Shown piece by piece: positions 1 through 64,000 of a stretch of 64,000 nucleotides of DNA (positions within the stretch are counted from its first letter, which is position 1; every line of letters starts with the position of its first letter). The position numbers were made by a program, and so were the translations under genes. Origin of the DNA: Escherichia phage EC100. The DNA is taken from the sequence record NC_105587.1; one strand, given 5' to 3'. The notes under the pieces are model-generated. The model was given only the letters and a program-made list of their open reading frames with translations. It was not told the origin of the DNA and did no database searches.

Positions 1-256
1 AGCTCAGGGAAACTGGGACAGATTTGTGGCCGTAATTTTCTACATACATAACCATTTTGTAAGATTTACGGGTGGCATTTTTAGCTTTAGGCTTCTGACG
101 AATCGGAGCCGGATTATTCAGTGCTTGCGCAGCCTGAGCATCGGTAGGGTGCTTACGCAGGTGGCGTTCCAGACGAGCTTTGCGATTAGCCTCGGTCTGT
201 GGGAAAGTTTTAACTGTAGTAGCTGCTTGAGTTTTTGCGTTTTTCTGCTTAGCCAT
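1..256 (-). CDS. hypothetical protein, 3' end beyond window (start ATG at 254-256)
   Basis: Manual reverse translation gives an open frame from ATG 256 to the window edge (MAKQKNAKTQAATTVKTF...); AAGGAA Shine-Dalgarno 7 nt upstream; codon usage like other strongly expressed genes here; preceded by a cassette promoter. Confidence 0.45.
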   Translation of the reverse strand, partial: MAKQKNAKTQAATTVKTFPQTEANRKARLERHLRKHPTDAQAAQALNNPAPIRQKPKAKNATRKSYKMVMYVENYGHKSVPVSLS

Positions 257-294
257 TATTTGTTTTCCTTTTTGTTTATCAATTTATGAAGTAT

Positions 295-323
295 ATTATA
301 CGAGAATTTGAAGCGTTTAGCAA
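295..323 (-). promoter_or_regulatory. sigma70-type promoter, TTGCTA-17-TATAAT
   Basis: -35 TTGCTA (318-323 rc), 17-nt spacer, -10 TATAAT (295-300 rc); member of the repeated cassette. Confidence 0.55.
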
Positions 324-331
324 ATGAATTT

Positions 332-781
332 TTAATTTATTAACTGTAAGCTTCTTTTAATTTCAGACCTTACCTGCATCAAAAGAACTCCCAAAGTATT
401 ATCCCCGATGCCTCGGCAAACACCCCAATATGTATCTCCCCAGGTATTTCCTTCAATCAAAGTTGCATTTTCTGTTGCTAACAGTTTATCTCTCAAATCA
501 GGGAGTGCAAACTTTAACCGTAAAAGCTCTAGCATTACATCATCTTTTACCTTATCCCAGTCAGAGCGTAGAGTTAATTTACGTCCTCTACGTTTAGCAA
601 CTCCTGCATTTAGGGAGCGTAGTACATGAGCTACATCATCTTTTTGGTCGGATTTCATAGCCTGAAAAGCATGTTCTACAGTATCAGCATGCCATATTTC
701 ATTTAGATATTCGAAAGTAATTGGTGATAAATAAAAGTTAGATAAGAAACTATAAGCACCTTTAAATTCAGTAATCTTCAT
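332..781 (-). CDS. NADAR (YbiA-like, DUF1768) domain protein
   Basis: 149 aa; N-terminal SNFY motif and ...HAFQAMK... conserved core typical of NADAR/YbiA. Confidence 0.65.
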   Translation of the reverse strand: MKITEFKGAYSFLSNFYLSPITFEYLNEIWHADTVEHAFQAMKSDQKDDVAHVLRSLNAGVAKRRGRKLTLRSDWDKVKDDVMLELLRLKFALPDLRDKLLATENATLIEGNTWGDTYWGVCRGIGDNTLGVLLMQVRSEIKRSLQLIN

Positions 782-1062
782 TTTTTACGCCCCGCATCTT
801 TGGCCTCTTCGGCTGTATAGATATACTGGTAAGCCCCTTTGGAGTAGGCTGGAGCAGTACACAGTTTCTTACGCTCAATCTCTTCTTGAGCTTTTCTTTC
901 GCGTTCAGCTAATTCTTCATCCAGATAAACTAAACGTTGTTCTGGAGGAGGTGGAAGACGTGTTTCTGGCTCACCAATATTAGCCTTTCTTATTTGACGA
1001 GGTGATTGTGCACGTTTTCTCAATGATTTAAACCCTAGTGAATTTGAGTTATAAATTCGCAT
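778..1062 (-). CDS. hypothetical protein
   Basis: 94-aa ORF overlapping the downstream gene by 4 nt; GAGGAGG SD; cassette promoter upstream. Confidence 0.5.
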   Translation of the reverse strand: MRIYNSNSLGFKSLRKRAQSPRQIRKANIGEPETRLPPPPEQRLVYLDEELAERERKAQEEIERKKLCTAPAYSKGAYQYIYTAEEAKDAGRKK

Positions 1063-1089
1063 AAAGCCCTCCTCACTTTCAATACGAAT

Positions 1090-1118
1090 ATTATACTAAA
1101 TTAGAGAGCTTTAAGCAA
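1090..1118 (-). promoter_or_regulatory. sigma70-type promoter, TTGCTT-17-TATAAT
   Basis: -35 rc of 1113-1118, -10 rc of 1090-1095. Confidence 0.55.
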
Positions 1119-1138
1119 GAAGATTTTTAATTTATTTA

Positions 1139-1615
1139 TCACATCTCAGCCATTTCAGCTTCAGTAATAACTGTGTTACACAAAGCATCTACAGCTTCAT
1201 TACCACTAATACCAGAATGTCCTTTAACCTTAATAAAGGTAGGATTAGTATTATGAAAGTTGATATACTGCTGTGTTAATTTAAATGCTTCCTGCCAAAG
1301 TTCTAGATTAAGAGGAACTTCACCATCTGCTTTCTTCCAGCCTTTTCTTTGCCAAGAAAACATCCAACTTTCCATACCATTTTTGCAATAAGCAGAGTCA
1401 GTATAGATAATAATTGGTCTATTATCTTTTTTAACGGACCAACGTAGAGCTTCTACAATAGCCGTGAGTTCCATCTCATTATTTGTAGTTTTAGGACTAT
1501 ACCCAGATTTAGAACCTAAACGATCGTCGTTATCATCATAGACAATAAAACCCCAAGCACCTAAACCCGGATTGCCTTTACATGCACCATCTGTGTAAAT
1601 GTGGAAAACCGACAT
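1139..1615 (-). CDS. rnh: ribonuclease H (RNase HI family)
   Basis: 158 aa; YTDGAC(K)GNPG, TNN(E)MEL, YTDS and KGH motifs of RNase HI. Confidence 0.85.
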   Translation of the reverse strand: MSVFHIYTDGACKGNPGLGAWGFIVYDDNDDRLGSKSGYSPKTTNNEMELTAIVEALRWSVKKDNRPIIIYTDSAYCKNGMESWMFSWQRKGWKKADGEVPLNLELWQEAFKLTQQYINFHNTNPTFIKVKGHSGISGNEAVDALCNTVITEAEMAEM

Positions 1616-1815
1616 TATTTTTCACCTTCTGTTATCTCTTTAGTTTTTGACTGGGTAGGAGACTTGGGTTTTATAGCCTCTAACTCTCTATCCAGAAATT
1701 CCTCTATTGCTCTATCTACAAAATAATCATATGGTAAATGATAATATTCTGATAGAGTAAGAAGTTTGAGTTCTTGCTTTTCTGTTAAATAAACTTTCTT
1801 TCTAAAGAGTCCCAT
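1615..1815 (-). CDS. hypothetical protein
   Basis: 66-aa ORF, start overlaps rnh; cassette promoter upstream. Confidence 0.45.
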   Translation of the reverse strand: MGLFRKKVYLTEKQELKLLTLSEYYHLPYDYFVDRAIEEFLDRELEAIKPKSPTQSKTKEITEGEK

Positions 1816-1841
1816 ATGTGTATCTCCAATTTATAAAATAT

Positions 1842-1870
1842 ATTATATTTAAATTTCACTAAATAAGCAA
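1842..1870 (-). promoter_or_regulatory. sigma70-type promoter, TTGCTT-17-TATAAT
   Basis: -35 rc of 1865-1870, -10 rc of 1842-1847. Confidence 0.55.
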
Positions 1871-1879
1871 ATGAAATTT

Positions 1880-1903
1880 AAATATAATAGCCCCGAAGGG
1901 CTA
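1880..1903 (-). terminator. rho-independent terminator after thyA
   Basis: TAGCCC-cgaa-GGGCTA hairpin followed by a T-rich tract on the minus strand. Confidence 0.5.
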
Positions 1904-1909
1904 TTTAAG

Positions 1910-2749
1910 TTAAGAGGACATTTTAGCTTTAAGAGCTGGATGAGGATCGTACCCCTCTAAATGGAATGACCAAGCTGCCGTATTATTTTCTAGTAAGTCG
2001 TAAAGATCTACAAACTCTGGCATTACTAGAGTTGGTAAAGAACGAGGTTTACGTTTTACCTGTTCTTCTACCTGTTCCATATGGTCATTATAGATATGAG
2101 TATCACCACCACTAAAGATAAGATAACGAGGTTTTAATCCTGTCAGTTTTGCTAATATATGTGTTAATAAAGCATAACTAGCAATATTGAAAGGTAAACC
2201 GAGGAAACAATCTACAGAACGTTGTGTCCATTTAAGGTCTAGGTATCCATCGTTACTTACATAGCATTGGAAGCCGTAGTGACAGGGTGGTAATGCCATC
2301 TTATCCAGTTCAGCAACGTTCCATGCAGAAACTAGATGTCTGCGGCCATGAGGATTATTCTTGAGTCCCTCAATAAGTTCTAGAATCTGATCTCGCCCAC
2401 CAAAGTTACGCCACTGTTTGCCATATACTGGTCCTAGATTACCCTTATCATACCCCATACTTATAGCTTGGTCTTCATAATTTGGAGTCCAGATGGTCCA
2501 CTGCCCTTCGTCACGACCAAATGTGAATACACGTAGATCATGAAGATTTGTGGAACCAGACAAGAACCATAAAAGTTCTCCTACTACTGATTTCCAGGCC
2601 AGGCGTTTGGTAGTTACAGCTGGGAACCCTTCACGTAGGTCGAACTTAGCATAGGAATCAAAAATTGAAACTGTGCCTGTTCCTGTACGGTCATTACGGG
2701 GTTCACCTAGTAAAATTACATCTGTCAAAATTTTTAAATATTGTTGCAT
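1910..2749 (-). CDS. thyA: thymidylate synthase
   Basis: 279 aa; ThyA-like N-terminus (RNDRTGTGT), active-site region and C-terminus. Confidence 0.9.
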   Translation of the reverse strand: MQQYLKILTDVILLGEPRNDRTGTGTVSIFDSYAKFDLREGFPAVTTKRLAWKSVVGELLWFLSGSTNLHDLRVFTFGRDEGQWTIWTPNYEDQAISMGYDKGNLGPVYGKQWRNFGGRDQILELIEGLKNNPHGRRHLVSAWNVAELDKMALPPCHYGFQCYVSNDGYLDLKWTQRSVDCFLGLPFNIASYALLTHILAKLTGLKPRYLIFSGGDTHIYNDHMEQVEEQVKRKPRSLPTLVMPEFVDLYDLLENNTAAWSFHLEGYDPHPALKAKMSS

Positions 2750-3282
2750 TAATAAGTAACCAATTCCTGTACAAATCGCAGGCTGTTATCACTGTTTGCG
2801 CCAACTGCATAGACTAATCGGGTGGATTCATAATTATAATCCAGTATCATACTATCTAGGTGTATATCTGCCTCTAGCTTCTGTTCGCTAAAGATTGTAG
2901 ATACAAAAGCACTTTCTATATGCCCATGTTGGTACATTTCTAGAAGAAGATTAGCTCCGCCTAGAACTACTGTTTGCTGATCTTTTAGAAAAGTAGGTAA
3001 TGTATCACCTATCATTGATATGGGAGTGTAAATATCATGTGTAATATCGTCTGGCAGTGGACGATCAGCACGAATAAATAGGTCAGAAGCTCCAATCATA
3101 CGTTCCCTAACGGCGTATGGAAGAGCTAAATAAGTACCTGCCCCAATAATAATATTATCAGGATTTAGTACATCTAATTGTGAATAAAAAGCATCTAGTT
3201 CTTCTTTAAAAGAACCCCAGGGAAGCTTACCTCGGAGGCCGAACTCCCCATTCGGCCCAACTGCATATATTGCTGTAATCAT
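2749..3282 (-). CDS. frd: dihydrofolate reductase
   Basis: 177 aa; DHFR-like N-terminus (IYAV...GxxGxLPW); sits between thyA and nrdB. Confidence 0.75.
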   Translation of the reverse strand: MITAIYAVGPNGEFGLRGKLPWGSFKEELDAFYSQLDVLNPDNIIIGAGTYLALPYAVRERMIGASDLFIRADRPLPDDITHDIYTPISMIGDTLPTFLKDQQTVVLGGANLLLEMYQHGHIESAFVSTIFSEQKLEADIHLDSMILDYNYESTRLVYAVGANSDNSLRFVQELVTY

Positions 3283-4424
3283 AGGAAATCTCCAAATTCA
3301 TTGCCCAGATCTTTCAGAGTATCAGTAGAGGTCTCAGTTACCTGACCTACACGGTAAGCTGCACCAATCTGGATTTCTTGTGGAGCAGGCTGTAGAGAAG
3401 TAGTATCCAACCAGTTCATGATCCACGGAATAGGGTTTTTGGTGATTACTGGTAAGTGACTAGGCCATTCTACACCAATGTGCATAAATGCGTTACGTCC
3501 CACAAAGTACAAGTATTCTTCTAGAAGTTCTGCATTCAAACCAATCAGACTACGACCTTTGAAGATGAAATGACCCCATTCAATTTCAGTTTTCAGAGTT
3601 TTCAGGAGCTGTGCTGGTGCTTTAGCCACTGCTTCATCTACCAGATCTTTGTCAAACTGCTGGAACATAATCTGGATGATTGTTTTAGACATCTGAGTAT
3701 GTAGGGCTTCATCTTTAGCAATCAACTGCAGATTTTTAGCAATACCTTGCAGAATATCGTTCTCTGCTAACGCAAAGGTACATGCAAAGGATGCGTAGAA
3801 CTGCATTGCTTCTAGACCGTAGATTGCAAAATAAGCGTCTAATAACTTAGCCTGAGTTTCACGTTTAACTTCAGGAAACTCTGTTTCTGGGTAAGTATTA
3901 TCACCACGATGATCGCGTACTGCGATGAAATACTGACCTAACTGGTACAATTCATCGAACAGTTCAACAGAATCAGCGATACGTGCGAATGCTTCTTGGT
4001 TTTTAGTTACAGAATCAATAAATTCTGCCGGATCAGTCAGCACATTACGGATAATATTGCTATACGCACGACTATGCAGGTCTTCAAAATAGCTCCACTG
4101 CTTGAGCATACCTTCCAATTCTGGACGGCTTACAAGCGGCATAATAGCTGCTTCAGGAGCACGACTGATAAAGGAATCTGTTTGAGTCTGCCATGCTAAG
4201 TTCAGGAGTGTGATTTCCTGGATTTCACGTGGGAGATTGGGCCATTGTTTCTTATCTGCTTCCAGACTGATTTCAGTTTCAGTCCAAAATTGAGAGCGTT
4301 GCAGAAGTGCCAGACGTTCTAGTTCTGGATGTGCTACACGTACATAATCTGCGATACCTAGAGAATCGCCCAGGAAAAGATCAGCGTTAGTATGATCCCA
4401 ATTCAGGTTTAGTAAAGTAGTCAT
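3279..4424 (-). CDS. nrdB: ribonucleotide reductase class Ia beta subunit
   Basis: 381 aa; ferritin-like di-iron RNR small-subunit pattern; GAGGA SD. Confidence 0.9.
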   Translation of the reverse strand: MTTLLNLNWDHTNADLFLGDSLGIADYVRVAHPELERLALLQRSQFWTETEISLEADKKQWPNLPREIQEITLLNLAWQTQTDSFISRAPEAAIMPLVSRPELEGMLKQWSYFEDLHSRAYSNIIRNVLTDPAEFIDSVTKNQEAFARIADSVELFDELYQLGQYFIAVRDHRGDNTYPETEFPEVKRETQAKLLDAYFAIYGLEAMQFYASFACTFALAENDILQGIAKNLQLIAKDEALHTQMSKTIIQIMFQQFDKDLVDEAVAKAPAQLLKTLKTEIEWGHFIFKGRSLIGLNAELLEEYLYFVGRNAFMHIGVEWPSHLPVITKNPIPWIMNWLDTTSLQPAPQEIQIGAAYRVGQVTETSTDTLKDLGNEFGDFL

Positions 4425-4455
4425 TGATTTTCCTCTTTCTCACTATTTCAGGAAT

Positions 4456-4484
4456 ATTATAGCAAATCAGGTAGCGATTAGCAA
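4456..4484 (-). promoter_or_regulatory. sigma70-type promoter, TTGCTA-17-TATAAT, for nrdB-frd-thyA
   Basis: -35 rc of 4479-4484, -10 rc of 4456-4461. Confidence 0.55.
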
Positions 4485-4494
4485 GTAAAATTTC

Positions 4495-4530
4495 AAAGAA
4501 AAAGGAGACCCGAAGATCTCCTTGTTTTTT
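4495..4530 (-). terminator. rho-independent terminator after nrdA
   Basis: 8-bp stem with UUCG tetraloop (AGGAGAUC-uucg-GGUCUCCU) followed by UUUUU. Confidence 0.65.
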
Positions 4531-4531
4531 A

Positions 4532-6862
4532 TTATAACTGGCAACCACCAGAAGCACAACCCGCTGCTTCTTCACCAGCTCCTCCACCATTCGCAGTGTT
4601 AAAGTTAGCATAATACCAAGTTTTTATACCGTACTTAACAGCAGTCATGAAATCACGAACTACTACTGGGCCAGGGATGATTTCATTCTCGAATTTAGAG
4701 TAATCATAATACATCTGGAAACTTGATGACTGATTCAAGAATTTTTGGTAAACGGCGTTCCACTTGATCCACTCAGTGCGATCAATATCATAGGCCAGTT
4801 TATAGCTCATTAATGTTTCCCAATCAGTCGCACCTGGGGCAATTGCAATTACTTTATTCACTGCACTACCCTTGATAGATACAATCTTACGAGGTGGCTC
4901 AATTGAGTTGGTAACACCTAACAGAACAGAGGAACTTTCTCCCGGCATCTGAGCAGTCAGAACAGAGTTACGCATACCGTATTTCAGAATATCTGCACGG
5001 AGAGATTCCCAATCCATTTCTAGACCTACGGATACCAGCTCATCAACAGTTTTCTTATACGTGTCGATTACCAGAATTCCTTTGGATGGTTTAGTACGAT
5101 TAAACCATTCACATGCACCTTGTTCTTTAGCCAGACGTACAGAGGCTTTATGTAGGAAGTAAGACAGTTTTTCAGCCTCACGGTGAATCCAGTTACGTGC
5201 TTCAACGCCTTCATAAGCCAGACCTTCTGCTGCCATTGCACCTGCTGCGTTCATAAGGCCAATACCAACGTTACGACGTTTCTTAGCTGTATATTCCATA
5301 GTTGGGAACGGATAGTCCTGAATTTCAATAATTGTATCAACGAATTTCAGGAGGATGTAGCAAGTTTTTTCCCACTCAGCCAGAGATTCCATGCGTCCTA
5401 GTACAACACCACCTAAGTTACACAGAGATACTTCCCCAATATCCTCCGGCTTCATTTGATCAAGTTGTTCTTTTGTTTTATACAGTTCCGTGATATGATG
5501 GAGCGGGCGTGTAGGCTGAGTAATTTCAACACAAAGGTTTGTCATACGGATTGGATCAAGGAAGTTACCGTGACGATTAGATTCCCCAATGTGGTGCGCA
5601 TACATGCGTCCTGTTTCCATTCGGATACGTAGCCAGGTATCTAGGATTTCTTTTGCAGAGACTTTAGGAGCTGCTGGAACTGTTTTTCCTTCGTGGTCGA
5701 TCTTTGTAAGAGATGCCACACGTTTCTCCGCTGCCACATAGATTTCTTCAAATTTAGCCTCGTCATCACTATAAAACGCTTCATGAACTTCTGGAGCATA
5801 GAAGTATGACATTAGCGTAATATCTTCATTTTTCAGATAACGTTTTAACAAAAGATTGTTGAAACTCAGAGAATAATCCATCTTATCGATTTTATTCTCA
5901 TCTGTAGCACGTTGTTGCTTAACCTGCATCAACTGGATGATTTCAGGGTCAAAGTAAGGATAGGATACAGTAGCAGAACCACCACGAGTTTGCTGAGTAT
6001 TAGCCTTTACTGATCGGTCAATGTGTCGATAATATGGCAGTTTTCCGGAATGCGGGAATGCCCCATTTCGCACCGGATCAGCAATTGATCGGCTTTCAAG
6101 ATGATACCCGATTCCCGCTCTGGCTGCGACCATTTTAAAAACGATGTGCTCGGCTGTGTCGATTGAATCCAATGTGTCAGTGGAATCCACGAGGCAGCAA
6201 CTAGCAAATCCACGGTCACTAGAGCGCAAGCCAACCAATGGCGGCGTAGGAACGTTGATTTTGTGGAGCGACATTGCATTGTAGAGGTCGATTGCATCTA
6301 GAATTGTCCAGTTAGGTTGAGATAACATCGCCATTGCCATGCCCATATAGGCAAATTGCGGGGTTTCGTAAATTTCGCCAGTTGCGATATTACGACGGGA
6401 ATACTTATCAAAGAATTGTTTCAGTCCTCCGCTAGTGAAAAGACGGTCACGATCATGATCAATAACCTGATTCAAAGCCTCAAACTGCTCATCGGTAATC
6501 CATGCACTCATGTCTTCCCATGCACCTACACTAACCATATGATCGTGGAAAAAGCGTAGAGAAGGTGGTTCGAAGGAATCATAAAGGCGTTTACGCATCT
6601 GCGCAAGACGTAATTCCTTTGCAGGCACGTCGTATGCTGGATTATCTTTGATAAGACTTTCAGCAGCTTTAATTAACGCATCCATCAGAGTATCGGAATC
6701 TACAACCCCTTTAGGCAGAGTTTTTTGAGCAGCCATAGTAATGGCTGACCAACTTACATCAACTGTTTTGCAACCATACTCTGCCCAACCATTGAGTTTT
6801 TCAGGAGCAAAGTCTTCTACAGTACCGTCACGTTTAATTACTTTTTCAATGCGATGGCTCAT
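4532..6862 (-). CDS. nrdA: ribonucleotide reductase class Ia alpha subunit
   Basis: ATP-cone N-terminus (IEKVIKRDGTVEDF), large catalytic body, C-terminal CxxC tail; start set at ATG 6862 (AAAGGAAAA SD) rather than the ORF-track ATG 6967. Confidence 0.9.
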   Translation of the reverse strand: MSHRIEKVIKRDGTVEDFAPEKLNGWAEYGCKTVDVSWSAITMAAQKTLPKGVVDSDTLMDALIKAAESLIKDNPAYDVPAKELRLAQMRKRLYDSFEPPSLRFFHDHMVSVGAWEDMSAWITDEQFEALNQVIDHDRDRLFTSGGLKQFFDKYSRRNIATGEIYETPQFAYMGMAMAMLSQPNWTILDAIDLYNAMSLHKINVPTPPLVGLRSSDRGFASCCLVDSTDTLDSIDTAEHIVFKMVAARAGIGYHLESRSIADPVRNGAFPHSGKLPYYRHIDRSVKANTQQTRGGSATVSYPYFDPEIIQLMQVKQQRATDENKIDKMDYSLSFNNLLLKRYLKNEDITLMSYFYAPEVHEAFYSDDEAKFEEIYVAAEKRVASLTKIDHEGKTVPAAPKVSAKEILDTWLRIRMETGRMYAHHIGESNRHGNFLDPIRMTNLCVEITQPTRPLHHITELYKTKEQLDQMKPEDIGEVSLCNLGGVVLGRMESLAEWEKTCYILLKFVDTIIEIQDYPFPTMEYTAKKRRNVGIGLMNAAGAMAAEGLAYEGVEARNWIHREAEKLSYFLHKASVRLAKEQGACEWFNRTKPSKGILVIDTYKKTVDELVSVGLEMDWESLRADILKYGMRNSVLTAQMPGESSSVLLGVTNSIEPPRKIVSIKGSAVNKVIAIAPGATDWETLMSYKLAYDIDRTEWIKWNAVYQKFLNQSSSFQMYYDYSKFENEIIPGPVVVRDFMTAVKYGIKTWYYANFNTANGGGAGEEAAGCASGGCQL

Positions 6863-7006
6863 TTGGTTTTCCTTTTTATAGTTATCAGGATTTAGGAAAT
6901 AGTTTACTTTATTCTCAGTCATTTGGCAAATAAAATTTTCTGATAGAAAAGGCCCGAGTATTTTCATACCCAGGCCTTCTGTGTTGTCAGTCTAGTTTTT
7001 GGCCAC

Positions 7007-7204
7007 TTAAGTTCTCAGCAGAATATCTATTGAGGTACTTAGTTCATTATAATTGAAGGGCCGATTTGGATTTGAGGTTACAATTTTCCACGCTAGGGTA
7101 GTCTTAGGACTATCTTCCCCTTCCTTACGTGTAATCATATTAGCAGCACTCAGTGAAGTACGATGTATTTTTGTTTTACGGTGTAGATGTACGACGTTTC
7201 CCAT
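7007..7204 (-). CDS. hypothetical small protein
   Basis: 65-aa ORF starting 1 nt after the phoH stop; no other support. Confidence 0.3.
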   Translation of the reverse strand: MGNVVHLHRKTKIHRTSLSAANMITRKEGEDSPKTTLAWKIVTSNPNRPFNYNELSTSIDILLRT

Positions 7205-7205
7205 A

Positions 7206-7967
7206 TTACACCTTCCCCATGTCTTTAAAAATATCGTAGAATGCTTTAGACTCAGCAGAACGAACGTTATCGATCAATTCGATCATTGAGAATGGAGCAT
7301 TTTCATATTTCTCATAAACTTCCATAAGAAGTGCTAGACCTGAGTCACCTTTAATGTCTTTCTGAGCTATATCTCCGCAGATAATTAAACGGCAGTCTTG
7401 TCCTACACGAGTTAGGAGACAAACCATTGCCTCAACGGAAATATTCTGAGCTTCATCGACAATTACATAGGAGTTGTTGAAAGTTCTGCCACGAGCATGT
7501 TCTATAGCCAAAAATTTAATTTTCTGGCGTTCGACATATCCCTTATAGGCATGATCACCGATGGCCCATTTCATACCATCAGCTATTGGCTCCAACCAAG
7601 GCTCTAGCTTTTCTGCTAGATCACCAGGAAGCATACCAAGAGACTTACCTAGAGGTTCATTAGGACGTACGAGAATCACTTGCTCAATATCTGAGTGAAT
7701 GTCTACGAGTTCCTGAGCTGCAAGAACGGACGGGATAAAGGTTTTACCTGTACCTGGTTCACCGATACCTACAGTCACTGTGTTGTTCTTGATCATATTG
7801 ATATATGATTTTTGCTCTCGGTTTTTACCTACTAGGGATTTAGCAACTGGGTTAGCGTAATCATTAGAAAAATCAGCCTGAATTACGTTATTCTCATATT
7901 TGTTGCCACGCTTTCTTGAACCATTGCGGTTCTCTCTTTTTTGACGTGCTTTTCCCATAAATAACAC
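7206..7967 (-). CDS. phoH: PhoH-like ATPase
   Basis: 253 aa; Walker A GEPGTGKT and Walker B VIVDEAQN. Confidence 0.85.
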   Translation of the reverse strand: MLFMGKARQKRENRNGSRKRGNKYENNVIQADFSNDYANPVAKSLVGKNREQKSYINMIKNNTVTVGIGEPGTGKTFIPSVLAAQELVDIHSDIEQVILVRPNEPLGKSLGMLPGDLAEKLEPWLEPIADGMKWAIGDHAYKGYVERQKIKFLAIEHARGRTFNNSYVIVDEAQNISVEAMVCLLTRVGQDCRLIICGDIAQKDIKGDSGLALLMEVYEKYENAPFSMIELIDNVRSAESKAFYDIFKDMGKV

Positions 7968-8031
7968 TCCTATAGTGTACTTCGCTAACAGAGGATCAAC
8001 AAAAAGATCTTGTTTATCAACTTACAAATAT

Positions 8032-8060
8032 ATTATACCAGTATATGCAGTAAAAAGCAA
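8032..8060 (-). promoter_or_regulatory. sigma70-type promoter, TTGCTT-17-TATAAT, for phoH
   Basis: -35 rc of 8055-8060, -10 rc of 8032-8037. Confidence 0.55.
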
Positions 8061-8270
8061 CTACAATTTTAAATAAGCCTATGATATTGCATTTAAATAA
8101 AAAATTTGCTTGCTTTTAACGGGAAATGTATGGTATTAGATAATCATTTTATACCGCGTACATAGGTGCGTGATTATACTATTTTAAGTACAAAATAGCA
8201 AATAAATTTTTTAACAATTTGCTAACCTTTTAGCACAGATCAAAATACAATATCTAAGAGAAAAATTATA

Positions 8271-8299
8271 TTGACATTTGCCCTTGAATAAGCTATAAT
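8271..8299 (+). promoter_or_regulatory. consensus sigma70 promoter, TTGACA-17-TATAAT, for nrdD
   Basis: Perfect -35 (8271-8276) and -10 (8294-8299) hexamers with 17-nt spacer, in an AT-rich 360-bp divergent region. Confidence 0.7.
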
Positions 8300-8328
8300 A
8301 GTAGTCTTAGCTAGAGAAGGAGAGTATA

Positions 8329-10203
8329 ATGAATCGCAATGATGAACTAAAGTACAAGGAAATGCAGTCCTTGATTAGAAACTGCAAAGAAATTATTGAG
8401 GGTTCTGCTGATGAAGAGCTTCTCTTTAATAATGCGAATAAACCCTCTGAGCGTTTCCCTACACAAAGGGATATGCTTGCAGGGGAATTGAGTAAATATC
8501 TGATTCTAGAAGAAATGCCAATTCAGATTCGAAATGCTCATATGATTGGTGATATTCACTTTCATGATGCTGATTACGCTGCTTTAGGCATGACTAACTG
8601 TTGCCTAGTAGCCCTGGAAGATATGTTGAAAAATGGTATGAAAGTTGGTAATGCTGAAATTAGCACTCCAAACTCTATCACTACTGCGGCTGCTATTACA
8701 GCTCAGATTATCACACAGGTTAGTTCCCATCAGTATGGAGGTACTTCTGTAGACCGATTAGATGAGGTATTGGCTCCTTATGTTCGTAAGTCTTATGATA
8801 AGAATCATGCGTTTGCAAAACGTTGGACTAAGGATGAAGCCAAAGCATCAGTAATGGCTACGGAGATGACTGAAAAAGAAGTCTATGATGCTTGTCAAGG
8901 TCTAGAGTATGAAATCAATACGATGTTCAACTCTAATGGTCAGAGTCCATTTATTACCTTTGGTTTTGGTCTAGGAACTTCTTGGGAAGCACGTCTAGTA
9001 CAGAAAGCAATACTGAAAGTACGTATGGATGGCTTAGGCATCAATAAACGTACAGCTATCTTTCCGAAACTGGTGTTTGTTCTGCGTGATGGCGTAAATA
9101 TGAAGCCAGGAGATGTTAATTATGACATCAAGAAGTTAGCTATGAAATGTACTGCTGAACGTATGTATCCGGACTATATAAGCTATGATAAGGTTGTGGA
9201 AGTTACGGGCGACTATAAAGTTTCTATGGGCTGCCGTTCATTCCTAGCTGCTACAGAAGATGGTGAAACTGCCGGTCGTAATAACTTAGGTGTTGTTTCT
9301 ATAAACTTGCCTAGAATTGCTATCGAAGCTGAGGGGAATATTGATCTATTCTTTGATTTGCTTGAGTTACGTGTGGATACAGCGTTAAAAGCATTGGAGT
9401 GGAGGGTTGATCGCTTAAAATACATTCAAGCTAAAGCCGCACCCATCCTCTATATGTCAGGAGCCTTTGGATTACGCTTAGGGCCTGATGAGTATGTATT
9501 CGATCATTTCTATAACCGTGCTTCTGTATCTCTGGGGTATATTGGTTGCCATGAAATGTTACAGTTCATGTTTGGCAAAGATGTGGATACAATGTCAGAC
9601 ACCTGTATTAAGTTTGTACAACGTGTTCTACAGTATATGCGGGATAGAGTGGATCAGAAGAAGGAAGAGACTCAGTTAGGCTATAGTCTGTATGCTACAC
9701 CATCAGAGTCCCTATGTGATCGCTTTTGTCGTCTAGACCATGAATATTTCCCGGAGCATGAAGATATTCTGTCCAAAGGTTACTACACTAACTCACACCA
9801 CCTCGATGTGGAGCGTAAGGTTGCTCCAAACGTGAAGTTTGACTATGAATCTAATTTTACTCCAATTGCATCTGGTGGGTGTATTTCCTACGTGGAATTA
9901 CCAGACATGAAACGATTCCCAGATGCACTGGAATGGGTTATTAACTATGCTGCTAGTAAGGTTCATTACTTTGGTATTAATACTCCAGTGGATTCTTGTG
10001 GTAAATGTGGATTCTTAGGTGAAACAGTAGCATCCGAAGATGGATTCAAGTGCCCTATCTGTGGTAATCATGACCCTGAAACTCTTGAAGTAACTCGTCG
10101 AGTTTGTGGGTATCTTGGAAATCCAGGTGCTCGTCCGTTTAACCCAGGCAAACAACATGAGGTTATGGGCAGGGTGAAACATCAGGATATTCTAGCTAAA
10201 TAA
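8329..10203 (+). CDS. nrdD: anaerobic ribonucleotide reductase, class III catalytic subunit
   Basis: 624 aa; C-terminal Zn-ribbon CGKCG...CPICG and glycyl-radical motif RVCGYLG. Confidence 0.85.
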   Translation: MNRNDELKYKEMQSLIRNCKEIIEGSADEELLFNNANKPSERFPTQRDMLAGELSKYLILEEMPIQIRNAHMIGDIHFHDADYAALGMTNCCLVALEDMLKNGMKVGNAEISTPNSITTAAAITAQIITQVSSHQYGGTSVDRLDEVLAPYVRKSYDKNHAFAKRWTKDEAKASVMATEMTEKEVYDACQGLEYEINTMFNSNGQSPFITFGFGLGTSWEARLVQKAILKVRMDGLGINKRTAIFPKLVFVLRDGVNMKPGDVNYDIKKLAMKCTAERMYPDYISYDKVVEVTGDYKVSMGCRSFLAATEDGETAGRNNLGVVSINLPRIAIEAEGNIDLFFDLLELRVDTALKALEWRVDRLKYIQAKAAPILYMSGAFGLRLGPDEYVFDHFYNRASVSLGYIGCHEMLQFMFGKDVDTMSDTCIKFVQRVLQYMRDRVDQKKEETQLGYSLYATPSESLCDRFCRLDHEYFPEHEDILSKGYYTNSHHLDVERKVAPNVKFDYESNFTPIASGGCISYVELPDMKRFPDALEWVINYAASKVHYFGINTPVDSCGKCGFLGETVASEDGFKCPICGNHDPETLEVTRRVCGYLGNPGARPFNPGKQHEVMGRVKHQDILAK

Positions 10204-10210
10204 GCTAATC

Positions 10211-10245
10211 AGCCAGGTTGCTAGTCGACCTGGCTTTTATTTTAT
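10211..10245 (+). terminator. rho-independent terminator after nrdD
   Basis: AGCCAGGT / ACCTGGCT 8-bp stem followed by TTTTATTTTATTT. Confidence 0.7.
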
Positions 10246-10274
10246 TTGCTTTCAGCTAAAAATTTATGTATAAT
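10246..10274 (+). promoter_or_regulatory. cassette promoter, TTGCTT-17-TATAAT
   Basis: Followed by the conserved leader ATAGATTTATAAATTTGAGAGGAG and ATG at 10303. Confidence 0.6.
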
Positions 10275-10302
10275 AGATTTATAAATTTGAGAGGAGAAAG
10301 AT

Positions 10303-10515
10303 ATGAGGATTCATAAGGTAGATAAAGATCGTATCTATTTTGTTATGGACTCAGGAGCATATGGTTCCATTCTCTGTGAGGATATAACTAAATTATGTTT
10401 AGTAAATACTTGGATGGACGAAGAGAAGATTGATCCTAGGGCGGGATTGTGCTTATCTGAGCCCGCCCTTTCTATTGCTAATGCAGAAATTGAAATGTTT
10501 GAGGAACAAGAATGA
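10303..10515 (+). CDS. hypothetical protein
   Basis: 70-aa ORF directly behind the cassette promoter and SD. Confidence 0.45.
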   Translation: MRIHKVDKDRIYFVMDSGAYGSILCEDITKLCLVNTWMDEEKIDPRAGLCLSEPALSIANAEIEMFEEQE

Positions 10516-10715
10516 AAAACGTAAAACATCTTAAATATCGCTTAATTTACAACGGACGTATGGAAACAGAAGATCTGGCCCAACTAGCTATTAATTCTAA
10601 TGAGGTTACAGTGCGTGCACTGGCAATTGAAAAGTTGCGTGCTTCTTATGAAAATCGTGTTATGGAACTAGAGGAGAAACTTTATGGACTTCTTGAATCA
10701 GAATCTAAAAAGTAA
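10512..10715 (+). CDS. hypothetical protein
   Basis: 67-aa ORF, 4-nt overlap with upstream gene. Confidence 0.4.
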   Translation: MKNVKHLKYRLIYNGRMETEDLAQLAINSNEVTVRALAIEKLRASYENRVMELEEKLYGLLESESKK

Positions 10716-10878
10716 TCCAGAAAACATGCTTATTGAGCAGTGGAACTTTGGTTATAATGCTGGTGTAGCTACTTGTATTGCTAGATTGGATATGCTTATT
10801 AAACAAGAAAAGGTACGCCCGGAGGAAGCAATTTTACTCCGAAATATTATCGAAGGATTTAAGCAAGGAATCGTATAG
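10684..10878 (+). CDS. hypothetical protein
   Basis: 64-aa ORF in operon context. Confidence 0.35.
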   Translation: MDFLNQNLKSNPENMLIEQWNFGYNAGVATCIARLDMLIKQEKVRPEEAILLRNIIEGFKQGIV

Positions 10879-11714
10879 TGCGTAGATTAATTATTATTAG
10901 CGGTGCGGGTTTGAGTGTTGAAAGTGGTGTACGAGCTTTTCGTACTGATACTGCTAGTGGTAAAGCATTGTGGGATGATTATGACTTAGAAGAGGTATGT
11001 AATATTCATGCCTTTCGTGGTAATTTTTATCATAAAACTCATATGTTTTACAACAAGCGTCGTGAAGAGCTAAAAACTGTTGAACCCAATCTTGCACACT
11101 TGCGTATTGGTGAATGGTATAAGAAATATCCGGGTCAAGTAGTAAACTTGACTACCAACGTTGATGACCTTATTGAGCGTGCTGGCGTTCCACATAGTGA
11201 CATTCTGCACATTCATGGGTATTTAAAAGAGGTTGTTGTAGCTGATAGCTACAATAGTAGCAATAAACGAATTATTGATATTGGGTATAGCTCTATTGAC
11301 CCAGATGATTATAAATGGGTTAAACCTAATGTAATCTTCTTCGGGGAACATGCTCCAGCATATGCAGAAATGTACAATGTTTTTGATGGTATTACCAGTC
11401 AAGATATGATCATTGTGGTTGGTTGCTCTAATCAAGTAATTAACTTCTACTGGGAATTATTCCCTGTTCTTAATCTGACTTCTGCAAAACTTATGGTAGT
11501 TAACTACTATGATAGTGCTCTAGCGGTGGAACCAGGCTATCAAGGTATGACTCGTAGTGAGATGTACCAATTGGAAGAACGCGGTATCCCTTACTGGAGT
11601 AAAGGTGCGGTAGATGCTTTCAGTGACCCTGGTTTTATTGCTCGTGTAGAAGCCCATTTAGAGGGTAGACCTTATGTGCCGGAGAGAATGGGGAACAAAT
11701 ATGTCCATAGTTAA
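10878..11714 (+). CDS. Sir2 (sirtuin)-like NAD-binding protein
   Basis: 278 aa, GTG start; GAGLSVESGVRAFR, TTNVDDL and HIHG motifs; no CxxC...CxxC zinc ribbon seen. Confidence 0.7.
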   Translation: MRRLIIISGAGLSVESGVRAFRTDTASGKALWDDYDLEEVCNIHAFRGNFYHKTHMFYNKRREELKTVEPNLAHLRIGEWYKKYPGQVVNLTTNVDDLIERAGVPHSDILHIHGYLKEVVVADSYNSSNKRIIDIGYSSIDPDDYKWVKPNVIFFGEHAPAYAEMYNVFDGITSQDMIIVVGCSNQVINFYWELFPVLNLTSAKLMVVNYYDSALAVEPGYQGMTRSEMYQLEERGIPYWSKGAVDAFSDPGFIARVEAHLEGRPYVPERMGNKYVHS

Positions 11715-11883
11715 ATCTGTGTATACACATCCCGATGATATATTTGTATGGGCGGATGGTAGTTGGTGTTATCGATGTGAGCTATGGGAAATGGACTATA
11801 AATCCGATGACTATGGTGTCATATATGTTGATACGGCTGAGTATGATACGTTCTTAGAAAGGAACAAAAATGGAAATAAGTAA
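11701..11883 (+). CDS. hypothetical protein
   Basis: ATG at 11701 overlaps the Sir2 gene end by 14 nt; ORF-track start at 11674 is less likely. Confidence 0.3.
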   Translation: MSIVKSVYTHPDDIFVWADGSWCYRCELWEMDYKSDDYGVIYVDTAEYDTFLERNKNGNK

Positions 11884-12376
11884 TACTCCAATTATTTTTC
11901 TAGACATTGATGGGGTGCTTAATTCGAGCATCTCCCACCATCATGCACCTGATGATGAAAAGATTTTCTTTGGAAGTGACTGGGTTTTTAAACCACTTCT
12001 CAAGGCTTTTCAGGACTTTATTCGTCCTTCTCCAATAATGATTGTTGGGGTATCTTCATGGTTCTCTGTCAAGAATGAGATGGAGAACGTTCAGATTATG
12101 GCCGGATTAGATCTTATCGATCGTTTTCTTGGTACAACGGATTTTACTGGTGGTGGGCTATCTAGAGGTAATTCTGTTCTTCGCTTCGTTGAAAAGCATA
12201 AGCTCAAACATTGGTGTGTGCTGGATGACGCTGGTGCTATGATGTATCAGTATCCAACGGTTATAGTCAACGGTAGAACTGGAATAAATCTTCAAGATTT
12301 AAGAGCTGTTAGCTATATGTTAGAATTTAGTCCAGATCTTGAAATGTGTAAAGCCCTACAACAATTTAAGGTGTAA
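11870..12376 (+). CDS. HAD-superfamily phosphatase-like protein
   Basis: 168 aa; motif I FLDIDGVL near N-terminus and a C-terminal LDD acidic motif. Confidence 0.45.
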   Translation: MEISNTPIIFLDIDGVLNSSISHHHAPDDEKIFFGSDWVFKPLLKAFQDFIRPSPIMIVGVSSWFSVKNEMENVQIMAGLDLIDRFLGTTDFTGGGLSRGNSVLRFVEKHKLKHWCVLDDAGAMMYQYPTVIVNGRTGINLQDLRAVSYMLEFSPDLEMCKALQQFKV

Positions 12377-12378
12377 AT

Positions 12379-12807
12379 ATGTTCAATAATGTATTCTCTA
12401 AAGAAGCTAACCCAATATTGGTTAATTTTTGGCGTACTCTTCCAGACAACCTGTACAATGAGGCTATTAATGCTCTGAAAATATGGTGTGAGAATAATGA
12501 AATCTCCTTTGCTTTTAAAGGTGAGATTGAAGAAGCTCCCTGTATTGGTTTAATTGTGCAGGTAGAGGATGGCTTTGAAGAGATTGTCGGCTGGAAAGAG
12601 TTAGATGAAATGGGCTTGGTTTTTGCGTTAAACTATAAGCTGTTTATGCCTAATAAGCACCGTATTGTTGTTAACTATAAAACCAGTGAATCTCCGGGCT
12701 TTCAAGTTAATGAACATTACGGTTGGTCTTACTCACCGGAAGAAGTAAATGATGGTATACAAAAACTTCGTCGTTTTGGTTATCAAATTCCGGGTTTAAC
12801 CGCCTAA
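12379..12807 (+). CDS. hypothetical protein, paralog 1
   Basis: 142 aa; shares E(L)D..MGL(V/I)(F/V)ALN(Y/F).LF.P core and C-terminal (I/Y)(P/V)GL with the next ORF. Confidence 0.5.
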   Translation: MFNNVFSKEANPILVNFWRTLPDNLYNEAINALKIWCENNEISFAFKGEIEEAPCIGLIVQVEDGFEEIVGWKELDEMGLVFALNYKLFMPNKHRIVVNYKTSESPGFQVNEHYGWSYSPEEVNDGIQKLRRFGYQIPGLTA

Positions 12808-12817
12808 AGGGGGCACA

Positions 12818-13210
12818 ATGGAACAAGTATATTGGCGTCAGATTGATCCTAGTTTGGTGAAGCGTGCGGAGAAGCTGCTACAACGTTGGTTGGGGGTAAG
12901 ACAAGCCTCCTTCACTTTTCCGGAGCAGCAAATAGACGATCCCTGTGTTGGTGTTTTCCTATCAGGCTACGCTAGGGAATGGGAATTGGATTGGAATGAA
13001 TTGTCTGCTATGGGTTTAATTGTTGCACTAAATTTCTCTTTGTTCCATCCACGTGGTTTGGCCATATGTCGTGTGCCTGATGACGGTTGTTCGCCCCATC
13101 TTTTACAGGTGGAAGATGATATTTGGGAGTACACTCCAGATATTCTCAAAGAAGCCAAAGAACAATTAAACCGTGTTGGGATCTATGTTCCGGGGCTAAA
13201 TGATAAATGA
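12818..13210 (+). CDS. hypothetical protein, paralog 2
   Basis: 130 aa; tandem paralog of 12379-12807. Confidence 0.5.
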   Translation: MEQVYWRQIDPSLVKRAEKLLQRWLGVRQASFTFPEQQIDDPCVGVFLSGYAREWELDWNELSAMGLIVALNFSLFHPRGLAICRVPDDGCSPHLLQVEDDIWEYTPDILKEAKEQLNRVGIYVPGLNDK

Positions 13211-13233
13211 TTTTTATTAGTTGACCTCTGATT

Positions 13234-13262
13234 ACCGAGTCATTTTGGCTCGGTTTTCTCTA
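13234..13262 (+). terminator. putative rho-independent terminator
   Basis: ACCGAG / CTCGGT stem followed by TTTCTC. Confidence 0.4.
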
Positions 13263-13301
13263 TGCTCAAAGACACTGATAGCACCATCCGGAAAATTTTA
13301 C

Positions 13302-13330
13302 TTGCAGGATGCCCAAAATCTTGATATAAT
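13302..13330 (+). promoter_or_regulatory. extended -10 promoter (TTGCAG-17-TATAAT with TGn) with no ORF behind it
   Basis: TGATATAAT extended -10 at 13322-13330; the next ORF starts about 500 nt downstream. Confidence 0.5.
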
Positions 13331-13827
13331 ATTTATATTGAATTGAGAGACATTAGTAAAAATTGATTTTGCTAATTTTTCTTGTTTACAATCCGCGATA
13401 CGGAACAGTTAGGCTGCCCCATTAAGGGTTGTTTTAACTATTACTAGTGTTTATATTGCATTAGTTAATCTTCAATTAAGTGATCTGTGTACCCTGAATT
13501 CGGAAAGGTAAATCCAAACCGTGCATATTTAGCTCGTTATATAGGCAGAGTTTTATATGGGGGTGCGAACGAAAAGAGCAGCGAATGGCGGCACGTACAG
13601 TAGTCACCTACCAATAGGATAGTGAGGACAAATAGAATCGGCTTAGCGGCCAATGACCTAGGTTCTATTCTGTATATGAGCGAAGAGAGCACAGCACTGA
13701 GATATGATAACTTATTCATATTGTTTGATGATAATTGATGTTTACGTAAATAGTAGTAATAGTTGTTCTATTCTTTCTGAATAGTCCTAAAGAAAAGATT
13801 TCGATTAACCAACACAGGAGTATTGTT

Positions 13828-15666
13828 GTGTTTTCTATCCTTCAAGGTCACGCCGGATTTTCTCGTGATTTAGCAACAGGTATTTGGCGAGAAATCAAAG
13901 CGGAAGATTATACCTTTGCCAAGCGATTCTCGAAAGAGCATCCAGAAGGTAAACCAGCTTCTATGCCCTTCAAATTTGATGTAATAGAAGAGCACGACCC
14001 ACAAAGCCTTGCCGAAATGTTACCCCTTATGAGACGTTTAACGTCTGACCCTCATATCGTTGCGGTACGAGGTCGATGTCTTGCACCTAAAAATAATGTG
14101 CGACGTAAGAAAGGTAACTTTAATGTATCTAATCCTAGTAATATTATTGCTATGGACGTGGATGGTATCCTAGATACCGGTGGGTACGACAAATTTAATC
14201 TTGTTGGTATGGCCCGCCACATTATTAAGATGTTGAATAGTATTAGTGAGGATATGTTTCCTCTTGATGCAGGCTTTATAGCTCATGCATCATCTTCGGC
14301 TGGGCTAAAACCAGGTATCCGAATGCACTTAATGCTAGAATCTAACGTCAAGGTAACTCAGGGTCAGCTAAAGTTCTTATTTACATCTATCAACGATAGT
14401 AGTAAGCAAAAATTTGGTTTTGATATTGCCGACCTAGCTTATTATTCATCTGTCCAGCTCCACTATTTTGCCGACCCCTTATTTAGCGATGGTATTGTTG
14501 ATCCGTTTAAAGCGGAGAGTAAGCCACGTCTGGTGTATGTTAAAGGTTCGAAAGTAAATTTGCCCAATAATCTAGTTGACTATGAAACAACTAGAGGGGA
14601 GTTTAAGGAAGAGTTTTATTCTTTACTTGATCAAATTAAAGGCAAAAAGATTGCTTCTGATAAAGTAGAAGAAACCATCAGCGAGTTAGAAGAGGCTGAT
14701 GATGGAGTGTATTTGCGTATTATCCCCAAACTATACCATAGAGCATTAGAGGATGGTGTTGATTTTGCATGGCTAGAACGTGAGATTAAACCAGCTTTAT
14801 CTGAATATATTGCAACTAAAGATAACAGTCGTAATATTCAAGATTACTTTAATAACGGTCGTAAGCAGGCTCTCAAAGCGTTTGTTAATAATTCTAAACG
14901 TGAGATTCCATTAAATCTGAAAGGTGTTCCACTTAAGAAATTAGAAGTGGATTCTCCACCAGAAGTTCCATACCTGAAGATTAATATTGTGCCCCCAAAA
15001 GGCCATATAACATTTGTTAAGGCAAGTCTTGGTACGGGTAAAACTACGGCAGTAACTAAATGGCTGGACGCAGGTGTTCTTCCGGGCAACTTTTTAGCAG
15101 TTACAAATACTAGAGCACTGGTATCTTCAAATGCCAAGAAATTTAGTGCAGGACAATACGATAAGTCTGTAGATATGCTCAACTTTAAGCGTGGAGCTAT
15201 TGATCGTATGTCCACAACTATTCACTCTTTGCATAAGTTCAAAAGTTTTATTGGGCAAATAGACACCATTTTTATTGATGAATGTGACGCTGTAATGAAT
15301 GACCTATTATTCGCCCCTGTTGTTAAACAACGTCGTGAGTGTATTCAAGTTCTACGTGACATCCTCATGACAGCTAAGACTGTAATCTTATCCGATGGTG
15401 ATATTAGTGCTGAGACGATTGAAGCATATGGTTCTCTAATTGATTTTGATAAACCGGTTGCATTTTATAATCATCACCGTAAAATGCTGTCAAAAGCTCA
15501 TGCTTATGAGTTCCCTGATGAGTCCAGTATTTGGGTTGCACTTCAGACTTCTCTAGAGATGGGTGAGAAATCTATTCTAGTATCTGATTGTGGCCCGGAT
15601 GAGCTAAATGAGAAAGGTATGGCACTGCGTCGTAATACGGGTGCGTTAGTTAAGGAAATCCATTGA
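13828..15666 (+). CDS. helicase-like protein, N-terminal portion, ends at in-frame TGA
   Basis: 612 aa, GTG start with AGGAG SD; Walker A GTGKTT and Walker B IFIDECD. Confidence 0.6.
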   Translation: MFSILQGHAGFSRDLATGIWREIKAEDYTFAKRFSKEHPEGKPASMPFKFDVIEEHDPQSLAEMLPLMRRLTSDPHIVAVRGRCLAPKNNVRRKKGNFNVSNPSNIIAMDVDGILDTGGYDKFNLVGMARHIIKMLNSISEDMFPLDAGFIAHASSSAGLKPGIRMHLMLESNVKVTQGQLKFLFTSINDSSKQKFGFDIADLAYYSSVQLHYFADPLFSDGIVDPFKAESKPRLVYVKGSKVNLPNNLVDYETTRGEFKEEFYSLLDQIKGKKIASDKVEETISELEEADDGVYLRIIPKLYHRALEDGVDFAWLEREIKPALSEYIATKDNSRNIQDYFNNGRKQALKAFVNNSKREIPLNLKGVPLKKLEVDSPPEVPYLKINIVPPKGHITFVKASLGTGKTTAVTKWLDAGVLPGNFLAVTNTRALVSSNAKKFSAGQYDKSVDMLNFKRGAIDRMSTTIHSLHKFKSFIGQIDTIFIDECDAVMNDLLFAPVVKQRRECIQVLRDILMTAKTVILSDGDISAETIEAYGSLIDFDKPVAFYNHHRKMLSKAHAYEFPDESSIWVALQTSLEMGEKSILVSDCGPDELNEKGMALRRNTGALVKEIH

Positions 15667-15681
15667 AACTCTACCTCAGAT

Positions 15682-16617
15682 GTGGATATTCGACGTATTC
15701 TGGATTACACAACTAATGAACTAATTGATCAACAAATTGATTGCTTATTATGTAGTCCATCCGTAACGAGTGGTGTTGACTTTAACTATTTTGATAACGT
15801 ATTTGTGATTACTAGAACTAGTAATCAAGCGCCAAACATGCGTTTCCAAGCAATCAGGCGCGACCGTGGTGCTCAGAATATCTATTATTTTATTGATAAA
15901 TCCACTAGTGGATTCTCCGCAGGTTCTGAACAATATAATATTGATGAGGGTTGGCTGGAGTTAGCACAGCAATTATATGCACGTCGCAGGGAGCTGGAAT
16001 CTAGGAACTATACTAGTACTTTACGTTATTACTTGCTTGATCAGGGTGCAACTATTGATATTTTCAGTGAAAGCTGGGGAACTATTGAAGGTGCTGGTAA
16101 AGAGTACACAGAAGAGCGAATCAAAGCTATTCTGCACTCAACTCCTGATTATTGTGCTCCACGTCATGCGGATGCGTATGAAGCTAAGCTACTTCTTGTT
16201 CGCTATTATCATCTCGAGTCTATTAAAGATGTAACAGTTGAGCATGTTGAACAATATATAAAAGATAAACCGAATGATCGAGCTGCATTCTTCCATAAGA
16301 TGCACGAGATGTTCTGGGAAGATATTAAGAAGTGTTCAAATGTGACCATTAAACCATTCATAGAGGCTCTGAAAGGTAAGAAGAAAGATTTCTTCCTTAA
16401 AACCGGTCAGAGTGCTAACCCAAAATATGCTAGAATGTATCTTGGCATGATGGGTATTGGTAAGGATATGAACACGGAGAATATCGTAGACTGGTACAGA
16501 ACCTACTGTAAAATCGAGTGTATGCCAATTCCTTATAAATTCATGACTGACGAGGAAAAACATATGCACGATGAAGCAATGTCAGAGCTAGGTGCTAGAA
16601 ATGACAGTGAAGAATAA
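15682..16617 (+). CDS. helicase-like protein, C-terminal portion (same frame as 13828-15666)
   Basis: 311 aa in the same reading frame 15 nt after the TGA; helicase-like SPSVTSGVDF motif; no SD in front of its GTG. Confidence 0.5.
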   Translation: MDIRRILDYTTNELIDQQIDCLLCSPSVTSGVDFNYFDNVFVITRTSNQAPNMRFQAIRRDRGAQNIYYFIDKSTSGFSAGSEQYNIDEGWLELAQQLYARRRELESRNYTSTLRYYLLDQGATIDIFSESWGTIEGAGKEYTEERIKAILHSTPDYCAPRHADAYEAKLLLVRYYHLESIKDVTVEHVEQYIKDKPNDRAAFFHKMHEMFWEDIKKCSNVTIKPFIEALKGKKKDFFLKTGQSANPKYARMYLGMMGIGKDMNTENIVDWYRTYCKIECMPIPYKFMTDEEKHMHDEAMSELGARNDSEE

Positions 16618-16834
16618 AAAATGGGAAACAAGGAAGTTTCCAGTAAAAGAACGTAAAGTTCCTGTTTATGATACTTCGGAAAAGCTATGTAGGGTGGTAC
16701 CACATAGATTAGCTGGTATCCCTAACATATCCGAGTGGTTACTTAAACAACGGAGGACTAACGTATCTCTTCGCATAGGGTTTGAGTTAGATAAAGTATA
16801 TGCTGAACTTTCTTCTTTGCTCAAGGAATCGTAA
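16592..16834 (+). CDS. hypothetical protein
   Basis: 80-aa ORF overlapping the helicase 3' end. Confidence 0.3.
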   Translation: MLEMTVKNKKWETRKFPVKERKVPVYDTSEKLCRVVPHRLAGIPNISEWLLKQRRTNVSLRIGFELDKVYAELSSLLKES

Positions 16835-16842
16835 AAATTTAT

Positions 16843-16871
16843 TTGCTTTCAGGAAAATTTTTCTGTATAAT
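16843..16871 (+). promoter_or_regulatory. cassette promoter, TTGCTT-17-TATAAT
   Basis: Near-identical to the 10241-10302 cassette, including the leader ATAGATTCATAAATTTGAGAGAGGAG. Confidence 0.6.
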
Positions 16872-16902
16872 AGATTCATAAATTTGAGAGAGGAGTTTAA
16901 AT

Positions 16903-17607
16903 ATGGCTGGTTCTCGCAGAAAGAAACATATCCATGAAATCCCGGATGAAGTCTTTAAAAAAGTTATAGAGCATCTGGAGAATGGTGGTACTAAGAAAGC
17001 AGCATGTGAAATGCTCGGCGTATCATCCAATCCAACTATGGAAAGGATGATTGAAGAATGGCAAGACCGCCAGATTCAAGTTGCCGAAATGAAGAAAAAG
17101 AAACGTGGCACACTTATTGAAGGCATAGAGTTAGCCAACGTTATTGAGCAGTATTTATCTGGTGATTCTTTTGAAGAAATTGCCGATCGTAATTATCGCT
17201 CTGTAGCAATGGTTAAATCTGTTCTGGAACGATATGGTGCTCTACTTCGTTTTAACGATATTGTAGATCCATTGAATCCTCCAATTATTCCTGATGATGC
17301 TGTAGCAGAAGAATTTGCAGTTGGTGAGCTTGTTTGGGTTCCTGGATACCAGTGTATCGGTGAAATCAAAAAAGCAATGGATAATCCTGTTGGTTGTTAC
17401 CGTGTTTGGCTTCTATCAGAAGGCAAACAACAGAACGTTCATTATATGAATTACGAGCTGGCTTCTGTTAAACATCTGGAAAAGTTAGGAGTAGACGTAA
17501 AATCTTTAGGATATAAGTGGACTCGTGAAGAAATTATTACGTTGATTAACGAAGCTGTTAAGGCCGCCTTGAAACTTGATAAAGAAAAAGGAAAACGCCG
17601 TGAGTAA
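16903..17607 (+). CDS. hypothetical protein, possible HTH DNA-binding protein
   Basis: 234 aa behind a cassette promoter; N-terminal GGTKKAACEMLGVS helix-turn-helix-like stretch. Confidence 0.5.
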   Translation: MAGSRRKKHIHEIPDEVFKKVIEHLENGGTKKAACEMLGVSSNPTMERMIEEWQDRQIQVAEMKKKKRGTLIEGIELANVIEQYLSGDSFEEIADRNYRSVAMVKSVLERYGALLRFNDIVDPLNPPIIPDDAVAEEFAVGELVWVPGYQCIGEIKKAMDNPVGCYRVWLLSEGKQQNVHYMNYELASVKHLEKLGVDVKSLGYKWTREEIITLINEAVKAALKLDKEKGKRRE

Positions 17608-17863
17608 ACTAACAGATTTGCTTAAAGATGGAGATGTAAAATATCTCCAGCGGGATAGCTGGGGTAACTGGGATGCTCGTACTTATTACTCTACTATTAT
17701 AAAAGTAGATGTTGATAATAATGATATTGTCGAGTTTACCTGGTGGCCCAATGAAGATGGGTATACCAAGTTCGGTATAAAAGACGCAACATGGAAAACC
17801 ACCTCCCTAACCCTAGAAGAAGCTCTGGCGGATGATTGGGAGATCGTTGAGCTAGATGTGTAG
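17600..17863 (+). CDS. hypothetical protein
   Basis: GTG start at 17600 with AAAGGA SD overlapping the upstream stop; ORF-track TTG start at 17576 is less likely. Confidence 0.35.
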   Translation: MSKLTDLLKDGDVKYLQRDSWGNWDARTYYSTIIKVDVDNNDIVEFTWWPNEDGYTKFGIKDATWKTTSLTLEEALADDWEIVELDV

Positions 17864-17883
17864 CAATTACTGAAAAATTTCAG

Positions 17884-17912
17884 TTGCTTAATCCTATAAT
17901 TCTTGATATAAT
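17884..17912 (+). promoter_or_regulatory. sigma70-type promoter, TTGCTT-17-TATAAT
   Basis: -35 17884-17889, -10 17907-17912 with TGn. Confidence 0.5.
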
Positions 17913-17969
17913 ATTCTCATAGTTTGAAAGAACTATTCTGTTTAATTCTTAATTAAGGAAATATAAAAT

Positions 17970-18380
17970 ATGACTACTCCAACTCAGTGGACTGATGAAC
18001 TGTTTGAAAAAATGTCTTCCGAATATGTTGCTCGTATGGAGCAATTCCCAGAGGATGAACGTCCGGGCGTTAGCATGGAAATTGTTAGTGAAATTGCCCA
18101 GGAAAATGGTGTAACTCCGAACGGTTTTCGTATGAAGCTGACTAAAGCAGGTTTGTATATCAAGAAAGCTGCTGGTTCTACTTCTAAATCTAGCGCATCT
18201 ACTGGAGAAAAAGCTTCCGGTGGTTCTCGTACCTCCAAAGCTCAAGCCCATGCCGACCTTCGTTCAGCGTTCTCTGATGCTGGCTTAGCACCAGATTTTC
18301 TGGATGATGCAATTATCGACAAATTGACCGGTAAAGCGGCTGCTCATCTGGCAGAAGCAATCCGAGCTATCACTAAGTAA
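17970..18380 (+). CDS. hypothetical protein
   Basis: 136-aa ORF with AAGGAAA SD; codon usage like strongly expressed genes. Confidence 0.5.
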   Translation: MTTPTQWTDELFEKMSSEYVARMEQFPEDERPGVSMEIVSEIAQENGVTPNGFRMKLTKAGLYIKKAAGSTSKSSASTGEKASGGSRTSKAQAHADLRSAFSDAGLAPDFLDDAIIDKLTGKAAAHLAEAIRAITK

Positions 18381-18415
18381 TTTTAGATAAATCCACCACA
18401 AAAGGAACTATAGCT

Positions 18416-18712
18416 ATGACTAAAGCTGAAATTATTGCACAGTGCGAAAAATTTGGTGAGTTTTATCTTCATTACGAGAAACTTCGTCAGAAAGGAACCA
18501 CGTACCTTCAGGGTACAATGGAATTTGATCCAGCCCAAGATAAATATCTGGCTGAGCGTATTAAACGTGAACGTATTCGTAAAGCGAAAGATGATGAAAT
18601 CCTTGTCTTCTCTCGTACTAATGATAGCTTCCGTTTTATTCCTGTCGAGAAAGTTCGTCGTGTGACTAGCCTCCAATCAGAGTTAGATCGTGCTTCTCCA
18701 GTAGGCCGATAA
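18416..18712 (+). CDS. hypothetical protein
   Basis: 98-aa ORF with AAGGAA SD. Confidence 0.5.
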   Translation: MTKAEIIAQCEKFGEFYLHYEKLRQKGTTYLQGTMEFDPAQDKYLAERIKRERIRKAKDDEILVFSRTNDSFRFIPVEKVRRVTSLQSELDRASPVGR

Positions 18713-18721
18713 GAAAACAAT

Positions 18722-18745
18722 TAGCCCCTATATGGGGCTTTTTGT
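18722..18745 (+). terminator. rho-independent terminator
   Basis: AGCCCC-tata-GGGGCT hairpin followed by TTTTTGTG. Confidence 0.65.
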
Positions 18746-18762
18746 GTATTTGGGATATGTAA

Positions 18763-19071
18763 ATGAGCGAACAGGTAAATCAAAACTATGAAGGACACGT
18801 TGATGACCAGTCCATCATACTTTGGGAGAAGGAGGGAGAACAAGTAAGATTAACAGTATCTGAATTTCGTGGGAATCTATACATGGGTATTCGTTACTGG
18901 CTTCTTGATATTAATGATGAATGGTTTCCAACGAAATCTGGCTTCTCTTTTCCTTACACCCTAGAAACAACATCACAGCTTTTCTATGCGTTTACACAGA
19001 TTCTCAGCGAATCTGAGGTTTTACATGAAGTACAGAAACGAGCTGAAGAACTCAAAGCCAAGAATGCCTAG
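18763..19071 (+). CDS. hypothetical protein
   Basis: 102-aa ORF between two terminators. Confidence 0.45.
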   Translation: MSEQVNQNYEGHVDDQSIILWEKEGEQVRLTVSEFRGNLYMGIRYWLLDINDEWFPTKSGFSFPYTLETTSQLFYAFTQILSESEVLHEVQKRAEELKAKNA

Positions 19072-19088
19072 TTCTTGGCTTTTTCTTT
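19057..19088 (+). terminator. rho-independent terminator
   Basis: GCCAAGAA / TTCTTGGC 8-bp stem followed by TTTTTCTTT; the stop codon lies in the loop. Confidence 0.65.
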
Positions 19089-19098
19089 ATAAATGTAT

Positions 19099-19127
19099 TT
19101 GCTTTCAACTCAGTTTTGATATATAAT
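19099..19127 (+). promoter_or_regulatory. cassette promoter, TTGCTT-17-TATAAT, for ligase subunit A
   Basis: -35 19099-19104, -10 19122-19127. Confidence 0.6.
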
Positions 19128-19158
19128 ATTTATATAAATTAATGAGAGATATAAATAA

Positions 19159-20130
19159 ATGACCAATGTAAAAGAATTTATTAAACGCTGTCAAGAAGCA
19201 TATTATCAAGGCATGTCTTTAATCTCTGATGAAGAATATGATCGCCTGGTAAAACGCTTCCCGTTAGAGGAAGAGATCGGGCCTAAGGGTGATATTCCAC
19301 ACCTATATCGTATGTATTCTTTACAGAAAGTTTATTATAACCGTGGGGATAAACCACCATTTAATCCTTTAGGTCAGGTAGAAACTGATAAGTTAGATGG
19401 TTGTGCAATTTCTCTGCTATATATTAACGGTGAATTTGTTCAAGCATTAACCCGTGGTAATGGTATTCTGGGAAATGATGTAACAAGCAACGTAAGATTG
19501 CTGAACATTCCTAAAAAGATTTCCCAAAAAGTACCTACTCAAATCACTGGTGAAGTTCTAATTACAAAAGAAGTAGAAAATAAACGTAACTTTGCCTCTG
19601 GTGCTATTAACCTCAAAGATAGTGATGCTTTCGTACAACGCATTGGAGAAGGCGGTTTAATCTTTGTTGCTTACGGTATCCAATGTTCTGCTGAATCTGT
19701 AGGTATTACAGAAGCATATTTAAAAGATATGCTTTGGCTAGAGAAGGAGAACTTCTTAACAGTTGTTAATGTGCGTTCCTTTTTTAAATGGATTCCTACG
19801 GACGGTAAAGTTGTTCGTATTAATGACAATAACAAATTCTTCCGTGAAGGCTGGACTAATAAATTCCCTCGTGGAGCATTCGCCATTAAAGAGGATGAAG
19901 AAGGCGAAATTACAACTCTTACTAAAGTTGAATGGCAGGTAGGGGCTTCTGGTAAAGTAACTCCAGTTGGTTATTTCGAACCGGTAATTATTGATGATGC
20001 TACAATTGTTAAAGCGACTCTTAATAACGTTGATTATATTAACTCTCTTGATCTAGAGATCGGTTGCCAGATTCGAGTGATTCGTGCTGGTGGTGTAATC
20101 CCGTGCATAGTAGAGCGAGTATACGATTAA
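19159..20130 (+). CDS. lig: NAD-dependent DNA ligase, subunit A (adenylation and OB domains)
   Basis: 323 aa; KxDG adenylation motif (KLDGCA) and LigA-type OB-fold segment (WQVGASGKVTPV...RAGGVIP). Confidence 0.8.
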   Translation: MTNVKEFIKRCQEAYYQGMSLISDEEYDRLVKRFPLEEEIGPKGDIPHLYRMYSLQKVYYNRGDKPPFNPLGQVETDKLDGCAISLLYINGEFVQALTRGNGILGNDVTSNVRLLNIPKKISQKVPTQITGEVLITKEVENKRNFASGAINLKDSDAFVQRIGEGGLIFVAYGIQCSAESVGITEAYLKDMLWLEKENFLTVVNVRSFFKWIPTDGKVVRINDNNKFFREGWTNKFPRGAFAIKEDEEGEITTLTKVEWQVGASGKVTPVGYFEPVIIDDATIVKATLNNVDYINSLDLEIGCQIRVIRAGGVIPCIVERVYD

Positions 20131-20180
20131 TACATAACCCTTTGCTACCCATCTACCATATCGGAATTATAAAGTGGTTA

Positions 20181-20209
20181 TTGACATTTTCGCCGCTTAG
20201 GTATATACT
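20181..20209 (+). promoter_or_regulatory. sigma70 promoter, TTGACA-17-TATACT, inside the ligase spacer
   Basis: Consensus -35 with near-consensus -10. Confidence 0.5.
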
Positions 20210-20274
20210 ATTATCATTCAGTTGAGGGATAGAAAGTTATGGCGAGGGTAAGCAAAGTTAGTTAAAATTGTAGT

Positions 20275-20302
20275 TGCTAAATGCTTAAATACTTGCTATA
20301 AT
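20275..20302 (+). promoter_or_regulatory. cassette promoter, TTGCTA-17-TATAAT, for ligase subunit B
   Basis: -35 20275-20280, -10 20297-20302. Confidence 0.55.
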
Positions 20303-20332
20303 ATTTATATAAATTGATAAGGAAGAAATTTG

Positions 20333-21112
20333 ATGAAAATCGAAATTCCAACACAATGTCCCTCTTGTGGTTCTAAGCTAGATCTTGTCAACGGACAATT
20401 ATTCTGTCGTAATAAGTCCAACTGTCCAGCGCAATCAAGTAAGTTAATTGAGAACTTCTGTTCAAAAATGAAGTTAAAGGGCTTTGGCCCAAAAACTATT
20501 GAGAAGCTGGAGCTGACGAAGATTTCAGAACTATTTTACCTAACCGAAGAAGATTTGGTTAGAGCCGTGGGTAGCAAGGTTGCCGCTAAGTTAATTAGCG
20601 AATTAAATACTAAAGTTCGCGGAGACATTGACTTTGGTTCAGTTCTCGGTTCTTTAGGAATCCCTCTAATTGGAGAGGTTGCAGCAAAGAAATTGTCCCA
20701 AAATTGCACCAGTTTTCAAGATGTGAAGGCTGACGGCAAGGCTGGAGAAAACTATAAAGCCTGGCTAAATTCCCCACAAGGCAAGGATGTTATCGAATTA
20801 CCGTGGAAATTCACAACTGGTATTAAAGGTGCTAAAGCTGAGGTCATCATTACTGATGGTCTAGTAGCCCAGCCAAATGGAATCGCGGTGTGTATTACCG
20901 GGTCTTTGCAAGATTTTGCAAATCGAACGGATGCAACAAACTATTTAGAAGGTCTAGGATATACGGTTAAGAAATCCGTTACCAAAGACGTCAAATACCT
21001 AATCTGTGAGGATGAATCTAAGCGTTCTTCCTCATCTTATAAGAAAGCCGAAACGAATGGGATAGAAATCCTGTCGATTAAAGAACTATTGGAGAAAAAT
21101 AATAATGTCTAA
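20333..21112 (+). CDS. lig: NAD-dependent DNA ligase, subunit B (Zn finger, HhH, BRCT-like)
   Basis: C4 zinc finger CPSCGSKLD...CRNKSNCPAQ at the N-terminus, then HhH-like GFGPKT; ATG at 20333 (ORF track starts at TTG 20330). Confidence 0.75.
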   Translation: MKIEIPTQCPSCGSKLDLVNGQLFCRNKSNCPAQSSKLIENFCSKMKLKGFGPKTIEKLELTKISELFYLTEEDLVRAVGSKVAAKLISELNTKVRGDIDFGSVLGSLGIPLIGEVAAKKLSQNCTSFQDVKADGKAGENYKAWLNSPQGKDVIELPWKFTTGIKGAKAEVIITDGLVAQPNGIAVCITGSLQDFANRTDATNYLEGLGYTVKKSVTKDVKYLICEDESKRSSSSYKKAETNGIEILSIKELLEKNNNV

Positions 21113-21872
21113 ACTGAACTGGAACGTAGAAGGTGTAACCGAGTCTCTGAAAGCAAAAGCCACTGCTCTGGGTGTTGCTGTAATCTCTCAAGAACAAGTA
21201 GCGGCTATCGCTGCTGAACTGGCTGCTGAAACTGGCAAAGACGTTACCGCTCGCTCTGTTGGCTCTAAGCTGCGTAAAGAAGGTTTCGAAGTACAGAAAG
21301 CTAACGAAGTACAGAAATCCCCGTGGACTCCTGAGCAGGAAGCTGAACTGGTTGATTTCCTGAACGCTCATGCTGGTCAGTATACCTATGCTGAAATCGC
21401 TGCTGCTGTAGCTGGTGGTCAGTTCGGTGCTAAGCAGGTACAGGGTAAGATCCTGAGTCTGGAAATGACCGCTTCTGTTAAACCAACTGAAAAAGCTGCT
21501 GCTGTTCGTTCCTTCACTCCGGATGAAGAAACTGACTTTGTTAATCAGGTTGTTGCTGGAGCTACTATTGAAGCTATCGCTGCTCACTTCGGTCGTAATA
21601 TCAAACAGATCCGTGGTAAAGCTCTGAGTCTGCTTCGTGAAGGTCGTATCGCCGCTATGCCGGTACAGGAAACTTCAAGTGCTAAAACTCGTGAAGATCT
21701 GTTAGAAGGTCTGGATCTGGCTAACATGACCGTTGCTGAGATCGCTGAGAAAACTGGTAAGTCTGAGCGCGGTGTTAAATCTATGCTGTCTCGTCGTGGT
21801 CTGGTTGCTAAGGACTATGATGGTGCCGCTAAGCGTGCTAAACTGGATGCAAAAGCTGCGGCTGCTGAATAA
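21105..21872 (+). CDS. hypothetical protein with four HTH-like repeats
   Basis: 255 aa; four ~35-aa repeats of pattern xxE(I/V)AAxx...(K/R)x(V/I)xxKxLSL; Ala-rich; codon bias like highly expressed genes. Confidence 0.6.
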   Translation: MSKLNWNVEGVTESLKAKATALGVAVISQEQVAAIAAELAAETGKDVTARSVGSKLRKEGFEVQKANEVQKSPWTPEQEAELVDFLNAHAGQYTYAEIAAAVAGGQFGAKQVQGKILSLEMTASVKPTEKAAAVRSFTPDEETDFVNQVVAGATIEAIAAHFGRNIKQIRGKALSLLREGRIAAMPVQETSSAKTREDLLEGLDLANMTVAEIAEKTGKSERGVKSMLSRRGLVAKDYDGAAKRAKLDAKAAAAE

Positions 21873-21888
21873 TCTGGTAAATTAAACC

Positions 21889-21922
21889 TAAGGGGAGGGG
21901 GCTATGCTCCTTCCCCTTTTTG
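21889..21922 (+). terminator. rho-independent terminator
   Basis: AAGGGGAGGG / CCTTCCCCTT stem followed by TTTGCATTT. Confidence 0.55.
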
Positions 21923-21954
21923 CATTTAGAAGGCACGAAAGCGTGCAAAGGAGA

Positions 21955-23427
21955 ATGACCTTGTTTAACGTGCAAGCTGTAGTGTTGAAGATGCTTCTAG
22001 CTTCCGAACAGAAGCAAATAGCATTGGAAACATTCTCAAAACTGCATAAAGATCATTTTAATGACGCTTTCTCCTCAATTTACCAAGCCGTCCAGAATTA
22101 TTATAAAAAATATAACACAATGCCGTCCATTGACGCACTGATGCTTGAGTCTAATAGGAACGCCCGCCTTTCTCAAGCTCTAGTCGTCTTAGCTAACACT
22201 CAAATTCCAGAAGTGAGCATGGAACAGGCACTTGAAGTCCTAGAGGCCGAATATACACAGGATTTATTCCTGAAGCTTCTAGAAACAGACGTGCTTCAAG
22301 ATTTAACAATGCTGGATCAGGGAGAAATTCTCAACCGAGTTGCCTCCCTTCACTTAAAATTAGAAGAGAAAGTAACGAATACTGGAAAAGTATTCAACGC
22401 AGATAACATGCGTATTTTCCAGAGAGAAGAAGATACCAAACTGAACTTAATCGCTCTTGGTATTTGTAATGAGTTCGACGCTCAAATTGGTTTAGCTCGC
22501 ACAGAAACGTTACTGCTTGGTGGTTGGCGTGGTACTGGTAAATCCATTATCTGTTCAAACATACAGGTTCAGCAATATTTGAATGGAGATATTGCTCCAT
22601 ACTTCTCAATTGAGATGAAAGAACATGAAGTATTTAGACGTAATCTAGCCATGTTAGCTGGTGTATCAGCATTAGCAATGCGTAATAATACTCTAGAAGG
22701 TGCAGCTCTGTTGAGGTTGGCCAGAACTAGAGCTAGAATGTTTAATGGTGGTGAAGAGCTTTTTGATAACTTCGTTAAACAGTACACAATGGCTAAGATG
22801 AGTGATTTCTACGATATGGAGAGTAAGCTAATAGAGGGATATGAACTACATACTCCTATGATTATTGTTTATGATCCTGAGCTGTCCATTACAACAGTTG
22901 ACGTAGAATTAAATAAATTAGTTGCTAGATATGGTGATAAAGTTACAGTAGCTTTACTGGACTATATTAACCAAACCCGACTTCCAGACTCTAAAACCAT
23001 TGATATGTATGACTGGAAAGAACAGATGGTTGTTAGCTCGTCTTTCAAATCTATCTGCCAGAAACATAACGTGGCTGGAGTAGCTCCTTACCAGATCGAT
23101 CAAGATGGTAGAACACGTATGTCAAAGGGGATTCTTGATTCCGCAGACATGGCTGCTAATCTTAATGCTGCAAAAGCTGATAATGGTCAAGGTGCTATTA
23201 TGTTTGACTTCGTTAAGACTCGTTCTTCTGATAGCGTGAAGTTTATGCCTAAAATGAACTGGGAAACTCTGCGAATGGATAACACTACCAATCTAGCAAT
23301 GGAAGATATATCTCAAATGGAAGCTGAGTTCGTTATCCCTATTGAGAAGGATAAGTCGGCTCAACCTAAACGTGCTAAGAAAGACAAAGCTGAAAATTCA
23401 ACAGGTGAACAGGCCAGCGATATATGA
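21955..23427 (+). CDS. DnaB-like replicative helicase
   Basis: ATG 21955 with AAGGAG SD (ORF-track start 21904 lies inside the terminator); Walker A GGWRGTGKS; gene immediately precedes primase. Confidence 0.6.
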   Translation: MTLFNVQAVVLKMLLASEQKQIALETFSKLHKDHFNDAFSSIYQAVQNYYKKYNTMPSIDALMLESNRNARLSQALVVLANTQIPEVSMEQALEVLEAEYTQDLFLKLLETDVLQDLTMLDQGEILNRVASLHLKLEEKVTNTGKVFNADNMRIFQREEDTKLNLIALGICNEFDAQIGLARTETLLLGGWRGTGKSIICSNIQVQQYLNGDIAPYFSIEMKEHEVFRRNLAMLAGVSALAMRNNTLEGAALLRLARTRARMFNGGEELFDNFVKQYTMAKMSDFYDMESKLIEGYELHTPMIIVYDPELSITTVDVELNKLVARYGDKVTVALLDYINQTRLPDSKTIDMYDWKEQMVVSSSFKSICQKHNVAGVAPYQIDQDGRTRMSKGILDSADMAANLNAAKADNGQGAIMFDFVKTRSSDSVKFMPKMNWETLRMDNTTNLAMEDISQMEAEFVIPIEKDKSAQPKRAKKDKAENSTGEQASDI

Positions 23428-24314
23428 GTAGAATAACAGAACTACTTGATCTGAAAGGCATTGAATATAAAGACACAGGTGGGGACATCCTCATCTGTTG
23501 TCTCAATCCAGATCATGACGATAAACACCCAAGTTTGCGTATTGATCCTGAAACAGGTATTATGCACTGCTTGAGTTGTGGCTTCGGTAAAGGTATACCG
23601 AGCATTTACCATTATTTTAATGAGACTCAGTACCGACAGTCTCCAAGACTATCACAGGTACGTAAAAAGATTTCAGAGATTAGGAATGGATCTACGAATC
23701 TTGCAATTCCTGAATCTGCTTACCTTTTCGAAGGTGATTTCCGAGGTATAAGTTCTAAGACCTTGAAGAAATATTTTGCTTTCCAACACCAAGCAGACTG
23801 GGAAGGCAGAATTGTATTCCCAATCACAGATGCTGTTGGACGCAATATCCTATTTTTGGGTCGTTCTATAAACAGTTCTGCCCCTCCTAAATACTTAGTA
23901 AAACCAAAACAAGTTTCACCACCAATTTTTCCTGTACGATATAATACTCCAGTTCTTATTCTAGTTGAAGGTATCTTTGATCTGCTAAATCTAGAGGATA
24001 ATGGTATAGACTATGCTTCTTGTTGCTTTGGTACACATCAGTTTACTTCAGACAACATTGCGGATAAGTTTAGTCCTTATATTATTGCTGGTGTAAAAGT
24101 TGTTGTTATCTTACTAGATAATGATGCTTCGGGTAATAAAGCTGCACAAGCACTGGCCAAGCTAATTCGTACAAAAACGCGTTTAACACCTGTAGTTGCT
24201 AACTTTCTTCTACCTGAAGGTAAAGACCCAGGTGACCTAAATAAAGAAGAAATTGATATGTTAGCAAAACGTATTGAAATTTTAGTTGCTGAATCGCTTA
24301 AAGATTTGGTATAA
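23424..24314 (+). CDS. DNA primase (zinc-binding plus TOPRIM)
   Basis: 296 aa; CHC2-type zinc motif CCLNPDHDDKHPS...HCLSCG and TOPRIM motifs LVEG, DNDASG. Confidence 0.8.
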   Translation: MSRITELLDLKGIEYKDTGGDILICCLNPDHDDKHPSLRIDPETGIMHCLSCGFGKGIPSIYHYFNETQYRQSPRLSQVRKKISEIRNGSTNLAIPESAYLFEGDFRGISSKTLKKYFAFQHQADWEGRIVFPITDAVGRNILFLGRSINSSAPPKYLVKPKQVSPPIFPVRYNTPVLILVEGIFDLLNLEDNGIDYASCCFGTHQFTSDNIADKFSPYIIAGVKVVVILLDNDASGNKAAQALAKLIRTKTRLTPVVANFLLPEGKDPGDLNKEEIDMLAKRIEILVAESLKDLV

Positions 24315-24376
24315 TATATTGGTAAGTTAGAGAAGAAACACTGAAGTTATACTTACTTACCAAGAGGAGATTAAAT

Positions 24377-26944
24377 TTGAAAATCGCAGTAGTTGATAAA
24401 GCTCTAAATAACACTCGTTACGATAAATATTTCCAGCTATACGGCGAGGAAGTTGATGTATTTCATATGTGTAACGAGAAGTTATCTGGTCGTTTGCTTA
24501 AAAAGCACATTACTATTGGAACACCAGAAAACCCATTTGATCCGAATGATTATGATTTTGTTATACTGGTAGGTGCCGAACCTTTTCTGTACTTTGCAGG
24601 TAAGAAAGGTATTGGTGATTATACCGGTAAACGTGTAGAGTATAATGGATATGCTAACTGGATTGCGAGTATCAGCCCAGCCCAACTACACTTTAAACCT
24701 GAAATGAAACCAGTTTTCGATGCAACAGTAGAGAATATCCACGATATTATCAATGGTCGTGAGAAGATTGCAAAAGCTGGTGATTATCGTCCTATTACTG
24801 ACCCTGATGAGGCAGAAGAATATATCAAGATGGTGTATAATATGGTTATCGGACCTGTCGCATTCGACTCCGAAACCTCAGCACTATACTGTCGAGATGG
24901 TTATCTGCTCGGTGTTTCTATGTCTCACCAAGAGTATCAGGGTGTATATATCGATTCTGATTGTCTCACAGAGGTTGCAGTATATTATCTCCAGAAAATT
25001 CTGGATAGTGAAAACCACACTATTGTTTTTCACAACTTGAAGTTTGATATGCACTTTTATAAGTACCATCTGGGACTTACTTTTGATAAAGCGCATAAAG
25101 AACGCAGGCTTCATGATACCATGTTGCAACACTATGTTCTAGATGAACGTCGTGGTACTCATGGCTTGAAATCTCTAGCGATGAAGTACACCGATATGGG
25201 TGACTATGACTTCGAACTAGATAAGTTTAAAGATGATTACTGCAAAGCACATAAAATTAAGAAAGAAGATTTCAGTTATGATCTGATTCCTTTTGATATT
25301 ATGTGGCCATATGCTGCAAAAGATACAGATGCTACTCTACGTCTTCATAACTTCTTCTTACCAAAAATTGAGAAGAATGAAAAACTTTGCAGTCTGTATT
25401 ATGATGTTCTAATGCCTGGTTGTGTATTTCTCCAGCGTGTTGAGGATCGTGGTGTACCTATTTCTATTGATCGTTTAAAAGAAGCTCAGTACCAATTAAC
25501 CCATAATCTGAATAAAGCTCGTGAAAAGCTGTATACTTATCCAGAAGTAGTTCAGCTAGAGAAAGATCAGAACGAGGCATTTAACCCTAACTCTGTTAAG
25601 CAGCTACGTGTTCTTCTGTTTGACTATGTTGGCTTAACTCCAACAGGTAAACTGACGGATACTGGAGCAGACTCTACAGATGCAGAAGCTCTGAACGAAT
25701 TGTCTACGCAGCATCCAATTGCTAAGACTCTACTAGAGATTCGTAAGCTGACTAAGCTGATCTCTACTTATGTTGAGAAAATTCTTCTGAGCATTGATGC
25801 TGATGGTTGCATTCGTACTGGCTTCCACGAACACATGACTACTTCTGGTCGTCTGAGTTCTTCTGGTAAACTGAACCTGCAACAGTTACCTCGTGATGAA
25901 TCTATTATCAAGGGTTGTGTAGTAGCTCCTCCTGGGTATCGTGTAATTGCATGGGACTTAACAACTGCGGAAGTTTATTATGCTGCTGTTCTATCTGGTG
26001 ATAGAAATATGCAACAAGTATTTATCAACATGAGAAATGAACCAGATAAATACCCCGACTTCCACTCTAACATCGCACACATGGTATTTAAGCTCCAATG
26101 CGAGCCTCGTGATGTTAAAAAGTTATTCCCAGCTCTGCGTCAAGCAGCTAAAGCAATCACCTTTGGTATTCTGTATGGTTCTGGCCCAGCTAAAGTAGCT
26201 CATTCTGTTAACGAAGCTCTTCTGGAACAGGCTGCTAAGACAGGCGAACCGTTTGTAGAATGTACGGTTGCAGATGCGAAGGACTATATCGAAACTTACT
26301 TCGGTCAGTTCCCGCAGCTTAAGCGTTGGATTGATAAGTGCCATGATCAGATCAAGAATCATGGGTTTATCTATAGTCACTTTGGTCGTAAGCGTCGTCT
26401 GCACAATATCCACTCCGAAGACCGTGGTGTTCAGGGTGAAGAAATTCGTTCTGGATTTAACGCAATCATTCAGTCTGCTTCCTCTGATAGCCTCCTTTTA
26501 GGTGCTGTAGATGCAGATAATGAGATCATTTCTCTTGGCCTGGAACAAGAGATGAAGATTGTTATGCTGGTTCATGACTCCGTAGTTGCTATTGTTCGTG
26601 AAGATTTGATCGACCAATACAATGAAATCCTGATTCGTAATATCCAAAAAGACCGTGGTATTAGTATTCCTGGCTGTCCGATTGGTATTGATTCTGATTC
26701 TGAGGCTGGAGGTTCTCGTGACTATTCCTGTGGTAAGATGAAGAAGCAGCATCCATCAATCGCTTGTATTGATGATGATGAATATACTCGTTATGTCAAA
26801 GGTGTGTTACTTGATGCAGATTTCGAGTATAAGAAACTAGCTGCAATGGATAAAGAGCATCCAGATCATAGCAAATACAAGGATGATAAGTTTATTGCTG
26901 TATGTAAAGATTTGGATAACGTAAGAAGGATTCTCGGTGCTTGA
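24377..26944 (+). CDS. DNA polymerase, family A, with 3'-5' exonuclease domain
   Basis: 855 aa, TTG start with GAGGAG SD; exonuclease motif FDSET; polymerase motifs KAITFGILYG and VHDS. Confidence 0.9.
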   Translation: MKIAVVDKALNNTRYDKYFQLYGEEVDVFHMCNEKLSGRLLKKHITIGTPENPFDPNDYDFVILVGAEPFLYFAGKKGIGDYTGKRVEYNGYANWIASISPAQLHFKPEMKPVFDATVENIHDIINGREKIAKAGDYRPITDPDEAEEYIKMVYNMVIGPVAFDSETSALYCRDGYLLGVSMSHQEYQGVYIDSDCLTEVAVYYLQKILDSENHTIVFHNLKFDMHFYKYHLGLTFDKAHKERRLHDTMLQHYVLDERRGTHGLKSLAMKYTDMGDYDFELDKFKDDYCKAHKIKKEDFSYDLIPFDIMWPYAAKDTDATLRLHNFFLPKIEKNEKLCSLYYDVLMPGCVFLQRVEDRGVPISIDRLKEAQYQLTHNLNKAREKLYTYPEVVQLEKDQNEAFNPNSVKQLRVLLFDYVGLTPTGKLTDTGADSTDAEALNELSTQHPIAKTLLEIRKLTKLISTYVEKILLSIDADGCIRTGFHEHMTTSGRLSSSGKLNLQQLPRDESIIKGCVVAPPGYRVIAWDLTTAEVYYAAVLSGDRNMQQVFINMRNEPDKYPDFHSNIAHMVFKLQCEPRDVKKLFPALRQAAKAITFGILYGSGPAKVAHSVNEALLEQAAKTGEPFVECTVADAKDYIETYFGQFPQLKRWIDKCHDQIKNHGFIYSHFGRKRRLHNIHSEDRGVQGEEIRSGFNAIIQSASSDSLLLGAVDADNEIISLGLEQEMKIVMLVHDSVVAIVREDLIDQYNEILIRNIQKDRGISIPGCPIGIDSDSEAGGSRDYSCGKMKKQHPSIACIDDDEYTRYVKGVLLDADFEYKKLAAMDKEHPDHSKYKDDKFIAVCKDLDNVRRILGA

Positions 26945-27434
26945 TTTCAAATTGCCCGTCTATGCGTTACGGGCGTTTGTATCAATTGAGCAAGAAGGTG
27001 ATTATTCCGTAATTACAACAAGATATAATAAATATGTGCTAGATAACAGGAAGTTGCCTGGCACGTTTTCTCAACGTAGGCTTATTCTATTTGAGAAACG
27101 GAAAGAATTACCGTACAAGCTCTATCCTATTAGAGGTAGAATATCAATGTTGTCCCAATTAGTTGGGTCAAAGCGTAGCCAATTTATAGATTCTGATGGA
27201 AATCTTATTAATTGGAAGAAAACTACGTTCTATGATGTTGTTACCTCTAAAGTTTTGCATTCAGCTAGAATTTATAACGGAAAATACCAATGCTATGTAG
27301 CTAAAGTTCCATATCCATTTGTATTATCCTATGTTCCAGCGTATATAAGCTATATTCTGGTAAATAATAGCCCTGTTATTTATCAAGTCCATCAAGAGGA
27401 GCCTGAAATTCCTAGACTTAGAATAAAATTATGA
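26937..27434 (+). CDS. hypothetical protein
   Basis: 165-aa ORF, GTG start overlapping the polymerase stop. Confidence 0.4.
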   Translation: MLDFKLPVYALRAFVSIEQEGDYSVITTRYNKYVLDNRKLPGTFSQRRLILFEKRKELPYKLYPIRGRISMLSQLVGSKRSQFIDSDGNLINWKKTTFYDVVTSKVLHSARIYNGKYQCYVAKVPYPFVLSYVPAYISYILVNNSPVIYQVHQEEPEIPRLRIKL

Positions 27435-28783
27435 AGGTTGTTATATCTAATAAAGCCTATTTCAAGCCCGATGATGAACTTTGGGATTATTGTAGTAAGC
27501 AAACCACTTATCACATTGAGACAATGACTAGTAAATACCCTATTATGTATAAGAATAGTGGTGTTGTTGCTAAAGAGATTAAGTGGATTCCTATCACGCG
27601 TCTAGATTTACTAGATGCTAAAGGAGTAAAATACGAATTAGTCGATAAACGCACATTAGCCCCAGTAGATATACCAAAACCTAAGTTTAAGCTGCGTGAA
27701 GAAGACCAGCTCCCAATATATGAAGAGTGCGATGATACCTGTATTATTAATGGTAAGCCTGGATTTGGCAAAACTATCCTAGCCCTGGCACTTGCGTATA
27801 AATTTGGCCAGAAAACTTTGGTAATTTGTACCAACACATCTATTCGTGAAATGTGGGCGGCAGAAGTTCGTAAATGGTTTGGGTTCGAACCGGGCATTAT
27901 AGGTTCTGGGAAATACAATATTGATCCACCAATTGTAGTCAGTAATATTCAAACAGTAAATAAACATGCGAATAATCTTTCTAAAGTATTCGGTACTGTT
28001 ATAGTTGACGAAGTTCACCATTGTGTGGCTACAACTTTCACTAACTTCCTAGAAATATCATGTGCTCGCTATAAGATTGGACTATCTGGAACATTAAAAC
28101 GTAAAGATGGTCTACAAGTTATGTTCAAAGACTTCTTTGGATATAAGATCTTCAGCCCGCCTGTTAATAATACTGTTGCACCTACAATCCATAGGTACTC
28201 TGTACCTGTTGAGTTATCAGGAAATCAGAATGTGCCATGGGCATTACGTGCTAATGATGTGTACAACCATCCTGAATATCGAGAGACTATTATAAACTTA
28301 GCACACTTATACGTGAATATGGGGCATAAAGTACTCATTGTAAGTGACAGAACAGAGTTAATCCAAACAGTACTAGAAGCTCTCGCACAGCGTGGTGTTA
28401 CAACATATGAAATTATAGGGGCAACTCACTTAGATGACCGATTAAAAATTCAGGAAGATATAGCAAAAGGTGGACCTTGTGTACTTGCAGCAGCTCAAAG
28501 TATCTTCTCTGAAGGTATTTCCCTTAATGAGTTGTCTTGTTTAATAATGGGAAGTCTCATTAATAATGAATCTCTCATCGAACAGCTTGCAGGACGTGTT
28601 CAACGTATTGTCGATGGTAAACTAGACCCTATTGTTGTAGATCTAATTATGAAAGGTGGCACTGGACTAAGACAGGCTTCTGGACGTATGGCAGTATATC
28701 GTAACAACGGGTGGAAAACTATTACCATGACCCCTGAGAAAGCAGTTCAATTAGCTAAAATTGCATTTGGCAACAGCTCATAA
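27431..28783 (+). CDS. SF2 DEAH-box helicase (T5 D10-like)
   Basis: 450 aa; Walker A GKPGFGKT, motif II DEVHH, C-terminal helicase motifs. Confidence 0.8.
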   Translation: MKVVISNKAYFKPDDELWDYCSKQTTYHIETMTSKYPIMYKNSGVVAKEIKWIPITRLDLLDAKGVKYELVDKRTLAPVDIPKPKFKLREEDQLPIYEECDDTCIINGKPGFGKTILALALAYKFGQKTLVICTNTSIREMWAAEVRKWFGFEPGIIGSGKYNIDPPIVVSNIQTVNKHANNLSKVFGTVIVDEVHHCVATTFTNFLEISCARYKIGLSGTLKRKDGLQVMFKDFFGYKIFSPPVNNTVAPTIHRYSVPVELSGNQNVPWALRANDVYNHPEYRETIINLAHLYVNMGHKVLIVSDRTELIQTVLEALAQRGVTTYEIIGATHLDDRLKIQEDIAKGGPCVLAAAQSIFSEGISLNELSCLIMGSLINNESLIEQLAGRVQRIVDGKLDPIVVDLIMKGGTGLRQASGRMAVYRNNGWKTITMTPEKAVQLAKIAFGNSS

Positions 28784-28795
28784 ATGATGTATAAT
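28767..28795 (+). promoter_or_regulatory. sigma70-type promoter, TTGGCA-17-TATAAT, first of a tandem pair
   Basis: Followed by the conserved leader ATAAATTTGAGAGAG but no ORF. Confidence 0.45.
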
Positions 28796-28866
28796 ATATA
28801 CATAAATTTGAGAGAGAAAGTTTCGGATTGATAAGAAAGTCCGAAGCAGAAAAATAAAAATTTTAG

Positions 28867-28896
28867 TTGCTAAATTCTCTCGAAATCTAGTATAAT
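28867..28896 (+). promoter_or_regulatory. cassette promoter, TTGCTA-18-TATAAT
   Basis: Followed by leader ATAAATTCGAGGAG. Confidence 0.5.
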
Positions 28897-29003
28897 ATAT
28901 ACATAAATTCGAGGAGAAAATAAAAATTAAATTCTTCGATTATGAAAAGCTATACTTACTAGCTAGAGGAAATTCCGACCTAATTATTAAGCTATTCAAA
29001 AGA

Positions 29004-29288
29004 ATGCTTACAGAGCCTGATGCTCACCAATTATTGGTCGGTCCCTCATTCATTTTGAATGAATCAACTATTGTTGATAATCCAAATAAATTGTCTAATA
29101 GACAACTGGCAGAATATCTAGGAATTTTAAGTCTACGAAATTATGCCGAATACAAGTTTACAAACGATCCTAGTTTGGACATACAATATGTTCCAGTATG
29201 GATACCACGTTTAGTAATCGACACTAACCCACTAATCGCAATTAACAAATCGAAATTAATCTTTAAAGAGGAAATAAAATATGGCTAA
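29004..29288 (+). CDS. hypothetical protein
   Basis: 94-aa ORF with weak SD overlapping the next gene start. Confidence 0.3.
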   Translation: MLTEPDAHQLLVGPSFILNESTIVDNPNKLSNRQLAEYLGILSLRNYAEYKFTNDPSLDIQYVPVWIPRLVIDTNPLIAINKSKLIFKEEIKYG

Positions 29289-30054
29289 GTCTTGGGGCGA
29301 AACTACTGGCGGTTCTAACGATAAAATCGAATTCCTGAAGTTCAACAACGGTATCACTCGTGTTCGTATCGTTTCTGGTGTTCTTCCACGTTATGTCTAT
29401 TGGCTGACCAATAAAGAGGGTAACGTAGCTCCTTTCGAATGTCTCCGTTTTAACCGTGACAAAGAGAGCTTTGTTCGTGGTAAAGCTGATCCGGTTCATG
29501 AGATGGGCTTCTTCGAGAAAGAGCTGGATAAAGACGGTAATCGTGTTCCGCTGAAACCGAAGAAAAACTATATCGCTTTTGTTATCGACCGTTCTGATAA
29601 CAAACTGAAAGTAATGGAAGTCAAGGCTACTATTCTGAAAGGCATCCAGTCTATCATGAAGCAGCTGAGCCTGGCAACTCCGTTTGATATTGATATTTCT
29701 ATCGAGAAAAAAGGTAAAGGTTTCGATACTGAGTATGATGTACAGCAGATTGCTGCTATGCAGTTCCAGATTAAGCTGCAAGATCCTAACAGTGCAGAAT
29801 CTAAGCAATATGCTGCAGATGTAGATCTGATCGGTGAAGCTATGTGTGATGAAGATGGCGACATCATTAAGTTCGAAAAAGTTCCTTCTCTGGAACAAAC
29901 CTATCCGGTTCCTACCTATGAAGAGCAGAAAGAAGCAATTCAAGCCTTCATGGAGGGTCGTGAGAATAAAGATGATGATGCCAAATCTGGTAATAGCAAT
30001 GCAGGCTCCCAGAAAGGTATTGACACAGAAGCTGCAAGCGATCTGGATGACTAA
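29281..30054 (+). CDS. hypothetical early protein with acidic C-terminal tail, possibly ssDNA-binding
   Basis: 257 aa; strong SD AAGAGGAAA; codon bias like highly expressed genes; C-terminus DTEAASDLDD; located between helicase and SbcCD-like genes. Confidence 0.5.
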   Translation: MAKSWGETTGGSNDKIEFLKFNNGITRVRIVSGVLPRYVYWLTNKEGNVAPFECLRFNRDKESFVRGKADPVHEMGFFEKELDKDGNRVPLKPKKNYIAFVIDRSDNKLKVMEVKATILKGIQSIMKQLSLATPFDIDISIEKKGKGFDTEYDVQQIAAMQFQIKLQDPNSAESKQYAADVDLIGEAMCDEDGDIIKFEKVPSLEQTYPVPTYEEQKEAIQAFMEGRENKDDDAKSGNSNAGSQKGIDTEAASDLDD

Positions 30055-30059
30055 TAAAT

Positions 30060-30085
30060 AGAGGGGCTTCGGCCCCTTTCTTTTT
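30060..30085 (+). terminator. rho-independent terminator or attenuator just upstream of sbcD
   Basis: AGGGGC-ttcg-GCCCCT hairpin followed by TTCTTTTT, 6 nt before the sbcD ATG. Confidence 0.65.
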
Positions 30086-30090
30086 AACCA

Positions 30091-31068
30091 ATGAGAATAT
30101 TATTTAGTGCTGATCATCATATCAAACTAGGACAAGATAAAGTTCCAAAGGAATGGCAGAAGCGTCGCTTCCTGATGCTAGGAGAACGGTTAAATGATAT
30201 ATTCCATAATCATAACTGTGATCTTCATATTGCTGGTGGTGATATACTTGATGTTGCCGACCCGTCGTCAGAAGAAATAGAACTGCTTGAACAGTTCATG
30301 TCAAGACTCGACCATCCAGGCAAAATCTTTACTGGAAATCATGAAATGCTAACTAAAACCATTTCATGTCTATATCACTATGCAGGAGTTATTAATAAAG
30401 TAACTAGTGGGAAGTGGGAAGTAATTACCAAACCATATCGTTCTCCTGAATTTGATATTGTTCCATATGATGAGATCCATAAATCTAAGTGGAAATCTCC
30501 TGAATCAAAACTATGTTTCACACATGTTCGTGGTGAAATCCCTCCACATGTAAAACCAGAAATTGATCTAACTAAGTACAACTGTTATGATACTGTAATT
30601 GCTGGTGATTTACATTCTTATACTAATAGCCAGACTATCGGACCTACTAGACTTCTCTACCCAGGGTCTCCATTAACTACGTCGTTCCATAGAGAACGCA
30701 CAAAAGGTACAAATGGTTGCTTTATCGTTGATACCGACACATTAAAAGTAGAATGGATTGAACTAGGTGATTTACCTCAACTGATTCGTAAAACAATCGG
30801 AGTTGGTGAAGAGATGGAACCTAGTGATTATGATCGTGTAGTCTATGAAGTTACTGGTGACGTTGTTCAATTAAAGTCTATCAAAGACTCTGATTTATTA
30901 GATAAGAAGATTAACCATCGAGTTACTAAAGACGCTAAGTTAAATCTTGTTGATCTTGATATGTTAGGTGAACTTGAACTTTACTTCCGTGAAGTTGAGA
31001 AGCTATCTCAAGGCGACATTGATAGAATCTTGGCTAGAGCTGCGAAATATGTCAAAGATTACAATTAA
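30091..31068 (+). CDS. sbcD: SbcD/Mre11-like nuclease subunit
   Basis: 325 aa; calcineurin-like phosphoesterase motifs DHH, GGD, GNHE. Confidence 0.85.
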   Translation: MRILFSADHHIKLGQDKVPKEWQKRRFLMLGERLNDIFHNHNCDLHIAGGDILDVADPSSEEIELLEQFMSRLDHPGKIFTGNHEMLTKTISCLYHYAGVINKVTSGKWEVITKPYRSPEFDIVPYDEIHKSKWKSPESKLCFTHVRGEIPPHVKPEIDLTKYNCYDTVIAGDLHSYTNSQTIGPTRLLYPGSPLTTSFHRERTKGTNGCFIVDTDTLKVEWIELGDLPQLIRKTIGVGEEMEPSDYDRVVYEVTGDVVQLKSIKDSDLLDKKINHRVTKDAKLNLVDLDMLGELELYFREVEKLSQGDIDRILARAAKYVKDYN

Positions 31069-32887
31069 GACACTAAAATTTAGTAACGTTATGTCTTACG
31101 GTAAGGACATCGTAATCCATTTCGATAAGAATCCAGTTACTCAACTAATTGGTGGCAATGGGCTAGGGAAATCCACCATCGCTACGGTTATCGAGGAATT
31201 GTTTTATAACAAGAACTCACGGGGTATTAAGAAGGATGCTCTGTTCTCTTGGTCTTCCCCGAAAAAAGAGTATGATATGCACGCTTATTTCTCGAAAGAT
31301 GAAGATGAGTATGAACTGCATAAAGTAGTTAAGTCAACTGCTAAAGTAACTCTTATTAAGAATGGGGAAGATATTAGTGGGCACACGGCAACCCAAACAT
31401 ACAAGATGATTGAAGAGATTATGGGTGGTGACTTCCAAACATTCACCAAACTAATTTATCAATCAGTAGGTTCCAATCTAGACTTTCTAAAAGCAACAGA
31501 TGCAACACGTAAGGCTTTTCTTGTTAACTTGTTCAATCAAGAACAGTACAAAGAAATGTCAGAAACTATTAAGGCAGACCGTAAAGAAATAGCAAATACC
31601 TTAAATAATTTGCAGGGCCAAATGGCTGTAATTACGAAAATCCTTGATGGAAAGAATAATCTAGGAACTTTGCAGGAACCTGTAGAAGTACCAGAGTTTG
31701 ATGAAGAGCCATTAGCACAAGAACTTACTAAATCGAAAATTAAGGCGGCATTAGCCAAGTCTCAAGAGGCTAATATTACTAAATTGCGTAATTTGGACAA
31801 AGCTGTACAAGTTGCCGAACAATCTTTCGAGCCTTTCAAAAATTTACCCGCGCCCACTGACCAAAATGAAGAGATCTCGAGTGTTACGCGTGACCTAACG
31901 ATTGTGACCTCACGTGCGGGCGAAGTTAAGAAACGTTATCAGAAGTTCAAGCAAGAGGCTTCAAATACTGAATGTCCTACCTGTGGTACTCATCTGGATA
32001 CAACTGCTGCGCAAAAAGCAATGGATATGGCTAGAACAGAATATGATCCTCTGTTCAAAGAGAAGCAATCTCTTGAAGCTAAGCTAGAACAGTTGAAGAA
32101 AGAACAACTTGAGTACGTTGCATATACTAGAGCAAAAGATGCTTTGGATAAGGCAGTAGCAGCTAGAGACGAATTCAAGAATTCAATGAGTGATACTTCT
32201 TTTGAAGAACTCAATGTGCAAAACCTACAGGTGCAAATCCGACAACTAGAACAGGAAATCGCCGATGGCCGTTCTAAGGTTGCAATTGCCAAAGAGCATA
32301 ATGCAAATGTTGAATTAGCCAATGCAAAATATAAAGCGAAACTAGAACAGATTGAGAAAGCTGAGGCAGAAATGTCTGAGATTACTTCCAAACTGGATGG
32401 AGTATCAGAAGCTGTTGCTGATCTCGATATTCTGATCGCCGCATTGAAAAATCTGGTAGGGTATAAACTAGAGCATAGTGTGAAAGTATTTGAAGAGCTT
32501 ATCAATAAATATCTTTCTATTATGACTGGCGGTAAATTCGCACTTGGATTTGAACTTGATGAAACAAAATTACAAGTAGTAATCTTCAATGATGGAAACC
32601 GTACTAGTATGGAGAACTGCTCCACTGGTCAGCAAAGTCGAATCAATCTAGCAACCCTGTTAGCTATTCGGATGCTGTTAACATCTATTAGTAAAGTTAA
32701 TATTAATCTTCTATTCCTTGATGAAGTAATTAGCTTTATTGATACAAAAGGACTTGATACTCTCGTTGAACTATTAAATGAGGAAGAAAGTCTAAATTCT
32801 ATCATTGTTTCTCATGGGCATACGCATCCATTAGCCCATAAGATTACTGTTAAAAAAGATGCAGAAGGATTTTCCTACTTAGAATAA
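31049..32887 (+). CDS. sbcC: SbcC/Rad50-like ATPase subunit
   Basis: ATG 31049 (ORF-track start 30968 is upstream in-frame); Walker A GGNGLGKST, long coiled coil, ABC signature STGQQS and Walker B LLFLDE. Confidence 0.85.
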   Translation: MSKITIKTLKFSNVMSYGKDIVIHFDKNPVTQLIGGNGLGKSTIATVIEELFYNKNSRGIKKDALFSWSSPKKEYDMHAYFSKDEDEYELHKVVKSTAKVTLIKNGEDISGHTATQTYKMIEEIMGGDFQTFTKLIYQSVGSNLDFLKATDATRKAFLVNLFNQEQYKEMSETIKADRKEIANTLNNLQGQMAVITKILDGKNNLGTLQEPVEVPEFDEEPLAQELTKSKIKAALAKSQEANITKLRNLDKAVQVAEQSFEPFKNLPAPTDQNEEISSVTRDLTIVTSRAGEVKKRYQKFKQEASNTECPTCGTHLDTTAAQKAMDMARTEYDPLFKEKQSLEAKLEQLKKEQLEYVAYTRAKDALDKAVAARDEFKNSMSDTSFEELNVQNLQVQIRQLEQEIADGRSKVAIAKEHNANVELANAKYKAKLEQIEKAEAEMSEITSKLDGVSEAVADLDILIAALKNLVGYKLEHSVKVFEELINKYLSIMTGGKFALGFELDETKLQVVIFNDGNRTSMENCSTGQQSRINLATLLAIRMLLTSISKVNINLLFLDEVISFIDTKGLDTLVELLNEEESLNSIIVSHGHTHPLAHKITVKKDAEGFSYLE

Positions 32888-32890
32888 AAC

Positions 32891-33373
32891 ATGGCCGTAG
32901 ATAGTAGAGAGAAAGGTAAGCGTGGTGAATATCAGGTAAGAGATATTCTACGTGAGCGTACAGGTCTTGAGTGGGAACGTGTTCCTGGCTCTGGTGCTTT
33001 TGGCCAGAGCCACGGATTGAAGGGTGACATCTACCTTCCACCACAAAGCGGACACATTAGTAAATACTGCTTCGAAGTTAAGTGGTATAAAGATGATAAT
33101 ATATCAAGTAATTTATTTAATGTTGGTGAATCCACTCTAGAGAAGTGGTGGCAGCAGTGCTCACGTGAAGGCGAGCAGATGAACTCCAAACCTGCATTAA
33201 TATTCAAAAAAGACAGAGGACAGTGGTTAATAGCTTTGGATAGCTCAGACCCGATGGTTGACAACTTAATGAGTCGTACCCATATGGTGTTAAATAAGAA
33301 AGGCATGGAAATCGTAATCGGTTTATTTGAGCCGTGGCTACATAATGCATCTGTTGAGGACTTAATTAAATAA
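32891..33373 (+). CDS. putative Hjc-like / PD-(D/E)xK nuclease
   Basis: 160 aa; pattern GKRGEY...VPGSG...GDIYL...FEVKW resembles archaeal Hjc-type resolvase core. Confidence 0.4.
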   Translation: MAVDSREKGKRGEYQVRDILRERTGLEWERVPGSGAFGQSHGLKGDIYLPPQSGHISKYCFEVKWYKDDNISSNLFNVGESTLEKWWQQCSREGEQMNSKPALIFKKDRGQWLIALDSSDPMVDNLMSRTHMVLNKKGMEIVIGLFEPWLHNASVEDLIK

Positions 33374-34248
33374 TGAGCAAATCCTGGGGAAAATTTATTG
33401 AAGAAGAGGAAGCTGAAATGGCTTCCCGTCGTAACCTAATGATTGTCGATGGAACTAACTTAGGCTTTCGCTTCAAACATAACAACAGTAAAAAACCATT
33501 TGCCTCAAGTTATGTTTCAACTATTCAATCTTTAGCAAAATCCTACTCCGCAAGAACTACGATTGTTCTAGGTGATAAGGGGAAATCTGTATTTCGTCTA
33601 GAACATCTACCAGAGTATAAAGGTAATCGTGATGAAAAATACTCACAACGTACAGAGGAAGAGAAAGCACTGGATGAACAGTTCTTTGAGTACCTGCGTG
33701 ATGCTTTCGAGTTGTGTGAAACCACATTCCCAACTTTTACCATTCGTGGTGTAGAAGCTGATGATATGGCAGCTTATATTGTTAAGCTCATCGGGCATCT
33801 TTATGATCACGTTTGGTTGATTTCTACCGATGGTGACTGGGATACTTTATTAACGGATAAAGTTTCCCGATTTTCTTTTACTACACGTCGTGAGTATCAT
33901 CTTCGTGATATGTATGAACATCATAATGTTGATGATGTTGAGCAGTTTATTTCCCTGAAAGCAATTATGGGAGATCTAGGGGATAATATCCGTGGTGTTG
34001 AAGGTATTGGGGCAAAACGCGGGTATAACATTATTCGTGAATTCGGTAACGTTCTGGATATTATTGATCAGCTTCCACTACCCGGAAAACAGAAATATAT
34101 ACAGAATTTAAATGCTTCGGAAGAATTGCTTTACCGAAACCTAATTCTGGTTGATTTACCTACCTACTGTGTGGATGCTATTGCTGCTGTAGGTCAAGAC
34201 GTATTAGATAAGTTTACAAAAGATATTTTGGAGATTGCAGAACAATGA
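33373..34248 (+). CDS. 5'-3' exonuclease / flap endonuclease (T5 D15-like)
   Basis: 291 aa; FEN-family N-terminus LMIVDGTNLGFRF, acidic active-site clusters, HhH-like GIGAKRG. Confidence 0.9.
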   Translation: MSKSWGKFIEEEEAEMASRRNLMIVDGTNLGFRFKHNNSKKPFASSYVSTIQSLAKSYSARTTIVLGDKGKSVFRLEHLPEYKGNRDEKYSQRTEEEKALDEQFFEYLRDAFELCETTFPTFTIRGVEADDMAAYIVKLIGHLYDHVWLISTDGDWDTLLTDKVSRFSFTTRREYHLRDMYEHHNVDDVEQFISLKAIMGDLGDNIRGVEGIGAKRGYNIIREFGNVLDIIDQLPLPGKQKYIQNLNASEELLYRNLILVDLPTYCVDAIAAVGQDVLDKFTKDILEIAEQ

Positions 34249-34691
34249 TTAAAATTAAGTTAACTCATCCAGATTGTATGCCTAAGATTGGATCTGAAGA
34301 TGCCGCAGGTATGGATCTGCGAGCATTCTTTGGTACTAACCCTGCAGCGGATTTACGTGCTATTGCACCCGGCAAATCCCTGATGATTGACACCGGTGTC
34401 GCGGTAGAAATTCCGCGAGGTTGGTTCGGTTTGGTAGTTCCGCGTAGTTCTCTAGGAAAGCGTCATCTGATGATTGCAAATACCGCGGGGGTGATTGATT
34501 CAGACTATCGTGGTACTATTAAGATGAACTTGTTCAATTACGGTTCTGAAATTCAAACTCTGGAGAATTTTGAAAGACTTTGTCAGTTAGTGGTACTACC
34601 GCATTACTCAACCCATAATTTTAAAATCGTTGACAAACTAGGAGAGACTGATCGTGGTGAAGGTGGGTTTGGAAGTTCGGGAAGCAAATAA
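34245..34691 (+). CDS. dut: dUTPase
   Basis: 148 aa; dUTPase motifs AAGMDLRA, VPRSSLG, GVIDSDYRG and C-terminal RGEGGFGSSG. Confidence 0.9.
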   Translation: MIKIKLTHPDCMPKIGSEDAAGMDLRAFFGTNPAADLRAIAPGKSLMIDTGVAVEIPRGWFGLVVPRSSLGKRHLMIANTAGVIDSDYRGTIKMNLFNYGSEIQTLENFERLCQLVVLPHYSTHNFKIVDKLGETDRGEGGFGSSGSK

Positions 34692-34715
34692 CCTACATAT
34701 CAAATAAATAATAAA

Positions 34716-34750
34716 CCCCAGAGGATTTTGTCCTCTGGGGTTTTCTTTTA
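34716..34750. terminator. bidirectional rho-independent terminator between convergent early and late operons
   Basis: 10-bp perfect stem CCCCAGAGGA / TCCTCTGGGG flanked by an A-run upstream and T-run downstream. Confidence 0.75.
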
Positions 34751-36478
34751 CTTAGCTTTCAATATATTTATTTCTTCTTGCAATTCTTCAACTTTATTAA
34801 TAAGCCACTTAACCGCAGCAACGGAATCAAGCAACATAACATTTTCATCGATGGCTAACGTTTTCTCTCTTCCTGGATCTCCGTATTCCCGTACATATTG
34901 GGGATCTATTTTCTGTAAATCCTGGGCTATAAAACCGCGCCTCACTTGTTCATTCTCATCATTTTTATAGATGTATGATTTATAGGGCATCTGCTTAATA
35001 TTACTTATTGCAATATTAGTATCGATGGACTGAATATTTTTCTTTAGTCTTTCATCACAAATCGGAGATTTTGAAAAAATATAATTTAACGAACCATCGT
35101 TGTACCCATATTGAATATCAAATGAATTATCAATAAATGTAAACACGGTAATACTCTTGCCATTACCTTGTTCACCATCTGGCAGTGCCCAATCCCTTAC
35201 TTGAGCAATTGCAGCTCTAGGATAACTATTGCTAGAATCAGGATAAGATATTTGTCCAAAACAAGCAAAAGATCTATAGTTTTTTAGTGAATTACCGCTA
35301 CCACCCCCAAGAATTGGAACGAAGGCACTATACGCTGTGTTATTCCACCAGTCTGGCGCGCGATAAGCGCAGTGACTATAGGAATTCCCTGTACCGACTC
35401 CGGCCGGCCTATGAGATGTTGAAAACTGACCATTACTGTCATACTTAATGCTTACAGGGATTCCTCTATCATCTGATATAGTTAAACTAACACCCCATGC
35501 ACCATTAACCACTTTACTTGATTTTAGTTCCGCTACTACATTTGCACTGGGTGATTTATACTCAGATTTAACACTACCTCCAAAAACGACAACACCTGAA
35601 TTGGGGGTTGTTTTATCCGCATTAATAACACTCCACGAGGTATTAGCAGCCACGAACCCACCAGAAGCACGGATTACCCACACACCGACAAAGTTTCGTG
35701 TAAGAATCTCATCTGTTGATGCCCCGTAAATCGGACTTGATATTGAGGCATTGAATTCGCAGGTATTATAACGCCCAGATAAAGCTGTAGACCCTGGAGC
35801 GATTCCGTCACCTCTTCCGTCAGGAAACGCATTATTGTTTGCATTAAAGCAACCACCTGTATGTCCTAATACCTGGGCATAGGTTTGAGAGGCATATGTG
35901 GTGAAAAAACCTGTAATATTAGGCGCAGCGGATTCGAACAGTTGCCCATTTGCACCACTATTCCCACCATCTCCACGGCCATAAAGAGCACGTATTGATC
36001 CCTCCTGCACCCCATTCTTATCTGGAACACGAAAGGTTGTTGTCCCATCCCCAGATGAGTATCTGCCACGCTGAAATTTATCTGCTAACCAAACTGAATC
36101 ATCTATAGCCCCAACCATTTGTGCATACGCCCAAAGTTCAGGCCAGTCAGCCCTATTAAGAAGCTGTCCATCCGAAACGACTTCGTATGGTTGAATATAC
36201 GCACGACTATCTCGGAGGTGAAAATCACCAACACCGTAGTTCATAACACCATTCATAGTGGGTCCAACTGTACCAGTGTTAATCTTATTCTCTACCCAAC
36301 GTTTAGTTGCGGCATCATAATCCCCAACAGGATCACCAGCAAGAGGGGTTGAACCAATAGGTCTTACATTTAGCCACGCTGCTGCACGGTCTGCTAAGTC
36401 ACTCAGGTTATTATTTTTATTAAGTGACTCATTTTTAAGTTTTGTAATATCCGTAGGAATTACTGTTTTAGTTACCAT
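34748..36478 (-). CDS. L-shaped tail fibre distal subunit with C-terminal intramolecular-chaperone (S74-like) domain
   Basis: 576 aa; C-terminal ...CDERLKKNIQSID...IAQDLQKIDPQYV resembles the autoproteolytic chaperone domain of tail fibres. Confidence 0.65.
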   Translation of the reverse strand: MVTKTVIPTDITKLKNESLNKNNNLSDLADRAAAWLNVRPIGSTPLAGDPVGDYDAATKRWVENKINTGTVGPTMNGVMNYGVGDFHLRDSRAYIQPYEVVSDGQLLNRADWPELWAYAQMVGAIDDSVWLADKFQRGRYSSGDGTTTFRVPDKNGVQEGSIRALYGRGDGGNSGANGQLFESAAPNITGFFTTYASQTYAQVLGHTGGCFNANNNAFPDGRGDGIAPGSTALSGRYNTCEFNASISSPIYGASTDEILTRNFVGVWVIRASGGFVAANTSWSVINADKTTPNSGVVVFGGSVKSEYKSPSANVVAELKSSKVVNGAWGVSLTISDDRGIPVSIKYDSNGQFSTSHRPAGVGTGNSYSHCAYRAPDWWNNTAYSAFVPILGGGSGNSLKNYRSFACFGQISYPDSSNSYPRAAIAQVRDWALPDGEQGNGKSITVFTFIDNSFDIQYGYNDGSLNYIFSKSPICDERLKKNIQSIDTNIAISNIKQMPYKSYIYKNDENEQVRRGFIAQDLQKIDPQYVREYGDPGREKTLAIDENVMLLDSVAAVKWLINKVEELQEEINILKAK

Positions 36479-36487
36479 TATAAAACC

Positions 36488-36766
36488 TTATGCCCATACT
36501 CTAAGAGGCTGTTCTAGCTGAACTATAAAAGGCTCGAAGTATTCGTAAGTAAAGGATTCATCAAGAATCCTTACATTAACATAGTATCCTTCATTACGGA
36601 CGTACATAGGCTCCTCATCATCTGGCGAGGAGATTTCAGTATAAGTATAGCCAATCTCGTCCAGGAGAAACATATCTCGTAACTCTTCATTTTCTTGCCA
36701 ACTTATTCCAACTAAGAAATTTTTATATTCATTCTTGTCTTTAAATTTTAGTGTTATGTCTTTCAT
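36488..36766 (-). CDS. hypothetical acidic protein between tail-fibre genes
   Basis: 92-aa ORF, 4-nt overlap with the upstream gene. Confidence 0.4.
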   Translation of the reverse strand: MKDITLKFKDKNEYKNFLVGISWQENEELRDMFLLDEIGYTYTEISSPDDEEPMYVRNEGYYVNVRILDESFTYEYFEPFIVQLEQPLRVWA

Positions 36767-39177
36767 ACAGACTCCCTCATTTGACGATCTGTTAATTCTT
36801 TATGCCAGATTCTAAAGTTTCTGACATGCCCGAAAAGATGTTTCCCACCATCTGCACTAATGCCGCCAATACGAAGATTTTTAGATAAACCAGCTTTCCA
36901 TGTTGTTTTTACAGGCGCACCGAACACAGCGTTTGTTACGCATCTTAATTCTGAGTTTTTGTTACAAACGAAACCTGTCACCATTTTCCCGCTTGTTTTT
37001 GTTGATACTGGCGTATATGACTGACTTACTCCCAACTGAGAATAAGGCAGCGGTTCTACTGTATCACTTGATGGAGCTCTGAAAGCAACTAATAACTGGT
37101 CTTCTGGTAAATTTGCTACATGTACTATCCTTGGGGCTGAGTTTGGAGGTATATCCCAGTTTCTGTTTACCTCAACAAGTAGACTTAATGGTATAGATGA
37201 TGGTTGATTGCAATCAGTTGGTATTAAAACCATGTCACTAGCGCGAGTTGCTGGCGCACCTCCTGTGATTATGAATGAAGAAGCGCACGATCCGGTCTCT
37301 ACTTGAGGTGTAGCTAAGTTAAGCGATGCACCTGTTTGTATAACACTTTCATTTTCAGGGCATACAATCTCAAAACGACAAACAGCAGATAGATCTGTAT
37401 CAAATCCGAATGTCGTTTCAAAGTACCACCAATCACCATCTTTTACCGATCTTGATGTGTATAAAGGACCAGAAGTTACCTTACCAGTATCAAGATCGAG
37501 AACTGAATCAGAATGAAAAATTGCTACACCATCAGTTACTTTTGCAAGCCTCATTCGAAGCCTAGAATTAGACCCTGCTTTAGCACGACATGACACTGTA
37601 ATATAATCACCCGTTGTTCCGCTAATAGCATTACCTATCACCATGCTCAAAATTTGATAGCCGGCAGCGTTTGGTGCTTCGTTTGTTACAGTTACACGCC
37701 CATAATTGAATCTACCATCGTTTGACTCCTCGATACCTATCGATGCTGTTTTATTCCATAATGCCGGTGAGTTGGAATTTAAGAAATAATTAGTTCTTTG
37801 CCCTTCAATAAGCAAACCATCTCGTTCAAATCGCGGTTCGTCAACTTCAGCAATGGTCAATATACCGGACTTATTAATATATGTCGCAGTTGATGCACGG
37901 GTAAAGCTAACAATCTTGTCGCTAGGCAGTGTTATTTCCTCATCACCGACTGTTATTTTTTTATAGCCTGGTGCAAAGCCGGTGATCATATCTAGAGAAT
38001 CGTTAAACGGTATCCATACATCTGGAAGAGGTTGAATGTCGGGGGTAGAATTAGCAGCAGCTTCTGATCTATCAGCCTCAGTTTTTGAACGGTCGGCTTC
38101 AGTTTTAGCAGTATTAGCACTATTGGCAGCATTAGTAGCTTGTTTTCCAGCTTCAGTAGCAGAATTTGCAGCATTAGTTGCAGAAGCAGCAGCTTGGTTT
38201 TTTAAAGTTGTTGTCTCAGATACCGCGCTATCCTTAATACCTTGTGTATCTATTTTTAATTGCTCAACATCTGCTTTTAAAGCTGTTGTCTCTGTTACAG
38301 CACTATTTTTAATGGCTTGGGTATCTGTTTTTAATTGCTCAACATCTGCTTTTAAAGCTGTTGTCTCTGTTACAGCACTATTTTTAATGGCTTGGGTATC
38401 AGATTTTAACTGTTCAACATCTGATTTAAGTCCTTGAATAGTAGTTACAGATTGACTGGCGGAAGTTGCAGATCCTGCAGCATTAGTTTCACTAGCCTTA
38501 GCTTTTGTTTCCGAGGTTTTTGCATTGGTTTCAGAGATTTTTGCCGCAGATGCCGATGCAGCAGCTTGCTCAGAGAATATTTCCGCCTCATTCCTAAAAC
38601 CGTTAGAAGCAGCAGCTGATTGAGCTGCATTAGTCTCACTGATTTTTGCTTTATCTTCACTAATTTTTGCAGCTGCAGTCGAAGCAGCAGCATTAGTTTC
38701 ACTAGCCTTAGCATTAGTCTCGGAGGCCTTAGCTTTGGTTTCACTAGACTTTGCATTAGTTTCTGATGTTTTTGCATTAGTCTCGGAGGTTTTAGCCTTA
38801 GTTTCACTAGCTTTCGCATTAGTCTCGGATACTTTAGCTGCTGCAGCTGATTCTGCAGATTTAGTAGCAGAAGTGGCAGACTGAGTAGCAGAAGTAGCTG
38901 ATTGGGTAGCCGATGCTTCAGAAGCTCCAGCGGAAATAGCAGCTTCCTGCTCCGAATTCTTAGCATTAAGTTCTGAGGTTTTAGCTGCTATTTCAGAATC
39001 TTTTGCAGCCGCAGCAGATTTAGCAGCGGCCTCTATAGAGGATACTAACTCATTAGCAGTAATAGAGCTAATAGAATTTCCAAGAGTTACTGTGTATCTA
39101 GGAAATTTACTAGCAGTAGCTTTAGTATCATCAATATTTAATATTTGTTGTACAATAATCTTAGTAGTTATTGCCAT
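36763..39177 (-). CDS. L-shaped tail fibre proximal subunit (pb1-like N-terminal part)
   Basis: 804 aa; long Ala/Ser/Thr-rich low-complexity region with SETNAK heptad repeats and three 25-aa tandem repeats. Confidence 0.65.
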   Translation of the reverse strand: MAITTKIIVQQILNIDDTKATASKFPRYTVTLGNSISSITANELVSSIEAAAKSAAAAKDSEIAAKTSELNAKNSEQEAAISAGASEASATQSATSATQSATSATKSAESAAAAKVSETNAKASETKAKTSETNAKTSETNAKSSETKAKASETNAKASETNAAASTAAAKISEDKAKISETNAAQSAAASNGFRNEAEIFSEQAAASASAAKISETNAKTSETKAKASETNAAGSATSASQSVTTIQGLKSDVEQLKSDTQAIKNSAVTETTALKADVEQLKTDTQAIKNSAVTETTALKADVEQLKIDTQGIKDSAVSETTTLKNQAAASATNAANSATEAGKQATNAANSANTAKTEADRSKTEADRSEAAANSTPDIQPLPDVWIPFNDSLDMITGFAPGYKKITVGDEEITLPSDKIVSFTRASTATYINKSGILTIAEVDEPRFERDGLLIEGQRTNYFLNSNSPALWNKTASIGIEESNDGRFNYGRVTVTNEAPNAAGYQILSMVIGNAISGTTGDYITVSCRAKAGSNSRLRMRLAKVTDGVAIFHSDSVLDLDTGKVTSGPLYTSRSVKDGDWWYFETTFGFDTDLSAVCRFEIVCPENESVIQTGASLNLATPQVETGSCASSFIITGGAPATRASDMVLIPTDCNQPSSIPLSLLVEVNRNWDIPPNSAPRIVHVANLPEDQLLVAFRAPSSDTVEPLPYSQLGVSQSYTPVSTKTSGKMVTGFVCNKNSELRCVTNAVFGAPVKTTWKAGLSKNLRIGGISADGGKHLFGHVRNFRIWHKELTDRQMRESV
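38206..38430 (-). repeat. three 75-bp in-frame tandem repeats inside the tail-fibre gene
   Basis: Near-identical 75-nt units encoding ALKADVEQLK(T/S/I)DTQAIKNSAVTETT. Confidence 0.8.
38680..38870 (-). repeat. 21-bp in-frame repeat array (SETNAK units) inside the tail-fibre gene
   Basis: Reiterated GCATTAGTCTCGGAGG / TTTGCATTAGTTTC units on the plus strand. Confidence 0.7.
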
Positions 39178-39599
39178 TATCTAGTTACCCCATCACTGAT
39201 AAATACTTTACCCTCCATTATACGAAAAGAGCTAATAGCTGATCCTATGACATCTCGTGTCATAATTATATCATAGTATCCTGCAAAACGTTGGCGAGGG
39301 TTATACTTATCTCTCTCTTTGGTAGCTTTTTCACCAATATTATCTACCGCCTCTACAGGTAAACTTATAGCTATGGCACCTTGAGCAGCATCAATAATTT
39401 TAGTAGTAAAAGATGCCAAAGTTTCCGCATTCTCATCAAGCCCGGCCTTTATAGTACCCCTTAGAGAATACCCCGTTAAGTTAACAGGGGTATTTGTAGG
39501 TGGATAAGTACTATCATCAACATCTAAGAATTGCATCATTAGACCATAAGGTACTTTCTCATCTATCACTAAGTCTATAACTCTATTTTCAGTACTCAT
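39177..39599 (-). CDS. tail collar protein (T5 p132-like)
   Basis: 140 aa, between pb4-like and tail-fibre genes; assignment by size and position. Confidence 0.45.
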
Positions 39600-39605
39600 T
39601 ATTTA

Positions 39606-41678
39606 TTACCTTATATGGATATACCCACTATTTAGGTCTATCTTCATCTTGTAGTATGCCTCAGGATTCCCGGATAACGCAGCATTTCTATCATAAATGA
39701 TGTTAACACCGATCTGAGATAAGAAAGCATTTCCTGCTACAATTTTATCTGCCGTCACCGTCCCATTAACAATCATGTTTCCGTGGAGAACCATTGCAGG
39801 GCTAACCCAACCAGACCCATTCCATTGCCTTGTAAATGCTGATTGTGGAGCATTACTATTAAATTCGGTTAATACATCATATCTAACAGGAGGACTACCA
39901 AAGTTATTCTGGAAGAAGGCATTAGCCTGCCCATCATCCCAGCCCCCAAGACCAGGAATACCTAAGGAGTACATTCCAGGACCACGTTGTCCATCATGTC
40001 CTATAGTACCCTCAGTACCACTCCACTGAACTACATCAGACCAGCTAGTACCTTCAAGAAGTTTGTTAGTAACGGGATCAAGCGTACCTGTAGTGGCATA
40101 GATATTCTGTGTCATATCTGTACGGTTAGGTGGAGTTTTTGACCAACCAGGAGGCGGATAATCTTGTTCTAGTGGTTTAGCAGGTAGAGATGTTGCTAAC
40201 TTATAAACAAATACTGTTTGCTTACCTTGCATACCAGTACCCAGATCTACATCACCATTAGGAGTTCCAATAACTACTCCACTAGAAATACGTAGCACAT
40301 CACCATCATAACGAATCCACTGTGTGGCATTACCAATGTCTAATTTAGCTTTGGCAGAGGTATTATCCATACCCATCCAAATACCAGAGTTATTATCCCC
40401 CCAAGATTTACCTTGAGTGTAAATTGCTGGATTATCCTTACCAGATAAGTTAGTCATGATAAAGTTCGCAGCATTAATATCTCTAGTAATTACTTTACCA
40501 TCAACGTTAACAACACGGTTTATAGGGTCAAAAGAAATAGGTGCTTTTCCTTCTTCATCTAGCAGACCAATGTTAATAGCACCAGTAGCTGCGTCGATTA
40601 AGAATGTCTGTCTCCAGATTTCTCCATCTTTCATGCTGCCCTTAATAAAGGCATAATTAACATCAATACCCGTCTCATTGACAAAGCTGTTGTCTAGAGG
40701 AGTATCTTCATTAAGTATAAACGTTACAGGAGCTGATTCTGTTATATCTTGCTTATTTGGTCCCCAGGCAATTGATGATACCTTAAAAGTATGCTCAACT
40801 TTCCATGGGAATGATATAATCGTTGCAGCTCTAGCAGCCCCAACGTTTATCTTTTGAGCTTTAGCCCAGCCAGTCTTAGCGTATTCTTCAGAGTTTATAT
40901 AAGTAACCAGAAATTCACGGACATTAGCACCCGCACCACGTTCCCAGTCCCACTCTATTCTGACATCATATCGTTCCTTACCATCTGCAATTCGTGCAGC
41001 TTTAAAGGCAATGTTAGTAGGTGCAGTAGGTGGTACAAAATTATAAGCTACAGTGAAAACGCTAGGATATTCATAATAACCAGATGAGTCAACTGTAACA
41101 CCATCTGGCATCGTAACTTGACCAGATATTCTGATCTTATAGTCGCCAACAGGAACACCACCAAATTTGATAGTAGGTCCCAGCGCACCTATATAATACT
41201 TAACCCATTCACTATCTTCTGATGCAGTACTTTTTAATTCAATAGTGCAGTAACTAGCTTCACCAGTAGTATCTACAACAACTATTGGAGCACCAACACC
41301 TACGTCGACGGGTTCTGATTCAGATCTTGCTGCAACAATTATTGGCTTTTCCTTTGTTCTAAAGTTAGTTTCATTAGAGAGGTTGATACCAATTTTTGCA
41401 TTTAAAAGCTCTGAGTCAATAATTGAGTCATAGAAAGCCCCCTGAATCTCATAGGAGGTAGAGGGGGTTAGATTATTAATCATTACGAAGAAAGTATCTA
41501 TACCGGTGTAATCACGTCTATCTATACTTTCTCCTATTTTTAACCAAAAAGATCTACCAATAACATCATAATCAGTATAAATGGAGTGCTGGACATAAGC
41601 CAAAGTATATCCAGTCATTATACTATTTAAGACCATTTTGGCTGGTGCATTATTTGAAATCATTAAATGGATGCCCAC
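39606..41678 (-). CDS. baseplate / tail tip protein (T5 pb4-like)
   Basis: 690 aa, downstream of the hub gene; assignment by size and position. Confidence 0.5.
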   Translation of the reverse strand: MGIHLMISNNAPAKMVLNSIMTGYTLAYVQHSIYTDYDVIGRSFWLKIGESIDRRDYTGIDTFFVMINNLTPSTSYEIQGAFYDSIIDSELLNAKIGINLSNETNFRTKEKPIIVAARSESEPVDVGVGAPIVVVDTTGEASYCTIELKSTASEDSEWVKYYIGALGPTIKFGGVPVGDYKIRISGQVTMPDGVTVDSSGYYEYPSVFTVAYNFVPPTAPTNIAFKAARIADGKERYDVRIEWDWERGAGANVREFLVTYINSEEYAKTGWAKAQKINVGAARAATIISFPWKVEHTFKVSSIAWGPNKQDITESAPVTFILNEDTPLDNSFVNETGIDVNYAFIKGSMKDGEIWRQTFLIDAATGAINIGLLDEEGKAPISFDPINRVVNVDGKVITRDINAANFIMTNLSGKDNPAIYTQGKSWGDNNSGIWMGMDNTSAKAKLDIGNATQWIRYDGDVLRISSGVVIGTPNGDVDLGTGMQGKQTVFVYKLATSLPAKPLEQDYPPPGWSKTPPNRTDMTQNIYATTGTLDPVTNKLLEGTSWSDVVQWSGTEGTIGHDGQRGPGMYSLGIPGLGGWDDGQANAFFQNNFGSPPVRYDVLTEFNSNAPQSAFTRQWNGSGWVSPAMVLHGNMIVNGTVTADKIVAGNAFLSQIGVNIIYDRNAALSGNPEAYYKMKIDLNSGYIHIR

Positions 41679-44512
41679 TCCACAGACTGTTCTCCATCAT
41701 CCCCTTCAGCTCTAATACGAAAATACAATTTTCTATTTATACCTAGAGCACCGCTGTTCTGGAGAGCAAAATCTGCCTTATTATACGTTAATAAATAGTC
41801 ATAAGTATACTGATTTTCAATACGTACACTTCTTAACATCCTATTTTGTGAATCGTGTATTTCAAGGGTATAAAATATACTCTCTATTATATCTTCTTCA
41901 GGTATTCTATCCCAGGCTAGTTTCACATCTGGGCCAACAAACTCAGTTACATCTCCAGAAGCAGTATTAGTTACCCTAAAATTAGATACTACACTAAGAT
42001 TTTTAGCGGAGTTAAGTTCTATGGACAGAGTCACCGGAGAACTTCTTCTACCATTAATATCTACTGCCCTTATTTCAAATATTGCTAAACCTGCAGGCTC
42101 TCCAATTACCTCTTGGATCATGCGTTCATTGGGATTTGTTTCTAGTTGCTGCACAATATAAGGTTCAGCATGACCGGAATGCACAATAGAGTAGTAAACT
42201 ACATTATTGGTTAGACTCGGAAACCAGGATAACTCACCATTTTTACCTATAGAGCCTACTAAACCGCCAGGAGTAGGAGTATATTTAAAGTCTCTAGGAG
42301 GAAGGACATTGTTACTAATATCAGGAATATCATTACTGCTATTATCAACCTGCTCAGAGTTGATGAATACATCCTCTCCATACTCCTGTAAGGTAACATT
42401 TATCTTTCCTTCTCTAGAGTTTTCCACTTCGTCTACTAGGAAGTACTTTTTATCCCATCCGTAACGATCGTAAGTAAAGGCGATAGCATCATTGGGTTCA
42501 ATCCCTATGAACTGGTATGGTAATGAGAAAGAAAGTGTTCTTGAGTATCTGGATTTCTTAAGTTCTCTGTCTGCAAAACTTCTAGCAGTATAGTAGTTAG
42601 TTATATTTGCAAAAGATAATTGTAATTTTTTATCTAAATTTTTATCTTGCTCTTTATATTTAGAATTATAGAATGTGATGGCATTCGTTTTCCAGCTTAA
42701 TGCAGGATCTACAATAGATGCCTGCACTGAGTTGAATTTATTTCTACCAGTAGTATCTGATAGCTCCAAATCACCGTAAGTATCTAGAAAATTAATCTCT
42801 AATGGAGTATTAGAGTATTTTTCTACAGTAACTCTATACTGGCCAGATAAGTTGTTAATAGCCCCGCCATAGGACTCTAACAAACCTTGCACATTTTTAA
42901 ATACTGATTCAGATGTATCTAGAATAGTATTCATTTGTACTATTTGTCTATTTTCTGCTACTGGGTCAGTCCACCCAACGTATCTCCAGTATGGCTGCCA
43001 AGATACTTGGTATGATTCATCTATAATATCTAGGATAGCAGCTTCTTGTATTAATTGCTGAAGAGGGAACTGATCAATAGTAATGTTTGCGCCATACCTA
43101 TCTGAAGTTAAGTAGTCAAGCGTTTGCCAGATACCATTTAAACTAGTACTATTAGCCGTTACTCTACCATCAGAATGATAGATTTTTATCTTCTTACCCT
43201 GAATTTCAGCACTAACTTCTGGAATCTCAGTTCTATTTTCATTAATAGTAAAGCGCACTACCGCATATGCAGTATCCAATAGCTTATACCTAGCATCCCA
43301 GTATTCAGGTCCATTGCCATTCATATTTTGAAGATAGAACCCTCGTTCTTTCGCTATGTTTACTAATACTTCAGAAGCCGTTTGATTAGATTTCCCATGA
43401 TAAGTCCAAATTCTTATATCACCATTACCATCGTTGTATTTATACTCCTGTCCATGTACGGAAGGGCTACTAGAAGATGTTCCTGATGCTATTCTCTGCA
43501 TGGTATCTCCGGCTACTTTTTTAACACCGAAACAGGTTCTAGCAGAGCTATCATTAGAGTCCATACAAATCATAGGATTATCACCAAAGGAAAAATCAAG
43601 AAAACCGTCTATCTCTCCCTCAGCAAAAGCATATACTACGTAAACTATATTAGGATTGTGTAGTTCTGTATCCGCAAAAACAGGTATTCCAGGTATTTTC
43701 TGTACACCATAAACTACTGGTATATACTTAGCAGCAAGGTTAAAATCTATATCTACTTCTTTAGTAACAGTCTCATAGTATTTTTTAAGACTATAGCTTC
43801 TAGATAAACCAAATAGTTTTTTCTTAGACTTTAGTTTATATCTTTCTTCCTGTACCTGATACTTTGCTAGAATAGAGATACTTTTATTGGCATGAAAGAA
43901 TCCATAGTCTTCTTGATATTCAGGTCTTTTAGCACCGTTAGATGGAACTAATTGTCCTGCTACAACTTCAAGTCCTCTATGAGAAGCATCATCAGTATAT
44001 CTACCATTAACTCTATCGAAGTCATAGAACTGATTAGAACAATTCCAAGTAATTGTAGAGGTTCCAACTCCAGAAGTACTAACGTTGTCCTTAATACCTC
44101 CCCCAGTAATTCTCCCCCTAAAATATAGTAGAGGACCATTTGTATCTGGGTCTACAGGTAAAATGGAGCCATCCTCCATAATAATTGCTTGGTGAATTGA
44201 TACTATTCTATCTAAAAAGGACACACCATTCTGCACTAATTTCAGTACTTCATCCTGCGCTGTACCCGTAATAGTAAAAGATAGACTGCCAATAGATAAA
44301 TCTCTATTTTGTTTATGTGTGCTAATGGACTTAACCTTACCGGCCTGGTACAAAATACCATTATATAGTACATCTCTAAAATAATCAGTTAAATAAATAA
44401 AAGCAGTACTAGTACCAGTAGAGCCAGGTAATTCTAGGGAAATTAGACTAGCAGTTTTTATTCTGCTATTATTTTTTAAGTAGTTTCTAGCACTATCTAG
44501 TATTTTCTTCAT
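41663..44512 (-). CDS. baseplate hub protein (T5 pb3-like)
   Basis: 949 aa, follows the distal tail protein gene; assignment by size and position. Confidence 0.6.
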   Translation of the reverse strand: MKKILDSARNYLKNNSRIKTASLISLELPGSTGTSTAFIYLTDYFRDVLYNGILYQAGKVKSISTHKQNRDLSIGSLSFTITGTAQDEVLKLVQNGVSFLDRIVSIHQAIIMEDGSILPVDPDTNGPLLYFRGRITGGGIKDNVSTSGVGTSTITWNCSNQFYDFDRVNGRYTDDASHRGLEVVAGQLVPSNGAKRPEYQEDYGFFHANKSISILAKYQVQEERYKLKSKKKLFGLSRSYSLKKYYETVTKEVDIDFNLAAKYIPVVYGVQKIPGIPVFADTELHNPNIVYVVYAFAEGEIDGFLDFSFGDNPMICMDSNDSSARTCFGVKKVAGDTMQRIASGTSSSSPSVHGQEYKYNDGNGDIRIWTYHGKSNQTASEVLVNIAKERGFYLQNMNGNGPEYWDARYKLLDTAYAVVRFTINENRTEIPEVSAEIQGKKIKIYHSDGRVTANSTSLNGIWQTLDYLTSDRYGANITIDQFPLQQLIQEAAILDIIDESYQVSWQPYWRYVGWTDPVAENRQIVQMNTILDTSESVFKNVQGLLESYGGAINNLSGQYRVTVEKYSNTPLEINFLDTYGDLELSDTTGRNKFNSVQASIVDPALSWKTNAITFYNSKYKEQDKNLDKKLQLSFANITNYYTARSFADRELKKSRYSRTLSFSLPYQFIGIEPNDAIAFTYDRYGWDKKYFLVDEVENSREGKINVTLQEYGEDVFINSEQVDNSSNDIPDISNNVLPPRDFKYTPTPGGLVGSIGKNGELSWFPSLTNNVVYYSIVHSGHAEPYIVQQLETNPNERMIQEVIGEPAGLAIFEIRAVDINGRRSSPVTLSIELNSAKNLSVVSNFRVTNTASGDVTEFVGPDVKLAWDRIPEEDIIESIFYTLEIHDSQNRMLRSVRIENQYTYDYLLTYNKADFALQNSGALGINRKLYFRIRAEGDDGEQSVEWASI

Positions 44513-45123
44513 AAACTTTCCCGTAAATTTAATGAGATGCCGGAATATGTTCCGTTATTATTTAATGTAGATCCGAAAGCATCACCATTCATGAGTTTTG
44601 TTCTAAATAGTATTCCGTTAAACACTGGTTTCTCAGCCCCAGTAGTAGTTATAAATAAATCAGGGTATAAGTTTATAGACCACGTATTGCCTGATTTATT
44701 GAATGATGTTATTTTATATACTTTTGGATGGTTAGATAGCTTAAATAGATCCCCCGGTTTTGGAGTACCGATAAGAAGTCCTTTTGTATCCATAGTTATA
44801 TTAGAACCCTTCTGTCCAGCAGGTATACTTACTAGACTAGTATTACCTCTAACTCTAAAAGCTTCGTATTGTGGTAATATAACATCTATATAACCACCAG
44901 TCCTTTTGTATTCTAGAATAAAAGCATCTAGAACACTATATTCATCTGGAAATAATTCTGGGTAAGAAATATTTATACCCCAGTATTGAGCGGATACCTT
45001 AACTTCGTTAACTTTACCATTTGGTAACTCATCACGAATTACTGGGTCATTATCAATCAGGTTAACACTTTCGAATCCTAAGCCTGAAAGTTCCGGATTC
45101 GTGTATGGGTCTGGTAATCTCAT
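44509..45123 (-). CDS. distal tail protein (T5 pb9-like)
   Basis: 204 aa, directly downstream of the tape measure gene. Confidence 0.6.
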   Translation of the reverse strand: MRLPDPYTNPELSGLGFESVNLIDNDPVIRDELPNGKVNEVKVSAQYWGINISYPELFPDEYSVLDAFILEYKRTGGYIDVILPQYEAFRVRGNTSLVSIPAGQKGSNITMDTKGLLIGTPKPGDLFKLSNHPKVYKITSFNKSGNTWSINLYPDLFITTTGAEKPVFNGILFRTKLMNGDAFGSTLNNNGTYSGISLNLRESL

Positions 45124-45194
45124 AGTTAATTTCTCCTCTTTAATAACAATATTATAATAGTATTAGAAAATTTTATCAAGAAATTTTTATTTTT

Positions 45195-45225
45195 CCATAA
45201 AGAAAAGGAGGACTCAAAGTCCTCC
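45195..45225 (-). terminator. rho-independent terminator after the tape measure gene
   Basis: GGAGGAC / GTCCTCC hairpin followed by UUUUCUUUAUGG on the minus strand. Confidence 0.6.
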
Positions 45226-45232
45226 TCCAGTT

Positions 45233-48200
45233 TTAAGAATTTCCTAATGTTTTCAGACTAGCACCGTTCTCATTCAGAGCTAATTCTACTGCGTCTCTTA
45301 GAGCACTACTATTACTAGAAGCAAACTCTCTAAAACTTGCAGCATCCATAGCACTAATATTCAAGATGATAGGTCTTCCTGAAGTTGAGTTAGATGAGGT
45401 TTTTAACTCATCATTAGGTGTAGCTTTCATAGGAACCATAGGGGTAACTACTTCTGTACCATGCTCACCCATTTGATAGCTAACCCCAGGGTACATATTA
45501 CCACCCTCAGCACGAGGAACGAAAGAGTTAGCACCGCCTATGCCTTTATCGCCACGAATATAAGATAATTCACCAGCATTAGCAGACATGGACACATCTA
45601 TATTCTTCTGACGTTCTCCTAAGGTTAAATAACTAGTTGTATCCGCCCCAGAATCTGCAATAGAAGACATGCCAGATGCAGAAGATGCTTGTGCTAACGC
45701 CAATGCACCCGCTAAACCTGCCGCAACCATTAAAGGAATAGAGAACGGGTATGGTACAGCTGTTGCCGCTTGCATTACAGCTACTGCAGTTTGGATGATA
45801 ATCTGCTTCTTAGCTGCGTCTTGTTGAATCTTCAGCTTTTCAGCTTCCAACTTCTTCAACTTAGCTTTAGATGCTTCTGATTTACCATCACGTTTCTGTT
45901 CTGCTGCAATAGCCTGATCAATTGCACTAACTTGTTGGCTAGTACTATATTGAATCATCGAGGCTACAGTCTGCATACCAGAAGCAATCATAGACGTAGT
46001 ATCTAGGGATCCCTGGGAGAACTGAATCATAGAGTTAGTTAAATTACCCATGCTTTGAGCTACAGCAGTTGCTTCGGAATTTAACTCAGATAGTTTAGAA
46101 ATTGCTTGGTCATACGAAGACATCCTATTCTGCATATCAGCAAAATCTTTATCTGCTCCAGATAGGCCAGTTGTAGGAGTATAAGTAGCTCCAACAGAAG
46201 AACCTACCTGTTGCTGCATCTGAGCATTACGTTGTGCTGTTAAAGCTGACATCTGAGCCCTTGTCTTAGCTATTTCAGCATTCCAACGCATTTGCTCATT
46301 AGCGTTACCTTTGGTAAGTTCTTTCATCTGAGTATAAAAATCTAACTGCATTTCCATTTTTTGCATTTCCCCTGCCAGAGGGAACATGGAAGTTAGAGTA
46401 TTTTCAAAGGCTTCTTGCCTTTTACTGGTCATTTCAGCTTGCTGGTTCTGACGGAATTTCCATATTTCACGTTCAATTTGGGCTTGAGAACGTCTAGACT
46501 GTTCAGCCTCTTTCTGTTTGTCCGCTTGTTTTGTATACCATTCGTACTTCTCTTTTTCAATGGTCAATTCAAGATTTAACTGTGCTAGACGATACTGAGT
46601 ATCTGTCATAGTACGGTTATTTAAGAGAGCTATCTCACGATCTACACCAAGAATTTTATCTGTGTAATCCTTGACCTTCTTCTGAGCTTCCATACCCTGA
46701 TTGGTAAGTTTAAGTTTCTCCAGCTGAATTTTTTCAATTTCTTTCTCAACAGCTTTATTTCCCTGGTTTGTTTGAAGAACACGGCGTAAAGCAGCTTCTT
46801 GCTCTTCTAACTGTTGGAGTTCTAAACGCCTACCGGCTTCCTGTGCTTTTTCTTTATCCTTAGTTTGGTTATATACATCAGCTATCTTCTGTTGAACTGC
46901 TAACTGATTTTTAGTTTCATTACCGGTTAGTTTAACATACTCAGATAAGGCCTGAGACGCAGTTTTCATTTCAGACAGAGTGTTATAGCCTAGGTTAAGA
47001 TTTTTAACGTACTCATCTGCACTTTTACCAGTACCTAGAGATAGAGATTCTATATTTTTTATAGCATCTGCTAAAGTAGCACTAGTTTTAGCAGCAGTAT
47101 CTGTATTCTGAGCAACGTTCTGTATGTCATTAGCTAAGTCACTAGCCGTTTTCTTAGTCTGATTGTACGCTTTCTGCTGCTCAGTTAGTCCTTTTAATAC
47201 AGTAGAGTTAAAATCGTATACAGCATCAGGATCAGTAGTATCTCTCTGTAGATTAATCTGTTTCTGAAACTCTGGATTAGCTTTTGCAGCAGCAGCACCC
47301 GCAGCTTGATAGGCTGACTTCCAAGCATTAAGGTTTTCAGTAGAATCTTCTACTTCCTTACCTAGTCTGGTTACTTGTAGACCCATAGCCGCAGTTTCTT
47401 CTACGAACTTTTTATTAGCTTCGGAAGCACCAGCAGCAGCAAGACCAACAGGAATACCTTCACCAACTTGACGTATGGCTAGTTTTGTATAGAAATCTGC
47501 TTGTTCCATTCGTTTGTCGAACTCAGATTTTAGCTTATTACGCTTATCAAGAGATTCCTTATACATATCTAGAGCTTTATTATAGCCTTCTTCAGAAGCA
47601 GCCAAACTTAAAGCAACAGCACCAACGTTGGTAGGATCTATCTGTCTATTAGTTTTTTCTTGCGCTCTAGCTGCCTCAGCAGATATCGAAGCCTGAGAAG
47701 TGTAGAATACAGTATTGATAGCATCAATTACTGGCCCTAAATACTTAGCAGCAGCCTGCTGAATCTTTCTCAGGGCGGCATCTGCATTAGCAGCAAATTG
47801 CTCCCATGGAGTTGCACGTAGTACTTCATCTAGGTAGCCAAACCTCTTAGTAGATTCAGCAATTACCGCGTTAGCGTATGCTTGTTGTTTCTGGAAAGTG
47901 GTAAGACTATTAACATTATATGTTATACCTGTGTTTGCAGCATTTAACTGTTTAACATAATCGGCGTATGCGTCATTAAGACGGATGGTGACACCAAGTT
48001 CATCCAGAAGTTCGATTTCTTGTTTAGATACGCCCTTAATTACACGGTTAAGTGCATCAGTCATATCAACACCAAGAACAGCAGCAGCACGACGAGCTAC
48101 TAAACCAAATTTATTAAGTTGTTCGGCATCAAATCCATAAGCAGATGCTGAAGATGCCTGTCTCATTGCTTCCTCAAAAGAAATAGCATATCCAGCAGCT

Positions 48201-48916
48201 TCTTGTAGTGATCTAGCAAGGGTCTGAACAGGAGTACCTGTCTGAGTACCTACTATAACACCAAATTTTTCTAGACGATTTAGCTGGTCACCTAGTTTAA
48301 GTTGTTCGAACGCTGATTGCAAAACGAAGATGTTGGAAGCAAGAGCTGCGTACATAATAGGTAAACTACCACCTATCTTAGCCATTGCTGCAAAATCACG
48401 AGTTGCACCACGTGCTGAACCAGAAGTATTACCAATAGCTCTAGAAGCTCTACCAGCGGCACCAGCAGTGTCATTAAAACCCCTAGCTGTGCCACCTAAT
48501 GCTCTATTAGTATCATATAACCTATCTTGAACTTTCTCTGTTGCAGCTGCAACATCATTGCCCATTGTTTTAACAGATCTAGAAACCCCATCGAATCCAA
48601 CTTCTAGCTTATCAGCTACCTCTATCATTGTAATAGCAAGGTCGTCCAGCTTAGTTCCTATATCATTAATAGATTTAGTAACACTAAGCATACCCCTACT
48701 AGCTTGCATTTTAGTAAGACTTTTTGCTGCTCTATCTGCTGCCCTCTCAATGGAGTATAGAGTTTTGGGCATTTTACCTAACTGTTCATTCGTTAGCTCA
48801 GAAGCCGCAGCAGCATTCTCTAATGCATCAGATACGTTTTCAATAGACTTTGCAGTACGAGTTGCCCCCTTCTGTTTAACGTCTATTAGTAATTCTCGTA
48901 TTAGCTTATCAGTCAT
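45233..48916 (-). CDS. tape measure protein (T5 pb2-like)
   Basis: 1227 aa, long coiled-coil and Ala/Gln-rich stretches, hydrophobic segment near the C-terminus. Confidence 0.85.
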   Translation of the reverse strand: MTDKLIRELLIDVKQKGATRTAKSIENVSDALENAAAASELTNEQLGKMPKTLYSIERAADRAAKSLTKMQASRGMLSVTKSINDIGTKLDDLAITMIEVADKLEVGFDGVSRSVKTMGNDVAAATEKVQDRLYDTNRALGGTARGFNDTAGAAGRASRAIGNTSGSARGATRDFAAMAKIGGSLPIMYAALASNIFVLQSAFEQLKLGDQLNRLEKFGVIVGTQTGTPVQTLARSLQEAAGYAISFEEAMRQASSASAYGFDAEQLNKFGLVARRAAAVLGVDMTDALNRVIKGVSKQEIELLDELGVTIRLNDAYADYVKQLNAANTGITYNVNSLTTFQKQQAYANAVIAESTKRFGYLDEVLRATPWEQFAANADAALRKIQQAAAKYLGPVIDAINTVFYTSQASISAEAARAQEKTNRQIDPTNVGAVALSLAASEEGYNKALDMYKESLDKRNKLKSEFDKRMEQADFYTKLAIRQVGEGIPVGLAAAGASEANKKFVEETAAMGLQVTRLGKEVEDSTENLNAWKSAYQAAGAAAAKANPEFQKQINLQRDTTDPDAVYDFNSTVLKGLTEQQKAYNQTKKTASDLANDIQNVAQNTDTAAKTSATLADAIKNIESLSLGTGKSADEYVKNLNLGYNTLSEMKTASQALSEYVKLTGNETKNQLAVQQKIADVYNQTKDKEKAQEAGRRLELQQLEEQEAALRRVLQTNQGNKAVEKEIEKIQLEKLKLTNQGMEAQKKVKDYTDKILGVDREIALLNNRTMTDTQYRLAQLNLELTIEKEKYEWYTKQADKQKEAEQSRRSQAQIEREIWKFRQNQQAEMTSKRQEAFENTLTSMFPLAGEMQKMEMQLDFYTQMKELTKGNANEQMRWNAEIAKTRAQMSALTAQRNAQMQQQVGSSVGATYTPTTGLSGADKDFADMQNRMSSYDQAISKLSELNSEATAVAQSMGNLTNSMIQFSQGSLDTTSMIASGMQTVASMIQYSTSQQVSAIDQAIAAEQKRDGKSEASKAKLKKLEAEKLKIQQDAAKKQIIIQTAVAVMQAATAVPYPFSIPLMVAAGLAGALALAQASSASGMSSIADSGADTTSYLTLGERQKNIDVSMSANAGELSYIRGDKGIGGANSFVPRAEGGNMYPGVSYQMGEHGTEVVTPMVPMKATPNDELKTSSNSTSGRPIILNISAMDAASFREFASSNSSALRDAVELALNENGASLKTLGNS

Positions 48917-48924
48917 ATTTTATT

Positions 48925-48964
48925 TTTCCCAATAAAAAAGGCTCTGGGCAAATCACCCAGAGCC
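48925..48964 (-). terminator. rho-independent terminator directly upstream of the tape measure start
   Basis: GGCTCTGGG / CCCAGAGCC 9-bp stem followed by UUUUUUAUU; the ATG follows 23 nt later. Confidence 0.6.
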
Positions 48965-48998
48965 AAGCCTCATCGTGGAACGCCCATTGGAGGAAACT

Positions 48999-49490
48999 TT
49001 ACCGTGCTCGAGATTTGGCATGCGGCTTAACGTTAGGTATTCTACCGTTTTGCGGCTTATGCTTCTCAGCACGTTTACGTGCAGCGTCTACAGCTTTAGC
49101 ATCAAATATATTGATAATGTGTAGAACAAATTCTTTTTCTATAGGGTCGGTAATCCCATAAATATCAAATAAAACACCTAAAGCAGCCTTGTCTTTACCT
49201 ATAAAGATAGGGAAGTCACCAGGTATGAAACAGTCAACTAGACTATTATAAATATTCATACTAATAGCTACAATAGGTGGAAAGTCTTCAAGTTCAACAG
49301 GCATAGCCTTAGGATCAGGTTCTATACCCATTGACTCACAAAGTATTAAATATTGTTGTTTAGTCATTTTAGATGCTGAGCTTTTAATACACTTATCTGC
49401 AAAATCAGCAACAGCATCTAGTAGTTCTTTACGCTTTTGAGCTACGAAAAGTGTCGAGGTGGAACACTGTCTGGTTGATCCAAGAATCAA
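48999..49490 (-). CDS. tail assembly chaperone, downstream frame (possible frameshift extension)
   Basis: 163-aa ORF in the +1 frame relative to 49429-49848, overlapping it by 62 nt; the only start is a non-ATG codon. Confidence 0.35.
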   Translation of the reverse strand: MILGSTRQCSTSTLFVAQKRKELLDAVADFADKCIKSSASKMTKQQYLILCESMGIEPDPKAMPVELEDFPPIVAISMNIYNSLVDCFIPGDFPIFIGKDKAALGVLFDIYGITDPIEKEFVLHIINIFDAKAVDAARKRAEKHKPQNGRIPNVKPHAKSRAR

Positions 49491-49848
49491 ACGCAGCAGA
49501 GTTCTGCATAAGCATTACAGCATTATCACGACTAAATGGAACTTCAGTAGTAGGATCAGCATCTGTCTCAATCAGCATCAGCTTTTCAACGTCACCTACA
49601 GTCAAACCAGTCCAACCTTTAATTGCAGCATCAACGAAAGCTTCAATAAACTTATCGTCATCCTGTACTTGAATTAGAGTACCATTAACCCACTCATCGC
49701 GTTTGGCGGAAGAGATAACACGCTTAGAGGTAGCACGAGACATATAGTTAAGCTCTAGCTTAAAGTTTGGCATACCTGGGTATGAAAGAGTAATAGTACG
49801 GGTATCAAGGGTAATATCTTTTAAATTAATCATTTTTAATTTCTCCAA
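49429..49848 (-). CDS. tail assembly chaperone
   Basis: 139 aa immediately upstream of the tape measure gene. Confidence 0.5.
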   Translation of the reverse strand: MEKLKMINLKDITLDTRTITLSYPGMPNFKLELNYMSRATSKRVISSAKRDEWVNGTLIQVQDDDKFIEAFVDAAIKGWTGLTVGDVEKLMLIETDADPTTEVPFSRDNAVMLMQNSAAFDSWINQTVFHLDTFRSSKA

Positions 49849-50728
49849 AGAAATCTATTCTCACTGGGTCTGAAGAAGCAGTAGGTATAATATCCCACTC
49901 AACTTTATACACATCTGAGAAATCTAGGCGTTTTGTAATACGTGCTAAAGGAAAATCTATAGAAATACTATTATTTCTTATATTTAAAGGTACATCGGTC
50001 TCTGGTTCGATATTGTAAACCATATCTCCAGCAAAACGTTTTAAGTAATATAGAGAAATGGTTGCCGAAGCATTCATTTCATTTACATAGGCTCTTTTAT
50101 TATTATAGATTTTATTTATATCAAAAACACTCTTATCTTCTCTCCAAGAGCATTGCTGTTGAAAAGATAAAGAGGCGGAAATAAGGCCAGGTAAGATGCT
50201 ACCGTTAGTAGAAACTATTACCGGGCTATAAGACATTGCTTCACCCTGTATAATAGAAGCTGCTTCTCTATATGTAGATACTTCGGAGAATTTCCCTGAC
50301 TCAATACCAACGTTAAGAATTGGTATATTCTTATCTAAAGAAAAATCTACTGTAGATACATAACAGTTTTCAAAATATACACAGTTGTTATCTTTATTTA
50401 CTATATAGATATTAAACATAATAGGTTCAATATTGTTACTATATAGTGGTAGTAAGAAAGTATTACCTTTTCTGTCAAAACCTAGCCATTCAAAAAAGTT
50501 AGCTTCAGTAAGTGTATTACTAAAATTTATTGCTAGAGAGATAGAAGAAGGAGTTTGAGCATTTATAATAGAGTCTGCATAGTTAGTTCTACGATGAATA
50601 GTCCTACGAAGGGTCTTAAATTCTTCGTAGGATGTTTGTACATCATAGTTTGATAGGGCATCAAAATGAAATGCCCTACCATCATACTCAACTATAACTT
50701 TTGACTCTCGCATTAGAGAGTAGTACAT
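49826..50728 (-). CDS. tail structural protein (T5 p140-like)
   Basis: 300 aa between tube and chaperone genes; assignment by size and position. Confidence 0.4.
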   Translation of the reverse strand: MYYSLMRESKVIVEYDGRAFHFDALSNYDVQTSYEEFKTLRRTIHRRTNYADSIINAQTPSSISLAINFSNTLTEANFFEWLGFDRKGNTFLLPLYSNNIEPIMFNIYIVNKDNNCVYFENCYVSTVDFSLDKNIPILNVGIESGKFSEVSTYREAASIIQGEAMSYSPVIVSTNGSILPGLISASLSFQQQCSWREDKSVFDINKIYNNKRAYVNEMNASATISLYYLKRFAGDMVYNIEPETDVPLNIRNNSISIDFPLARITKRLDFSDVYKVEWDIIPTASSDPVRIDFFGEIKND

Positions 50729-50732
50729 TTAT

Positions 50733-52139
50733 TTAACCACCAGCACTAACTGTGATAGTTTTAGTACCTTCTACACCAGAACCGTCTTTAGCTACAGCCT
50801 TCACAATAACTGCACCAGTTTTAGAAGCGTCAGCTGTTAATAGCCCAGATTCTGCATCAATCGTAGCTGCGTTACCACTAGAAATAGACCAAGTTACAGC
50901 CTTATTAGTAGCTTCTGGAGGTGTTACCTCAACAGACATCTGTAAAGTATTACTATTTGTTACAGAAACAGCCTCACCTGCAGATTTAACTATAATGGAT
51001 TTAACGGGAACTGGAGGAGTTTTAGCACCATCTCCGGTAGCAATTAGATTCGCTATTGTAGTTTTGGTATACTTGTTAGAGAAGCCTAAGTATCCTTCGT
51101 CACCAGTATCCAAATCAGTAGGAATAGCTTTAAACTCTACTGAAGTACCAAGTACATCATCAGTCTCAATAGTAGGAATGTTAACGTGCGCCTGTTTAGC
51201 AACTAACACAGCTGCCGGACGTTCATCATCGTATTCACCACCCAAAATAAGTGCAATTTCAAAACGGTTAACTACCTTAAGGGTTTTGACAAGATCTTTG
51301 TACAGTTCCATAGAACCAAGAGACTTATCATTAAGGTATGCTGTCAAAGAACCCGTTAACTCAAACGCACCTGTAAATGAGCCGATTGGAATATTTACAC
51401 GGGACATAATATTCGGGGTTAGGTACGTGATGTTGTTATTAATGGTAAAAGTACCACCAGTAATAGGAATATCATATGCCTTATCAGAATCCATATCCTT
51501 AATTTTTAGGATAGTTAACTTGTTCTTAATGTAAGAACTCTGAATAGTCATATAGGTTTCATCATCAATACCTAGTGCATCTGGATCAAATGGTTGGCTA
51601 TCTAACGGGATGAGCTGATTACCATTACCAGACCAAGTTACACGACCAATATCCTCAATATCAACGTTAACTTCTGCCTGGTTGATCTGGCAAGAGTCAA
51701 TATAGCTCCATGCTTTGTCAGTAAGAATGTAGATGTGCAGCATAGCCAACTCATGATAAGAGTTATCTTTAAAGTTAACCATGAAGTTAGCTTCATTATT
51801 ATGCGCACCTGTGTCTCCCTCAAGGTTTAGTGCTTTACCACTAGAAAGAGCATGCCATAACATGTAGTCGGGAACAATCTGTTTATTAGAGGTTTTATCC
51901 TTGTATGGCAGGATATAAGTAGAAAAACTCCACTCAGCCGCATTTAAGGAATCGTTAAAACGTTTAGAACCACGAGTAGGCCGCGGACCAGCTTCGTTAA
52001 CAGTAATATCTGTTGAGTTACTGTCCTGACCCCAAGAAATATCATCCTGAACTAGAATCTCTTGCGTGTTGGTCTTATCGTGACCAGTCTTAACCGTAGA
52101 CACGAAGATTCGAGTATTACGTAATAGTTGTAAAGACAT
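50733..52139 (-). CDS. major tail tube protein with C-terminal Ig-like domain (T5 pb6-like)
   Basis: 468 aa; C-terminal ~90 aa with bacterial Ig-like (Big_2-type) pattern; AGGAG SD. Confidence 0.75.
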   Translation of the reverse strand: MSLQLLRNTRIFVSTVKTGHDKTNTQEILVQDDISWGQDSNSTDITVNEAGPRPTRGSKRFNDSLNAAEWSFSTYILPYKDKTSNKQIVPDYMLWHALSSGKALNLEGDTGAHNNEANFMVNFKDNSYHELAMLHIYILTDKAWSYIDSCQINQAEVNVDIEDIGRVTWSGNGNQLIPLDSQPFDPDALGIDDETYMTIQSSYIKNKLTILKIKDMDSDKAYDIPITGGTFTINNNITYLTPNIMSRVNIPIGSFTGAFELTGSLTAYLNDKSLGSMELYKDLVKTLKVVNRFEIALILGGEYDDERPAAVLVAKQAHVNIPTIETDDVLGTSVEFKAIPTDLDTGDEGYLGFSNKYTKTTIANLIATGDGAKTPPVPVKSIIVKSAGEAVSVTNSNTLQMSVEVTPPEATNKAVTWSISSGNAATIDAESGLLTADASKTGAVIVKAVAKDGSGVEGTKTITVSAGG

Positions 52140-52165
52140 TTAATTATTTTCTCCTAATCTGTAAC

Positions 52166-52651
52166 TTATCTGCGAAGTGACCTACGTGGAGGCTGATACC
52201 TCACTGTTACATTTATTTCTGCTAAACCATATGGGGCCAGTAGACCCTCATCTGTACTAACTGATGTAATGCTCATATCAGTCGCCTCACATGGGAAGGT
52301 CGATCCATTAGGTTTACTAACAGTATATTCTAAATTTCCACCTGTGTCAATAACGGTTTTTATATCCGCTACGAGTTTTTCAAGTTGCTCTTGAATGTCT
52401 GTTTTCTCTTTATCATACACCAGGATAGGAAGTTCTAAAAACATCCACTGTTGACCTGAGGGAAGATACTGCCCAGTTTCAGTTCCGATATGAACTGCAA
52501 CATAAGGAAACTCTCTTATCTCCTCAAACTTATAAGTTTGACGTGAGACGTTTCCATACAAGTTATTAAAATATTCATCTGGTTGGGAGCCATCCATTTG
52601 TTTGGCTATTCGATCAACCAGAGCTTGTGCTATACTTGTTCTGTGATCCAT
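52166..52651 (-). CDS. putative tail terminator / head-tail joining protein
   Basis: 161 aa directly upstream of the tube gene. Confidence 0.4.
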   Translation of the reverse strand: MDHRTSIAQALVDRIAKQMDGSQPDEYFNNLYGNVSRQTYKFEEIREFPYVAVHIGTETGQYLPSGQQWMFLELPILVYDKEKTDIQEQLEKLVADIKTVIDTGGNLEYTVSKPNGSTFPCEATDMSITSVSTDEGLLAPYGLAEINVTVRYQPPRRSLRR

Positions 52652-52654
52652 TTA

Positions 52655-53422
52655 TTAGGTTCCTTGATTAACCTTAATTTTGTATCTGGAGTGAATTAAG
52701 TCTCTTGCAGCTTTAGCTATCGCCTCTCCAATTAATCTTTGAGGGTTTCTAGCACCTGGGTAGGGTCGTAATGACAATCTTCGATATGTGGATACTGCAG
52801 GATTAAATACTGAATATGGACGTACCATATAATTATATGTAACATTTAATTCAGGAGCACCTTTGCTAGTTCCAACATCTCTAAGCATAACATCTTTAAC
52901 TTTTAGAGAATTTGCAAAACGACCTGTTCTAAATTTAAGTGGAGCTCCTGCTTTTTTCATATCCTTTATTAAGTATTCTTTAGCAACCAACTCCAGAATA
53001 ACCTTCATATTGCTATTAGATACAAAACGTCCTGAAGCACCTGTTACTGCACCTGAGTATCCATCCTCTACGTCTCTAGGATCCCCAAAGTTTACCTGTA
53101 CTCTGCCTGTAGAACGTTTTTTACCTACAGCGGATTTTTTGCCAGCGGTTGCTTGTATTAAACTCTCTAGAGCACCTAAATCTCCCGAAAGATCTAAACT
53201 AGAGGATACGGCTTTTAGTATAGAGGCTGTTCTAACATCAAGAAGATCTTGTGATACGGGTTTTGAAAATTTAAAAGATACTTGAGCAACAGTACCATCT
53301 CTGGTAGGATCTTTTAACCCTGTCTCAACAGAGTACACAACAGTATTCTTATTATTTTCAGATCGTCCTGCAGTATCTAGCTGCTCTTTAATAATTTGTT
53401 TAGCTAGATCGGAAAGAGACAT
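52655..53422 (-). CDS. hypothetical structural protein
   Basis: 255 aa in the head-tail connector block. Confidence 0.4.
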   Translation of the reverse strand: MSLSDLAKQIIKEQLDTAGRSENNKNTVVYSVETGLKDPTRDGTVAQVSFKFSKPVSQDLLDVRTASILKAVSSSLDLSGDLGALESLIQATAGKKSAVGKKRSTGRVQVNFGDPRDVEDGYSGAVTGASGRFVSNSNMKVILELVAKEYLIKDMKKAGAPLKFRTGRFANSLKVKDVMLRDVGTSKGAPELNVTYNYMVRPYSVFNPAVSTYRRLSLRPYPGARNPQRLIGEAIAKAARDLIHSRYKIKVNQGT

Positions 53423-53934
53423 TATACTCTCCTATATACTTCAATAATAGTACGAATATGCTCTGGGATACCAGACTTAGTGCTATTGAAGGTTACTGTT
53501 TCACCACCAATTGTTTTAGCTTGGCGATAATCTTGTTTATGCCAATGATCTACTAGCATACACGCTGCAAGTTTGAGATCTTCAGGCACTGGGTTAAATC
53601 CACCTTGTGTATATGCTACATCCATATAACCTTCTGGAGGATTAAATTTGAGAAGGATAATACCGTCAGAGTATAGCTTATACTGCTCTGGGTCAATCTC
53701 ATTATCGTTAATCGTCACTTTAGTTACGGAGGTAGCAGATGGTGAACTCAGAAAATATTTCCTACGTGTAGGTTTTGTATTGATTAACTGGTCTACCGCA
53801 TCAGCATCATCCATGCCTAGAAGGCTCGTAATCAGCGCATTGGCAGCAGTAATCATCATTTCTACACCAGATTCTAATTCAGGTCGTTTTAAGCTACCAT
53901 ATAATCTATAATCTTCGGCTGTGATGATTTGCAT
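53422..53934 (-). CDS. putative head-tail adaptor / head completion protein
   Basis: 170 aa; N-terminal MQIITAEDY...L pattern typical of head-tail connector proteins; first gene after the capsid terminator. Confidence 0.45.
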   Translation of the reverse strand: MQIITAEDYRLYGSLKRPELESGVEMMITAANALITSLLGMDDADAVDQLINTKPTRRKYFLSSPSATSVTKVTINDNEIDPEQYKLYSDGIILLKFNPPEGYMDVAYTQGGFNPVPEDLKLAACMLVDHWHKQDYRQAKTIGGETVTFNSTKSGIPEHIRTIIEVYRRV

Positions 53935-53939
53935 TTATT

Positions 53940-53974
53940 TTTCCCAATAAAAAAGGAGAGCCGAAGCTCTCCTT
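53940..53974 (-). terminator. rho-independent terminator after the major capsid gene
   Basis: AAGGAGAGC-cgaa-GCTCTCCTT hairpin followed by UUUUAUUGG on the minus strand. Confidence 0.65.
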
Positions 53975-53993
53975 ATCGGCTGAAAAGCCTGTA

Positions 53994-55370
53994 TTAAGAT
54001 GCAGCGTAAGCACCAGATACAACGCCGTTTTCGAAGTAACGTTGCAGGTTAACACGCTGAGTAACGTAGTACGCATCACGCTGTTTACCAGCTTGGCGCT
54101 CACGTTCAACAGTAACAGCACGCTGACGCGGCATTACGAAGTTATCTTTATAAACAATAACTGCGAACTCTGCAGAGTTAGCTTTAGCTGGGAAGTACTC
54201 AGAAACTACAACCGGCAGACCATAAATACGACCAACCTGACCCTGCAGTTTAACAGCATCATTACCAACCTGTGCAACATCCTGCCATTCTTCATCTTCC
54301 AGCAGATCGTAGTAAGCATCCATAGATACGATCAGTACCAGTTTGCTCAGTTTCAGACCATGACGGCCCAGTTTACGACGCAGTTTAGAGATAGTTTTAG
54401 CAGTTACCAGAACAGAACCATCAGCTTTAGCTTCAGTAATAACTTTAGCACTGTCGCCTTCAGCCAGTTTCAACAGACCTTTCGGCTTACCAGTACCATC
54501 ACCAGTCATAAACGCTTCTTCGATAGAAACAGCATGTGCTTCGATCAGGCGCTTACGCAGCAGCGGTAGCAAGGAGAAGATTGCATCTTCTTCAGTTTCA
54601 TCAGTAATGAATGACTTAGCAGCCAGTTTATAGGTTTTGAACTGAATTTCAGTCAGAGCACCTTTAACTTCGTTACCAGTAGTAGTGTCAGTACCGTATG
54701 TGTTAGCATCTACCCAAGTAGCTTTACCAGCATCTGGTTCAACCAGCATAGTAAGAATTTTGCTGGACATTGGCAGTTCTTCAAACAGAGCACCAACTAC
54801 CAGTTCTTTCTGCAGATCACGAATAATACGCTGAGAGAAAATAGTTTCATAGCTTTCACTAGAAACTTCTACTGAAGAGGACTGGTTTACAGTTTTCAGG
54901 TGTCTCTGGCCATGTTCGGTATCAAATACACCTTTTTCCATCACGTAAGACAGAAGAACCAGTTTTTCAACTTCATCTTCAAAGTTTTCCTGAGTACCGT
55001 ACAGTGCTTTAGCTACGCTATCACCAACGAAGGAACGTCCTTCACGAGCTGCCAGCAGAGATTTGATTTCGTCCTGAAGACCAACAATAGTTTCCTGTTG
55101 TTTTTCTACGGTCTGTGCGAACAGTTCATTACTCTTCTTAGATTTCTCATCCAGCGACTTAACCAGTTCCAGAGCCTCTTCCAGACGCTTACGGTCTTCG
55201 CCAACTGCTTTAGAAACCAGGTCATTCATACGAGCCAGTTCTTTTTCTTCCTGCTCTTTACGCATACGTTCAGCTTCCTGAGCTTTCTGAGCAGCGGTCA
55301 GACCTTCCAGAGATTTAGCCAGATCACCCAGACCAAGTTCTTCTTTCAGCTTATTAATATCAATAGTCAT
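53994..55370 (-). CDS. major capsid protein precursor (HK97 fold with N-terminal delta domain; T5 pb8-like)
   Basis: 458 aa; N-terminal ~150-aa coiled-coil scaffold-like domain, then capsid body; strong codon bias; terminator downstream. Confidence 0.85.
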   Translation of the reverse strand: MTIDINKLKEELGLGDLAKSLEGLTAAQKAQEAERMRKEQEEKELARMNDLVSKAVGEDRKRLEEALELVKSLDEKSKKSNELFAQTVEKQQETIVGLQDEIKSLLAAREGRSFVGDSVAKALYGTQENFEDEVEKLVLLSYVMEKGVFDTEHGQRHLKTVNQSSSVEVSSESYETIFSQRIIRDLQKELVVGALFEELPMSSKILTMLVEPDAGKATWVDANTYGTDTTTGNEVKGALTEIQFKTYKLAAKSFITDETEEDAIFSLLPLLRKRLIEAHAVSIEEAFMTGDGTGKPKGLLKLAEGDSAKVITEAKADGSVLVTAKTISKLRRKLGRHGLKLSKLVLIVSMDAYYDLLEDEEWQDVAQVGNDAVKLQGQVGRIYGLPVVVSEYFPAKANSAEFAVIVYKDNFVMPRQRAVTVERERQAGKQRDAYYVTQRVNLQRYFENGVVSGAYAAS

Positions 55371-55387
55371 TTTTAAATAATTCTCCG

Positions 55388-56020
55388 TTATTCTTTAACG
55401 TAGCCTAAAGCTATCGCAAGTTTTTCTAGTTCAGAAAGATTACGTTCTTGAGCTGGGACAGCTTTAGAACTTATTGCAGTAAAAGATTTACGCCATTCAG
55501 TATAATCATGACCATTCATGCTCTTAGCGAGATTGAACGTTGAGTCCTGATTACAAGGTACAGAAACTACCGAAACTTCGTATAGTTCTAAATCTTTAAT
55601 AATAAATATATCAGTAGCTTCATCCCACTCTGCATCTAGGCAGCGGAATCCGATACTAAAAGTTTTCAGTACACCGTTTTTAATTAGTGAAAAGATAGCC
55701 GGATCAGAACTTTCATAGATCTCGCATTCTATTTCGAGACCCATTTCAGTAGGATTAAGATCAATACACTTGCCGATTGGACGACGATGGTCGTGTCCGA
55801 AAAGAATAATCGGGTTTTTCATGTAGTTAGCAAGTGCATTAGATGTTTTCCATGCCGAGGCAGGAATTACATCACCAGCGCGATCTTTACTAATTGTATT
55901 AGCGAATCCACGGATTTTTACAACACCTTCTTTGGATTCGCTATCAATAGATTTAATATAAGCATCTAAATGAACCGGTGCTGATTTTAACTTGTTATAG
56001 TCAATAGCAGCTTGTGTCAT
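55388..56020 (-). CDS. prohead protease (HK97 S78-like)
   Basis: 210 aa, directly upstream of the capsid gene; prohead-protease-like composition with conserved His and Ser. Confidence 0.7.
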   Translation of the reverse strand: MTQAAIDYNKLKSAPVHLDAYIKSIDSESKEGVVKIRGFANTISKDRAGDVIPASAWKTSNALANYMKNPIILFGHDHRRPIGKCIDLNPTEMGLEIECEIYESSDPAIFSLIKNGVLKTFSIGFRCLDAEWDEATDIFIIKDLELYEVSVVSVPCNQDSTFNLAKSMNGHDYTEWRKSFTAISSKAVPAQERNLSELEKLAIALGYVKE

Positions 56021-56023
56021 TTA

Positions 56024-56509
56024 TTAGCCTCCAGGAACAGTAGGATTAACTGTTACAGCACATGCAGTAGAATCCTTACTTACTTGCTTACTATCTGTTA
56101 CAGTTACTTTATAAGAGCCGGCATCCTCAGCTGCTGCTGTAGGCTTAGTATAGGTAGCTCCTGAAGCATCCGGAATCGGAGAACCATCTTTAGTCCATGC
56201 ATAAGTATATGGACCAGTACCACCAGCTGCAGTAACAGAAAGTGTTAATGCTGCTCCCTCTTCAACGGACATGCTAGCAGTTAAATCTTTAGAAAGAGTT
56301 AATGGTGGAGCAGGAGGAACTGCTTTACCATAAGCCTCTACAAATTTCTTCCATACTTTACGGTTAGTATGCGCAGATGAAAGCCCTAGTTCTCTACGCA
56401 GAAAAGCATAGCTAGGAACATATTTATGCGCAGCAACCGTAGCAAAGAAGATATGAGATTCTGGCAGTTTTTCACCAAAAATGGTCTTTAGACCATTATA
56501 ATCAATCAT
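56024..56509 (-). CDS. capsid decoration protein with Ig-like domain (T5 pb10-like)
   Basis: 161 aa; C-terminal Ig-like segment LTLSVTAAGGTGPYTYAWTKDG...YKVTVTD. Confidence 0.5.
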   Translation of the reverse strand: MIDYNGLKTIFGEKLPESHIFFATVAAHKYVPSYAFLRRELGLSSAHTNRKVWKKFVEAYGKAVPPAPPLTLSKDLTASMSVEEGAALTLSVTAAGGTGPYTYAWTKDGSPIPDASGATYTKPTAAAEDAGSYKVTVTDSKQVSKDSTACAVTVNPTVPGG

Positions 56510-57723
56510 TCTTTATCTCCCTCGGTGGAACCCTGAGGTCTACCACCTTCTTGACCAGATACACCTGTTGCAGAACCAGCAACGTTAGCAGGAATACGAA
56601 TCCTATCCATCTGCTCATCATCTAAAGGTTCAAGGTTCAGCTCTAAACGAGCTTCGTTACCAGTCATAATACCATTATTAACCAATGAGGTTAAATGTTT
56701 AGCCTCAGCTTCTTTATCTGGTGTTAATGCAGCTACTTCCTTAGTATTAGGAGTAATCTTATAACCAAAAAAGAAAGTAAGAGAACTAGTCAGTTTGTTC
56801 AGCATAGGAATGATAGTCATATAATAGAACAATTCGATGTTTGGTCGAATATTCGCATTATTACCACCATCAAGCAGTACTTGCGGAACTCCAAAGGCTA
56901 GACAAATAGATTTATTAAATCCTTCGATGTCTTCCTTAAAGTCTAGATCTTTAAAAGAGGATATTTGGGAGTACGGTTTAGCTTTCATACCACCATCTAG
57001 AATCAGGACAGAGGACTGACCAGTACTAGGATTATAATCTAGTTGTAATTCTTCTTGTTTACGCTCACGCAATTTCTTGTTCAGGATTTCATCCGTCTCA
57101 AGAATAAGACCAATCACGGTTCCGTTATCGAGGAATTTCTCTTTAAAGTTAAGCATCTTAGAACGCTTCTCAAGAGAATCAATAACAGTAGCAACACGAG
57201 ATTGTCCAGAAATTTGAGAATTTGTGCCGCACACGTAACTGTTATCCTTTATAAAGATAATCTCATCTACGCGATAGTCTATCTGATTATTAAATATAAA
57301 TTTTTTGATAAACTTATTGGCATCTGCCTCTACTTGCATTAGTGCAGCAGGGACATGGTAAAGTGCTGTGCCATCCCAATAGATGTATGCACAACCTTCA
57401 AAAAGTAGGTCAGTGACTACAAGTCTACGGAATGTGCTTATATCCATGAATGGATTAGGTCGTACATTTAAGAGAGTGTCTAGAGTCTTTGTCTTGATGC
57501 CATTAGCATACGTGACAATATTATATTTATCTCCGACAGTATAAGAACACTCCGCCGCACTATCTATAACCATATTAGCAGTTCTATTGAGAATCTCAAT
57601 TTTACTGTAGGCTTGTCCAGTGGTAAAAGGCTTACGGTTAGTGCGATGACTAACTGGTTCCATGTCTCTTATAATACGTTGACCCGGATTTAGCTTTTCA
57701 GTAATCCAGCTTTTAAAACCCAT
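56506..57723 (-). CDS. portal protein
   Basis: 405 aa, position between terminase/HE genes and the protease; acidic C-terminal region. Confidence 0.75.
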   Translation of the reverse strand: MGFKSWITEKLNPGQRIIRDMEPVSHRTNRKPFTTGQAYSKIEILNRTANMVIDSAAECSYTVGDKYNIVTYANGIKTKTLDTLLNVRPNPFMDISTFRRLVVTDLLFEGCAYIYWDGTALYHVPAALMQVEADANKFIKKFIFNNQIDYRVDEIIFIKDNSYVCGTNSQISGQSRVATVIDSLEKRSKMLNFKEKFLDNGTVIGLILETDEILNKKLRERKQEELQLDYNPSTGQSSVLILDGGMKAKPYSQISSFKDLDFKEDIEGFNKSICLAFGVPQVLLDGGNNANIRPNIELFYYMTIIPMLNKLTSSLTFFFGYKITPNTKEVAALTPDKEAEAKHLTSLVNNGIMTGNEARLELNLEPLDDEQMDRIRIPANVAGSATGVSGQEGGRPQGSTEGDKE

Positions 57724-58175
57724 TATAAGAACCTTGCGAATCCTGATTTTGTTTCAGTCTTGACTTGTGTCTTTTCTTGAGGATTCTGTAATTTGTCTTT
57801 CTGCTTTTGAACCCACACTTTTTGCTTATTAGCAGAAAATAAAGGAGGTTCTTTTGTGTAAACCTTATGTAATAATTGGTGATGGTGCTGGCACAATGTT
57901 ACCACGTCCCTAACTAACTCATGCTCATATTTCTTGTAGAATGCTTCCCTATTTGAAAGGACGATATTCTCATCAGTGAAATCCAGCTGGAGTTCTTTAG
58001 CAAATTTTTTTATTAGCTGAGATATAGTATGATAATGATGAAGTTCTAGGTCTTCACTACTACCACATATAGCACAGCAACCATCCTTACTATACCTAGA
58101 TTTTATACCATCCCTCATTATGGAAATGGCATCACGTTTGTACTTAGTATTAGTGGCCATAATCCTCCAATCCAA
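57723..58175 (-). CDS. HNH homing endonuclease
   Basis: 150 aa; HNH motif CAICGSSEDLELHHY...N...LCQHHHQLLH. Confidence 0.65.
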   Translation of the reverse strand: MDWRIMATNTKYKRDAISIMRDGIKSRYSKDGCCAICGSSEDLELHHYHTISQLIKKFAKELQLDFTDENIVLSNREAFYKKYEHELVRDVVTLCQHHHQLLHKVYTKEPPLFSANKQKVWVQKQKDKLQNPQEKTQVKTETKSGFARFL

Positions 58176-58824
58176 AGCTACTTAGAAAGATTACTATATC
58201 CTCAGGAGCAACATTAAAAAATTCCGTGCTTCCTGTAAAATTAGAAAACCCACAGTTTTTATTATAATATTCTCTGTGAACTTCCTTTTCTAAATCTAAA
58301 GCAGTCTCTCTATCTGGCAGATGATACATGGTGAACAAGTATAGGTCAGAAAATCCAGATTCTCTTTTAACTTCATTCAACCGTTTCTCAGGGTATAAGC
58401 TTATGCCTACTTTAGTACCGCTAGAGGAGGACATGATATAAAGGAATCCACCATTCTCCCACTTAAGAGAACAATAAGGGCATCTCTTACCTTGAGTCAA
58501 TCCATCTAAGGTAATGAAACAGTCATGCCCATTATTGCAGCGTAGATGTAGTTTTGTTTTAGCATTAGTATAGCTGCTTAACAGAGTATACCCTATATTA
58601 GATATTCTGTTACTAACTTCATCTAACGATATTGTATTATTGGAGCAGTGTGGACAACCTCTCCCCATATGGAGTATAGAATGTGGTGTTGCTTCCCAAA
58701 CGTGTGCTCTCTGGCATTTAAATACTGTTTTTGTACGTTGGTTTACATATTCACCGACAATTTGGATTCCACGATCAGCTAATCTAATATTTATATCTTT
58801 TATTGTTAGCTTTTGTCGACCCAT
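58150..58824 (-). CDS. GIY-YIG-like (T5orf172-type) endonuclease with two zinc ribbons
   Basis: 224 aa; two C...H...GxGCPxC zinc-ribbon repeats, then GGFLYIM...KVGIS...RLNE module; AGGAG SD. Confidence 0.5.
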   Translation of the reverse strand: MGRQKLTIKDINIRLADRGIQIVGEYVNQRTKTVFKCQRAHVWEATPHSILHMGRGCPHCSNNTISLDEVSNRISNIGYTLLSSYTNAKTKLHLRCNNGHDCFITLDGLTQGKRCPYCSLKWENGGFLYIMSSSSGTKVGISLYPEKRLNEVKRESGFSDLYLFTMYHLPDRETALDLEKEVHREYYNKNCGFSNFTGSTEFFNVAPEDIVIFLSSFGLEDYGH

Positions 58825-58954
58825 AGAATCTCCTACACCTCATGTAGAGCATTAATTTTTCTTGTTTACGTTCTATTATGGGAGAAGTTCTCCCGATCAA
58901 TGAATATAGTATACATAATCGTATCGAATTTGTAAAGGGGATTTTAAAATGCAG

Positions 58955-58985
58955 GAATGGGATACCAACTGAGTAGTATCCCATC
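58955..58985 (-). terminator. putative terminator after the terminase large subunit
   Basis: ATGGGATAC / GTATCCCAT stem followed by a T-rich tract on the minus strand. Confidence 0.4.
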
Positions 58986-58995
58986 CTATATTTAT

Positions 58996-60312
58996 TTATT
59001 TACCACGGGAAATAGAGTAAATTCCATAGCGCAGCGCATCACAGAGGTGAGAGTTAGCATCATGACGTGGTTTTTCACGTGATAATTTTTCTTCACCTTC
59101 TTGGAAGTCCCATTTATAGTTCTGCAACGCATGGATTAATGAGGAACATGAAGCATCTACAATAATCTTGCCCTGCTGGAATAGCGCTTGCAAGCATGCT
59201 AGACCGTCTAGGACAGATTTTTTAGCTGGAGCTGATGCAATTTCATGTTCATAAGCTAAGTCCTGACGGAACTGAGCTGCGGCAGAGTCAACAAAAATAC
59301 GATCAACTTTATAACGATCTATACAGTGCTGAATATAAGCAGCATGCTGAGCTGTGGTCTTCTCCGCCTGCTGGTACTCTTCTAATACATAGTAAGTATC
59401 CGTATCGTAATGATACTTGATAGTAAGAACTGCTGTAGGATCACGATAACCAACGTCAATGCCAAGCAATGTTTCGAATGCTTCATCATCTTTAAAGAAG
59501 TGACGCATACCTTTGAGATCTTTAACATGGTCGATGGCATTAAAGGTATCGAAGATCTGACCTTCGAATACAGAGAAGTCAGCCTCGTATTCTTGTCGGA
59601 AGTAGTTTTTACTAACAGTACGACGTGCTTCTTCGATGTCATTAAGGTCAGCACGTGGGTTATCACGATATGTACCATGAATAGATACCCAGTTAGGTAA
59701 TGTATCATCAAATCCATAGGCGTAAAACTCTTTAAACCAGTTACCCCCACGAGGAGTAGAGATAAATAGAGCCTTAGAATTAGGCTTATCTAGAGTAGGA
59801 CGCAACTGAACTCTAAAGGCATCACCACCCACATCAGAAATTGCCGCCTCATCGAAGATGATAAAATCATATGAACGTCCAACTGCGGAGTCAGCCTGAG
59901 CGGCAGAAGCTAGTTTAAATAGAGAACCATTAGCTAACTCAATCTCTTTATCTTTAGCGTTCTCACGTTCGGTCTGTAGGCCATACTTCTTAATAAGACC
60001 ACGAATCTGAGACCATCCGATGTTGGCCAGTGAGTAGTTAGGAGCAACTACTAACACTTTCACATTAGGTTCCAACAATTTTAGGAATCCAAGTGTATAT
60101 GCTATAAAGGATTTGCCTACACGGCGTGACACACACGCCGTTACAAAACGATGTCTAGGGTCCTCTAAAGCATTAATGATTGCTATTTGAGGACCATTAG
60201 GTGTAATACCTTCTTGTGCTAGTATTCCTGAAACAGGTAAACGAAAGAAACGTTTATCTATCCCGAAATCAATAACATCTACTGTGTTAACGTAGGGTCT
60301 TGATACTTCCAT
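58996..60312 (-). CDS. terminase large subunit
   Basis: 438 aa; Walker A-like RRVGKS, Walker B-like DFIIFDEAA, C-terminal nuclease domain acidic residues. Confidence 0.85.
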   Translation of the reverse strand: MEVSRPYVNTVDVIDFGIDKRFFRLPVSGILAQEGITPNGPQIAIINALEDPRHRFVTACVSRRVGKSFIAYTLGFLKLLEPNVKVLVVAPNYSLANIGWSQIRGLIKKYGLQTERENAKDKEIELANGSLFKLASAAQADSAVGRSYDFIIFDEAAISDVGGDAFRVQLRPTLDKPNSKALFISTPRGGNWFKEFYAYGFDDTLPNWVSIHGTYRDNPRADLNDIEEARRTVSKNYFRQEYEADFSVFEGQIFDTFNAIDHVKDLKGMRHFFKDDEAFETLLGIDVGYRDPTAVLTIKYHYDTDTYYVLEEYQQAEKTTAQHAAYIQHCIDRYKVDRIFVDSAAAQFRQDLAYEHEIASAPAKKSVLDGLACLQALFQQGKIIVDASCSSLIHALQNYKWDFQEGEEKLSREKPRHDANSHLCDALRYGIYSISRGK

Positions 60313-60794
60313 TACTTCTTACCTCCAGTAGCTAGGGAAGTAATTAGGTCCATGTAGTTTTGATCCCCAGCTCCAGCAATAATATTATTCTGGATATTGG
60401 TCTGGTTAGCTGGAGTACGGGCTGCTGCCTTCACTTTCTCCAATTCTACCATCATTTTCATTTCTTCCATCTTCATCTTGTGTGCCTTCCAGAGAATGTC
60501 CATAATATCCTGGTCAGAACCCATGCCAGTTTCTTCTAGCTCTTCTAGCTTACGCTTAATAACTTCATCTAGAACACCAAATAAACGATCTCTATTACGG
60601 AATCCACTCTCCATAAAAATATCATTTAAGTAGTTTTTAACTTCGCTACGATTCATAATATCTCGGAAAGCAATTTCAGACATTCCAAGACTACGTGCGG
60701 CAGAAGGCACATCACTCCCGCACTGTAAATAAGCTTCAATTACATCCATCCCTTCAGGGGACATAAGATCTGGTACTAATACATCATTTGCCAT
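60312..60794 (-). CDS. putative terminase small subunit
   Basis: 160 aa, immediately upstream and overlapping the large subunit; HTH-like [12 protein letters not shown]. Confidence 0.5.
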
Positions 60795-60804
60795 ATTTCC
60801 TCCT

Positions 60805-62727
60805 TTAGGTAAGGCGTTGAATTATAAGTTTAATATTTGGTAAGCATGCTTTCATGCCAATTATATTGCTCATAGAGGATTCTAACCAAATAGAGATATT
60901 ATTATTTCCATCATTTCTCATATAGTATGTTAGAGTATAGTAACCCGTTTGACCTACGGATCCTGGCAACCCAGATACCCAGTACGGAGTTGGAGTATAC
61001 CCAGCAGCCTGTAATTTACAAGCATTTACTACAGTACCTTTAATAGTAAAAAATGGTACATATTCTCCTGCAGGTAGGGACAATATTTGGTGAAGTTTTT
61101 TATCGATAGTATTGCCACCCATTCTAAACCTACTATCGCCATATTCAGCGCCTTTAGATAGCATTTCCGTAGGATTAAAGCAGCCAATACCTCCTGCAGA
61201 CAACCATGTGTCATCCAGGAACTCCATAGTACATACAATTGCGCCATTTCTACTACTATTAAGATCTAGTCCCACGGTGCCAACATGCACGGAACCATTA
61301 CCCTGAAATACTATGTTACCAGATAGTACAGTACTTCCGCTACCACCTAGAAGTCTTAAAGGTAAAAGATTCTCACTCCAAACATCTCCATAATTGCTGC
61401 CTATTTTTGGAGGATTACTAGAAACATACCAAGATGCTGAAGGTAAAAAGTTATAAATACTAACTACATTAGTATTTAAACCACCAACGTTACCGCCTTT
61501 AATACTTGGTGCGTTATTGCTTTCCGTAGTGGGCAGCCCAAATGTTGCTATGCCAGAGATCCCAGTAGAGGGGGCACCCATACTCAAGTTACACCCAACA
61601 TCACGAAAATCAGCCCTGTTACCGACATTGAAGTTTTTCTCTATAAAGTTGATAAACTTCCAAGATGTATTATTAACGTTAATCCCTTTAATAATAAATT
61701 CAGTGGGGCTTAATTTTATATCATTACCTGTGAATAATCCAGCATCAATACTATAACCTGAACCATTATACACTAAGTTAGTAACATACCAGGTAATTTT
61801 AGATGGATAAATACCGAGGTGCTCACTATATATACCTATGGGCCCATTAGCAGCATCATTCGGATCACCCATACTTTCCCAATACGCATAGTTAGTGGGA
61901 TCAGCACGTGCGAAACCTACAGAGTACTTAGGGGCCGAGGGATTGCTAGGATTAGACATAAAGTTAAGAGCCCCAGAACTAGAAGCACCGTGCACGGCTC
62001 CAGCAGTAGTATAGTTAGGCCCCTCCATACCGTAAAGAACTCTATTACAAGACCTTCCACGAACATATATGGCATTAAATCCAAAGTTTCTAGCTCCGGG
62101 ATGCCTAACGTAGTCGCTAGGGATAGTTAGAGTTCCTGAATCCGGCACTACATATCCTGAACCATCCCAGGCAGACTTATAAAGAGCGGCACCCCCTAAG
62201 TACATTGCACTAGATGCAAACCCTCTACGTCCACTAAAGGCTCCAAATATATGCTGACATCCAGTACCATCTCTTAACTTTTGTGGTATAGTGCCACTAG
62301 TACCTGTATTAAAATAGCCTACATCAAGTGAAAGATCGGCACTAGCTGTTATTTGTGTTTTTAACCCACCCTGAGACATAACCTGAGGATTTATAATACC
62401 ATAGGCTTTTGCACCTACCCCCATAGACATGCCAGATAACATATGTCTAGAGCCATCAGAAAACTCAATTTCTGTTAATACAACCCTATTAGGGTCATTA
62501 TTATGTAGCTGTGTAATTCTACTAGGCATTTCAGACCAGTAATAGTCACCAGCGCCCTGATCCAATCTTAATCCAGTAGAATGAGTTTCCGTTATAATTA
62601 CGTGCGGCATATCTGAATGAAAGATGGTTTGGGAATCAGGGTTGATATGTTGGTTAGTATCTCCACCACTACCCCTTCGCAGTGAGAGTATAGATTTGTT
62701 ATTTAGCTTACCAGCGAAAAAACTCAT
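60805..62727 (-). CDS. oad: receptor-binding tail protein (T5 pb5/oad-like)
   Basis: 640 aa; Gly/Ser/Asn-rich beta-type composition; divergent from an Llp-like lipoprotein gene. Confidence 0.6.
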
Positions 62728-62746
62728 AAGTTCTCCAAAAATTTAG

Positions 62747-62775
62747 TTGCTTATACTGCCATAATTCTGTATAAT
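62747..62775 (+). promoter_or_regulatory. cassette promoter, TTGCTT-17-TATAAT, for llp
   Basis: -35 62747-62752, -10 62770-62775, GAGGAG SD before ATG 62807. Confidence 0.6.
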
Positions 62776-62806
62776 AGTATTATAAATTAAATAGAGGAGA
62801 ATGTAA

Positions 62807-63040
62807 ATGAAAAAATTATTTTTAGCTCTGGCAGTGGTACTTCTTTCGGCTTGCTCTACTTTTGGGCCTAAGGATATTAAATGTGAGGCCTACTATATAC
62901 AGGATCATGTGAAATATAAGGCTAATGTTTTTGATAGAAAAGGGGATATGTTTTTGGTGTCACCAATTATGGCCTATGGGTCTTTCTGGGCCCCGGTAAG
63001 CTACTTTACCGAAGGAAATACATGCGAGGGAGTTTTCTAA
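62807..63040 (+). CDS. llp: Llp-like lytic-conversion lipoprotein (superinfection exclusion)
   Basis: 77 aa; signal peptide with lipobox LLSAC; small Cys-containing mature domain; adjacent and divergent to the receptor-binding gene. Confidence 0.7.
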   Translation: MKKLFLALAVVLLSACSTFGPKDIKCEAYYIQDHVKYKANVFDRKGDMFLVSPIMAYGSFWAPVSYFTEGNTCEGVF

Positions 63041-63194
63041 GTAAAAACCACCCCAGTAACCATCACCACTTAAGATGAATCTAGTGCAGAATTAGTTCAG
63101 GATGCCACACAAGACACTATGGAGGGTGTGATGGGAATATTTACACTAATCGCTGCAATTGCTAGAATATTTTAAATACCACACTTATAGGAGC

Positions 63195-63332
63195 ATGAAA
63201 GATATGTCAAACAAAAGAAAGAGCAGACGTGGAGAAGTGTACGATAGCTGGATTAATAGCTTTGGGTTCGGAACTATCCTATTCTTTATTTTCGTAGGTT
63301 TTTGGTTAGCAGCTATGGCGGGGTGGATTTAA
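63195..63332 (+). CDS. small membrane protein (45 aa)
   Basis: Hand-found ORF with AGGAG SD; basic N-terminus then one hydrophobic helix (TILFFIFVGFWLAAMAGW). Confidence 0.3.
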   Translation: MKDMSNKRKSRRGEVYDSWINSFGFGTILFFIFVGFWLAAMAGWI

Positions 63333-63439
63333 TGGAATGGGTAATTATTGCACTACTAGGGATTGTGATTATTGGGCAATGTATTTTAGATAATCACTTA
63401 GCTAGAGTTGAAACTTTATTAACGGAGAAACGTAAATGA
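63332..63439 (+). CDS. small membrane protein (35 aa)
   Basis: ATG overlaps the upstream stop (TAATG); hydrophobic helix EWVIIALLGIVIIG. Confidence 0.3.
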   Translation: MEWVIIALLGIVIIGQCILDNHLARVETLLTEKRK

Positions 63440-63630
63440 TGGAGGTAGCAATTACACTAATAGTAATACTAGTTTGGGTAATCTTTATTGCCTCTCGTAT
63501 TGTGTACGTTCGCCTAAAAACTCTAGAAGCCCAGGTAAAACAACAACAAGTTGCTCTAGAAAAGCTAGTATTACTCCAACGTTGTGATAGCACCCGTATT
63601 CTGCAAATTGAGAGGGAATTAGATGTTTAG
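63436..63630 (+). CDS. small membrane protein (64 aa)
   Basis: ATGA overlap with the upstream ORF; N-terminal TM helix then coiled-coil tail. Confidence 0.35.
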   Translation: MMEVAITLIVILVWVIFIASRIVYVRLKTLEAQVKQQQVALEKLVLLQRCDSTRILQIERELDV

Positions 63631-63868
63631 TATTATAGTTGCTTTTATTATCGGAGTAATCGCGGGAGTTTTCGGAATGACTGCGGCTATTAACAAGCAT
63701 CGTAAGTATACTGCGGAAGTATCGCGGGAGATTGCGGAAAGAGAGCGGAAGTTTGACGAGAAACGTGCGGAGTTTGAGCGGGAGTGGTCGGATGGATCTC
63801 GGGCGTCGCGGAAGAGATTTCGTGAGTTTAGACCAGAGCACAGGTTTGATGACCCTTCTATGCGCTAA
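63623..63868 (+). CDS. small membrane protein (81 aa)
   Basis: Overlaps the upstream ORF; N-terminal TM helix then charged Arg/Glu-rich tail. Confidence 0.35.
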   Translation: MFSIIVAFIIGVIAGVFGMTAAINKHRKYTAEVSREIAERERKFDEKRAEFEREWSDGSRASRKRFREFRPEHRFDDPSMR

Positions 63869-64000
63869 TTTGGAAATCTCGAAATTTCATAAGATTACAC
63901 ATGGAGGTGTGTCCAGTGGCCCTCCAGATGAGAATGAGTCTCATTACCGCCTGGTACTTAGCAGGCTAATAGTCACGGCATGTTATCATTACACACCGTG

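Follow-up and report, generated by a model that had tools for sequence, protein, structure and literature searches.

How is the lateral tail fibre of this phage assembled from two separately encoded proteins, and what does it mean that a cysteine occupies the position where its distal protein would be expected to cleave itself at a serine? Both questions are raised by the tail-fibre locus in the window analysed here, a 64,000-nt stretch of Escherichia phage EC100 (NC_105587.1). The locus is 100% identical to Tequintavirus phages EC104, EC105, EC122, and EC142. The explanation that best accommodates our comparisons – which we regard as probable taken whole, if well short of certain – is that its genes specify a Tequintavirus lateral tail fibre made in two segments, with the following features:

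34713–34743, no strand: bidirectional intrinsic-terminator hairpin (13–14 bp stem, 7 G-C pairs)
34748–36478, minus strand: distal fibre protein, 576 aa (ORF list; phrog_6921 'tail fiber protein', E = 1e-208)
34751–35059, minus strand: intramolecular chaperone domain (Peptidase_S74), distal residues 474–576 (Pfam, E = 8.9e-15)
35057–35059, minus strand: Cys474 codon TGT, at the Ser-nucleophile position of S74 domains
35060–35551, minus strand: variable distal domain, residues 310–473 (RBD2 in Bas32 naming; putative function, from the homologue)
35552–36439, minus strand: shaft and collar/gp12-like receptor-binding region, residues 14–309 (LtfA/LtfB alignments)
36434–36478, minus strand: putative N-terminal docking tag, residues 1–15, MVTKTVIPTDITKLK (cross-family comparison)
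36488–36766, minus strand: 92-aa acidic protein (ORF list; phrog_1361, no assigned function)
36763–39177, minus strand: proximal fibre protein, 804 aa (ORF list; phrog_1419, E = 5e-205)
36766–38040, minus strand: LamG/ConA-like double jelly-roll C-domain, proximal residues 380–804 (425 aa; conserved domain)
38203–38427, minus strand: three tandem 25-aa (75-bp) repeats, residues 251–325 (Tandem Repeats Finder)
38431–39042, minus strand: Ala/Ser/Thr-rich heptad region, residues 46–249, including 21-bp SETNAK arrays (Tandem Repeats Finder and heptad register)
39043–39177, minus strand: pb1/LtfA-type N-terminus, residues 1–45 (LtfA/pb1 alignments; role from DT57C cryo-EM)
39177–39599, minus strand: LtfC/p132 collar protein, 140 aa (Pfam PF23926 LtfC, E = 8.4e-15)

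The first-pass annotation had read this locus as an L-shaped fibre split into a proximal and a distal protein. The two-protein reading stands: the N-terminus of the 804-aa protein is homologous to T5 pb1 and DT57C LtfA and its gene adjoins LtfC, and the 576-aa protein matches LtfA 511–821 as well as the LtfA chaperone domain and has a homologue, Gp24, published as a distal fibre. What does not stand is the picture of a T5 pb1 simply cut in two, as the likeness to pb1 ends at about residue 230. The LtfC/p132 gene occupies the position of ltfC in DT57C, and its product anchors the proximal fibre on the tail. There is a 4-nt overlap between the 804-aa and 92-aa genes, and 9 nt separate the 92-aa and 576-aa genes. 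Between the distal gene and the plus-strand gene dut, the fibre operon ends at the terminator hairpin; a T-rich tail follows the stem on each strand, and the corresponding position in T5 is annotated as an 'efficient bidirectional rho-independent terminator'. The two-gene fibre layout is already published: the three-gene arrangement (804/92/576 aa type) is annotated in EC122, IrisVonRoten, and HMD-P4 and was described for g123–g125 of Yersinia phage phiR2-01, in which proteomics detected both fibre proteins (PMC8624392).

Residues 1–209 of the proximal protein align to LtfA 1–223 (E = 1.3e-33), and its N-terminus is ~53% identical to T5 pb1 over the first ~205–227 residues. In DT57C, cryo-EM shows the LtfA-type N-terminus inserting into the LtfC collar (PMC10713586), and in this phage the collar would likewise receive the pb1/LtfA-type N-termini of trimers of the 804-aa protein. 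The shaft leading outward would be built of heptad and 25-aa repeats, its length drifting by insertion or deletion of whole units. Tandem Repeats Finder confirmed the arrays noticed at first reading, placing 21-bp arrays, which translate into in-register heptads of the type xSETNAK, at 38689–38835, 38855–38910, and 38127–38185, and a 75-bp unit in 3.0 copies at 38200–38427 (89% matches, score 344). The proximal-gene repeats are far beyond chance. Consistent with the suggestion that they are substrates for length variation, indels between relatives, heptads included, coincide with repeat-unit boundaries, and the 25-aa unit varies from one copy (HMD-P4) through two (IrisVonRoten, L6jm, VSe12) to three in this phage. 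Residues 46–249 presumably form a trimeric alpha-helical shaft, the coiled coil being suggested by the heptad register; neither the LtfA match (residues 1–209) nor a weak T7 gp17 match in the neighbouring stretch (residues 269–377) establishes it.

The proximal protein contains no chaperone domain and ends in the LamG-like C-domain. We observed that this domain, the 92-aa protein, and a tagged distal protein recur together in T5-like, T1-like, lambdoid, ~60-kb siphophage, and P1-like genomes. Such recurrence across phage families points to a common plug-and-socket joint, in which the LamG-like domain and the co-translated 92-aa protein would together form the socket and the 576-aa protein would dock through its conserved 15-residue N-terminal tag. 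The C-domain is 43–56% identical in the T1-like, lambdoid, ~60-kb siphophage, and P1-like proximal proteins, the N-termini of which are mutually unrelated. On the distal side, the tag consensus M-[VAT]-T-x-T-x-I-P-x-D-I-[TK]-x-L-K opens proteins that are otherwise unrelated, in T5-like, ~60-kb siphophage, T1-like, lambdoid, and P1-like loci, and the tag is all that they have in common. Because the tag is conserved across phages with otherwise unrelated tails, we infer that it mediates docking. The genes of the joint are strictly linked and the domain fold is established; the physical complex that their products would form is a prediction. We found no literature describing how widely the 92-aa module is distributed.

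The ORF between the fibre genes (36488–36766) is acidic, as first annotated, with a pI of 4.24 and 20 aspartates and glutamates against 9 lysines and arginines. Conservation within its family is very high, and the C-terminal QPLR-x-WA tail is invariant. A relative follows the C-domain ORF in 78 of the 80 viral-contig loci used for linkage counts, and in every context examined by hand, whereas a distal protein accompanies the 92-aa protein in 33 of the 80. A large lineage of E. coli prophages, accounting for 45 of the 80, encodes the LamG-like and 92-aa proteins without a tagged distal protein. Another lineage, more divergent, looks similar: its LamG-type gene precedes an 88-aa ORF, a possible relative of the 92-aa family, and no tagged protein comes after that. 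The prophage loci indicate that the LamG-like/92-aa pair can exist without a distal fibre. We regard the 92-aa protein as obligately linked to the LamG-like C-domain, and as a candidate for a joint component or an assembly factor. Nor can it be reduced to a chaperone for the distal protein, since in P1-like loci that protein comes with a Caudo_TAP chaperone of its own; it may nonetheless serve solely as an assembly chaperone for the LamG-like domain.

This last option is the strongest competitor to the socket reading, and we put its chances a little below even: the 92-aa protein would act transiently on the LamG-like C-domain and be absent from virions, and the distal tag would bind the LamG-like domain directly. 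The lack of a chaperone domain in the proximal protein, the gene position directly 3' of a fibre gene that is usual for assembly factors, the tighter linkage to the LamG-like domain than to the distal protein, and retention in prophages without a distal fibre would all fit, and the phiR2-01 counterpart is annotated as a predicted tail assembly chaperone (PMC8624392). However, searches of Pfam, NCBIfam, and folds matched the 92-aa protein to no known chaperone family (the fold comparison of its model gave no informative match at all), and its very high conservation and 4-nt translational coupling would suit a stoichiometric structural partner equally well.

We propose that the LamG-like C-domain is the socket for the distal fibre. 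Its best structural match, with models computed as monomers, is Pa193 gp46, a loop of which holds a trimeric tail fibre. LamG folds being typical of lectins, the C-domain may bind glycans itself. Taken further, the domain would be a glycan-binding receptor domain, so that the 804-aa protein would be a fibre complete in itself, with the 576-aa protein branching off it as in DT57C instead of extending it linearly. We think this unlikely, though worth weighing: an NCBIfam 'phage head spike fiber domain' signature covers residues 456–646, the middle of the domain varies while its ends stay conserved, and some prophages have LamG-type proteins without a distal protein. Yet the domain keeps 43–74% identity across differing hosts and O-antigen specificities while the distal proteins diverge completely, and its top structural match is a fibre-holding baseplate subunit. 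Glycan binding would also be compatible with docking, and both roles can coexist.

Beyond the joint, the distal protein carries receptor-binding domains like those of the published T-shaped fibre. It is 51% identical over its full length, and about 100% over residues 1–120, to Gp24 of IrisVonRoten (Bas32), a distal 'T-shaped' fibre that connects to a long proximal fibre and bears two receptor-binding domains as well as an intramolecular chaperone (PMC11990801). Residues 14–309 match LtfA (8hqz_d) residues 526–823 (domain E = 1.9e-118), with 64% identity of the distal protein to LtfA 511–821 and 63.5% to LtfB 206–487; the equivalent region is named 'Gp12-like RBD1' in the Bas32 homologue (PMC11990801). 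Residues 310–473 are only 22–28% identical to Bas32 Gp24 and 82–96% identical in L6jm, I14, VSe12, and NG_A1. If the protein is cleaved, they would form its mature C-terminus.

The intramolecular-chaperone-like C-terminus reported at first reading is a Peptidase_S74 domain (PF13884), which matches residues 474–529 at 55.2 bits, well above the cut-off of 22 (E = 8.9e-15). The alignment opens at profile position 1 with Cys474, in the local sequence SPIC-DERLKKNI. Three independent alignments – the Pfam profile, MyRF, and pb1/LtfA – agree that this cysteine stands at the expected cleavage serine. Cys474 aligns without gaps to T5 pb1 Ser1264 and MyRF Ser587 (Ala in chain 7dc3), and C-D-E-R-L-K pairs gap-free with pb1 S1264-D-A-R-L-K1269. 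Ser1264 with Lys1269 in pb1 (PMC4690869) and S587 with K592 in MyRF (PMC8326128) are experimentally defined catalytic pairs. Lys479, Tyr502, and Tyr504 correspond to MyRF K592, Y615, and Y617, preserving Lys+5 and the Tyr-x-Tyr pair, and Asp+1 is also intact; by sequence, the pb1 Arg/Asp 'sensor' residues have no obvious counterpart upstream of Cys474.

Among the 143 alignable sequences of the best 150 cluster representatives out of 1.84 billion proteins, the residue is Ser in 133, Cys in 10 (7%), and never anything else. The nearest neighbours of Cys-bearing domains bear Ser, which implies that the switch happened several times. All five further isolates that were read (L6jm, VSe12, NG_A1, I14, and EC122) carry the cysteine as well, and it is retained in isolates of several origins, Denmark, Japan, and the Philippines among them. 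Judged from these alignments, Cys474 is most likely a working nucleophile, and the cysteine form appears to be a recurrent natural variant – a functionally equivalent swap rather than a defect. We found no description of a Cys variant at the S74 cleavage site in the literature. The S74 chaperone would drive trimer folding of the distal protein; self-cleavage would then fall between Ile473 and Cys474, with the Cys474 thiol, activated by Lys479, replacing the usual Ser hydroxyl, and would yield a released fragment of 12.0 kDa and a mature protein of 50.6 kDa.

Alternatively, Cys474 could reflect loss or attenuation of cleavage: the chaperone would stay on, or come off slowly or in a redox-controlled manner, and would thereby cap the distal receptor-binding domain and modulate the timing of fibre binding competence. 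Cleavage by the cysteine form is itself a prediction, and T5 pb1 S-to-A mutants stay uncleaved yet fold, so a conserved fold alone is no proof of cleavage; pb1 S1264A has lost the ability to compete for infection, meaning that a chaperone left in place can mask binding (PMC4690869). Transient chaperone 'caps' on tail fibres are also reported (PMC10579305). We nevertheless hold this reading to be improbable: the 143 representatives never have Ala, Gly, Thr, or Asn at the position, a pattern expected of a retained nucleophile and not of a relaxed site; Asp+1 and Lys+5 have been retained along with the Tyr-x-Tyr pair; and the cysteine arose repeatedly within Ser lineages. Cysteine is isosteric with serine and a standard nucleophile in cis-autoproteolysis. 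We give practically no credence to a sequencing or assembly artefact behind the two-ORF split or the Cys codon, which the comparative data rule out: frameshifted fibre genes do occur in the database relatives VSe12, NG_A1, and I14, but the identical layout and conserved 92-aa gene recur in many independent genomes from several phage families, and the Cys codon in at least five further isolates.

Parts of this fibre resemble several characterized systems. Pa193 gp46 of Pseudomonas phage Pa193 is a myovirus baseplate wedge that holds the tail fibre gp47 (PMC11456595); unlike the LamG-like C-domain it is not a fibre end, and the likeness is one of predicted fold, at 18% sequence identity. The ICA domains of endosialidase endoNF and MyRF share Lys+5 and the two tyrosines important in MyRF, but the defining Ser of their Ser-Lys dyad is Cys here. 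T5 pb1 has the same C-terminal S74 chaperone with the motif X-D-x-x-x-K (Garcia-Doval 2015, PMC4690869) but is a single 1396-aa polypeptide with Ser1264, in place of two polypeptides, a small protein, and Cys474; alignment detected no similarity to pb1 outside the N-terminus and chaperone domain. The branched lateral fibre LtfA/LtfB of DT57C (Golomidova 2016, PMC4728585; Ayala 2023, PMC10713586) shares the homologous N-terminus and LtfC anchoring, and both its proteins share a ~300-residue block with the distal protein (64% identity) and an S74 chaperone domain. Each of the two DT57C fibre proteins carries that domain, whereas the proximal protein here lacks one and ends in a LamG-like domain. 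Docking also differs: LtfB is thought to use a gp15-like N-terminus on a phiEco32 gp14-like segment of LtfA, whereas here the 92-aa protein intervenes and the distal protein starts with another kind of tag. IrisVonRoten (Bas32) has the same three-gene order beside ltfC, with identities of 64% (proximal), 76% (92-aa), and 51% (distal), but has two copies of the 25-aa repeat instead of three and Ser at the cleavage position (AVSDSRLK) instead of Cys. Identity falls to 20–45% (residues 161–240) and 22–28% (residues 321–480) in the receptor-binding stretches, and a different receptor specificity is therefore expected.

The fibre operon consists of three closely spaced minus-strand ORFs that follow pb3, pb4 and the LtfC collar gene. 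The collar ORF (140 aa) matches Pfam PF23926 and adjoins the gene for the 804-aa proximal protein. The features of the locus are as follows:

34713-34743, both strands: bidirectional terminator hairpin, perfect 13-14 bp stem with T-runs on each strand
34748-36478, minus strand: distal fibre ORF, 576 aa, beginning 9 nt past the 92-aa gene
35057-35059, minus strand: Cys474 codon (TGT), where the Pfam S74 match in the distal protein begins
36488-36766, minus strand: 92-aa ORF, overlapping the 804-aa gene by 4 nt; pI 4.24
36763-39177, minus strand: proximal fibre ORF, 804 aa (ORF call)
Proximal residues 380-804, minus strand: LamG-like C-domain, a separate, widely distributed domain
37906-38040, minus strand: candidate interface segment, proximal residues 380-424 (PDIQPLPDVWIPFNDSLDMITGF...), ~45 residues at the start of the C-domain

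The strong hairpin at 34713-34743 separates the fibre operon from dut and lies at the same position as the annotated bidirectional terminator of T5. EC100 is a T5-like phage, and over 34700-39650 its sequence matches, at 100% identity, that of four Tequintavirus Escherichia phages from bird faeces in Denmark (EC104, EC105, EC122 and EC142). The first-pass annotation proposed a fibre split over two proteins with a small acidic ORF between them, and this description holds: the ORFs are real, and Bas32 and phiR2-01 have the same layout. The phiR2-01 genes g123/g124/g125 show this two-fibre-gene layout and proteomics detected both fibre proteins (PMC8624392); Golomidova et al. remarked on it in SPC35 and AKFV33 (PMC4728585). 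Because these layouts are already published, the two-gene architecture as such is not new; the layout and the repeats described below are ordinary, documented features.

The proximal protein begins as a T5-type fibre, with a pb1/LtfA-homologous N-terminus and a gene adjoining the LtfC/p132 collar gene. Residues 1-209 match DT57C LtfA 1-223 (E 1.3e-33), and the N-terminus is 53% identical to T5 pb1. In the DT57C structure, the N-terminal part of LtfA enters the LtfC ring (PMC10713586). The fibre is not a pb1 merely cut in two, since similarity to pb1 ends at about residue 230. Nor is it a single polypeptide of the pb1/LtfA type: the tip and chaperone sit on the separate 576-aa protein, and Pfam finds no S74 (intramolecular chaperone) domain, nor any other match at E <= 0.01, in the 804-aa protein.

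Tandem Repeats Finder identified several 21-bp arrays in the proximal gene and a 75-bp unit present three times at 38200-38427 (89% matches, score 344). The former encode a long run of in-register xSETNAK-type heptads and the latter three 25-aa units (residues 251-325). We aligned the protein with four relatives and found that indels fall exactly on repeat-unit boundaries. The 25-aa unit is present in three copies in the window, two in IrisVonRoten (Bas32), L6jm and VSe12, and one in HMD-P4; single heptads are gained or lost between relatives, and ~101 residues of the heptad region are missing from VSe12. The earlier suggestion that these repeats are a source of length variation is thus borne out. 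On the heptad register, we presume that the shaft forms a trimeric alpha-helical coiled coil. Residues 269-377 resemble the N-terminal region of T7 gp17 (E 0.0025); this similarity, like that of residues 1-209 to LtfA, reflects relatedness and is not evidence on structure.

The distal protein, which has no match in NCBIfam, is related to known fibre tips. Its residues 14-309 match LtfA 526-823 (domain E 1.9e-118) and are 64% identical to LtfA and LtfB alike. It is also homologous over its full length to IrisVonRoten Gp24 (51% identity across residues 1-576), with the first 120 residues nearly 100% identical and the likely specificity regions 20-45% identical. Humolli et al. 2025 (PMC11990801) describe the Gp24 fibre as 'T-shaped', its RBD1 being Gp12-like and its RBD2 T5-like, with an intramolecular chaperone, and state that it is joined to a long proximal fibre. 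By analogy with this homologue, the distal protein may form a T-shaped trimer with the same two receptor-binding domains.

In the S74 chaperone family, a serine nucleophile stands at the start of the domain (endoNF S911, pb1 S1264, MyRF S587). The distal protein ends in such a domain (PF13884 at residues 474-529 of 576; 55.2 bits, cut-off 22), and its nucleophile column is occupied by Cys474. The first-pass annotation had noted a Cys at the cleavage position, and three alignments now agree on that column: Pfam places Cys474 first in the match, MAFFT aligns C-D-E-R-L-K with S1264-D-A-R-L-K1269 of pb1 and with the LtfA and LtfB motif S-G-x-x-x-K, and HMMER pairs Cys474 with MyRF residue 587, a Ser mutated to Ala in chain 7dc3. 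Five residues downstream, Lys479 in the general-base position aligns with pb1 K1269 and MyRF K592, and Tyr502/Tyr504 align with the MyRF aromatic pair Y615/Y617. In pb1, the bond between Thr1263 and Ser1264 is the target of Ser1264 and Lys1269 (PMC4690869); in MyRF, which is cut at P586-S587, S587 and K592 are essential and Y615 and Y617 contribute to cleavage (PMC8326128). By sequence, the domain belongs to the S74 family, with three of the four catalytic-centre features and without the defining Ser. We also considered Ser469 or Ser471 (FSKSPIC) as the true nucleophile. This we rejected because Ser-bearing relatives retain the K-S-P-x motif and still have a Ser directly preceding the Asp.

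To place the substitution among relatives, we relied on an exhaustive search with residues 462-576 against 1.84 billion cluster representatives, which returned 965 relatives; with the chaperone domain as query, a word-indexed protein search gave just 2 matches and a viral-contig scan just 3 loci. Among the best 150 of these 965, 143 could be aligned at the nucleophile column, which held Ser in 133, Cys in 10 and no other residue. The Cys-bearing domains do not form one clade, and most have nearest neighbours that carry Ser; the switch has therefore occurred several times. The allele occurs at at least 97% identity in ten sequenced phages, and the Cys was read directly in L6jm, VSe12, NG_A1 (Japan), I14 (Philippines) and EC122. 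Cys is isosteric with Ser and a standard nucleophile in cis-autoproteolysis. As the column holds only Ser or Cys while the base and aromatic pair are intact, the pattern is that of a working nucleophile. The domain most likely self-cleaves normally between Ile473 and Cys474, with predicted products of 50.6 kDa and 12.0 kDa.

The Cys form is a real, recurrent and apparently undescribed minor variant. We found no description of it or experiment on it in the literature searched; a K1F tailspike deep mutational scan, whose data should include a score for S911C, does not mention the site in its text (PMC12632334). The S74 family would probably be better defined by Ser or Cys at this position. Automated annotation or engineering rules that seek a cleavage 'Ser' would mis-call ~7% of related chaperone domains. 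The variant is also a natural test of whether the S74 Ser-Lys dyad works equally well with a thiol.

Several database records of these relatives contain irregularities. The distal genes of VSe12 (locus L005; at about 6001-6004, just upstream of the chaperone domain) and NG_A1 (L014; at about 4685-4688, residue 191) are frameshifted and annotated as two CDSs or partly hypothetical, reflecting either sequencing error or real pseudogenisation. I14 (vB_EcoS_I14, PP892525.1; L015) is classed as Ounavirinae/Felixounavirus; its locus synteny is T5-like (pb4, LtfC, fibre genes, dut, D15, D14, D13, D12), and its proximal fibre gene is split into several CDSs. Fibre chaperone domains of coliphage type (59% identity) or 92-aa genes (51-74% identity) turn up in records labelled 'Campylobacter phage A1xx' (MG0656xx) and 'Listeria phage LM ...' (OR847733/OR848352); probably the hosts are mislabelled, or else these are fragments of contaminating DNA.

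Through its C-domain, the proximal protein links this locus to other phage families. It has no BLAST similarity to DT57C LtfA across residues 380-804, and residues 456-646 match the NCBIfam 'phage head spike fiber domain' (E 8.5e-19). A search with this domain found 2609 homologues, several of which, among those listed, match Pfam Laminin_G_3 or are named LamG in their source. The AF2 model is all-beta (pLDDT 83, pTM 0.81). Its best structural match, Pa193 gp46, is a baseplate wedge subunit with a loop that holds the N-terminal loops of a trimeric tail fibre (PMC11456595). At 43-56% identity, the domain recurs in four other phage settings, each time behind an N-terminus particular to that kind of phage:

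Ends of T1-like lateral fibre proteins
Lambdoid prophage side-fibre proteins with a Stf N-terminal domain
Fibre proteins of ~60-kb siphophages
P1-like S proteins

The order of LamG-like domain, 92-aa protein and distal protein, encoded adjacently, is found in the window and in T5-like, ~60-kb siphophage, T1-like, lambdoid and P1-like loci. The products of the gene after the 92-aa gene are mutually unrelated except for their first ~15 residues, which form a tag:

MVTKTVIPTDITKLK: T5-like phages and ~60-kb siphophages
MATVTVIPSDITKLK: T1-like phages
MANLTVIPDDIKTLK and MATSTVIPDDIKTLK: lambdoid prophages
MATVTTIPTDITNLK: P1-like elements

These phages differ in their tails and share the tag, so the partner of the tag must lie inside the module and not on the tail. 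This constancy is the chief reason to infer docking of the 576-aa protein on the 804-aa protein. Residues 380-424 are a candidate interface: although nearly invariant across phage families, they have pLDDT < 50 in the AF2 monomer model, where no other part falls so low, as would fit a segment that folds only in an oligomer or complex. We did not find this module as a named family; it is a useful if provisional cross-family generalisation.

The 92-aa protein is tied to the LamG-like domain. Members of its family are found in 167 phage records, and a relative lies directly downstream of the C-domain ORF in every hand-inspected context and in 78 of the 80 loci that the 92-aa alignment retrieved from viral contigs. 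The protein has no match in NCBIfam, nor in Pfam at E <= 0.01, and its AF2 model – a small alpha/beta fold (pLDDT 83) – has no informative structural match. It does not act as the distal protein's chaperone, because distal proteins have their own: a following Caudo_TAP chaperone in P1-like loci, an S74 domain elsewhere. Its link is instead to the LamG-like domain, as prophages retain the pair without a tagged distal protein. A lineage of E. coli prophages that accounts for 45 of the 80 loci does so, and a second, more divergent lineage (L019/L020) has a LamG-type protein and an 88-aa ORF followed by no tagged protein. The 92-aa protein is thus a candidate for either a structural component of the joint or an assembly factor.

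Further observations concern this family and its neighbours. Nearly all members end in QPLREWA, with Glu90 in at least 90%; the window protein has Val at residue 90 (QPLRVWA, codon 36494-36496). In the 45-locus lineage (L030 and 44 similar loci, L029-L077), a 97-aa hydrophobic ORF (MDISPLLHALCAVAAQ...) directly follows the 92-aa gene, and a 97-aa ORF follows the distal fibre gene of a lambdoid locus (L017); deletion would be one explanation for the missing distal gene in that lineage. In L019/L020 the 88-aa ORF is followed by bacterial-type genes (corA). P1-like plasmid prophages (L011, L012, L013) encode the LamG-like domain, the 92-aa protein and, together with a Caudo_TAP chaperone, a short tagged distal protein; in L011, the in-frame MATVTTIPTDITNLK start is left out of the distal gene as called. 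In L012 (4736-7577 and 7606-10678) the module lies beside a resolvase/invertase, with another fibre cassette facing it from the other strand, and may therefore belong to an invertible host-range switch.

Taken together, these observations allow a tentative reading, which we consider rather doubtful as a whole, in which the module is a portable plug-and-socket and Cys-type S74 domains are a distinct thiol-nucleophile subclass. T5-like, T1-like and lambdoid phages, Seuratvirus/Nonagvirus-like siphoviruses and P1-like myoviruses would swap distal receptor-binding proteins through a joint of which the 92-aa protein would be a structural piece. The Cys subclass would have evolved recurrently within a catalogued serine peptidase family, possibly with other cleavage kinetics or redox sensitivity. 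T5-like lateral fibres set O-antigen host range, and T5-like phages are used in biocontrol and therapy; if true, a conserved tag and socket would provide a simple rule for host-range swapping across several phage families. The Cys variant and the joint module refine current understanding and overturn none of it.

Among known systems, the locus resembles the DT57C branched fibre in concept, yet the DT57C docking features – a phiEco32 gp14-like segment and a gp15-like N-terminus – are missing from the window proteins, and the distal N-terminus is MVTKTVIPTDITKLK, unlike that of DT57C LtfB. The locus works like a Bas32-type two-part fibre; the Bas32 homologue has Ser at the nucleophile position where EC100 has Cys.

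Follow-up and report, generated by a model that had tools for sequence, protein, structure and literature searches.

How does a T5-like phage supply virion proteins that are needed in widely different numbers from a single late operon? The numbers in question are 775 copies of MCP, 120 tube copies (40 TTP trimers) and 12 copies of p144 (PMC11313276). We examined 64,000 nucleotides of Escherichia phage EC100 (NC_105587.1; this whole stretch is hereafter the window), a Tequintavirus sequence showing 98% identity to phage EC105 and 86% to T5. On the minus strand, its late structural operon contains three sites at which a hairpin is followed by a tract, located after the major capsid gene (site 3), before the tape measure gene (site 2), and after the tape measure gene (site 1). 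The initial annotation had seen there one reused module, in which a partial terminator is coupled to a late promoter or a translation-initiation signal and could set expression ratios. All three sites are present where it had placed them, and its interpretation holds in part: the terminators, the translation-initiation tract, and a placement fitting expression ratios are supported, while a late promoter at sites 2 and 3 and a three-copy module are not. Our observations concern sequence anatomy, synteny, covariation, and annotation; the features are listed in Table 1.

Table 1. Features of the three junctions, in order of transcription (coordinates in the window; hairpin energies are those of the hairpin folded alone).
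Feature	Coordinates	Strand	Sequence and remarks
Site 3, small hairpin upstream of the terminator	53976..53989	-	GGCT-TTTC-AGCC, with conserved GCCGA
Site 3, predicted terminator hairpin	53953..53974	-	AAGGAGAGC-TTCG-GCTCTCCTT; -14.5 kcal/mol; annotated in T5, Sugarland, Slocum
Site 3, linker	53935..53954	-	TTTTTT (53954-53949), ATT, GGGA (53945-53942), spacer AAAATAA, before ATG 53934-53932
Site 2, invariant non-coding element	48965..48997	-	GTTTCCTCCAATGGGCGTTCCACGATGAGGCTT; directly upstream of the site 2 hairpin
Site 2, predicted terminator hairpin	48940..48964	-	GGCTCTGGGT-GATTT-GCCCAGAGCC; -19.1 kcal/mol; annotated in T5, Sugarland, Slocum, PR1
Site 2, linker	48917..48939	-	U-tract (48939-48934), ATT, GGGA (48930-48927), A-rich spacer, before ATG 48916-48914
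Site 1, predicted terminator hairpin	45205..45227	-	GAGGAGGACT-TTG-AGTCCTCCTT; -15.5 kcal/mol; annotated in T5, Sugarland, Slocum, PR1
Site 1, late promoter P-G25	45151..45204	-	rest of T-tract, A-rich tract TCTTTATGGAAAAATAAAAATTTC, -35 TTGATA (45179-45174), 17-nt spacer, -10 TATAAT (45156-45151)
Site 1, strong RBS and ATG of distal tail protein pb9	45121..45140	-	AAGAGGAGAAATTAACT + ATG; anti-SD duplex -9.1 kcal/mol

Among the hairpin-plus-T-run matches found from 44 to 64 kb on the strand of the late genes, these three hairpins rank strongest. Their stems are GC-rich and 9 to 11 bp long (folding z-scores of -2.8 to -3.9), and a U-run lies directly 3' of each stem (U6 then AUU at sites 3 and 2, UUUUCUUUAU at site 1). 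They begin 5 to 37 nt past stop codons: 5 nt past that of pb2 at site 1 (TAA 45235-45233), 19 nt past that of the major capsid protein pb8 at site 3 (TAA 53996-53994), and downstream of a tail assembly chaperone ORF at site 2 (stop at 49001-48999). At site 3, the core hairpin GGAGAGC-TTCG-GCTCTCC occupies 53972-53955 and its extended form 53974-53953. Past the hairpin, site 3 has TTTTTTATTGGGAAAAATAA and then the ATG at 53934, site 2 has TTTTTTATTGGGAAAAATAAAAT and then the ATG at 48916, and site 1 has TTCTTTATGGAAAAATAAAAATTTC.

A hairpin with a T-run was found at all three syntenic junctions in 9 lineages, covering every Demerecviridae genus examined, Vibrio phages included, and the relatives show compensatory changes or stem pairs changed on both sides. 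The site 1 stem differs in sequence in every genus, the hairpin and T-run always being there, and four of the nine site 2 stem pairs are changed on both sides in a 9-sequence alignment. The site 3 stem is invariant among enterobacterial genera, whereas those of sites 1 and 2 covary freely; it nevertheless shows a G-C to A-U compensatory change in relatives L008 and L011, and the Vibrio phages have wholly different stems at this site. All three hairpins are annotated as putative rho-independent terminators in the T5 (AY587007), Sugarland, and Slocum records, as are those of sites 1 and 2 in the PR1 record. A search of Rfam with positions 44000-56000 (both strands, E<=1) returned zero matches. 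With a GC-rich stem, a U-run, a position past a stop codon, and a conserved structure, these hairpins look like real intrinsic terminators, and they are most likely the rho-independent terminators of the T5-like late structural operon, as predicted from sequence and position.

The tract that follows them is less uniform than had been proposed. Sites 2 and 3 carry exact copies of the 22-mer CTTTTTTATTGGGAAAAATAAA, its only two occurrences in the 64 kb, with no further match at up to 3 mismatches; 100 shuffles gave zero matches, so none is expected by chance. Site 1 fits only a degenerate, gapped version of the pattern, and its resemblance is the weaker because this version is found 5 times, in 4 separate places, where 1.4 matches would be expected. 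Near-identity thus extends to two sites rather than three. In relatives, the cassettes of sites 2 and 3 are kept family-wide, and the site 1 tract is conserved in close T5 relatives only.

Site 1 is in fact arranged differently, as a terminator followed by a promoter and a strong Shine-Dalgarno sequence. The hexamers of P-G25 score 11 of 12 matches in a promoter scan, and AAAAATAAAAATTT lies upstream of the -35 box, T5-type promoters being characterized by AAAAATT near -43 (PMC3326045). This promoter is annotated as 'promoter P-G 25' in AY692264 and as T5P39 in AY587007, and late transcripts starting from it have been detected in vivo by primer extension (PMC7472727). The A-rich tract of site 1 is the upstream (-43/UP-like) region of P-G25, not an RBS. 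The RBS proper, that of pb9, forms a much stronger anti-SD duplex than sites 2 and 3 do (-9.1 versus -4.2 kcal/mol).

Could an UP element or a late promoter likewise make up the linker of sites 2 and 3, or part of it? Its A-rich tract recurs upstream of the P-G25 -35 box, and AY587007 (2005) has a 'putative late promoter T5P40' that spans the site 3 hairpin and linker and extends 40 nt into the adaptor gene. Yet the T5-type sigma-70 arrangement, with hexamers 16-18 nt apart and an A/T-rich -43 region, was found at site 1 only, and the promoter scan detected no sigma-70-like hexamer pair at sites 2 and 3 from the hairpin to 40 nt inside the downstream genes. The sole candidate, TGCAAA and TATAGA separated by 17 nt, matches at 3/6 and 4/6 positions and lacks the final T of the -10 box. 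Moreover, this -10-like sequence lies inside the adaptor CDS, Sugarland and relatives farther away do not share it, and any transcript initiated from it would begin past the ATG at which p144 synthesis starts; T5P40 had been predicted when the adaptor gene was called 26 codons too short. Our analysis does not support that assignment, and we consider a promoter at sites 2 and 3 very improbable. As there is neither a sigma-70 match nor room for one between hairpin and ATG, the adaptor and tape measure genes would have to be transcribed by read-through.

What the linker does resemble is a translation-initiation region. At both sites it runs straight into the start codon of the next gene, as the initial annotation had noted, and consists of a U-tract, a weak Shine-Dalgarno sequence GGGA, an A-rich spacer, and the ATG. 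The claim that no conventional Shine-Dalgarno sequence is present was thus nearly right, the exception being this GGGA, whose anti-SD duplex (-4.2 kcal/mol) is among the weakest of 19 late-gene starts (range -1.4 to -11.6). GGGA lies 8 nt upstream of the ATG at site 3 and 11 nt upstream at site 2, the latter being long for a Shine-Dalgarno spacer. This weak complementarity to 16S rRNA is found next to start codons that are themselves verified. The gene downstream of site 3 encodes the head completion/adaptor protein p144, whose start codon is supported by a cryo-EM model of all 170 residues (PMC11313276; PDB 8hqo, 9ilp), and that downstream of site 2 encodes the tape measure protein pb2, for which N-terminal sequencing is noted in the T5 record AY692264. 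Vibrio relatives carry GGAG or GGAGG in place of GGGA, 7-8 nt from the ATG. In all natural variants GG is kept, while the length of the T-run (5-13) and the spacer (8-12 nt) vary; T5-like phages alone already cover 8 to 12 nt in the GGG-to-ATG spacer of site 2. The linker shows essentially no structure. About 20 terminators are predicted genome-wide, and only those of sites 2 and 3 abut a start codon, the others preceding promoter-like sequences. In T5, an inserted ORF separates the site 2 terminator from pb2, so tape measure expression can dispense with the linker.

Taken together, sites 3 and 2 probably combine transcriptional attenuation with weak translation initiation, lowering expression stepwise between high-copy proteins and low-copy ones. 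Polymerases arriving from high-copy genes (capsid pb8 at site 3, tail tube pb6 and the chaperones at site 2) would mostly halt at the hairpin and U-tract of a leaky terminator, and the next gene, with its start codon just 20-23 nt past the stem, would be carried by the fraction reading through. Because of this proximity, the linker would be a U-tract leading into a deliberately weak, unstructured, A/U-rich initiation region (GGGA plus A-rich spacer). With low read-through and weak initiation acting jointly, capsid (775) and tube (120) would then far outnumber both the tape measure protein and p144 (12 copies). Site 1 would end the tape measure transcript, the strong late sigma-70 promoter P-G25 and the strong RBS restarting expression for the baseplate genes. 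We infer termination, its leakiness, and the weakness of translation from sequence features, and the placement proposed earlier as suited to expression ratios does fit a tuning of capsid against adaptor, and of tail tube and chaperones against tape measure. Leaky terminators would thus explain how T5-like phages obtain 775 capsid subunits and 12 adaptors from one operon. This core finding is ordinary and essentially already known, and matters little in itself because it amounts to textbook-style leaky terminators in a well-studied phage. A terminator followed by a weak RBS does not explain, however, the extreme conservation of the two cassettes nor the invariant 30-nt element that accompanies one of them.

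It is the strength of this conservation across the whole phage family, as judged from sequence comparisons, that is out of the ordinary. Across all 24 kb of the late region, no exact DNA match with Providencia phage PR1 is longer than the 46 nt of the site 3 cassette; 45 of 45 cassette positions are identical in PR1, while flanking coding DNA is 62-66% identical. Similarly, module identity reaches 0.89-1.00 at site 3 and 0.80-0.87 at site 2, versus 0.56-0.77 in flanking coding DNA. The small hairpin that precedes the site 3 terminator has a covarying stem (GGCT/AGCC versus GGCA/TGCC), and T5-like phages, Sugarland, Slocum, RP7, and PR1 all keep GCCG(A/G). Just ahead of the site 2 hairpin, an element of about 30 nt (TCCTCCAATGGGCGTTCCACGA), with the core TCCTC-N2-4-GGGC(G/A)TTCCACGA, is conserved from T5 to the Vibrio phages, between which flanking coding DNA is barely alignable, and is present in one copy per genome. 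RNAalifold found no conserved internal structure in this element, nor did Rfam give a match to it.

Cassette identity may have been spread by gene conversion, through homing endonucleases acting at the junctions of sites 2 and 3, instead of being maintained by selection beyond terminator and RBS. Free-standing extra genes do occur exactly at these junctions in some relatives: L008, L011, and L026 have a gene of about 650 nt between the capsid stop and the site 3 hairpin, the ORF inserted in T5 directly after site 2 TTTTTTATT has a CapR-domain/zinc finger, and Vibrio phages carry an unrelated 253-aa gene at the same position. These inserted genes are nevertheless absent from most genomes, conversion would need to act between phages of different host genera, and co-conversion should spill into flanking CDS, whereas identity declines abruptly on both sides, at the ATG and some 5 nt ahead of the hairpin. 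We regard conversion as a quite improbable source of the identity.

Alternatively, the hairpins and their flanks may be sites of RNA processing or stabilization, of RNase III or RNase E type. Conserved late-gene hairpins at the intergenic RNase III sites (R-sites) of T7 can leave a protective 3' hairpin and free the downstream RBS, and 3'-terminal hairpins stabilize mRNA. Here, cleavage in the U-rich 3' side would leave such a hairpin on the upstream capsid or tail mRNA and free a downstream mRNA whose 5' end lies shortly ahead of the RBS. Processing sites are typically strongly conserved in sequence, an AU-rich single strand beside a stable hairpin suits RNase E, and at site 2 about 20 bp are reached when the upper stem is counted together with an internal loop and a lower helix formed by the flanks. 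In contrast with the T7 sites, a canonical U-tract directly follows the stem, which is a terminator signature that RNase III does not need. The lower helix that RNase III would require is, besides, weak, G-U-rich, and not significant when compared with shuffles, and most lineages do not have it at site 3. Processing thus appears improbable.

A further reading takes the cassettes of sites 2 and 3 for regulatory RNA operators of a sequence-specific kind rather than passive terminators. A factor from phage or host, or an alternative RNA pairing, would recognise the invariant sequences of upstream element, hairpin, and linker, and would control either read-through, by attenuation or antitermination, or translation of the adaptor and tape measure genes. 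The excess of module identity over flanking coding DNA, the fact that the longest exact shared runs of the late region are the site 3 cassette, and the single-copy, family-wide element are all consistent with this reading. At site 2, UUCC(A)C of the element would pair with UGGGA of the linker, masking the Shine-Dalgarno sequence on read-through transcripts. The UUCC is indeed predicted to pair with the downstream Shine-Dalgarno sequence in several lineages: with 20-nt flanks, pairing has P>=0.9 in 5 of 8 lineages, a value equalled by 1-15% of shuffled flanks, and the full intergenic RNA gives P of 0.42-0.82 in 4 of 8. Many of these pairs are G-U and would therefore exist in sense-strand RNA only, and an indel in the element (GAUGA in T5-like phages, GUGA in Sugarland) is matched by GGG versus GG in the linker. 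By manual inspection, GGGCGUU of the element can pair over 5-9 bp with AAUGCCC (terminator loop and top of the 3' arm) in most lineages, though not in phi3; such a pairing would compete with the terminator stem. Against such operators, total flank-pairing energy is no better than that of shuffled flanks, masking is unsupported at site 3 and, at site 2, in RP7, PR1, and phi3, RNAalifold gives no structure, no binding protein is known, Rfam has no match, and the roughly 7 independent lineages are too few for a covariation test. We thus hold operators to be unlikely, if less so than processing or conversion. With the same reserve, one may tentatively propose that the cassettes of site 3 (GCCGA, UUCG hairpin, linker) and site 2 (TCCTCC...GGGCGTTCCACGA, hairpin, linker) form a new Demerecviridae-specific family of cis-regulatory RNAs, in which a sequence-specific partner sets read-through and/or translation for adaptor and tape measure, or that the site 2 3'-UTR fragment is a small RNA with a CCUCC-type seed; either seems doubtful. 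The partner could be a late phage protein, a host factor, or intramolecular anti-SD pairing, and such control might serve to keep the synthesis of tape measure protein coupled to its chaperones.

The conservation deserves follow-up, as a non-coding 46-mer is the most conserved DNA across 24 kb of structural genes in phage genera with different hosts, and a second invariant element, of 30 nt, precedes the tape measure terminator. If recognised sequence-specifically, the cassettes would be a compact, portable device for setting expression ratios. They would then also represent a new motif among regulatory RNAs, in a family of phages that find wide use both in therapy and in supplying parts for expression vectors.

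The T5 late region (AY587007, AY692264; 86% identity) has the same three loci and hairpins, and its site 1 promoter is P-G25 itself. The T5 records make no mention of identical terminator tails running into the start codon at two sites, of family-wide conservation, or of the upstream element. For P-G25 and P-J5 of this region, the reference is reportedly Brunel et al. 1983 (NAR 11:7649), as cited in PMC7472727. In T7, the incomplete intrinsic terminator T-phi lies right after the major capsid gene 10, and read-through expresses lower-copy tail genes. Site 3 would resemble it as a leaky terminator following the most abundant structural gene; T-phi differs in acting on T7 RNA polymerase, instead of the host sigma-70 enzyme, and in not being fused to the next RBS, and we know of no comparable cross-genus sequence invariance for it. 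In the siphophage SPP1, late gene clusters are delimited by stem-loop terminators (PMC6316719), which, like those described here, are predicted to be intrinsic and lie between genes in a siphovirus's late structural operon. SPP1 differs in host and in sequence, and neither a link to a weak RBS nor conservation has been reported for them. Classical attenuators differ in that their element lies in a 5' leader instead of a 3' UTR or intergenic region, whereas for site 2 the alternative pairing is statistically unsupported and no leader peptide, ligand, or protein has been identified. Site 2 nevertheless shares with classical attenuators and RBS-sequestering leaders a conserved segment before the terminator that has potential for alternative pairing and, with the latter, a Shine-Dalgarno sequence that may pair with an upstream pyrimidine-rich, anti-SD-like motif.

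The three sites at which the initial annotation placed a hairpin and a tract in front of late structural genes are all present as described, and their hairpins are the top terminator-like matches on the late strand. The near-identity of the tract holds in full at two of them: the 22-mer CTTTTTTATTGGGAAAAATAAA occurs exactly at site 2, ahead of the tape measure gene pb2, and at site 3, between the major capsid gene pb8 and the adaptor gene p144 (no further match in the window at up to 3 mismatches, and 0 in 100 shuffles), whereas the tract of site 1, which follows the pb2 stop codon (CTTTTCTTTATGGAAAAATAAA), matches it only with a gap, a statistically weaker resemblance. The window itself was assigned to Tequintavirus (Demerecviridae) on sequence matches, as positions 44000-56000 match 556 phage records, with 98.3% identity to Escherichia phage EC105 and 86% to T5 (87-100% of the query covered). 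To extend the motif search to the rest of the genome, the other 45 kb of EC105 were added to the window, which gave a list of about 20 strong hairpin-plus-T-run sites. The tail with an adjoining start codon is confined to sites 2 and 3; at the remaining sites, promoter-like sequence comes next.

Genes, hairpins and related elements of the late region (positions in the window)
Feature	Position	Strand	Remark
Terminase genes		-	late structural region
Portal	start 57723	-	
Protease	start 56020	-	
Major capsid pb8	53994-55370	-	
Site-3 hairpin	53953-53974	-	
22-mer, site 3	53934-53955	-	
Head completion/adaptor p144	53422-53934	-	
p143 and p142		-	between p144 and pb6 in listed order
P-J5	52350-52322	-	TTGACA, 17 nt, TATACT
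Tail tube pb6	start 52139	-	
p140, then two overlapping chaperone ORFs		-	listed between pb6 and pb2
Element upstream of site-2 terminator	48965-48997	-	
Site-2 hairpin	48940-48964	-	
22-mer, site 2	48919-48940	-	
Tape measure pb2	45233-48916	-	
Site-1 hairpin	45205-45227	-	
Distal tail protein pb9	start 45123	-	pb3 listed next

In T5 (AY587007), a 'putative rho-independent terminator' is annotated at all three positions; the record also has a 'putative late promoter T5P39' downstream of site 1 and places 'T5P40' across site 3. Similarly, Klebsiella phage Sugarland and Serratia phage Slocum carry annotated terminators at the same three junctions, with RBS features of 3-4 nt immediately after them, and Providencia phage PR1 has terminators annotated at sites 1 and 2. 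As the terminators and the promoter are already annotated in T5, the core features, namely intrinsic terminators and a known promoter, are ordinary and already known. The observation of the initial annotation is confirmed, and its interpretation has partial support. Termination, leakiness and any regulated read-through at these sites are predicted, and a literature search found no transcript 3' ends for T5.

The proposal of a terminator coupled to a late promoter or initiation signal survives at sites 2 and 3 in its second form only: the linkers there (from stem to ATG) consist of a U-tract and, after it, a weak ribosome-binding site. The stem-to-ATG distance is 20-23 nt, the promoter scan predicted nothing between hairpin and ATG at either site, and a linker promoter was rejected (zero hexamer matches). 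With too little space for a promoter and no predicted one, the adaptor and tape measure genes have to be transcribed by read-through. Pairing of GGGA with the anti-SD amounts to -4.2 kcal/mol at both sites, while clearly independent late-gene starts range from -5.4 to -11.6 kcal/mol (-9.1 for pb9). Among T5-like phages, the GG is never lost from the linker variants (GGG, GG, or AGG after ATTATT), with a T-run of 5 to 13 and a GGG-to-ATG spacer of 8 to 12 nt; Vibrio relatives show a canonical SD at the equivalent position (TTTTTTATTGGAGGTAATAAAATG, TTTATGGAGAACAAGATG, CGTATGGAGAAAACAATG). Both start codons are supported, as p144 is modelled by cryo-EM over its full 170 residues (PMC11313276; PDB 8hqo, 9ilp) and pb2 was N-terminally sequenced, according to a note in AY692264. 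The linker alone shows no significant folding, and a minimum-energy AU hairpin with the SD in its loop (0 to -3.7 kcal/mol) was no better than half-shuffled controls and was rejected.

Site 1 is organized differently, as a terminator followed by a promoter, which does not support the idea of one module reused at three sites. The order is hairpin, TCTTTATGGAAAAATAAAAATTTC, TTGATA, a 17-nt spacer, TATAAT, then AAAGAGGAGAAATTAACTATG; the two hexamers give 11/12 matches in the promoter scan, and the promoter is named P-G25 in record AY692264. Primer extension has shown late transcripts from PG25 and PJ5, beginning 30 min after infection (PMC7472727). In T5-type promoters an AAAAATT tract is located at about -43 (PMC3326045), and the site-1 'linker' is such a -43-type A-rich tract. 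In other genera, the hairpin and A/T-rich tract sequences differ, but terminator, A/T-rich tract, -35 and -10 still follow one another in this order, the intergenic region being not more conserved (0.68-0.71 identity) than the flanking genes (0.60-0.73). The likeness of this third site to the cassettes is due only to an A/T-rich promoter upstream region after a U-tract. Downstream of P-G25, the pb9 RBS (45121-45144, minus strand) reads ATTAAAGAGGAGAAATTAACTATG, which we take to be identical to 'RBSII' of the pQE/pDS expression vectors.

The cassettes of sites 2 and 3 are conserved across genera to an unusual degree. At site 3, its identity to the window is 45/45 in PR1, 42/45 in Proteus phage RP7, 40/45 in Slocum and 42/45 in Sugarland, four phages whose adaptor proteins are 28-66% identical to that of the window and whose coding DNA flanking the cassette shows 0.61-0.77 identity. 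Over the 24-kb late region, this cassette is the longest exact run in common with PR1 (46 nt), as well as with RP7 and Sugarland (32 nt each), exceeding any run inside the capsid, portal or terminase genes. Its stem is unchanged across enterobacterial genera, save for a compensatory G-C to A-U change in two relatives (L008 and L011), and Vibrio phages have other stems in its place. Covariation in the site-2 stem is normal (both-sided changes in 4/9 pairs). Behind the recurrence of the 22-mer are two terminator-RBS cassettes subject to one and the same constraint, which is unusually strong.

Between the capsid stop and the site-3 terminator lies a small hairpin (GGCT-TTTC-AGCC, 53976-53989, minus strand) with a conserved GCCGA; its stem covaries in PR1 (GGCA/TGCC), and the terminator loop together with its 3' arm contains UCGGC, the complement of GCCGA. 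A near-copy of the site-3 hairpin (GGAGATCTTCGGGTCTCC, 16/18 identical, UUCG loop) occurs in the early region (4502-4523, minus strand), followed by TTTCTTTGAAATTTTACTTGCTA, with an early-type -35 (TTGCTA) and no start codon.

Directly 5' of the site-2 terminator, a non-coding element (GTTTCCTCCAATGGGCGTTCCACGATGAGGCTT) has a core, TCCTC-N2-4-GGGC(G/A)TTCCACGA, that does not vary all the way from T5 to the Vibrio phages, a range over which the neighbouring coding DNA (chaperone and tape measure genes) is hardly alignable. The element is not coding, as its reading frame relative to the upstream stop differs between the window and PR1, and a 5-codon mini-ORF (ATGGGCGTTCCACGATGA) is not kept in RP7 or PR1. 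A promoter class or repeat was rejected, the element being single-copy in the window and found one per genome across 31 IMG/VR contigs, each of them T5-like by size or synteny. It shows no conserved internal structure and no Rfam match. As to a T5 nick site, GCGC, presumably its motif, is absent. A search of 5,426 E. coli genomes with the 67-nt site-2 region gave no match, and a host target or homologue was rejected. Matches of the element in bacterial and metagenome contigs are scattered over unrelated taxa, without an adjacent hairpin, and fit the chance level in databases so large by our own rough estimate; at least two further T5-like contigs are among the matches listed.

Could the cassettes of sites 2 and 3 exert sequence-specific regulation? 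For T5-like phages, Slocum, Sugarland and Thalassa, a pairing is predicted between UUCC(A)C of the element and UGGGA of the linker, enclosing the hairpin. When the flank is 20 nt long, SD pairing reaches P of at least 0.9, which 1-15% of shuffled flanks equal; in the full intergenic RNA it is 0.42-0.82 in three of these (T5-like phages, Slocum, Thalassa) and drops to ~0.16 in Sugarland. However, the total pairing energy is no better than that of shuffles, the pairing is unsupported in RP7, PR1 and phi3, and pairing prediction gives no support for SD masking at site 3. We thus hold such regulation as a minority hypothesis. A 'clamp' helix formed by the flanks of the terminators, with an energy no better than that obtained with a shuffled 5' flank, is left as a minor one; SD pairing has support at site 2 only, in some lineages.

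Both junctions are insertion hotspots. Three relatives (L008, L011 and L026) have a gene of ~650 nt between the capsid stop and the site-3 cassette, which stays with the adaptor gene; the inserted ORF comes with a hairpin, a palindromic promoter-like sequence and a GGAGG SD of its own. At site 2 of T5, an ORF with a CapR-domain/treble-clef zinc finger (L001 6389-7201, T5p137) comes right after TTTTTTATT, and its stop codon is overlapped by the pb2 start; in Vibrio phages, cassette and tape measure gene are separated by an unrelated 253-aa gene, and no homology was found between the T5 and Vibrio junction genes. The ~650-nt gene and the T5 ORF, both free-standing, look like homing-endonuclease-type insertions. 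As genes intervene in T5 and Vibrio phages, tape measure expression does not strictly depend on the linker, and the terminator and upstream element, separated from pb2, belong to the upstream transcription unit.

Other features of the window deserve mention. Upstream of the tape measure gene, ORFs 48999-49490 and 49429-49848 (minus strand) have 62 nt in common and the downstream ORF is shifted by +1 nt against its partner, which fits a candidate chaperone pair expressed via programmed frameshifting; the T5 annotation gives the second ORF its own, later start. Straight after the large terminase gene, a 13-bp hairpin without T-run (58955-58986, minus strand) is followed by promoter-like TTTACA, 17 nt, TATACT (58908-58936, minus strand; 10/12); together they may form another terminator/promoter or processing cassette. 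Finally, the strong hairpins at 34713-34743 and 19054-19082 have A-runs and T-runs next to the stem and a terminator score on either strand; they probably terminate transcription in both directions where early transcription units converge.

Tape measure protein is needed in few copies per tail. A T5 particle contains 775 MCP, 12 p144, 6 p142 and 40 trimeric tube rings (PMC11313276). The two terminator-RBS cassettes are placed at the two largest step-downs in needed dose; adaptor and tape measure mRNA would come from read-through past leaky terminators. P-J5 re-boosts transcription for the tail tube, as P-G25 does after the tape measure gene. The same step-down logic applies to T-phi after gene 10 in T7. 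Similarly, stem-loops delimit the late gene clusters of siphophage SPP1 (PMC6316719).

Follow-up and report, generated by a model that had tools for sequence, protein, structure and literature searches.

The 64-kb stretch of DNA analysed here (the window) is that of a T5-like phage. The 1-kb region of interest is 100% identical to Escherichia phage EC104 and shares at least 80% identity with 443 phage records. On the minus strand, the genes follow one another in the order pb6, p140-type tube protein, G, T, and pb2, in agreement with the T5 and Shivani annotations, and the chaperone pair therein is flanked by the tube/baseplate-tube genes on one side and by the tape-measure gene on the other. 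The features of the locus are as follows:

52139..50733, minus strand: tail tube protein pb6.
50728..49826, minus strand: baseplate tube protein of the p140 family (Pfam PF23779, E 6e-140; PHROG 3889), directly upstream of G.
49429..49833, minus strand: G chaperone ORF, T5.143 homologue, 134 aa, from ATG 49833 to TAA 49431-49429.
49444..49449, minus strand: proposed +1 shift site UUU_CGU, at Phe129-Arg130 of G, with an in-frame TTT_CGN in every +1 lineage.
48999..49448, minus strand: T segment, read in the +1 frame; 148 aa follow the shared Phe, and the stop codon is at 49001-48999.
49370..49420, minus strand: hairpin with a 9-bp lower stem, UAGAUGCUG / CAGCAUCUA (MFE -23.3 kcal/mol, z -2.0).
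49368..49428, minus strand: 61 nt that are intergenic in the T5 annotation (T5.143/T5.142) and behave as +1-frame coding sequence.
49365..49367, minus strand: ATG, annotated start of the T5.142 homologue (122 aa), with no Shine-Dalgarno sequence.
48916..45233, minus strand: tape-measure protein, pb2 homologue, downstream of T (T5, Shivani, and ESCO40 annotations).

When counted from TTG codons, the first open reading frame of the pair, ORF1, runs from 49848 to 49429 on the minus strand (139 aa), and the second, ORF2, from 49490 to 48999 on the same strand (163 aa), the frame of ORF2 being open from 49514 to 48999. As the two 5' ends lie 358 nt apart (49848-49490, i.e., 3x119+1), ORF2 is in the +1 frame of ORF1, and the overlap amounts to 62 nt from TTG 49490, within a range of 20-62 nt. 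Both the coordinates and the frame arithmetic agree with an earlier note on this DNA, which had described two overlapping ORFs with the second in the +1 frame and a 62-nt overlap. The note's further reading, that this frame calls for a +1 (or -2) rather than a -1 shift and that a canonical -1 heptamer is lacking, is borne out as well: we found no X_XXY_YYZ heptamer near the end of G in the window. A -1 shift is ruled out because the -1 frame is closed, with just 7 codons open across the ORF1 stop. As for the 139-aa chaperone ORF that the note had given, its stop at 49429 stands, but its start is more likely ATG 49833, which yields 134 aa. This ATG is likely the real ORF1 start, being preceded by a GGAG Shine-Dalgarno sequence (duplex dG -6.4) and annotated as the start in T5 and Shivani, and the TTG at 49848, which adds 5 codons, is probably not used.

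ORF1 yields a match to positions 11-141 of PHROG 313 ('tail assembly chaperone'), and ORF2 matches both PHROG 3914 (E 2e-56) and positions 170-258 of the 258-position PHROG 313 profile. More specifically, a conceptual G-T fusion gives one continuous alignment to PHROG 313 positions 12-258 of 258, with 184 bits. Together with the gene order, these matches uphold the note's assignment of a tail-assembly chaperone pair in G/GT position. G also has a candidate fold likeness to the HK97 and YqbN chaperones (Pell et al. 2013). Searches in Pfam and NCBIfam returned no match for either ORF1 or ORF2, and a PDB sequence search with T returned 0 matches; a single-sequence structure model of the T domain (pLDDT 69.7) was too weak for a fold search. 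When ORF1 alone was used to search for homologous proteins, 12 matches were obtained, 0 of them fused, and the 277-aa fusion used as query gave 0 matches. Likewise, none of 146 T-domain cluster representatives is a natural in-frame G-T fusion of ~270 aa.

We compared the locus with those of annotated phages (T5, Shivani, Klebsiella PWKp9S, Serratia Kamaji, Vibrio pVp-1, Rocket24, JSF12, D13, and 234P7B) and with further loci from IMG/VR (80) and metagenomes (50). The compared loci form two groups, one with T in the +1 frame and one with T in the -1 frame. The +1 group holds all Demerecviridae-type phages and the marine lineages L035, L092-L101, L120, and L127, and thus covers T5-like, Klebsiella, Serratia, and four Vibrio lineages as well as marine metagenomes. 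The -1 group consists of metagenomic relatives with 30-50% identity and the same PHROGs, in which canonical -1 heptamers coincide with or adjoin the homologous Phe codon (G_GGA_AAC, 16 distinct tails; A_AAT_TTT, 11), the only exception being L130 (GCT TTT ACG). Alignment of the T parts of the two groups begins with the first residues past the shift site, and the T segment of the window can be aligned from end to end with its counterparts in the -1 group. A rough neighbour-joining tree can be reconciled with the shift direction having changed once in the family. The overlap noticed in the window is conserved, in that the +1 relation is kept in relatives down to ~30% protein identity; this conservation and the splitting of PHROG 313 across ORF1 and ORF2 indicate that the arrangement is not due to chance.

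In every +1 lineage examined, an in-frame TTT_CGN (CGT, CGA, or CGC, never CGG) borders the +1 open frame on its 5' side, and no other element is common to all of these lineages; in the window, this UUU_CGU lies five codons upstream of the ORF1 stop. Two Vibrio phages narrow the site further, i.e., D13 (AAC AAC TTT CGT TAA), in which the overlap is 11 nt, and pVp-1 (AAC TTT CGA GAC TAA), in which it is 17 nt, since overlaps of 11-17 nt leave UUU_C as the sole place for P-site re-pairing in the +1 frame. TTT and CGN are both kept in 7 deep lineages, whereas elsewhere in these genes TTT accounts for 48% of Phe codons and CGN for 58% of Arg codons (P ~1e-4); dual coding may contribute to this retention. 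The codon occupying the E site varies across lineages (ACT, ACC, TCA, AAC, GGG, AAT, TAC, or CGA), with no conserved UCC. Within the overlap from TTT to the stop, the sole polymorphism is TCA/CCA, which is Ser/Pro in the G frame and synonymous in the +1 frame. The ORFs of the window hold 10 other in-frame TTT_CGN pairs, so the motif alone is not a signal, and CGT is their commonest Arg codon (425/859), so that a 'hungry' A-site codon or slow A site is not evident. Across the window's 59 ORFs, TTT is depleted before codons starting with C (44% vs 64% elsewhere; odds ratio 0.44, P 2e-5), and no such depletion bias was seen for 10/11 control NNT/NNC codon pairs. This depletion fits counter-selection of a shift-prone tetranucleotide.

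In T5, the homologous pair is T5.143/T5.142, annotated as separate genes, 61 nt apart. These 61 nt upstream of the annotated T5.142 start appear, on comparative sequence evidence, to be evolving under +1-frame coding constraint. In a set of 27 distinct T5-like sequences, the variable sites within them number 5/1/15 at +1-frame codon positions 1/2/3 (binomial P 4e-4), a pattern that matches those of the G body (20/2/80) and the T body (17/12/69) in the same comparison, and just two peptide variants are encoded. The +1-frame sequence encoded upstream of ATG 49367 includes VAQKRKELLDAVADFADK. In the marine lineages L092-L101, where one and the same stretch is read both as the zero-frame tail of G and in the +1 frame, conservation is somewhat higher in the +1 frame (identity 0.33 vs 0.26). 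In T5-type genomes, there is no ATG, GTG, or TTG in the +1 frame between the shift site and 49367. The coding signature upstream of the annotated ATG thus indicates that the stretch is translated in the T frame and can be reached only by ribosomes coming from G. The more distal TTG 49490 was rejected as a start because it is severed from ORF2 by a +1-frame stop in most relatives, T5 and Shivani among them, which leaves an overlap of ~26 nt.

The hairpin at 49420..49370 starts at a distance of 29 nt on the 3' side of the UUU, and 2 nt separate its end from the annotated ATG. Its conservation extends across the T5 and Epseptima-like clade, where one base pair has undergone a compensatory change from U-A to C-G; the hairpin was not seen in the other lineages. 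At a spacing of 29 nt, it is probably not a frameshift stimulator. No stimulatory element common to the lineages was found, and no Shine-Dalgarno-like sequence upstream of the site.

We consider it likely, judging from these sequence comparisons, that low-level +1 slippage of tRNA-Phe from UUU to UUC yields a 277-aa G-T fusion; the slip itself, its direction, its efficiency, and the function of the fusion are what we infer. Most ribosomes would make G (134 aa) and terminate at 49431-49429. When the P site holds UUU (Phe129, 49449-49447) and CGU is next to be decoded in the A site, the tRNA-Phe (anticodon GAA) of a small fraction of ribosomes would slip one base forward and pair with UUC (49448-49446). 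A forward slip on UUU_C would be favoured because this tRNA forms a G:U wobble on UUU and a G:C pair on UUC. The slipped ribosomes would next read GUA (49445-49443) and go on in the +1 frame to 48999. The predicted fusion has a mass of 31.1 kDa and the junction ...HLDTF|VAQKRKELL..., as compared with predicted masses of 15 kDa for G and 13.7 kDa for free T. The predicted tryptic trans-frame peptide is DNAVMLMQNSAAFDSWINQTVFHLDTFVAQK (3542.9 Da), and the predicted AspN peptide across the +1 UUU_C junction is DTFVAQKRKELL. The lambda gpG/gpGT pair suggests, by analogy, a role for each part: G would hold on to the tape-measure protein, and T would bring in the tube protein; a yield of ~1% would suit a G:GT ratio like lambda's 30:1.

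That G and T are instead separate proteins, with T (122 aa) arising solely from independent initiation at ATG 49367 and no fusion being made, is how T5, ESCO40, and most records are annotated, and Met, at which gene callers often start, is common at this position, including in -1 lineages. A Shine-Dalgarno-like sequence precedes a nearby ATG in Klebsiella (-6.6), Serratia (-7.7), and D13 (-6.4) phages. T5.142 expressed alone from a plasmid is soluble, stable, and an active trigger of the Schlafen defence nuclease (PMC13056530, 2026), a study that handles it as a separate protein and does not mention frameshifting; a stand-alone T is therefore at least viable. Against this reading, the T5-type ATG has next to no anti-Shine-Dalgarno pairing in the upstream 17 nt (duplex dG -0.1 vs -6.4 for ORF1), and the residue aligned to it is Ile in Klebsiella, Val in Serratia, and Phe in Vibrio phages, the position of candidate T starts elsewhere not being conserved either. 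On this point the note is upheld, in that the second ORF has no convincing start codon to call its own. Moreover, the upstream 61 nt carry third-position-biased substitutions in the same frame, the upstream stretch encodes a homologue of the translated T N-terminus of the -1 group, and, traced upstream, the +1 frame remains open precisely as far as UUU_CGN in every lineage. Taken together, we regard production of T only as a separate protein as improbable. A somewhat less unlikely scheme, though one to which we still give little credence, is that both products are made, i.e., a minor +1 G-T fusion and free T from the internal ATG, with the hairpin modulating use of that ATG. The frequent Met at the internal position, the stability of free T5.142, and the compensatory change in the T5-clade hairpin speak for it; the lack of a Shine-Dalgarno sequence before the ATG and the restriction of the hairpin to the T5 clade speak against it. 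To our knowledge, free gpT is not made in lambda, which also counts against such a scheme.

Other ways of reaching the same fusion place the shift elsewhere. The A-run CA_AAA_G (49439-49434) could serve either for a -2 shift or for a +1 slip of tRNA-Lys from AAA to AAG. A_AAA_G resembles known tRNA-Lys slip sites. The Shivani protein YP_009194776.1 has exactly the -2-after-Lys junction (...TFRSSK|KRKELL), and the G/GT pair of phage Mu is made by a -2 shift (PMC3498833). In addition, PHROG 313 scores do not tell the junctions apart, the three candidates giving 184.3, 186.2, and 185.2 bits. The A-run is, however, limited to the T5 and Klebsiella clades and absent from Serratia (ATC AAG), pVp-1, Rocket24, D13, L120, and L127, in all of which G stops 1-2 codons past CGN; re-pairing of tRNA-Lys to CAA after a -2 shift would mismatch at the first position, and the TCA/CCA difference immediately 5' of the run is silent only when read in the +1 frame. 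We therefore judge a shift at the A-run to be very unlikely. The earlier note had suggested a shift at the stop context itself, GCG_TAA_A. This would be a prfB-like, stop-stimulated +1 shift, in which tRNA-Ala sits on GCG while UAA occupies the A site. Such shifts are well known from prfB (PMC10885494; PMC3498833), and the ORF1 stop does fall inside the overlap. This suggestion did not survive comparison: the codon before the G stop is GCG, GCT, TCG, GAC, AAC, TCT, or CGT depending on the lineage, neither slippery nor conserved, and the stop lies 1 to ~20 codons past the conserved site, so that the pre-stop codon and the distance to the conserved T N-terminus differ in every lineage, and in L092-L101 the stop is ~20 codons inside conserved T coding sequence. 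Re-pairing from GCG to CGU would also be poor, and no Shine-Dalgarno-like element is found upstream. The varying position of the G stop and the varying pre-stop codon rule out GCG_TAA_A, to which we assign hardly any probability, and termination-reinitiation alike, the G stop falling 1 to ~20 codons past CGN relative to the conserved T N-terminus. Two further candidates were rejected, namely a -2 slip at the UUU codon, for which the re-pairing codons (CTT, CCT, CAT, ACT, and GGT) are not conserved, and transcriptional slippage, for which the T-run is a mere 3-4 nt. The G/GT interpretation of the earlier note thus appears right in kind, with UUU_CGU at 49449-49444 better supported by the sequence data than GCG_TAA_A as the putative site of the +1 slip.

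The lambda proteins gpG and gpGT are reportedly tail-assembly chaperones (Levin 1993; Xu, Hendrix and Duda 2004). The present pair resembles them in having two ORFs between the tube and tape-measure genes, the second overlapping the 3' end of the first and having no start of its own, and in a minor frameshift fusion, which is made in lambda and predicted here. Unlike lambda, with its -1 shift on G_GGA_AAG, the T5-like pair has T in the +1 frame, no heptamer, and UUU_CGU as the site, and lambda-like -1 heptamers (G_GGA_AAC or A_AAU_UUU) are used by sister lineages of the same family. Phage Mu gp41/42 (-2 frameshift) is similar in being a G/GT pair with the T part in the +1/-2 frame. In the record of the Salmonella phage Shivani, these same genes are given as a joined CDS, although conservation of its A_AAA_G -2 junction goes no further than the T5 and Klebsiella clades.

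The closest precedent for the site itself is that of influenza A PA-X, at which the minimal +1 cassette is UCC_UUU_CGU (PMC5009743). Its efficiency is ~1%, and PA-X-like sites of other viruses favour CGN in the A site (Firth et al.; PMC3498833), such UUU_CGN sites being present in amalgaviruses, fijiviruses, and chronic bee paralysis virus (PMC3498833; PMC5009743). Our site shares with PA-X the core, i.e., P-site UUU moving to UUC with CGN in the A site, the lack of an obvious RNA stimulator, an expected low efficiency, and a motif that opens the +1 ORF on its 5' side and is retained against synonymous alternatives. It differs in that the E-site codon is variable here (UCC is conserved in PA-X), and in that the PA-X group comprises eukaryotic RNA viruses, which are translated by 80S ribosomes and for which CGU is rare, whereas here the site belongs to a bacterial dsDNA phage for which CGU is the commonest Arg codon. 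UUU_Ynn has been described as especially prone to +1 shifting in bacteria (PMC5009743). As at E. coli UUU_Ynn sites and in Yersinia YopN-TyeA, the proposed +1 shift would occur at UUU followed by a pyrimidine, involve no stop codon, and fuse adjacent products (PMC5009743; PMC3789692); in the case of YopN-TyeA, mutagenesis did not confirm UUU_UGG as the site (PMC3789692). The Sugarland genome paper cites Zivanovic et al. 2014 for a T5 chaperone without a predicted frameshift signal (PMC6256483). No paper retrieved in full-text searches describes T5-like phages as shifting +1 at UUU_C, and the searchable literature yielded neither a phage tail chaperone case at UUU_C nor a paper joining Tequintavirus, frameshift, and chaperone. 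What is new here is therefore the proposal of a PA-X-like +1 site for the conserved tail-chaperone frameshift of a major phage family.

A broader view, which we offer tentatively and hold to be doubtful as a whole, is that UUU_CGN is a stimulator-free minimal +1 cassette on bacterial and eukaryotic ribosomes alike, long used across the family, including T5, to set the G:GT ratio, with its direction swapped relative to the -1 sister lineages at the same codon. That the motif contains CGU, CGC, or CGA but never CGG would point to an inosine-containing tRNA-Arg(ICG) in the A site, which might then be the shared cause, and the natural pSlfn5 Schlafen trigger might be the T part of the G-T fusion rather than free T5.142.

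In T5, a reference siphophage, the products of the two chaperone genes have been annotated and studied as separate proteins. If T is normally only the C-terminal part of G-T, the annotation of several hundred T5-like genomes would be incomplete, and if T exists only within the fusion, the native form and abundance of the Schlafen trigger would differ from those that were tested. If the proposed shift is true, the locus would provide a conserved phage example of the UUU_CGN +1 motif, which has so far been described for PA-X and some other eukaryotic RNA viruses. A single family that employs -1 heptamers in one of its clades but, at the same codon, a +1 tetranucleotide in another would be useful for learning what sets the direction and efficiency of frameshifting.

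Among the 17 lineages in which T (the T5.142 homologue) lies in the +1 frame relative to G (the T5.143 homologue, ORF1), 12 carry a +1-frame stop exactly two codons 5' of the shift codon TTC, for instance T5 itself (L003) and the compared loci L001, L004, L005, and L092-L099. This upstream stop is either TAG or TAA and arises from Leu-Asp/Glu codons of the form NTA_GAN; the window reads CTC GAC at this place and has no +1-frame stop two codons 5' of TTC. As the same Leu-Asp/Glu codons are found in the group with T in the -1 frame, the upstream stop is probably a by-product of coding. The sole -1-frame lineage lacking a canonical heptamer is a metagenomic locus (L130), in which ORF1 ends with TCG GCT TTT ACG and a -1 slip of a single tRNA on U_UUU is conceivable. 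Aeromonas phage AhSzq-1 (L090) was left out of the lineage comparison, because its record is a partial genome and probably contains sequencing frameshifts. More specifically, its chaperone region carries no annotated genes and its chaperone ORF is interrupted after 23 codons of match (1801-1872).

Codon context was assessed window-wide in 59 ORFs. TTT was depleted before codons starting with C (odds ratio 0.44), and GAT before C was similarly depleted (odds ratio 0.46, P 4e-6); the ten remaining NNT/NNC pairs in these ORFs showed no depletion before C.

Two hairpins were found downstream of the shift codon, as follows:

49370-49420, minus strand: hairpin whose lower stem spans 9 bp (UAGAUGCUG / CAGCAUCUA), z -2.0
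48940-48964, minus strand: strong intrinsic-terminator-like hairpin with an 11-bp stem including 7 GC pairs, then TTTTTTATTG

The former ends 2 nt upstream of the ATG annotated as start of the T5.142 homologue, and it shows a single compensatory change (U-A to C-G) in an Epseptima-like relative (L028). No counterpart was found beyond the T5 clade in the lineages compared. This hairpin might occlude the annotated ATG or affect when it is used, or it might be incidental. The terminator-like hairpin sits after the T ORF has ended and before the tape-measure gene begins, and a putative terminator is annotated at the equivalent place in T5. In T5, the endonuclease gene T5.141 lies between T5.142 and the tape-measure gene (L003 10778-11530); no equivalent insertion was present in window positions 48917-48998.

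When the 277-aa G-T fusion was used as query, the homologous-protein search returned no significant match among 1036 candidates, and ORF1 alone gave 12 matches. Several of these 12 carry the precomputed Pfam family PF27119.1, which lies outside the Pfam set used for our domain search. One ORF1-matching protein (P0001) is given as originating from Enterococcus faecalis, and contigs nearly identical to T5-like phages, recovered as a nucleotide match to the chaperone region (H23), are labeled "Listeria phage LM 4-11-1"; both are probably contaminant or mislabeled records. In the database comparison of the T domain, P0032 (1455 aa) was matched in 8 separate stretches and P0156 (554 aa) in 4; both proteins seem to consist of T-like domains arrayed in tandem.

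Follow-up and report, generated by a model that had tools for sequence, protein, structure and literature searches.

The window, that is, the entire 64,000-nt stretch of Escherichia phage EC100 DNA that was analyzed (NC_105587.1), represents a T5-like coliphage that shares 100% identity with phage EC105 and 96% identity with T5. The minus strand carries two open reading frames (ORFs) between the genes of the terminase large subunit (TerL) and the portal protein, at positions 57723–58175 (150 aa from a TTG codon) and 58150–58824 (224 aa), as described in the initial annotation of this DNA (Table 1). The overlaps described there were also confirmed: an 11-nt overlap joins the stop codon of the 224-aa ORF to the ATG of the following gene, sciA, and one nucleotide is common to the sciA stop codon and the portal ATG (TAATG). 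This arrangement between TerL and portal has already been annotated and mentioned in the literature and is, as such, known and ordinary. All record counts given below contain duplicate GenBank/RefSeq entries and fragments.

Table 1. Genes and sequence features of the TerL–portal region (positions in the window; strand as reported).
Feature	Position	Strand	Basis
Portal protein	56506..57723	-	Pfam Phage_portal, E 1.6e-50; start shares 1 nt with the sciA stop
sciA, T5-type site-specific nicking endonuclease (= T5.153, 145 aa), packaging-module core gene	57723..58160	-	PDB profile match, Foldseek, record annotations
Diverged sciA stretch, codons 2–91, linked to the endonuclease gene	57888..58157	-	Codon and identity comparison with relatives without the gene
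Free-standing homing endonuclease gene (= T5.154), two treble-clef zinc ribbons (DUF4379, CapR type) and C-terminal T5orf172/GIY-YIG domain	58150..58824	-	
Inserted segment, 738 bp, endonuclease gene plus leader	58162..58899	-	BLASTN breakpoints against DaisyDussoix, and alignment
Palindrome GGGAGAAcTTCTCCC, 7+1+7	58880..58894	.	Endonuclease-gene leader, just inside the upstream insertion edge
Promoter-like site TTTACA-17-TATACT	58908..58936	-	10/12 consensus matches; conserved in 5/5 aligned phages
Terminator-like hairpin directly 3' of the TerL stop	58955..58986	-	13-pair stem, then T-run
TerL (terminase large subunit)	58996..60312	-	Pfam Terminase_6N 9.4e-15, Terminase_6C 2.9e-11; TerL annotation in T5 and relatives

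The 150-aa ORF exists, with a revised length: translation almost certainly begins at the ATG at 58160, which is preceded by GGAGGA and yields a protein of 145 aa (MATNTKYK...). T5 (T5.153), BASEL phage records, and the crystallized protein all use this start. A profile search with the 145-aa protein identified the PDB entries 9QGV/9QGX ("Nicking endonuclease"; E 5e-69), and its predicted model matched 9QGV in Foldseek with a TM-score of 0.98 and 97–98% identity. The PDB title describes the SciA(H42Q/H42A) endonuclease of Escherichia phage T5 complexed with 10 bp DNA (GCGC). The name sciA is used in the DT571/2 record, and several records carry the annotation "sciA, nicking site-specific endonuclease" or "nicking endonuclease". 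The SciA biochemistry considered here is taken from such PDB titles and GenBank annotations; a literature search returned no paper on structures 9QGV/9QGX and none joining SciA with HNH. Residues C29, C32, H41, H42, C90, H93, H94, and H98 are invariant among 35 homologs and are all present in the window protein, and the pattern CxxC...HH...CxxH...H is invariant across the SciA family. Profile support for the HNH assignment made by the initial annotation is weak: searches against Pfam and NCBIfam profiles gave no match at E ≤ 0.1, and one PHROG HNH family matched the 145-aa protein (1.9e-7). The precomputed family PF26848 is listed for all SciA homologs.

The 145-aa ORF is assigned as the T5 nicking endonuclease SciA, with predicted site-specific nicking, and is not a homing endonuclease. 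In T5, sciA and sciB map to the late region, and the nick consensus is R/GCGCRGG (PMC3517423). The window contains two RGCGCRGG sites, both on the minus strand; approximately 0.9 per strand is expected by chance, and two sites are too few to inform on strand bias.

The distribution of sciA is that of a core gene. It was found by tblastn, always in a single copy, in 898 phage records, compared with 906 records containing a T5-type TerL, and the breakdown by host genus is nearly identical for the two sets of records (Demerecviridae). The gene order TerL-sciA-portal was observed in T5, DaisyDussoix, Stitch, DT571/2, TrudiRoth, Sugarland, KpGranit, Vibrio AG74, and Proteus phage 2, with SciA reaching Vibrio phages at 50% identity. 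The sporadic presence and absence expected of a homing endonuclease gene was not observed for the 145-aa ORF, which is single-copy and tracks TerL. TerL-sciA-portal is the ancestral order and a family trait of T5-like phages (Demerecviridae); since sciA is a core gene there, TerL and portal are not "usually adjacent" in this family, contrary to what had been assumed. In the comparison of the junction among relatives the 224-aa gene was either present or absent, whereas sciA was always present, in the same position and with a conserved non-homing function, which refutes the claim of selfish invasion for this ORF only.

An unlikely alternative is that SciA mainly assists the terminase, as the HNH protein gp74 does in HK97, by helping to cut concatemers at the genome ends, with the nicks as a by-product. 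Its location between TerL and portal, its co-distribution with TerL, and the translational coupling to portal speak for such a role, and phage packaging machines are known to include HNH proteins (PMC10448857, citing Kala et al., 2014). Nonetheless, viable T5 mutants without nicks are reported to have been isolated (PMC3517423), so that an essential role in packaging is less likely, and the solved complexes contain GCGC DNA, which corresponds to the nick consensus and not to a terminal sequence. This alternative does not contradict the explanation that we prefer and could hold alongside it. In the preferred explanation, SciA is a small zinc-binding HNH-like enzyme predicted to make the site-specific single-strand interruptions, at GCGC-containing sites, that are typical of packaged T5 DNA. 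In Demerecviridae its gene belongs ancestrally to the TerS-TerL-sciA-portal packaging cluster and is translationally coupled to portal.

The assignment of zinc-ribbon and T5orf172 domains to the 224-aa protein was confirmed. Its Pfam matches, each above the curated cut-off, are DUF4379 (33.6 bits, residues 29–62), CapR (38.6 bits, residues 78–119), T5orf172 (34.4 bits), and MUG113 (35.9 bits). The two C..H..CxxC repeats are invariant in homologs, as are the catalytic-type residues of the T5orf172 domain, and the predicted structure has a GIY-YIG fold. Comparison of the protein sequence with solved structures produced chance matches to ankyrin repeats only. A tblastn search of the window with SciA and the 224-aa protein revealed no further copies and only chance matches, including one within an unrelated 639-aa ORF (30968–32887) that was dismissed. 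The domain architecture matches that of described T5orf172 homing endonucleases whose zinc fingers are of the CapR, DUF723, or DUF4379 type (PMC10448857), and the 224-aa gene shows the behavior of a free-standing homing endonuclease gene of this class (GIY-YIG superfamily). The RefSeq version of T5.154 has 277 aa; since its 53-aa N-terminal extension crosses the shared hairpin and the promoter-like site and is frameshifted in the window, the 224-aa form is the likely product.

Together with its leader, this gene constitutes a 738-bp insertion, which replaces 17 bp that include the sciA ribosome-binding site of relatives without the insertion. The boundaries were established by BLASTN and alignment, with breakpoints at positions 58900 and 58161 of the window corresponding to 1895 and 1913 of DaisyDussoix. 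The hairpins reported to flank the insertion exist on one side: the 13-pair hairpin and the 7+1+7 palindrome were found near TerL, whereas the sciA and portal side contains no comparable hairpin or palindrome. The sequence of the large hairpin is identical in DaisyDussoix and Stitch, both of which lack the endonuclease gene, and the 1-nt overlap of sciA and portal likewise occurs in relatives without the 738-bp insertion; hence both are ancestral features and not marks of insertion. In insertion-free relatives the promoter-like site, a putative promoter, precedes sciA, and in the window it precedes the endonuclease gene; a similar site is common to Sugarland and KpGranit. The palindrome is conserved in EC105, T5, TrudiRoth, and DT571/2. 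With z = -0.81 relative to shuffled sequences, the 91-nt leader of the endonuclease gene shows no excess folding stability that would point to a regulatory hairpin.

The endonuclease gene demonstrates a patchy distribution. Its DNA was found in 86 records (72 full length and approximately 14 partial), compared with 469 records containing this TerL-portal DNA, and it is missing from approximately 80% of close relatives; in 64 records it is 98–100% conserved. Junctions without the gene were observed in DaisyDussoix, Stitch, KpGranit, and Vibrio AG74, the last being, like Erwinia phage Key, a distant family member that lacks it. Tequintavirus, Epseptimavirus, and Sugarlandvirus each include both carriers and non-carriers, and in the first two genera the gene-free junctions are clean and alike, with the sciA ribosome-binding site intact. 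Decayed copies are present in DT571/2, DT57C, and Gostya9; the DT571/2 copy has an ATG to ACG change of the start codon and an internal deletion.

A one-sided diverged flank is linked to the gene. The sciA genes of the window and DaisyDussoix differ in 51 codons, all of them within codons 2–91 and none within codons 92–145, and the nucleotide identity is 63–83% over codons 2–91 and 100% immediately downstream. By megablast, the diverged stretch was detected in 81 records, compared with 86 for the endonuclease gene itself. When the groupings of TerL and of the sciA flank were compared over eight loci, TerL clustered by genus, with approximately 85% identity between genera, whereas sciA codons 1–91 clustered by the presence of the endonuclease gene and not by genus: carriers are 94–99.6% identical to one another, also across genera, but only 70–72% identical to non-carriers. 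The cassette formed by the endonuclease gene and the 5' part of sciA retains 89–95% identity between genera. The same one-sided diverged flank was observed in an independent pair, Sugarland and KpGranit, with an endonuclease 53% identical to that of the window. This linked mosaic flank, which conflicts with the terminase relationships, indicates that the endonuclease gene moves horizontally together with its sciA flank. Codons 2–91 of sciA are presumed to be a co-converted, cleavage-immune flank, although recombination of the ordinary kind with a distant donor, and not co-conversion after a break, could also account for their divergence.

It is unlikely that the 224-aa protein has lost, or never had, a homing function and serves instead as a domesticated DNA-binding regulator of the sciA-portal operon, like CapR, or as a nuclease against competing phages or satellites, like ICP1 Odn. 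T5orf172 and CapR domains have been co-opted for repression and satellite conflict (PMC10448857), and the position directly behind the promoter-like site, the conserved palindrome in the leader, and the high conservation in 64 records would fit such a function. However, the catalytic-type residues are intact and invariant, the gene is dispensable, given its absence from most close relatives and its decay in approximately 14 records, and its flank and TerL disagree in their relationships. A homing endonuclease gene would be expected to occur sporadically, to have a linked flank, and to decay, as is seen for this gene.

Very unlikely is the origin of the patchy distribution by repeated deletion of an ancestral gene rather than by invasion of a mobile one. 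The decayed copies demonstrate that loss occurs, but the clean and similar gene-free junctions of Tequintavirus and Epseptimavirus, the absence of the gene from the distant members Vibrio AG74 and Erwinia phage Key, and the identity of the cassette between genera, which exceeds that of TerL, all speak against this scenario. Finally, the proposal of the initial annotation that two homing endonuclease genes invaded a once-adjacent terminase-portal junction is highly improbable, despite the nuclease-type motifs of both proteins, the location of two mutually overlapping genes between packaging genes, and the several HNH homing endonucleases reported elsewhere in the T5 genome (PMC4319617), because sciA occupies the same position in a single copy in nearly all TerL records down to Vibrio phages, its product is identical in kind to crystallized T5 SciA, and insertion-free relatives retain sciA, still overlapping portal.

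Thus, the locus very probably comprises one conserved gene, sciA, and one mobile gene, encoding the 224-aa T5orf172 homing endonuclease. The first reading was half right: there is a single selfish element, the discrete 738-bp insertion with its decaying copies and horizontally moving flank, and the second supposed element is the core gene sciA.

For the mobile gene, we infer the cleavage activity, the location of the target, the co-conversion process, and the use of the promoter as follows. The two N-terminal zinc ribbons of the 224-aa protein would bind DNA. Inserted between the promoter-like site and sciA, the endonuclease gene would use what was the putative promoter of sciA, and its own 3' end provides sciA with a new ribosome-binding site. 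In a mixed infection, the enzyme would cut the insertion-free allele, most likely in the 5' two-thirds of sciA; the target is placed within sciA because of the mosaic boundary. Repair from the carrier genome would then copy the endonuclease gene along with the diverged, cleavage-resistant sciA codons 2–91. Once fixed in a lineage, the gene would decay, as in DT571/2, DT57C, and Gostya9.

Bases that are common to gene-free alleles and changed in both carrier lineages form a suggestive cluster near codons 31–45 that does not define a site. A homing site in this active-site part of sciA (approximately 58026–58070), such that each homing event swaps the SciA allele (21 residues differ), is an unlikely possibility. 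If it were true, the catalytic and DNA-recognition two-thirds of SciA would be replaced at each homing, and a selfish element would exchange SciA variants, and possibly the preference for or pattern of nick sites, among T5-like genera. Two clearly distinct SciA alleles exist in nature, and the presence of the endonuclease gene predicts which of them a phage has. A mobile T5orf172 gene that apparently drags a diverged 270-bp piece of sciA across genera may be of modest use in studies of T5 nicks and in the engineering of these phages. As a discovery, the locus carries little weight; its analysis corrects a plausible misreading and demonstrates that small nuclease genes in packaging modules are not always selfish.

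Among known systems, T5 SciA (T5.153/T5p149/ORF142; PDB 9QGV and 9QGX) equals the window protein in length and in its place between TerL and portal. The window protein has the active-site His42 and the Cys/His zinc ligands and differs from T5 by two amino acids (positions 115 and 124), with no material difference. T5.154 and its orthologs in the BASEL collection, annotated as "endonuclease" or "putative homing endonuclease", lie at this site too, and their stop overlaps the sciA start just as in the window; the window protein and the T5 copy share 98% amino-acid identity. HK97 gp74-type HNH proteins of packaging modules (Kala et al., 2014) are likewise small, HNH-like, and encoded next to the terminase and portal genes, whereas SciA is a sequence-specific nickase of GCGC sites, and T5 mutants without nicks are reported to be viable (PMC3517423). 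Compared with the free-standing GIY-YIG homing endonucleases of T-even phages (Seg family; catalytic domain of I-TevI), the 224-aa protein has zinc ribbons in place of the helix-turn-helix and linker of I-TevI. In sequence, it resembles the T5orf172 homing endonucleases of ICP1-like vibriophages (Barth et al., 2023; PMC10448857), which have the same nuclease domain and repeated N-terminal zinc-finger modules of the CapR/DUF4379 type. In both cases the genes are located at a boundary of genetic exchange between related phages, although the phage family is different and the flank that travels in the window is part of a nuclease gene, sciA.

Region 57000-60400 of the window matches Escherichia phage EC105 at 100% identity and phage T5 at 96%, and a megablast search found it in 469 phage records (duplicate and fragmentary entries are counted in all record totals given here); the detailed comparison covered eight loci. 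The initial annotation had described two overlapping ORFs, of 150 and 224 aa, between the genes for the terminase large subunit (TerL) and the portal protein, and had interpreted both as homing endonuclease genes. Both ORFs are real and overlap as described; the start of the shorter one should be placed at the ATG downstream of GGAGGA, a start shared with T5 and the crystallised protein, yielding a product of 145 aa. The interpretation is half right: it is supported for the 224-aa gene, given its insertion, patchiness and decay, whereas the 145-aa gene is sciA and is not a homing endonuclease gene.

Features of the terminase-portal region, in window coordinates
Feature	Position	Strand	Remarks
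TerS (terminase small subunit)	60312-60794	minus	
TerL	58996-60312	minus	
13-pair hairpin	58955-58986		base-for-base common to relatives without the insertion
Promoter-like site TTTACA-17-TATACT	58936-58908		base-for-base common to relatives without the insertion
15-nt palindrome GGGAGAAcTTCTCCC	58880-58894		endonuclease-gene leader; the only insertion-specific element of these three
Endonuclease gene (224-aa ORF)	58150-58824	minus	Pfam domains
sciA (150-aa ORF)	57723-58175	minus	true start ATG 58160, 145 aa
Portal	56506-57723	minus	

The order TerL-sciA-portal is kept in Tequintavirus, Epseptimavirus, Sugarlandvirus, Novosibvirus, and the Vibrio Thalassavirus AG74. In the Novosibvirus Proteus phage 2 (MT679222), the slot between TerL and sciA is taken up by a hypothetical protein of 683 aa (835-2886 of the compared locus) that matches nothing in Pfam, and the slot seems to take differing cargo by lineage. 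Downstream of portal, the head-decoration gene (56024-56509) forms a second local divergence hotspot relative to two of the compared loci (L004 and L005); identity to phage Stitch falls to 55-70% at approximately 56060-56410, and the gene is longer in DT571/2.

The two genes already bear names in related phages. The T5 reference genome lists sciA as T5.153 ("hypothetical protein") and the 224-aa gene as T5.154 ("endonuclease"); the BASEL collection annotates them as "nicking endonuclease" and "putative homing endonuclease", respectively, and the DT571/2 GenBank record contains the gene name sciA with the product "nicking site-specific endonuclease". A profile search based on 35 homologues of the 145-aa protein matched two PDB entries named "Nicking endonuclease" (E 5e-69). 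The genes behind the single-chain interruptions of T5, sciA and sciB, map to the late region; nick-free T5 mutants that remain viable are on record, and major nicks follow the consensus R/GCGCRGG (PMC3517423). In the 64-kb window RGCGCRGG occurs twice, at 31854 and 44261, both on the minus strand and none on the plus strand, a pattern that is not significant, since about 0.9 sites per strand are expected by chance.

No Pfam or NCBIfam model matched the 145-aa protein at E<=0.1, its sole HNH profile signal being PHROG 8048 (1.9e-7), and fold matches to other HNH enzymes were below significance, so SciA is a possible member of the HNH superfamily. The residues C29, C32, H41, H42, C90, H93, H94, and H98 are invariant across the SciA family, a pattern consistent with a zinc-stabilised HNH-like site. 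All SciA homologues (P0001-P0074) carry the precomputed family PF26848, so a dedicated Pfam family seems to exist. A single copy of sciA was found in 898 records by tblastn, compared with 906 for the T5-type TerL, and the two counts are nearly identical within host genera (sciA/TerL: Vibrio, 356/356; Salmonella, 267/271; Escherichia, 128/128; Klebsiella, 81/81; Proteus, 10/10). This single-copy distribution alongside TerL answers the question of homing for sciA in the negative. The 1-nt sciA/portal overlap is likewise present in relatives without the insertion.

Four Pfam models, DUF4379, CapR, T5orf172, and MUG113, match the 224-aa ORF with scores above their cut-offs, in agreement with the zinc ribbon and T5orf172-type domain proposed initially. 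The window runs collinear with DaisyDussoix and Stitch through TerL, hairpin and promoter-like site as far as position 58900, and homology resumes at 58161; the intervening 738 bp correspond to 17 bp in these two phages, which hold their sciA ribosome-binding site. The 3' end of the inserted gene supplies a new ribosome-binding site for sciA and overlaps its start by 11 nt. Of the hairpins thought to flank the insertion, only the 15-nt palindrome belongs to it. All copies compared have kept it, the decayed DT571/2 copy among them, and it might conceivably be a protein-binding site. In RefSeq, T5.154 (3151-3984 of the compared T5 locus) is annotated as 277 aa, with a 53-aa N-terminal extension spanning the shared hairpin and promoter-like site, and a difference of 1 nt makes this extension a separate 66-aa ORF in the window (58784-58984, minus strand); the 277-aa form and its "transmembrane domain" note look like an annotation artefact.

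At the terminase-portal junction of relatives, sciA is always found at the same place, whereas the 224-aa gene is patchy within genera: it is present in T5 and EC105 and absent from DaisyDussoix (Tequintavirus), present in TrudiRoth and absent from Stitch (Epseptimavirus), and present in Sugarland (53% identical, same domains) and absent from KpGranit (Sugarlandvirus). Its DNA was detected in 86 records, 72 with full-length and about 14 with partial copies (including DT57C and Gostya9); the DT571/2 copy combines a start codon change (ATG to ACG) with an internal deletion. In these comparisons, the 224-aa gene shows the behaviour of a homing endonuclease gene.

Divergence from DaisyDussoix is one-sided. 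On the TerL side identity is 97-100% right to the insertion edge, whereas on the other side the initial 300 nt of sciA are 63-83% identical and the sequence beyond them 100%; the 51 codons that differ, 30 of them synonymously and 21 non-synonymously, are confined to codons 2-91, with none in 92-145. Megablast detected the T5-type sciA stretch in 81 records, and these are in essence the records with the endonuclease gene or its remnant. Pairwise TerL identity follows genus (92-94% within, about 85% between), in conflict with codons 1-91 of sciA, which cluster by endonuclease-gene presence: 94-99.6% among carriers, including TrudiRoth of another genus, 90.5% between two non-carriers, and 70-72% between carriers and non-carriers. 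The independent pair Sugarland/KpGranit has the same one-sided flank. We read this pattern as horizontal movement of the endonuclease gene together with a putative cleavage-immune piece of neighbouring sciA, which would place the homing site in the 5' two-thirds of sciA. As a weak lead, codons 31-45 (about 58026-58070) could be where the homing or immunity site lies: ATA, GGTAGT, GAACTT, and TATCAT are common to the linked alleles of T5 type and of Klebsiella phage Sugarland, and these bases differ from all three alleles without the endonuclease gene.

In the most likely mechanism, SciA would introduce nicks into a single strand of progeny DNA, at sites containing GCGC and at about packaging time, the timing and role being taken from the literature. 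The endonuclease gene would be transcribed from the promoter-like site that presumably served sciA before the insertion; during co-infection, its product would cut genomes without the gene and repair would copy the gene in, with subsequent decay, decayed copies being observed. Because both genes were already annotated accordingly, the finding itself is already known. The linkage of the endonuclease gene to a diverged 5' allele of sciA is a small addition of the present analysis and is typical of free-standing homing endonucleases.
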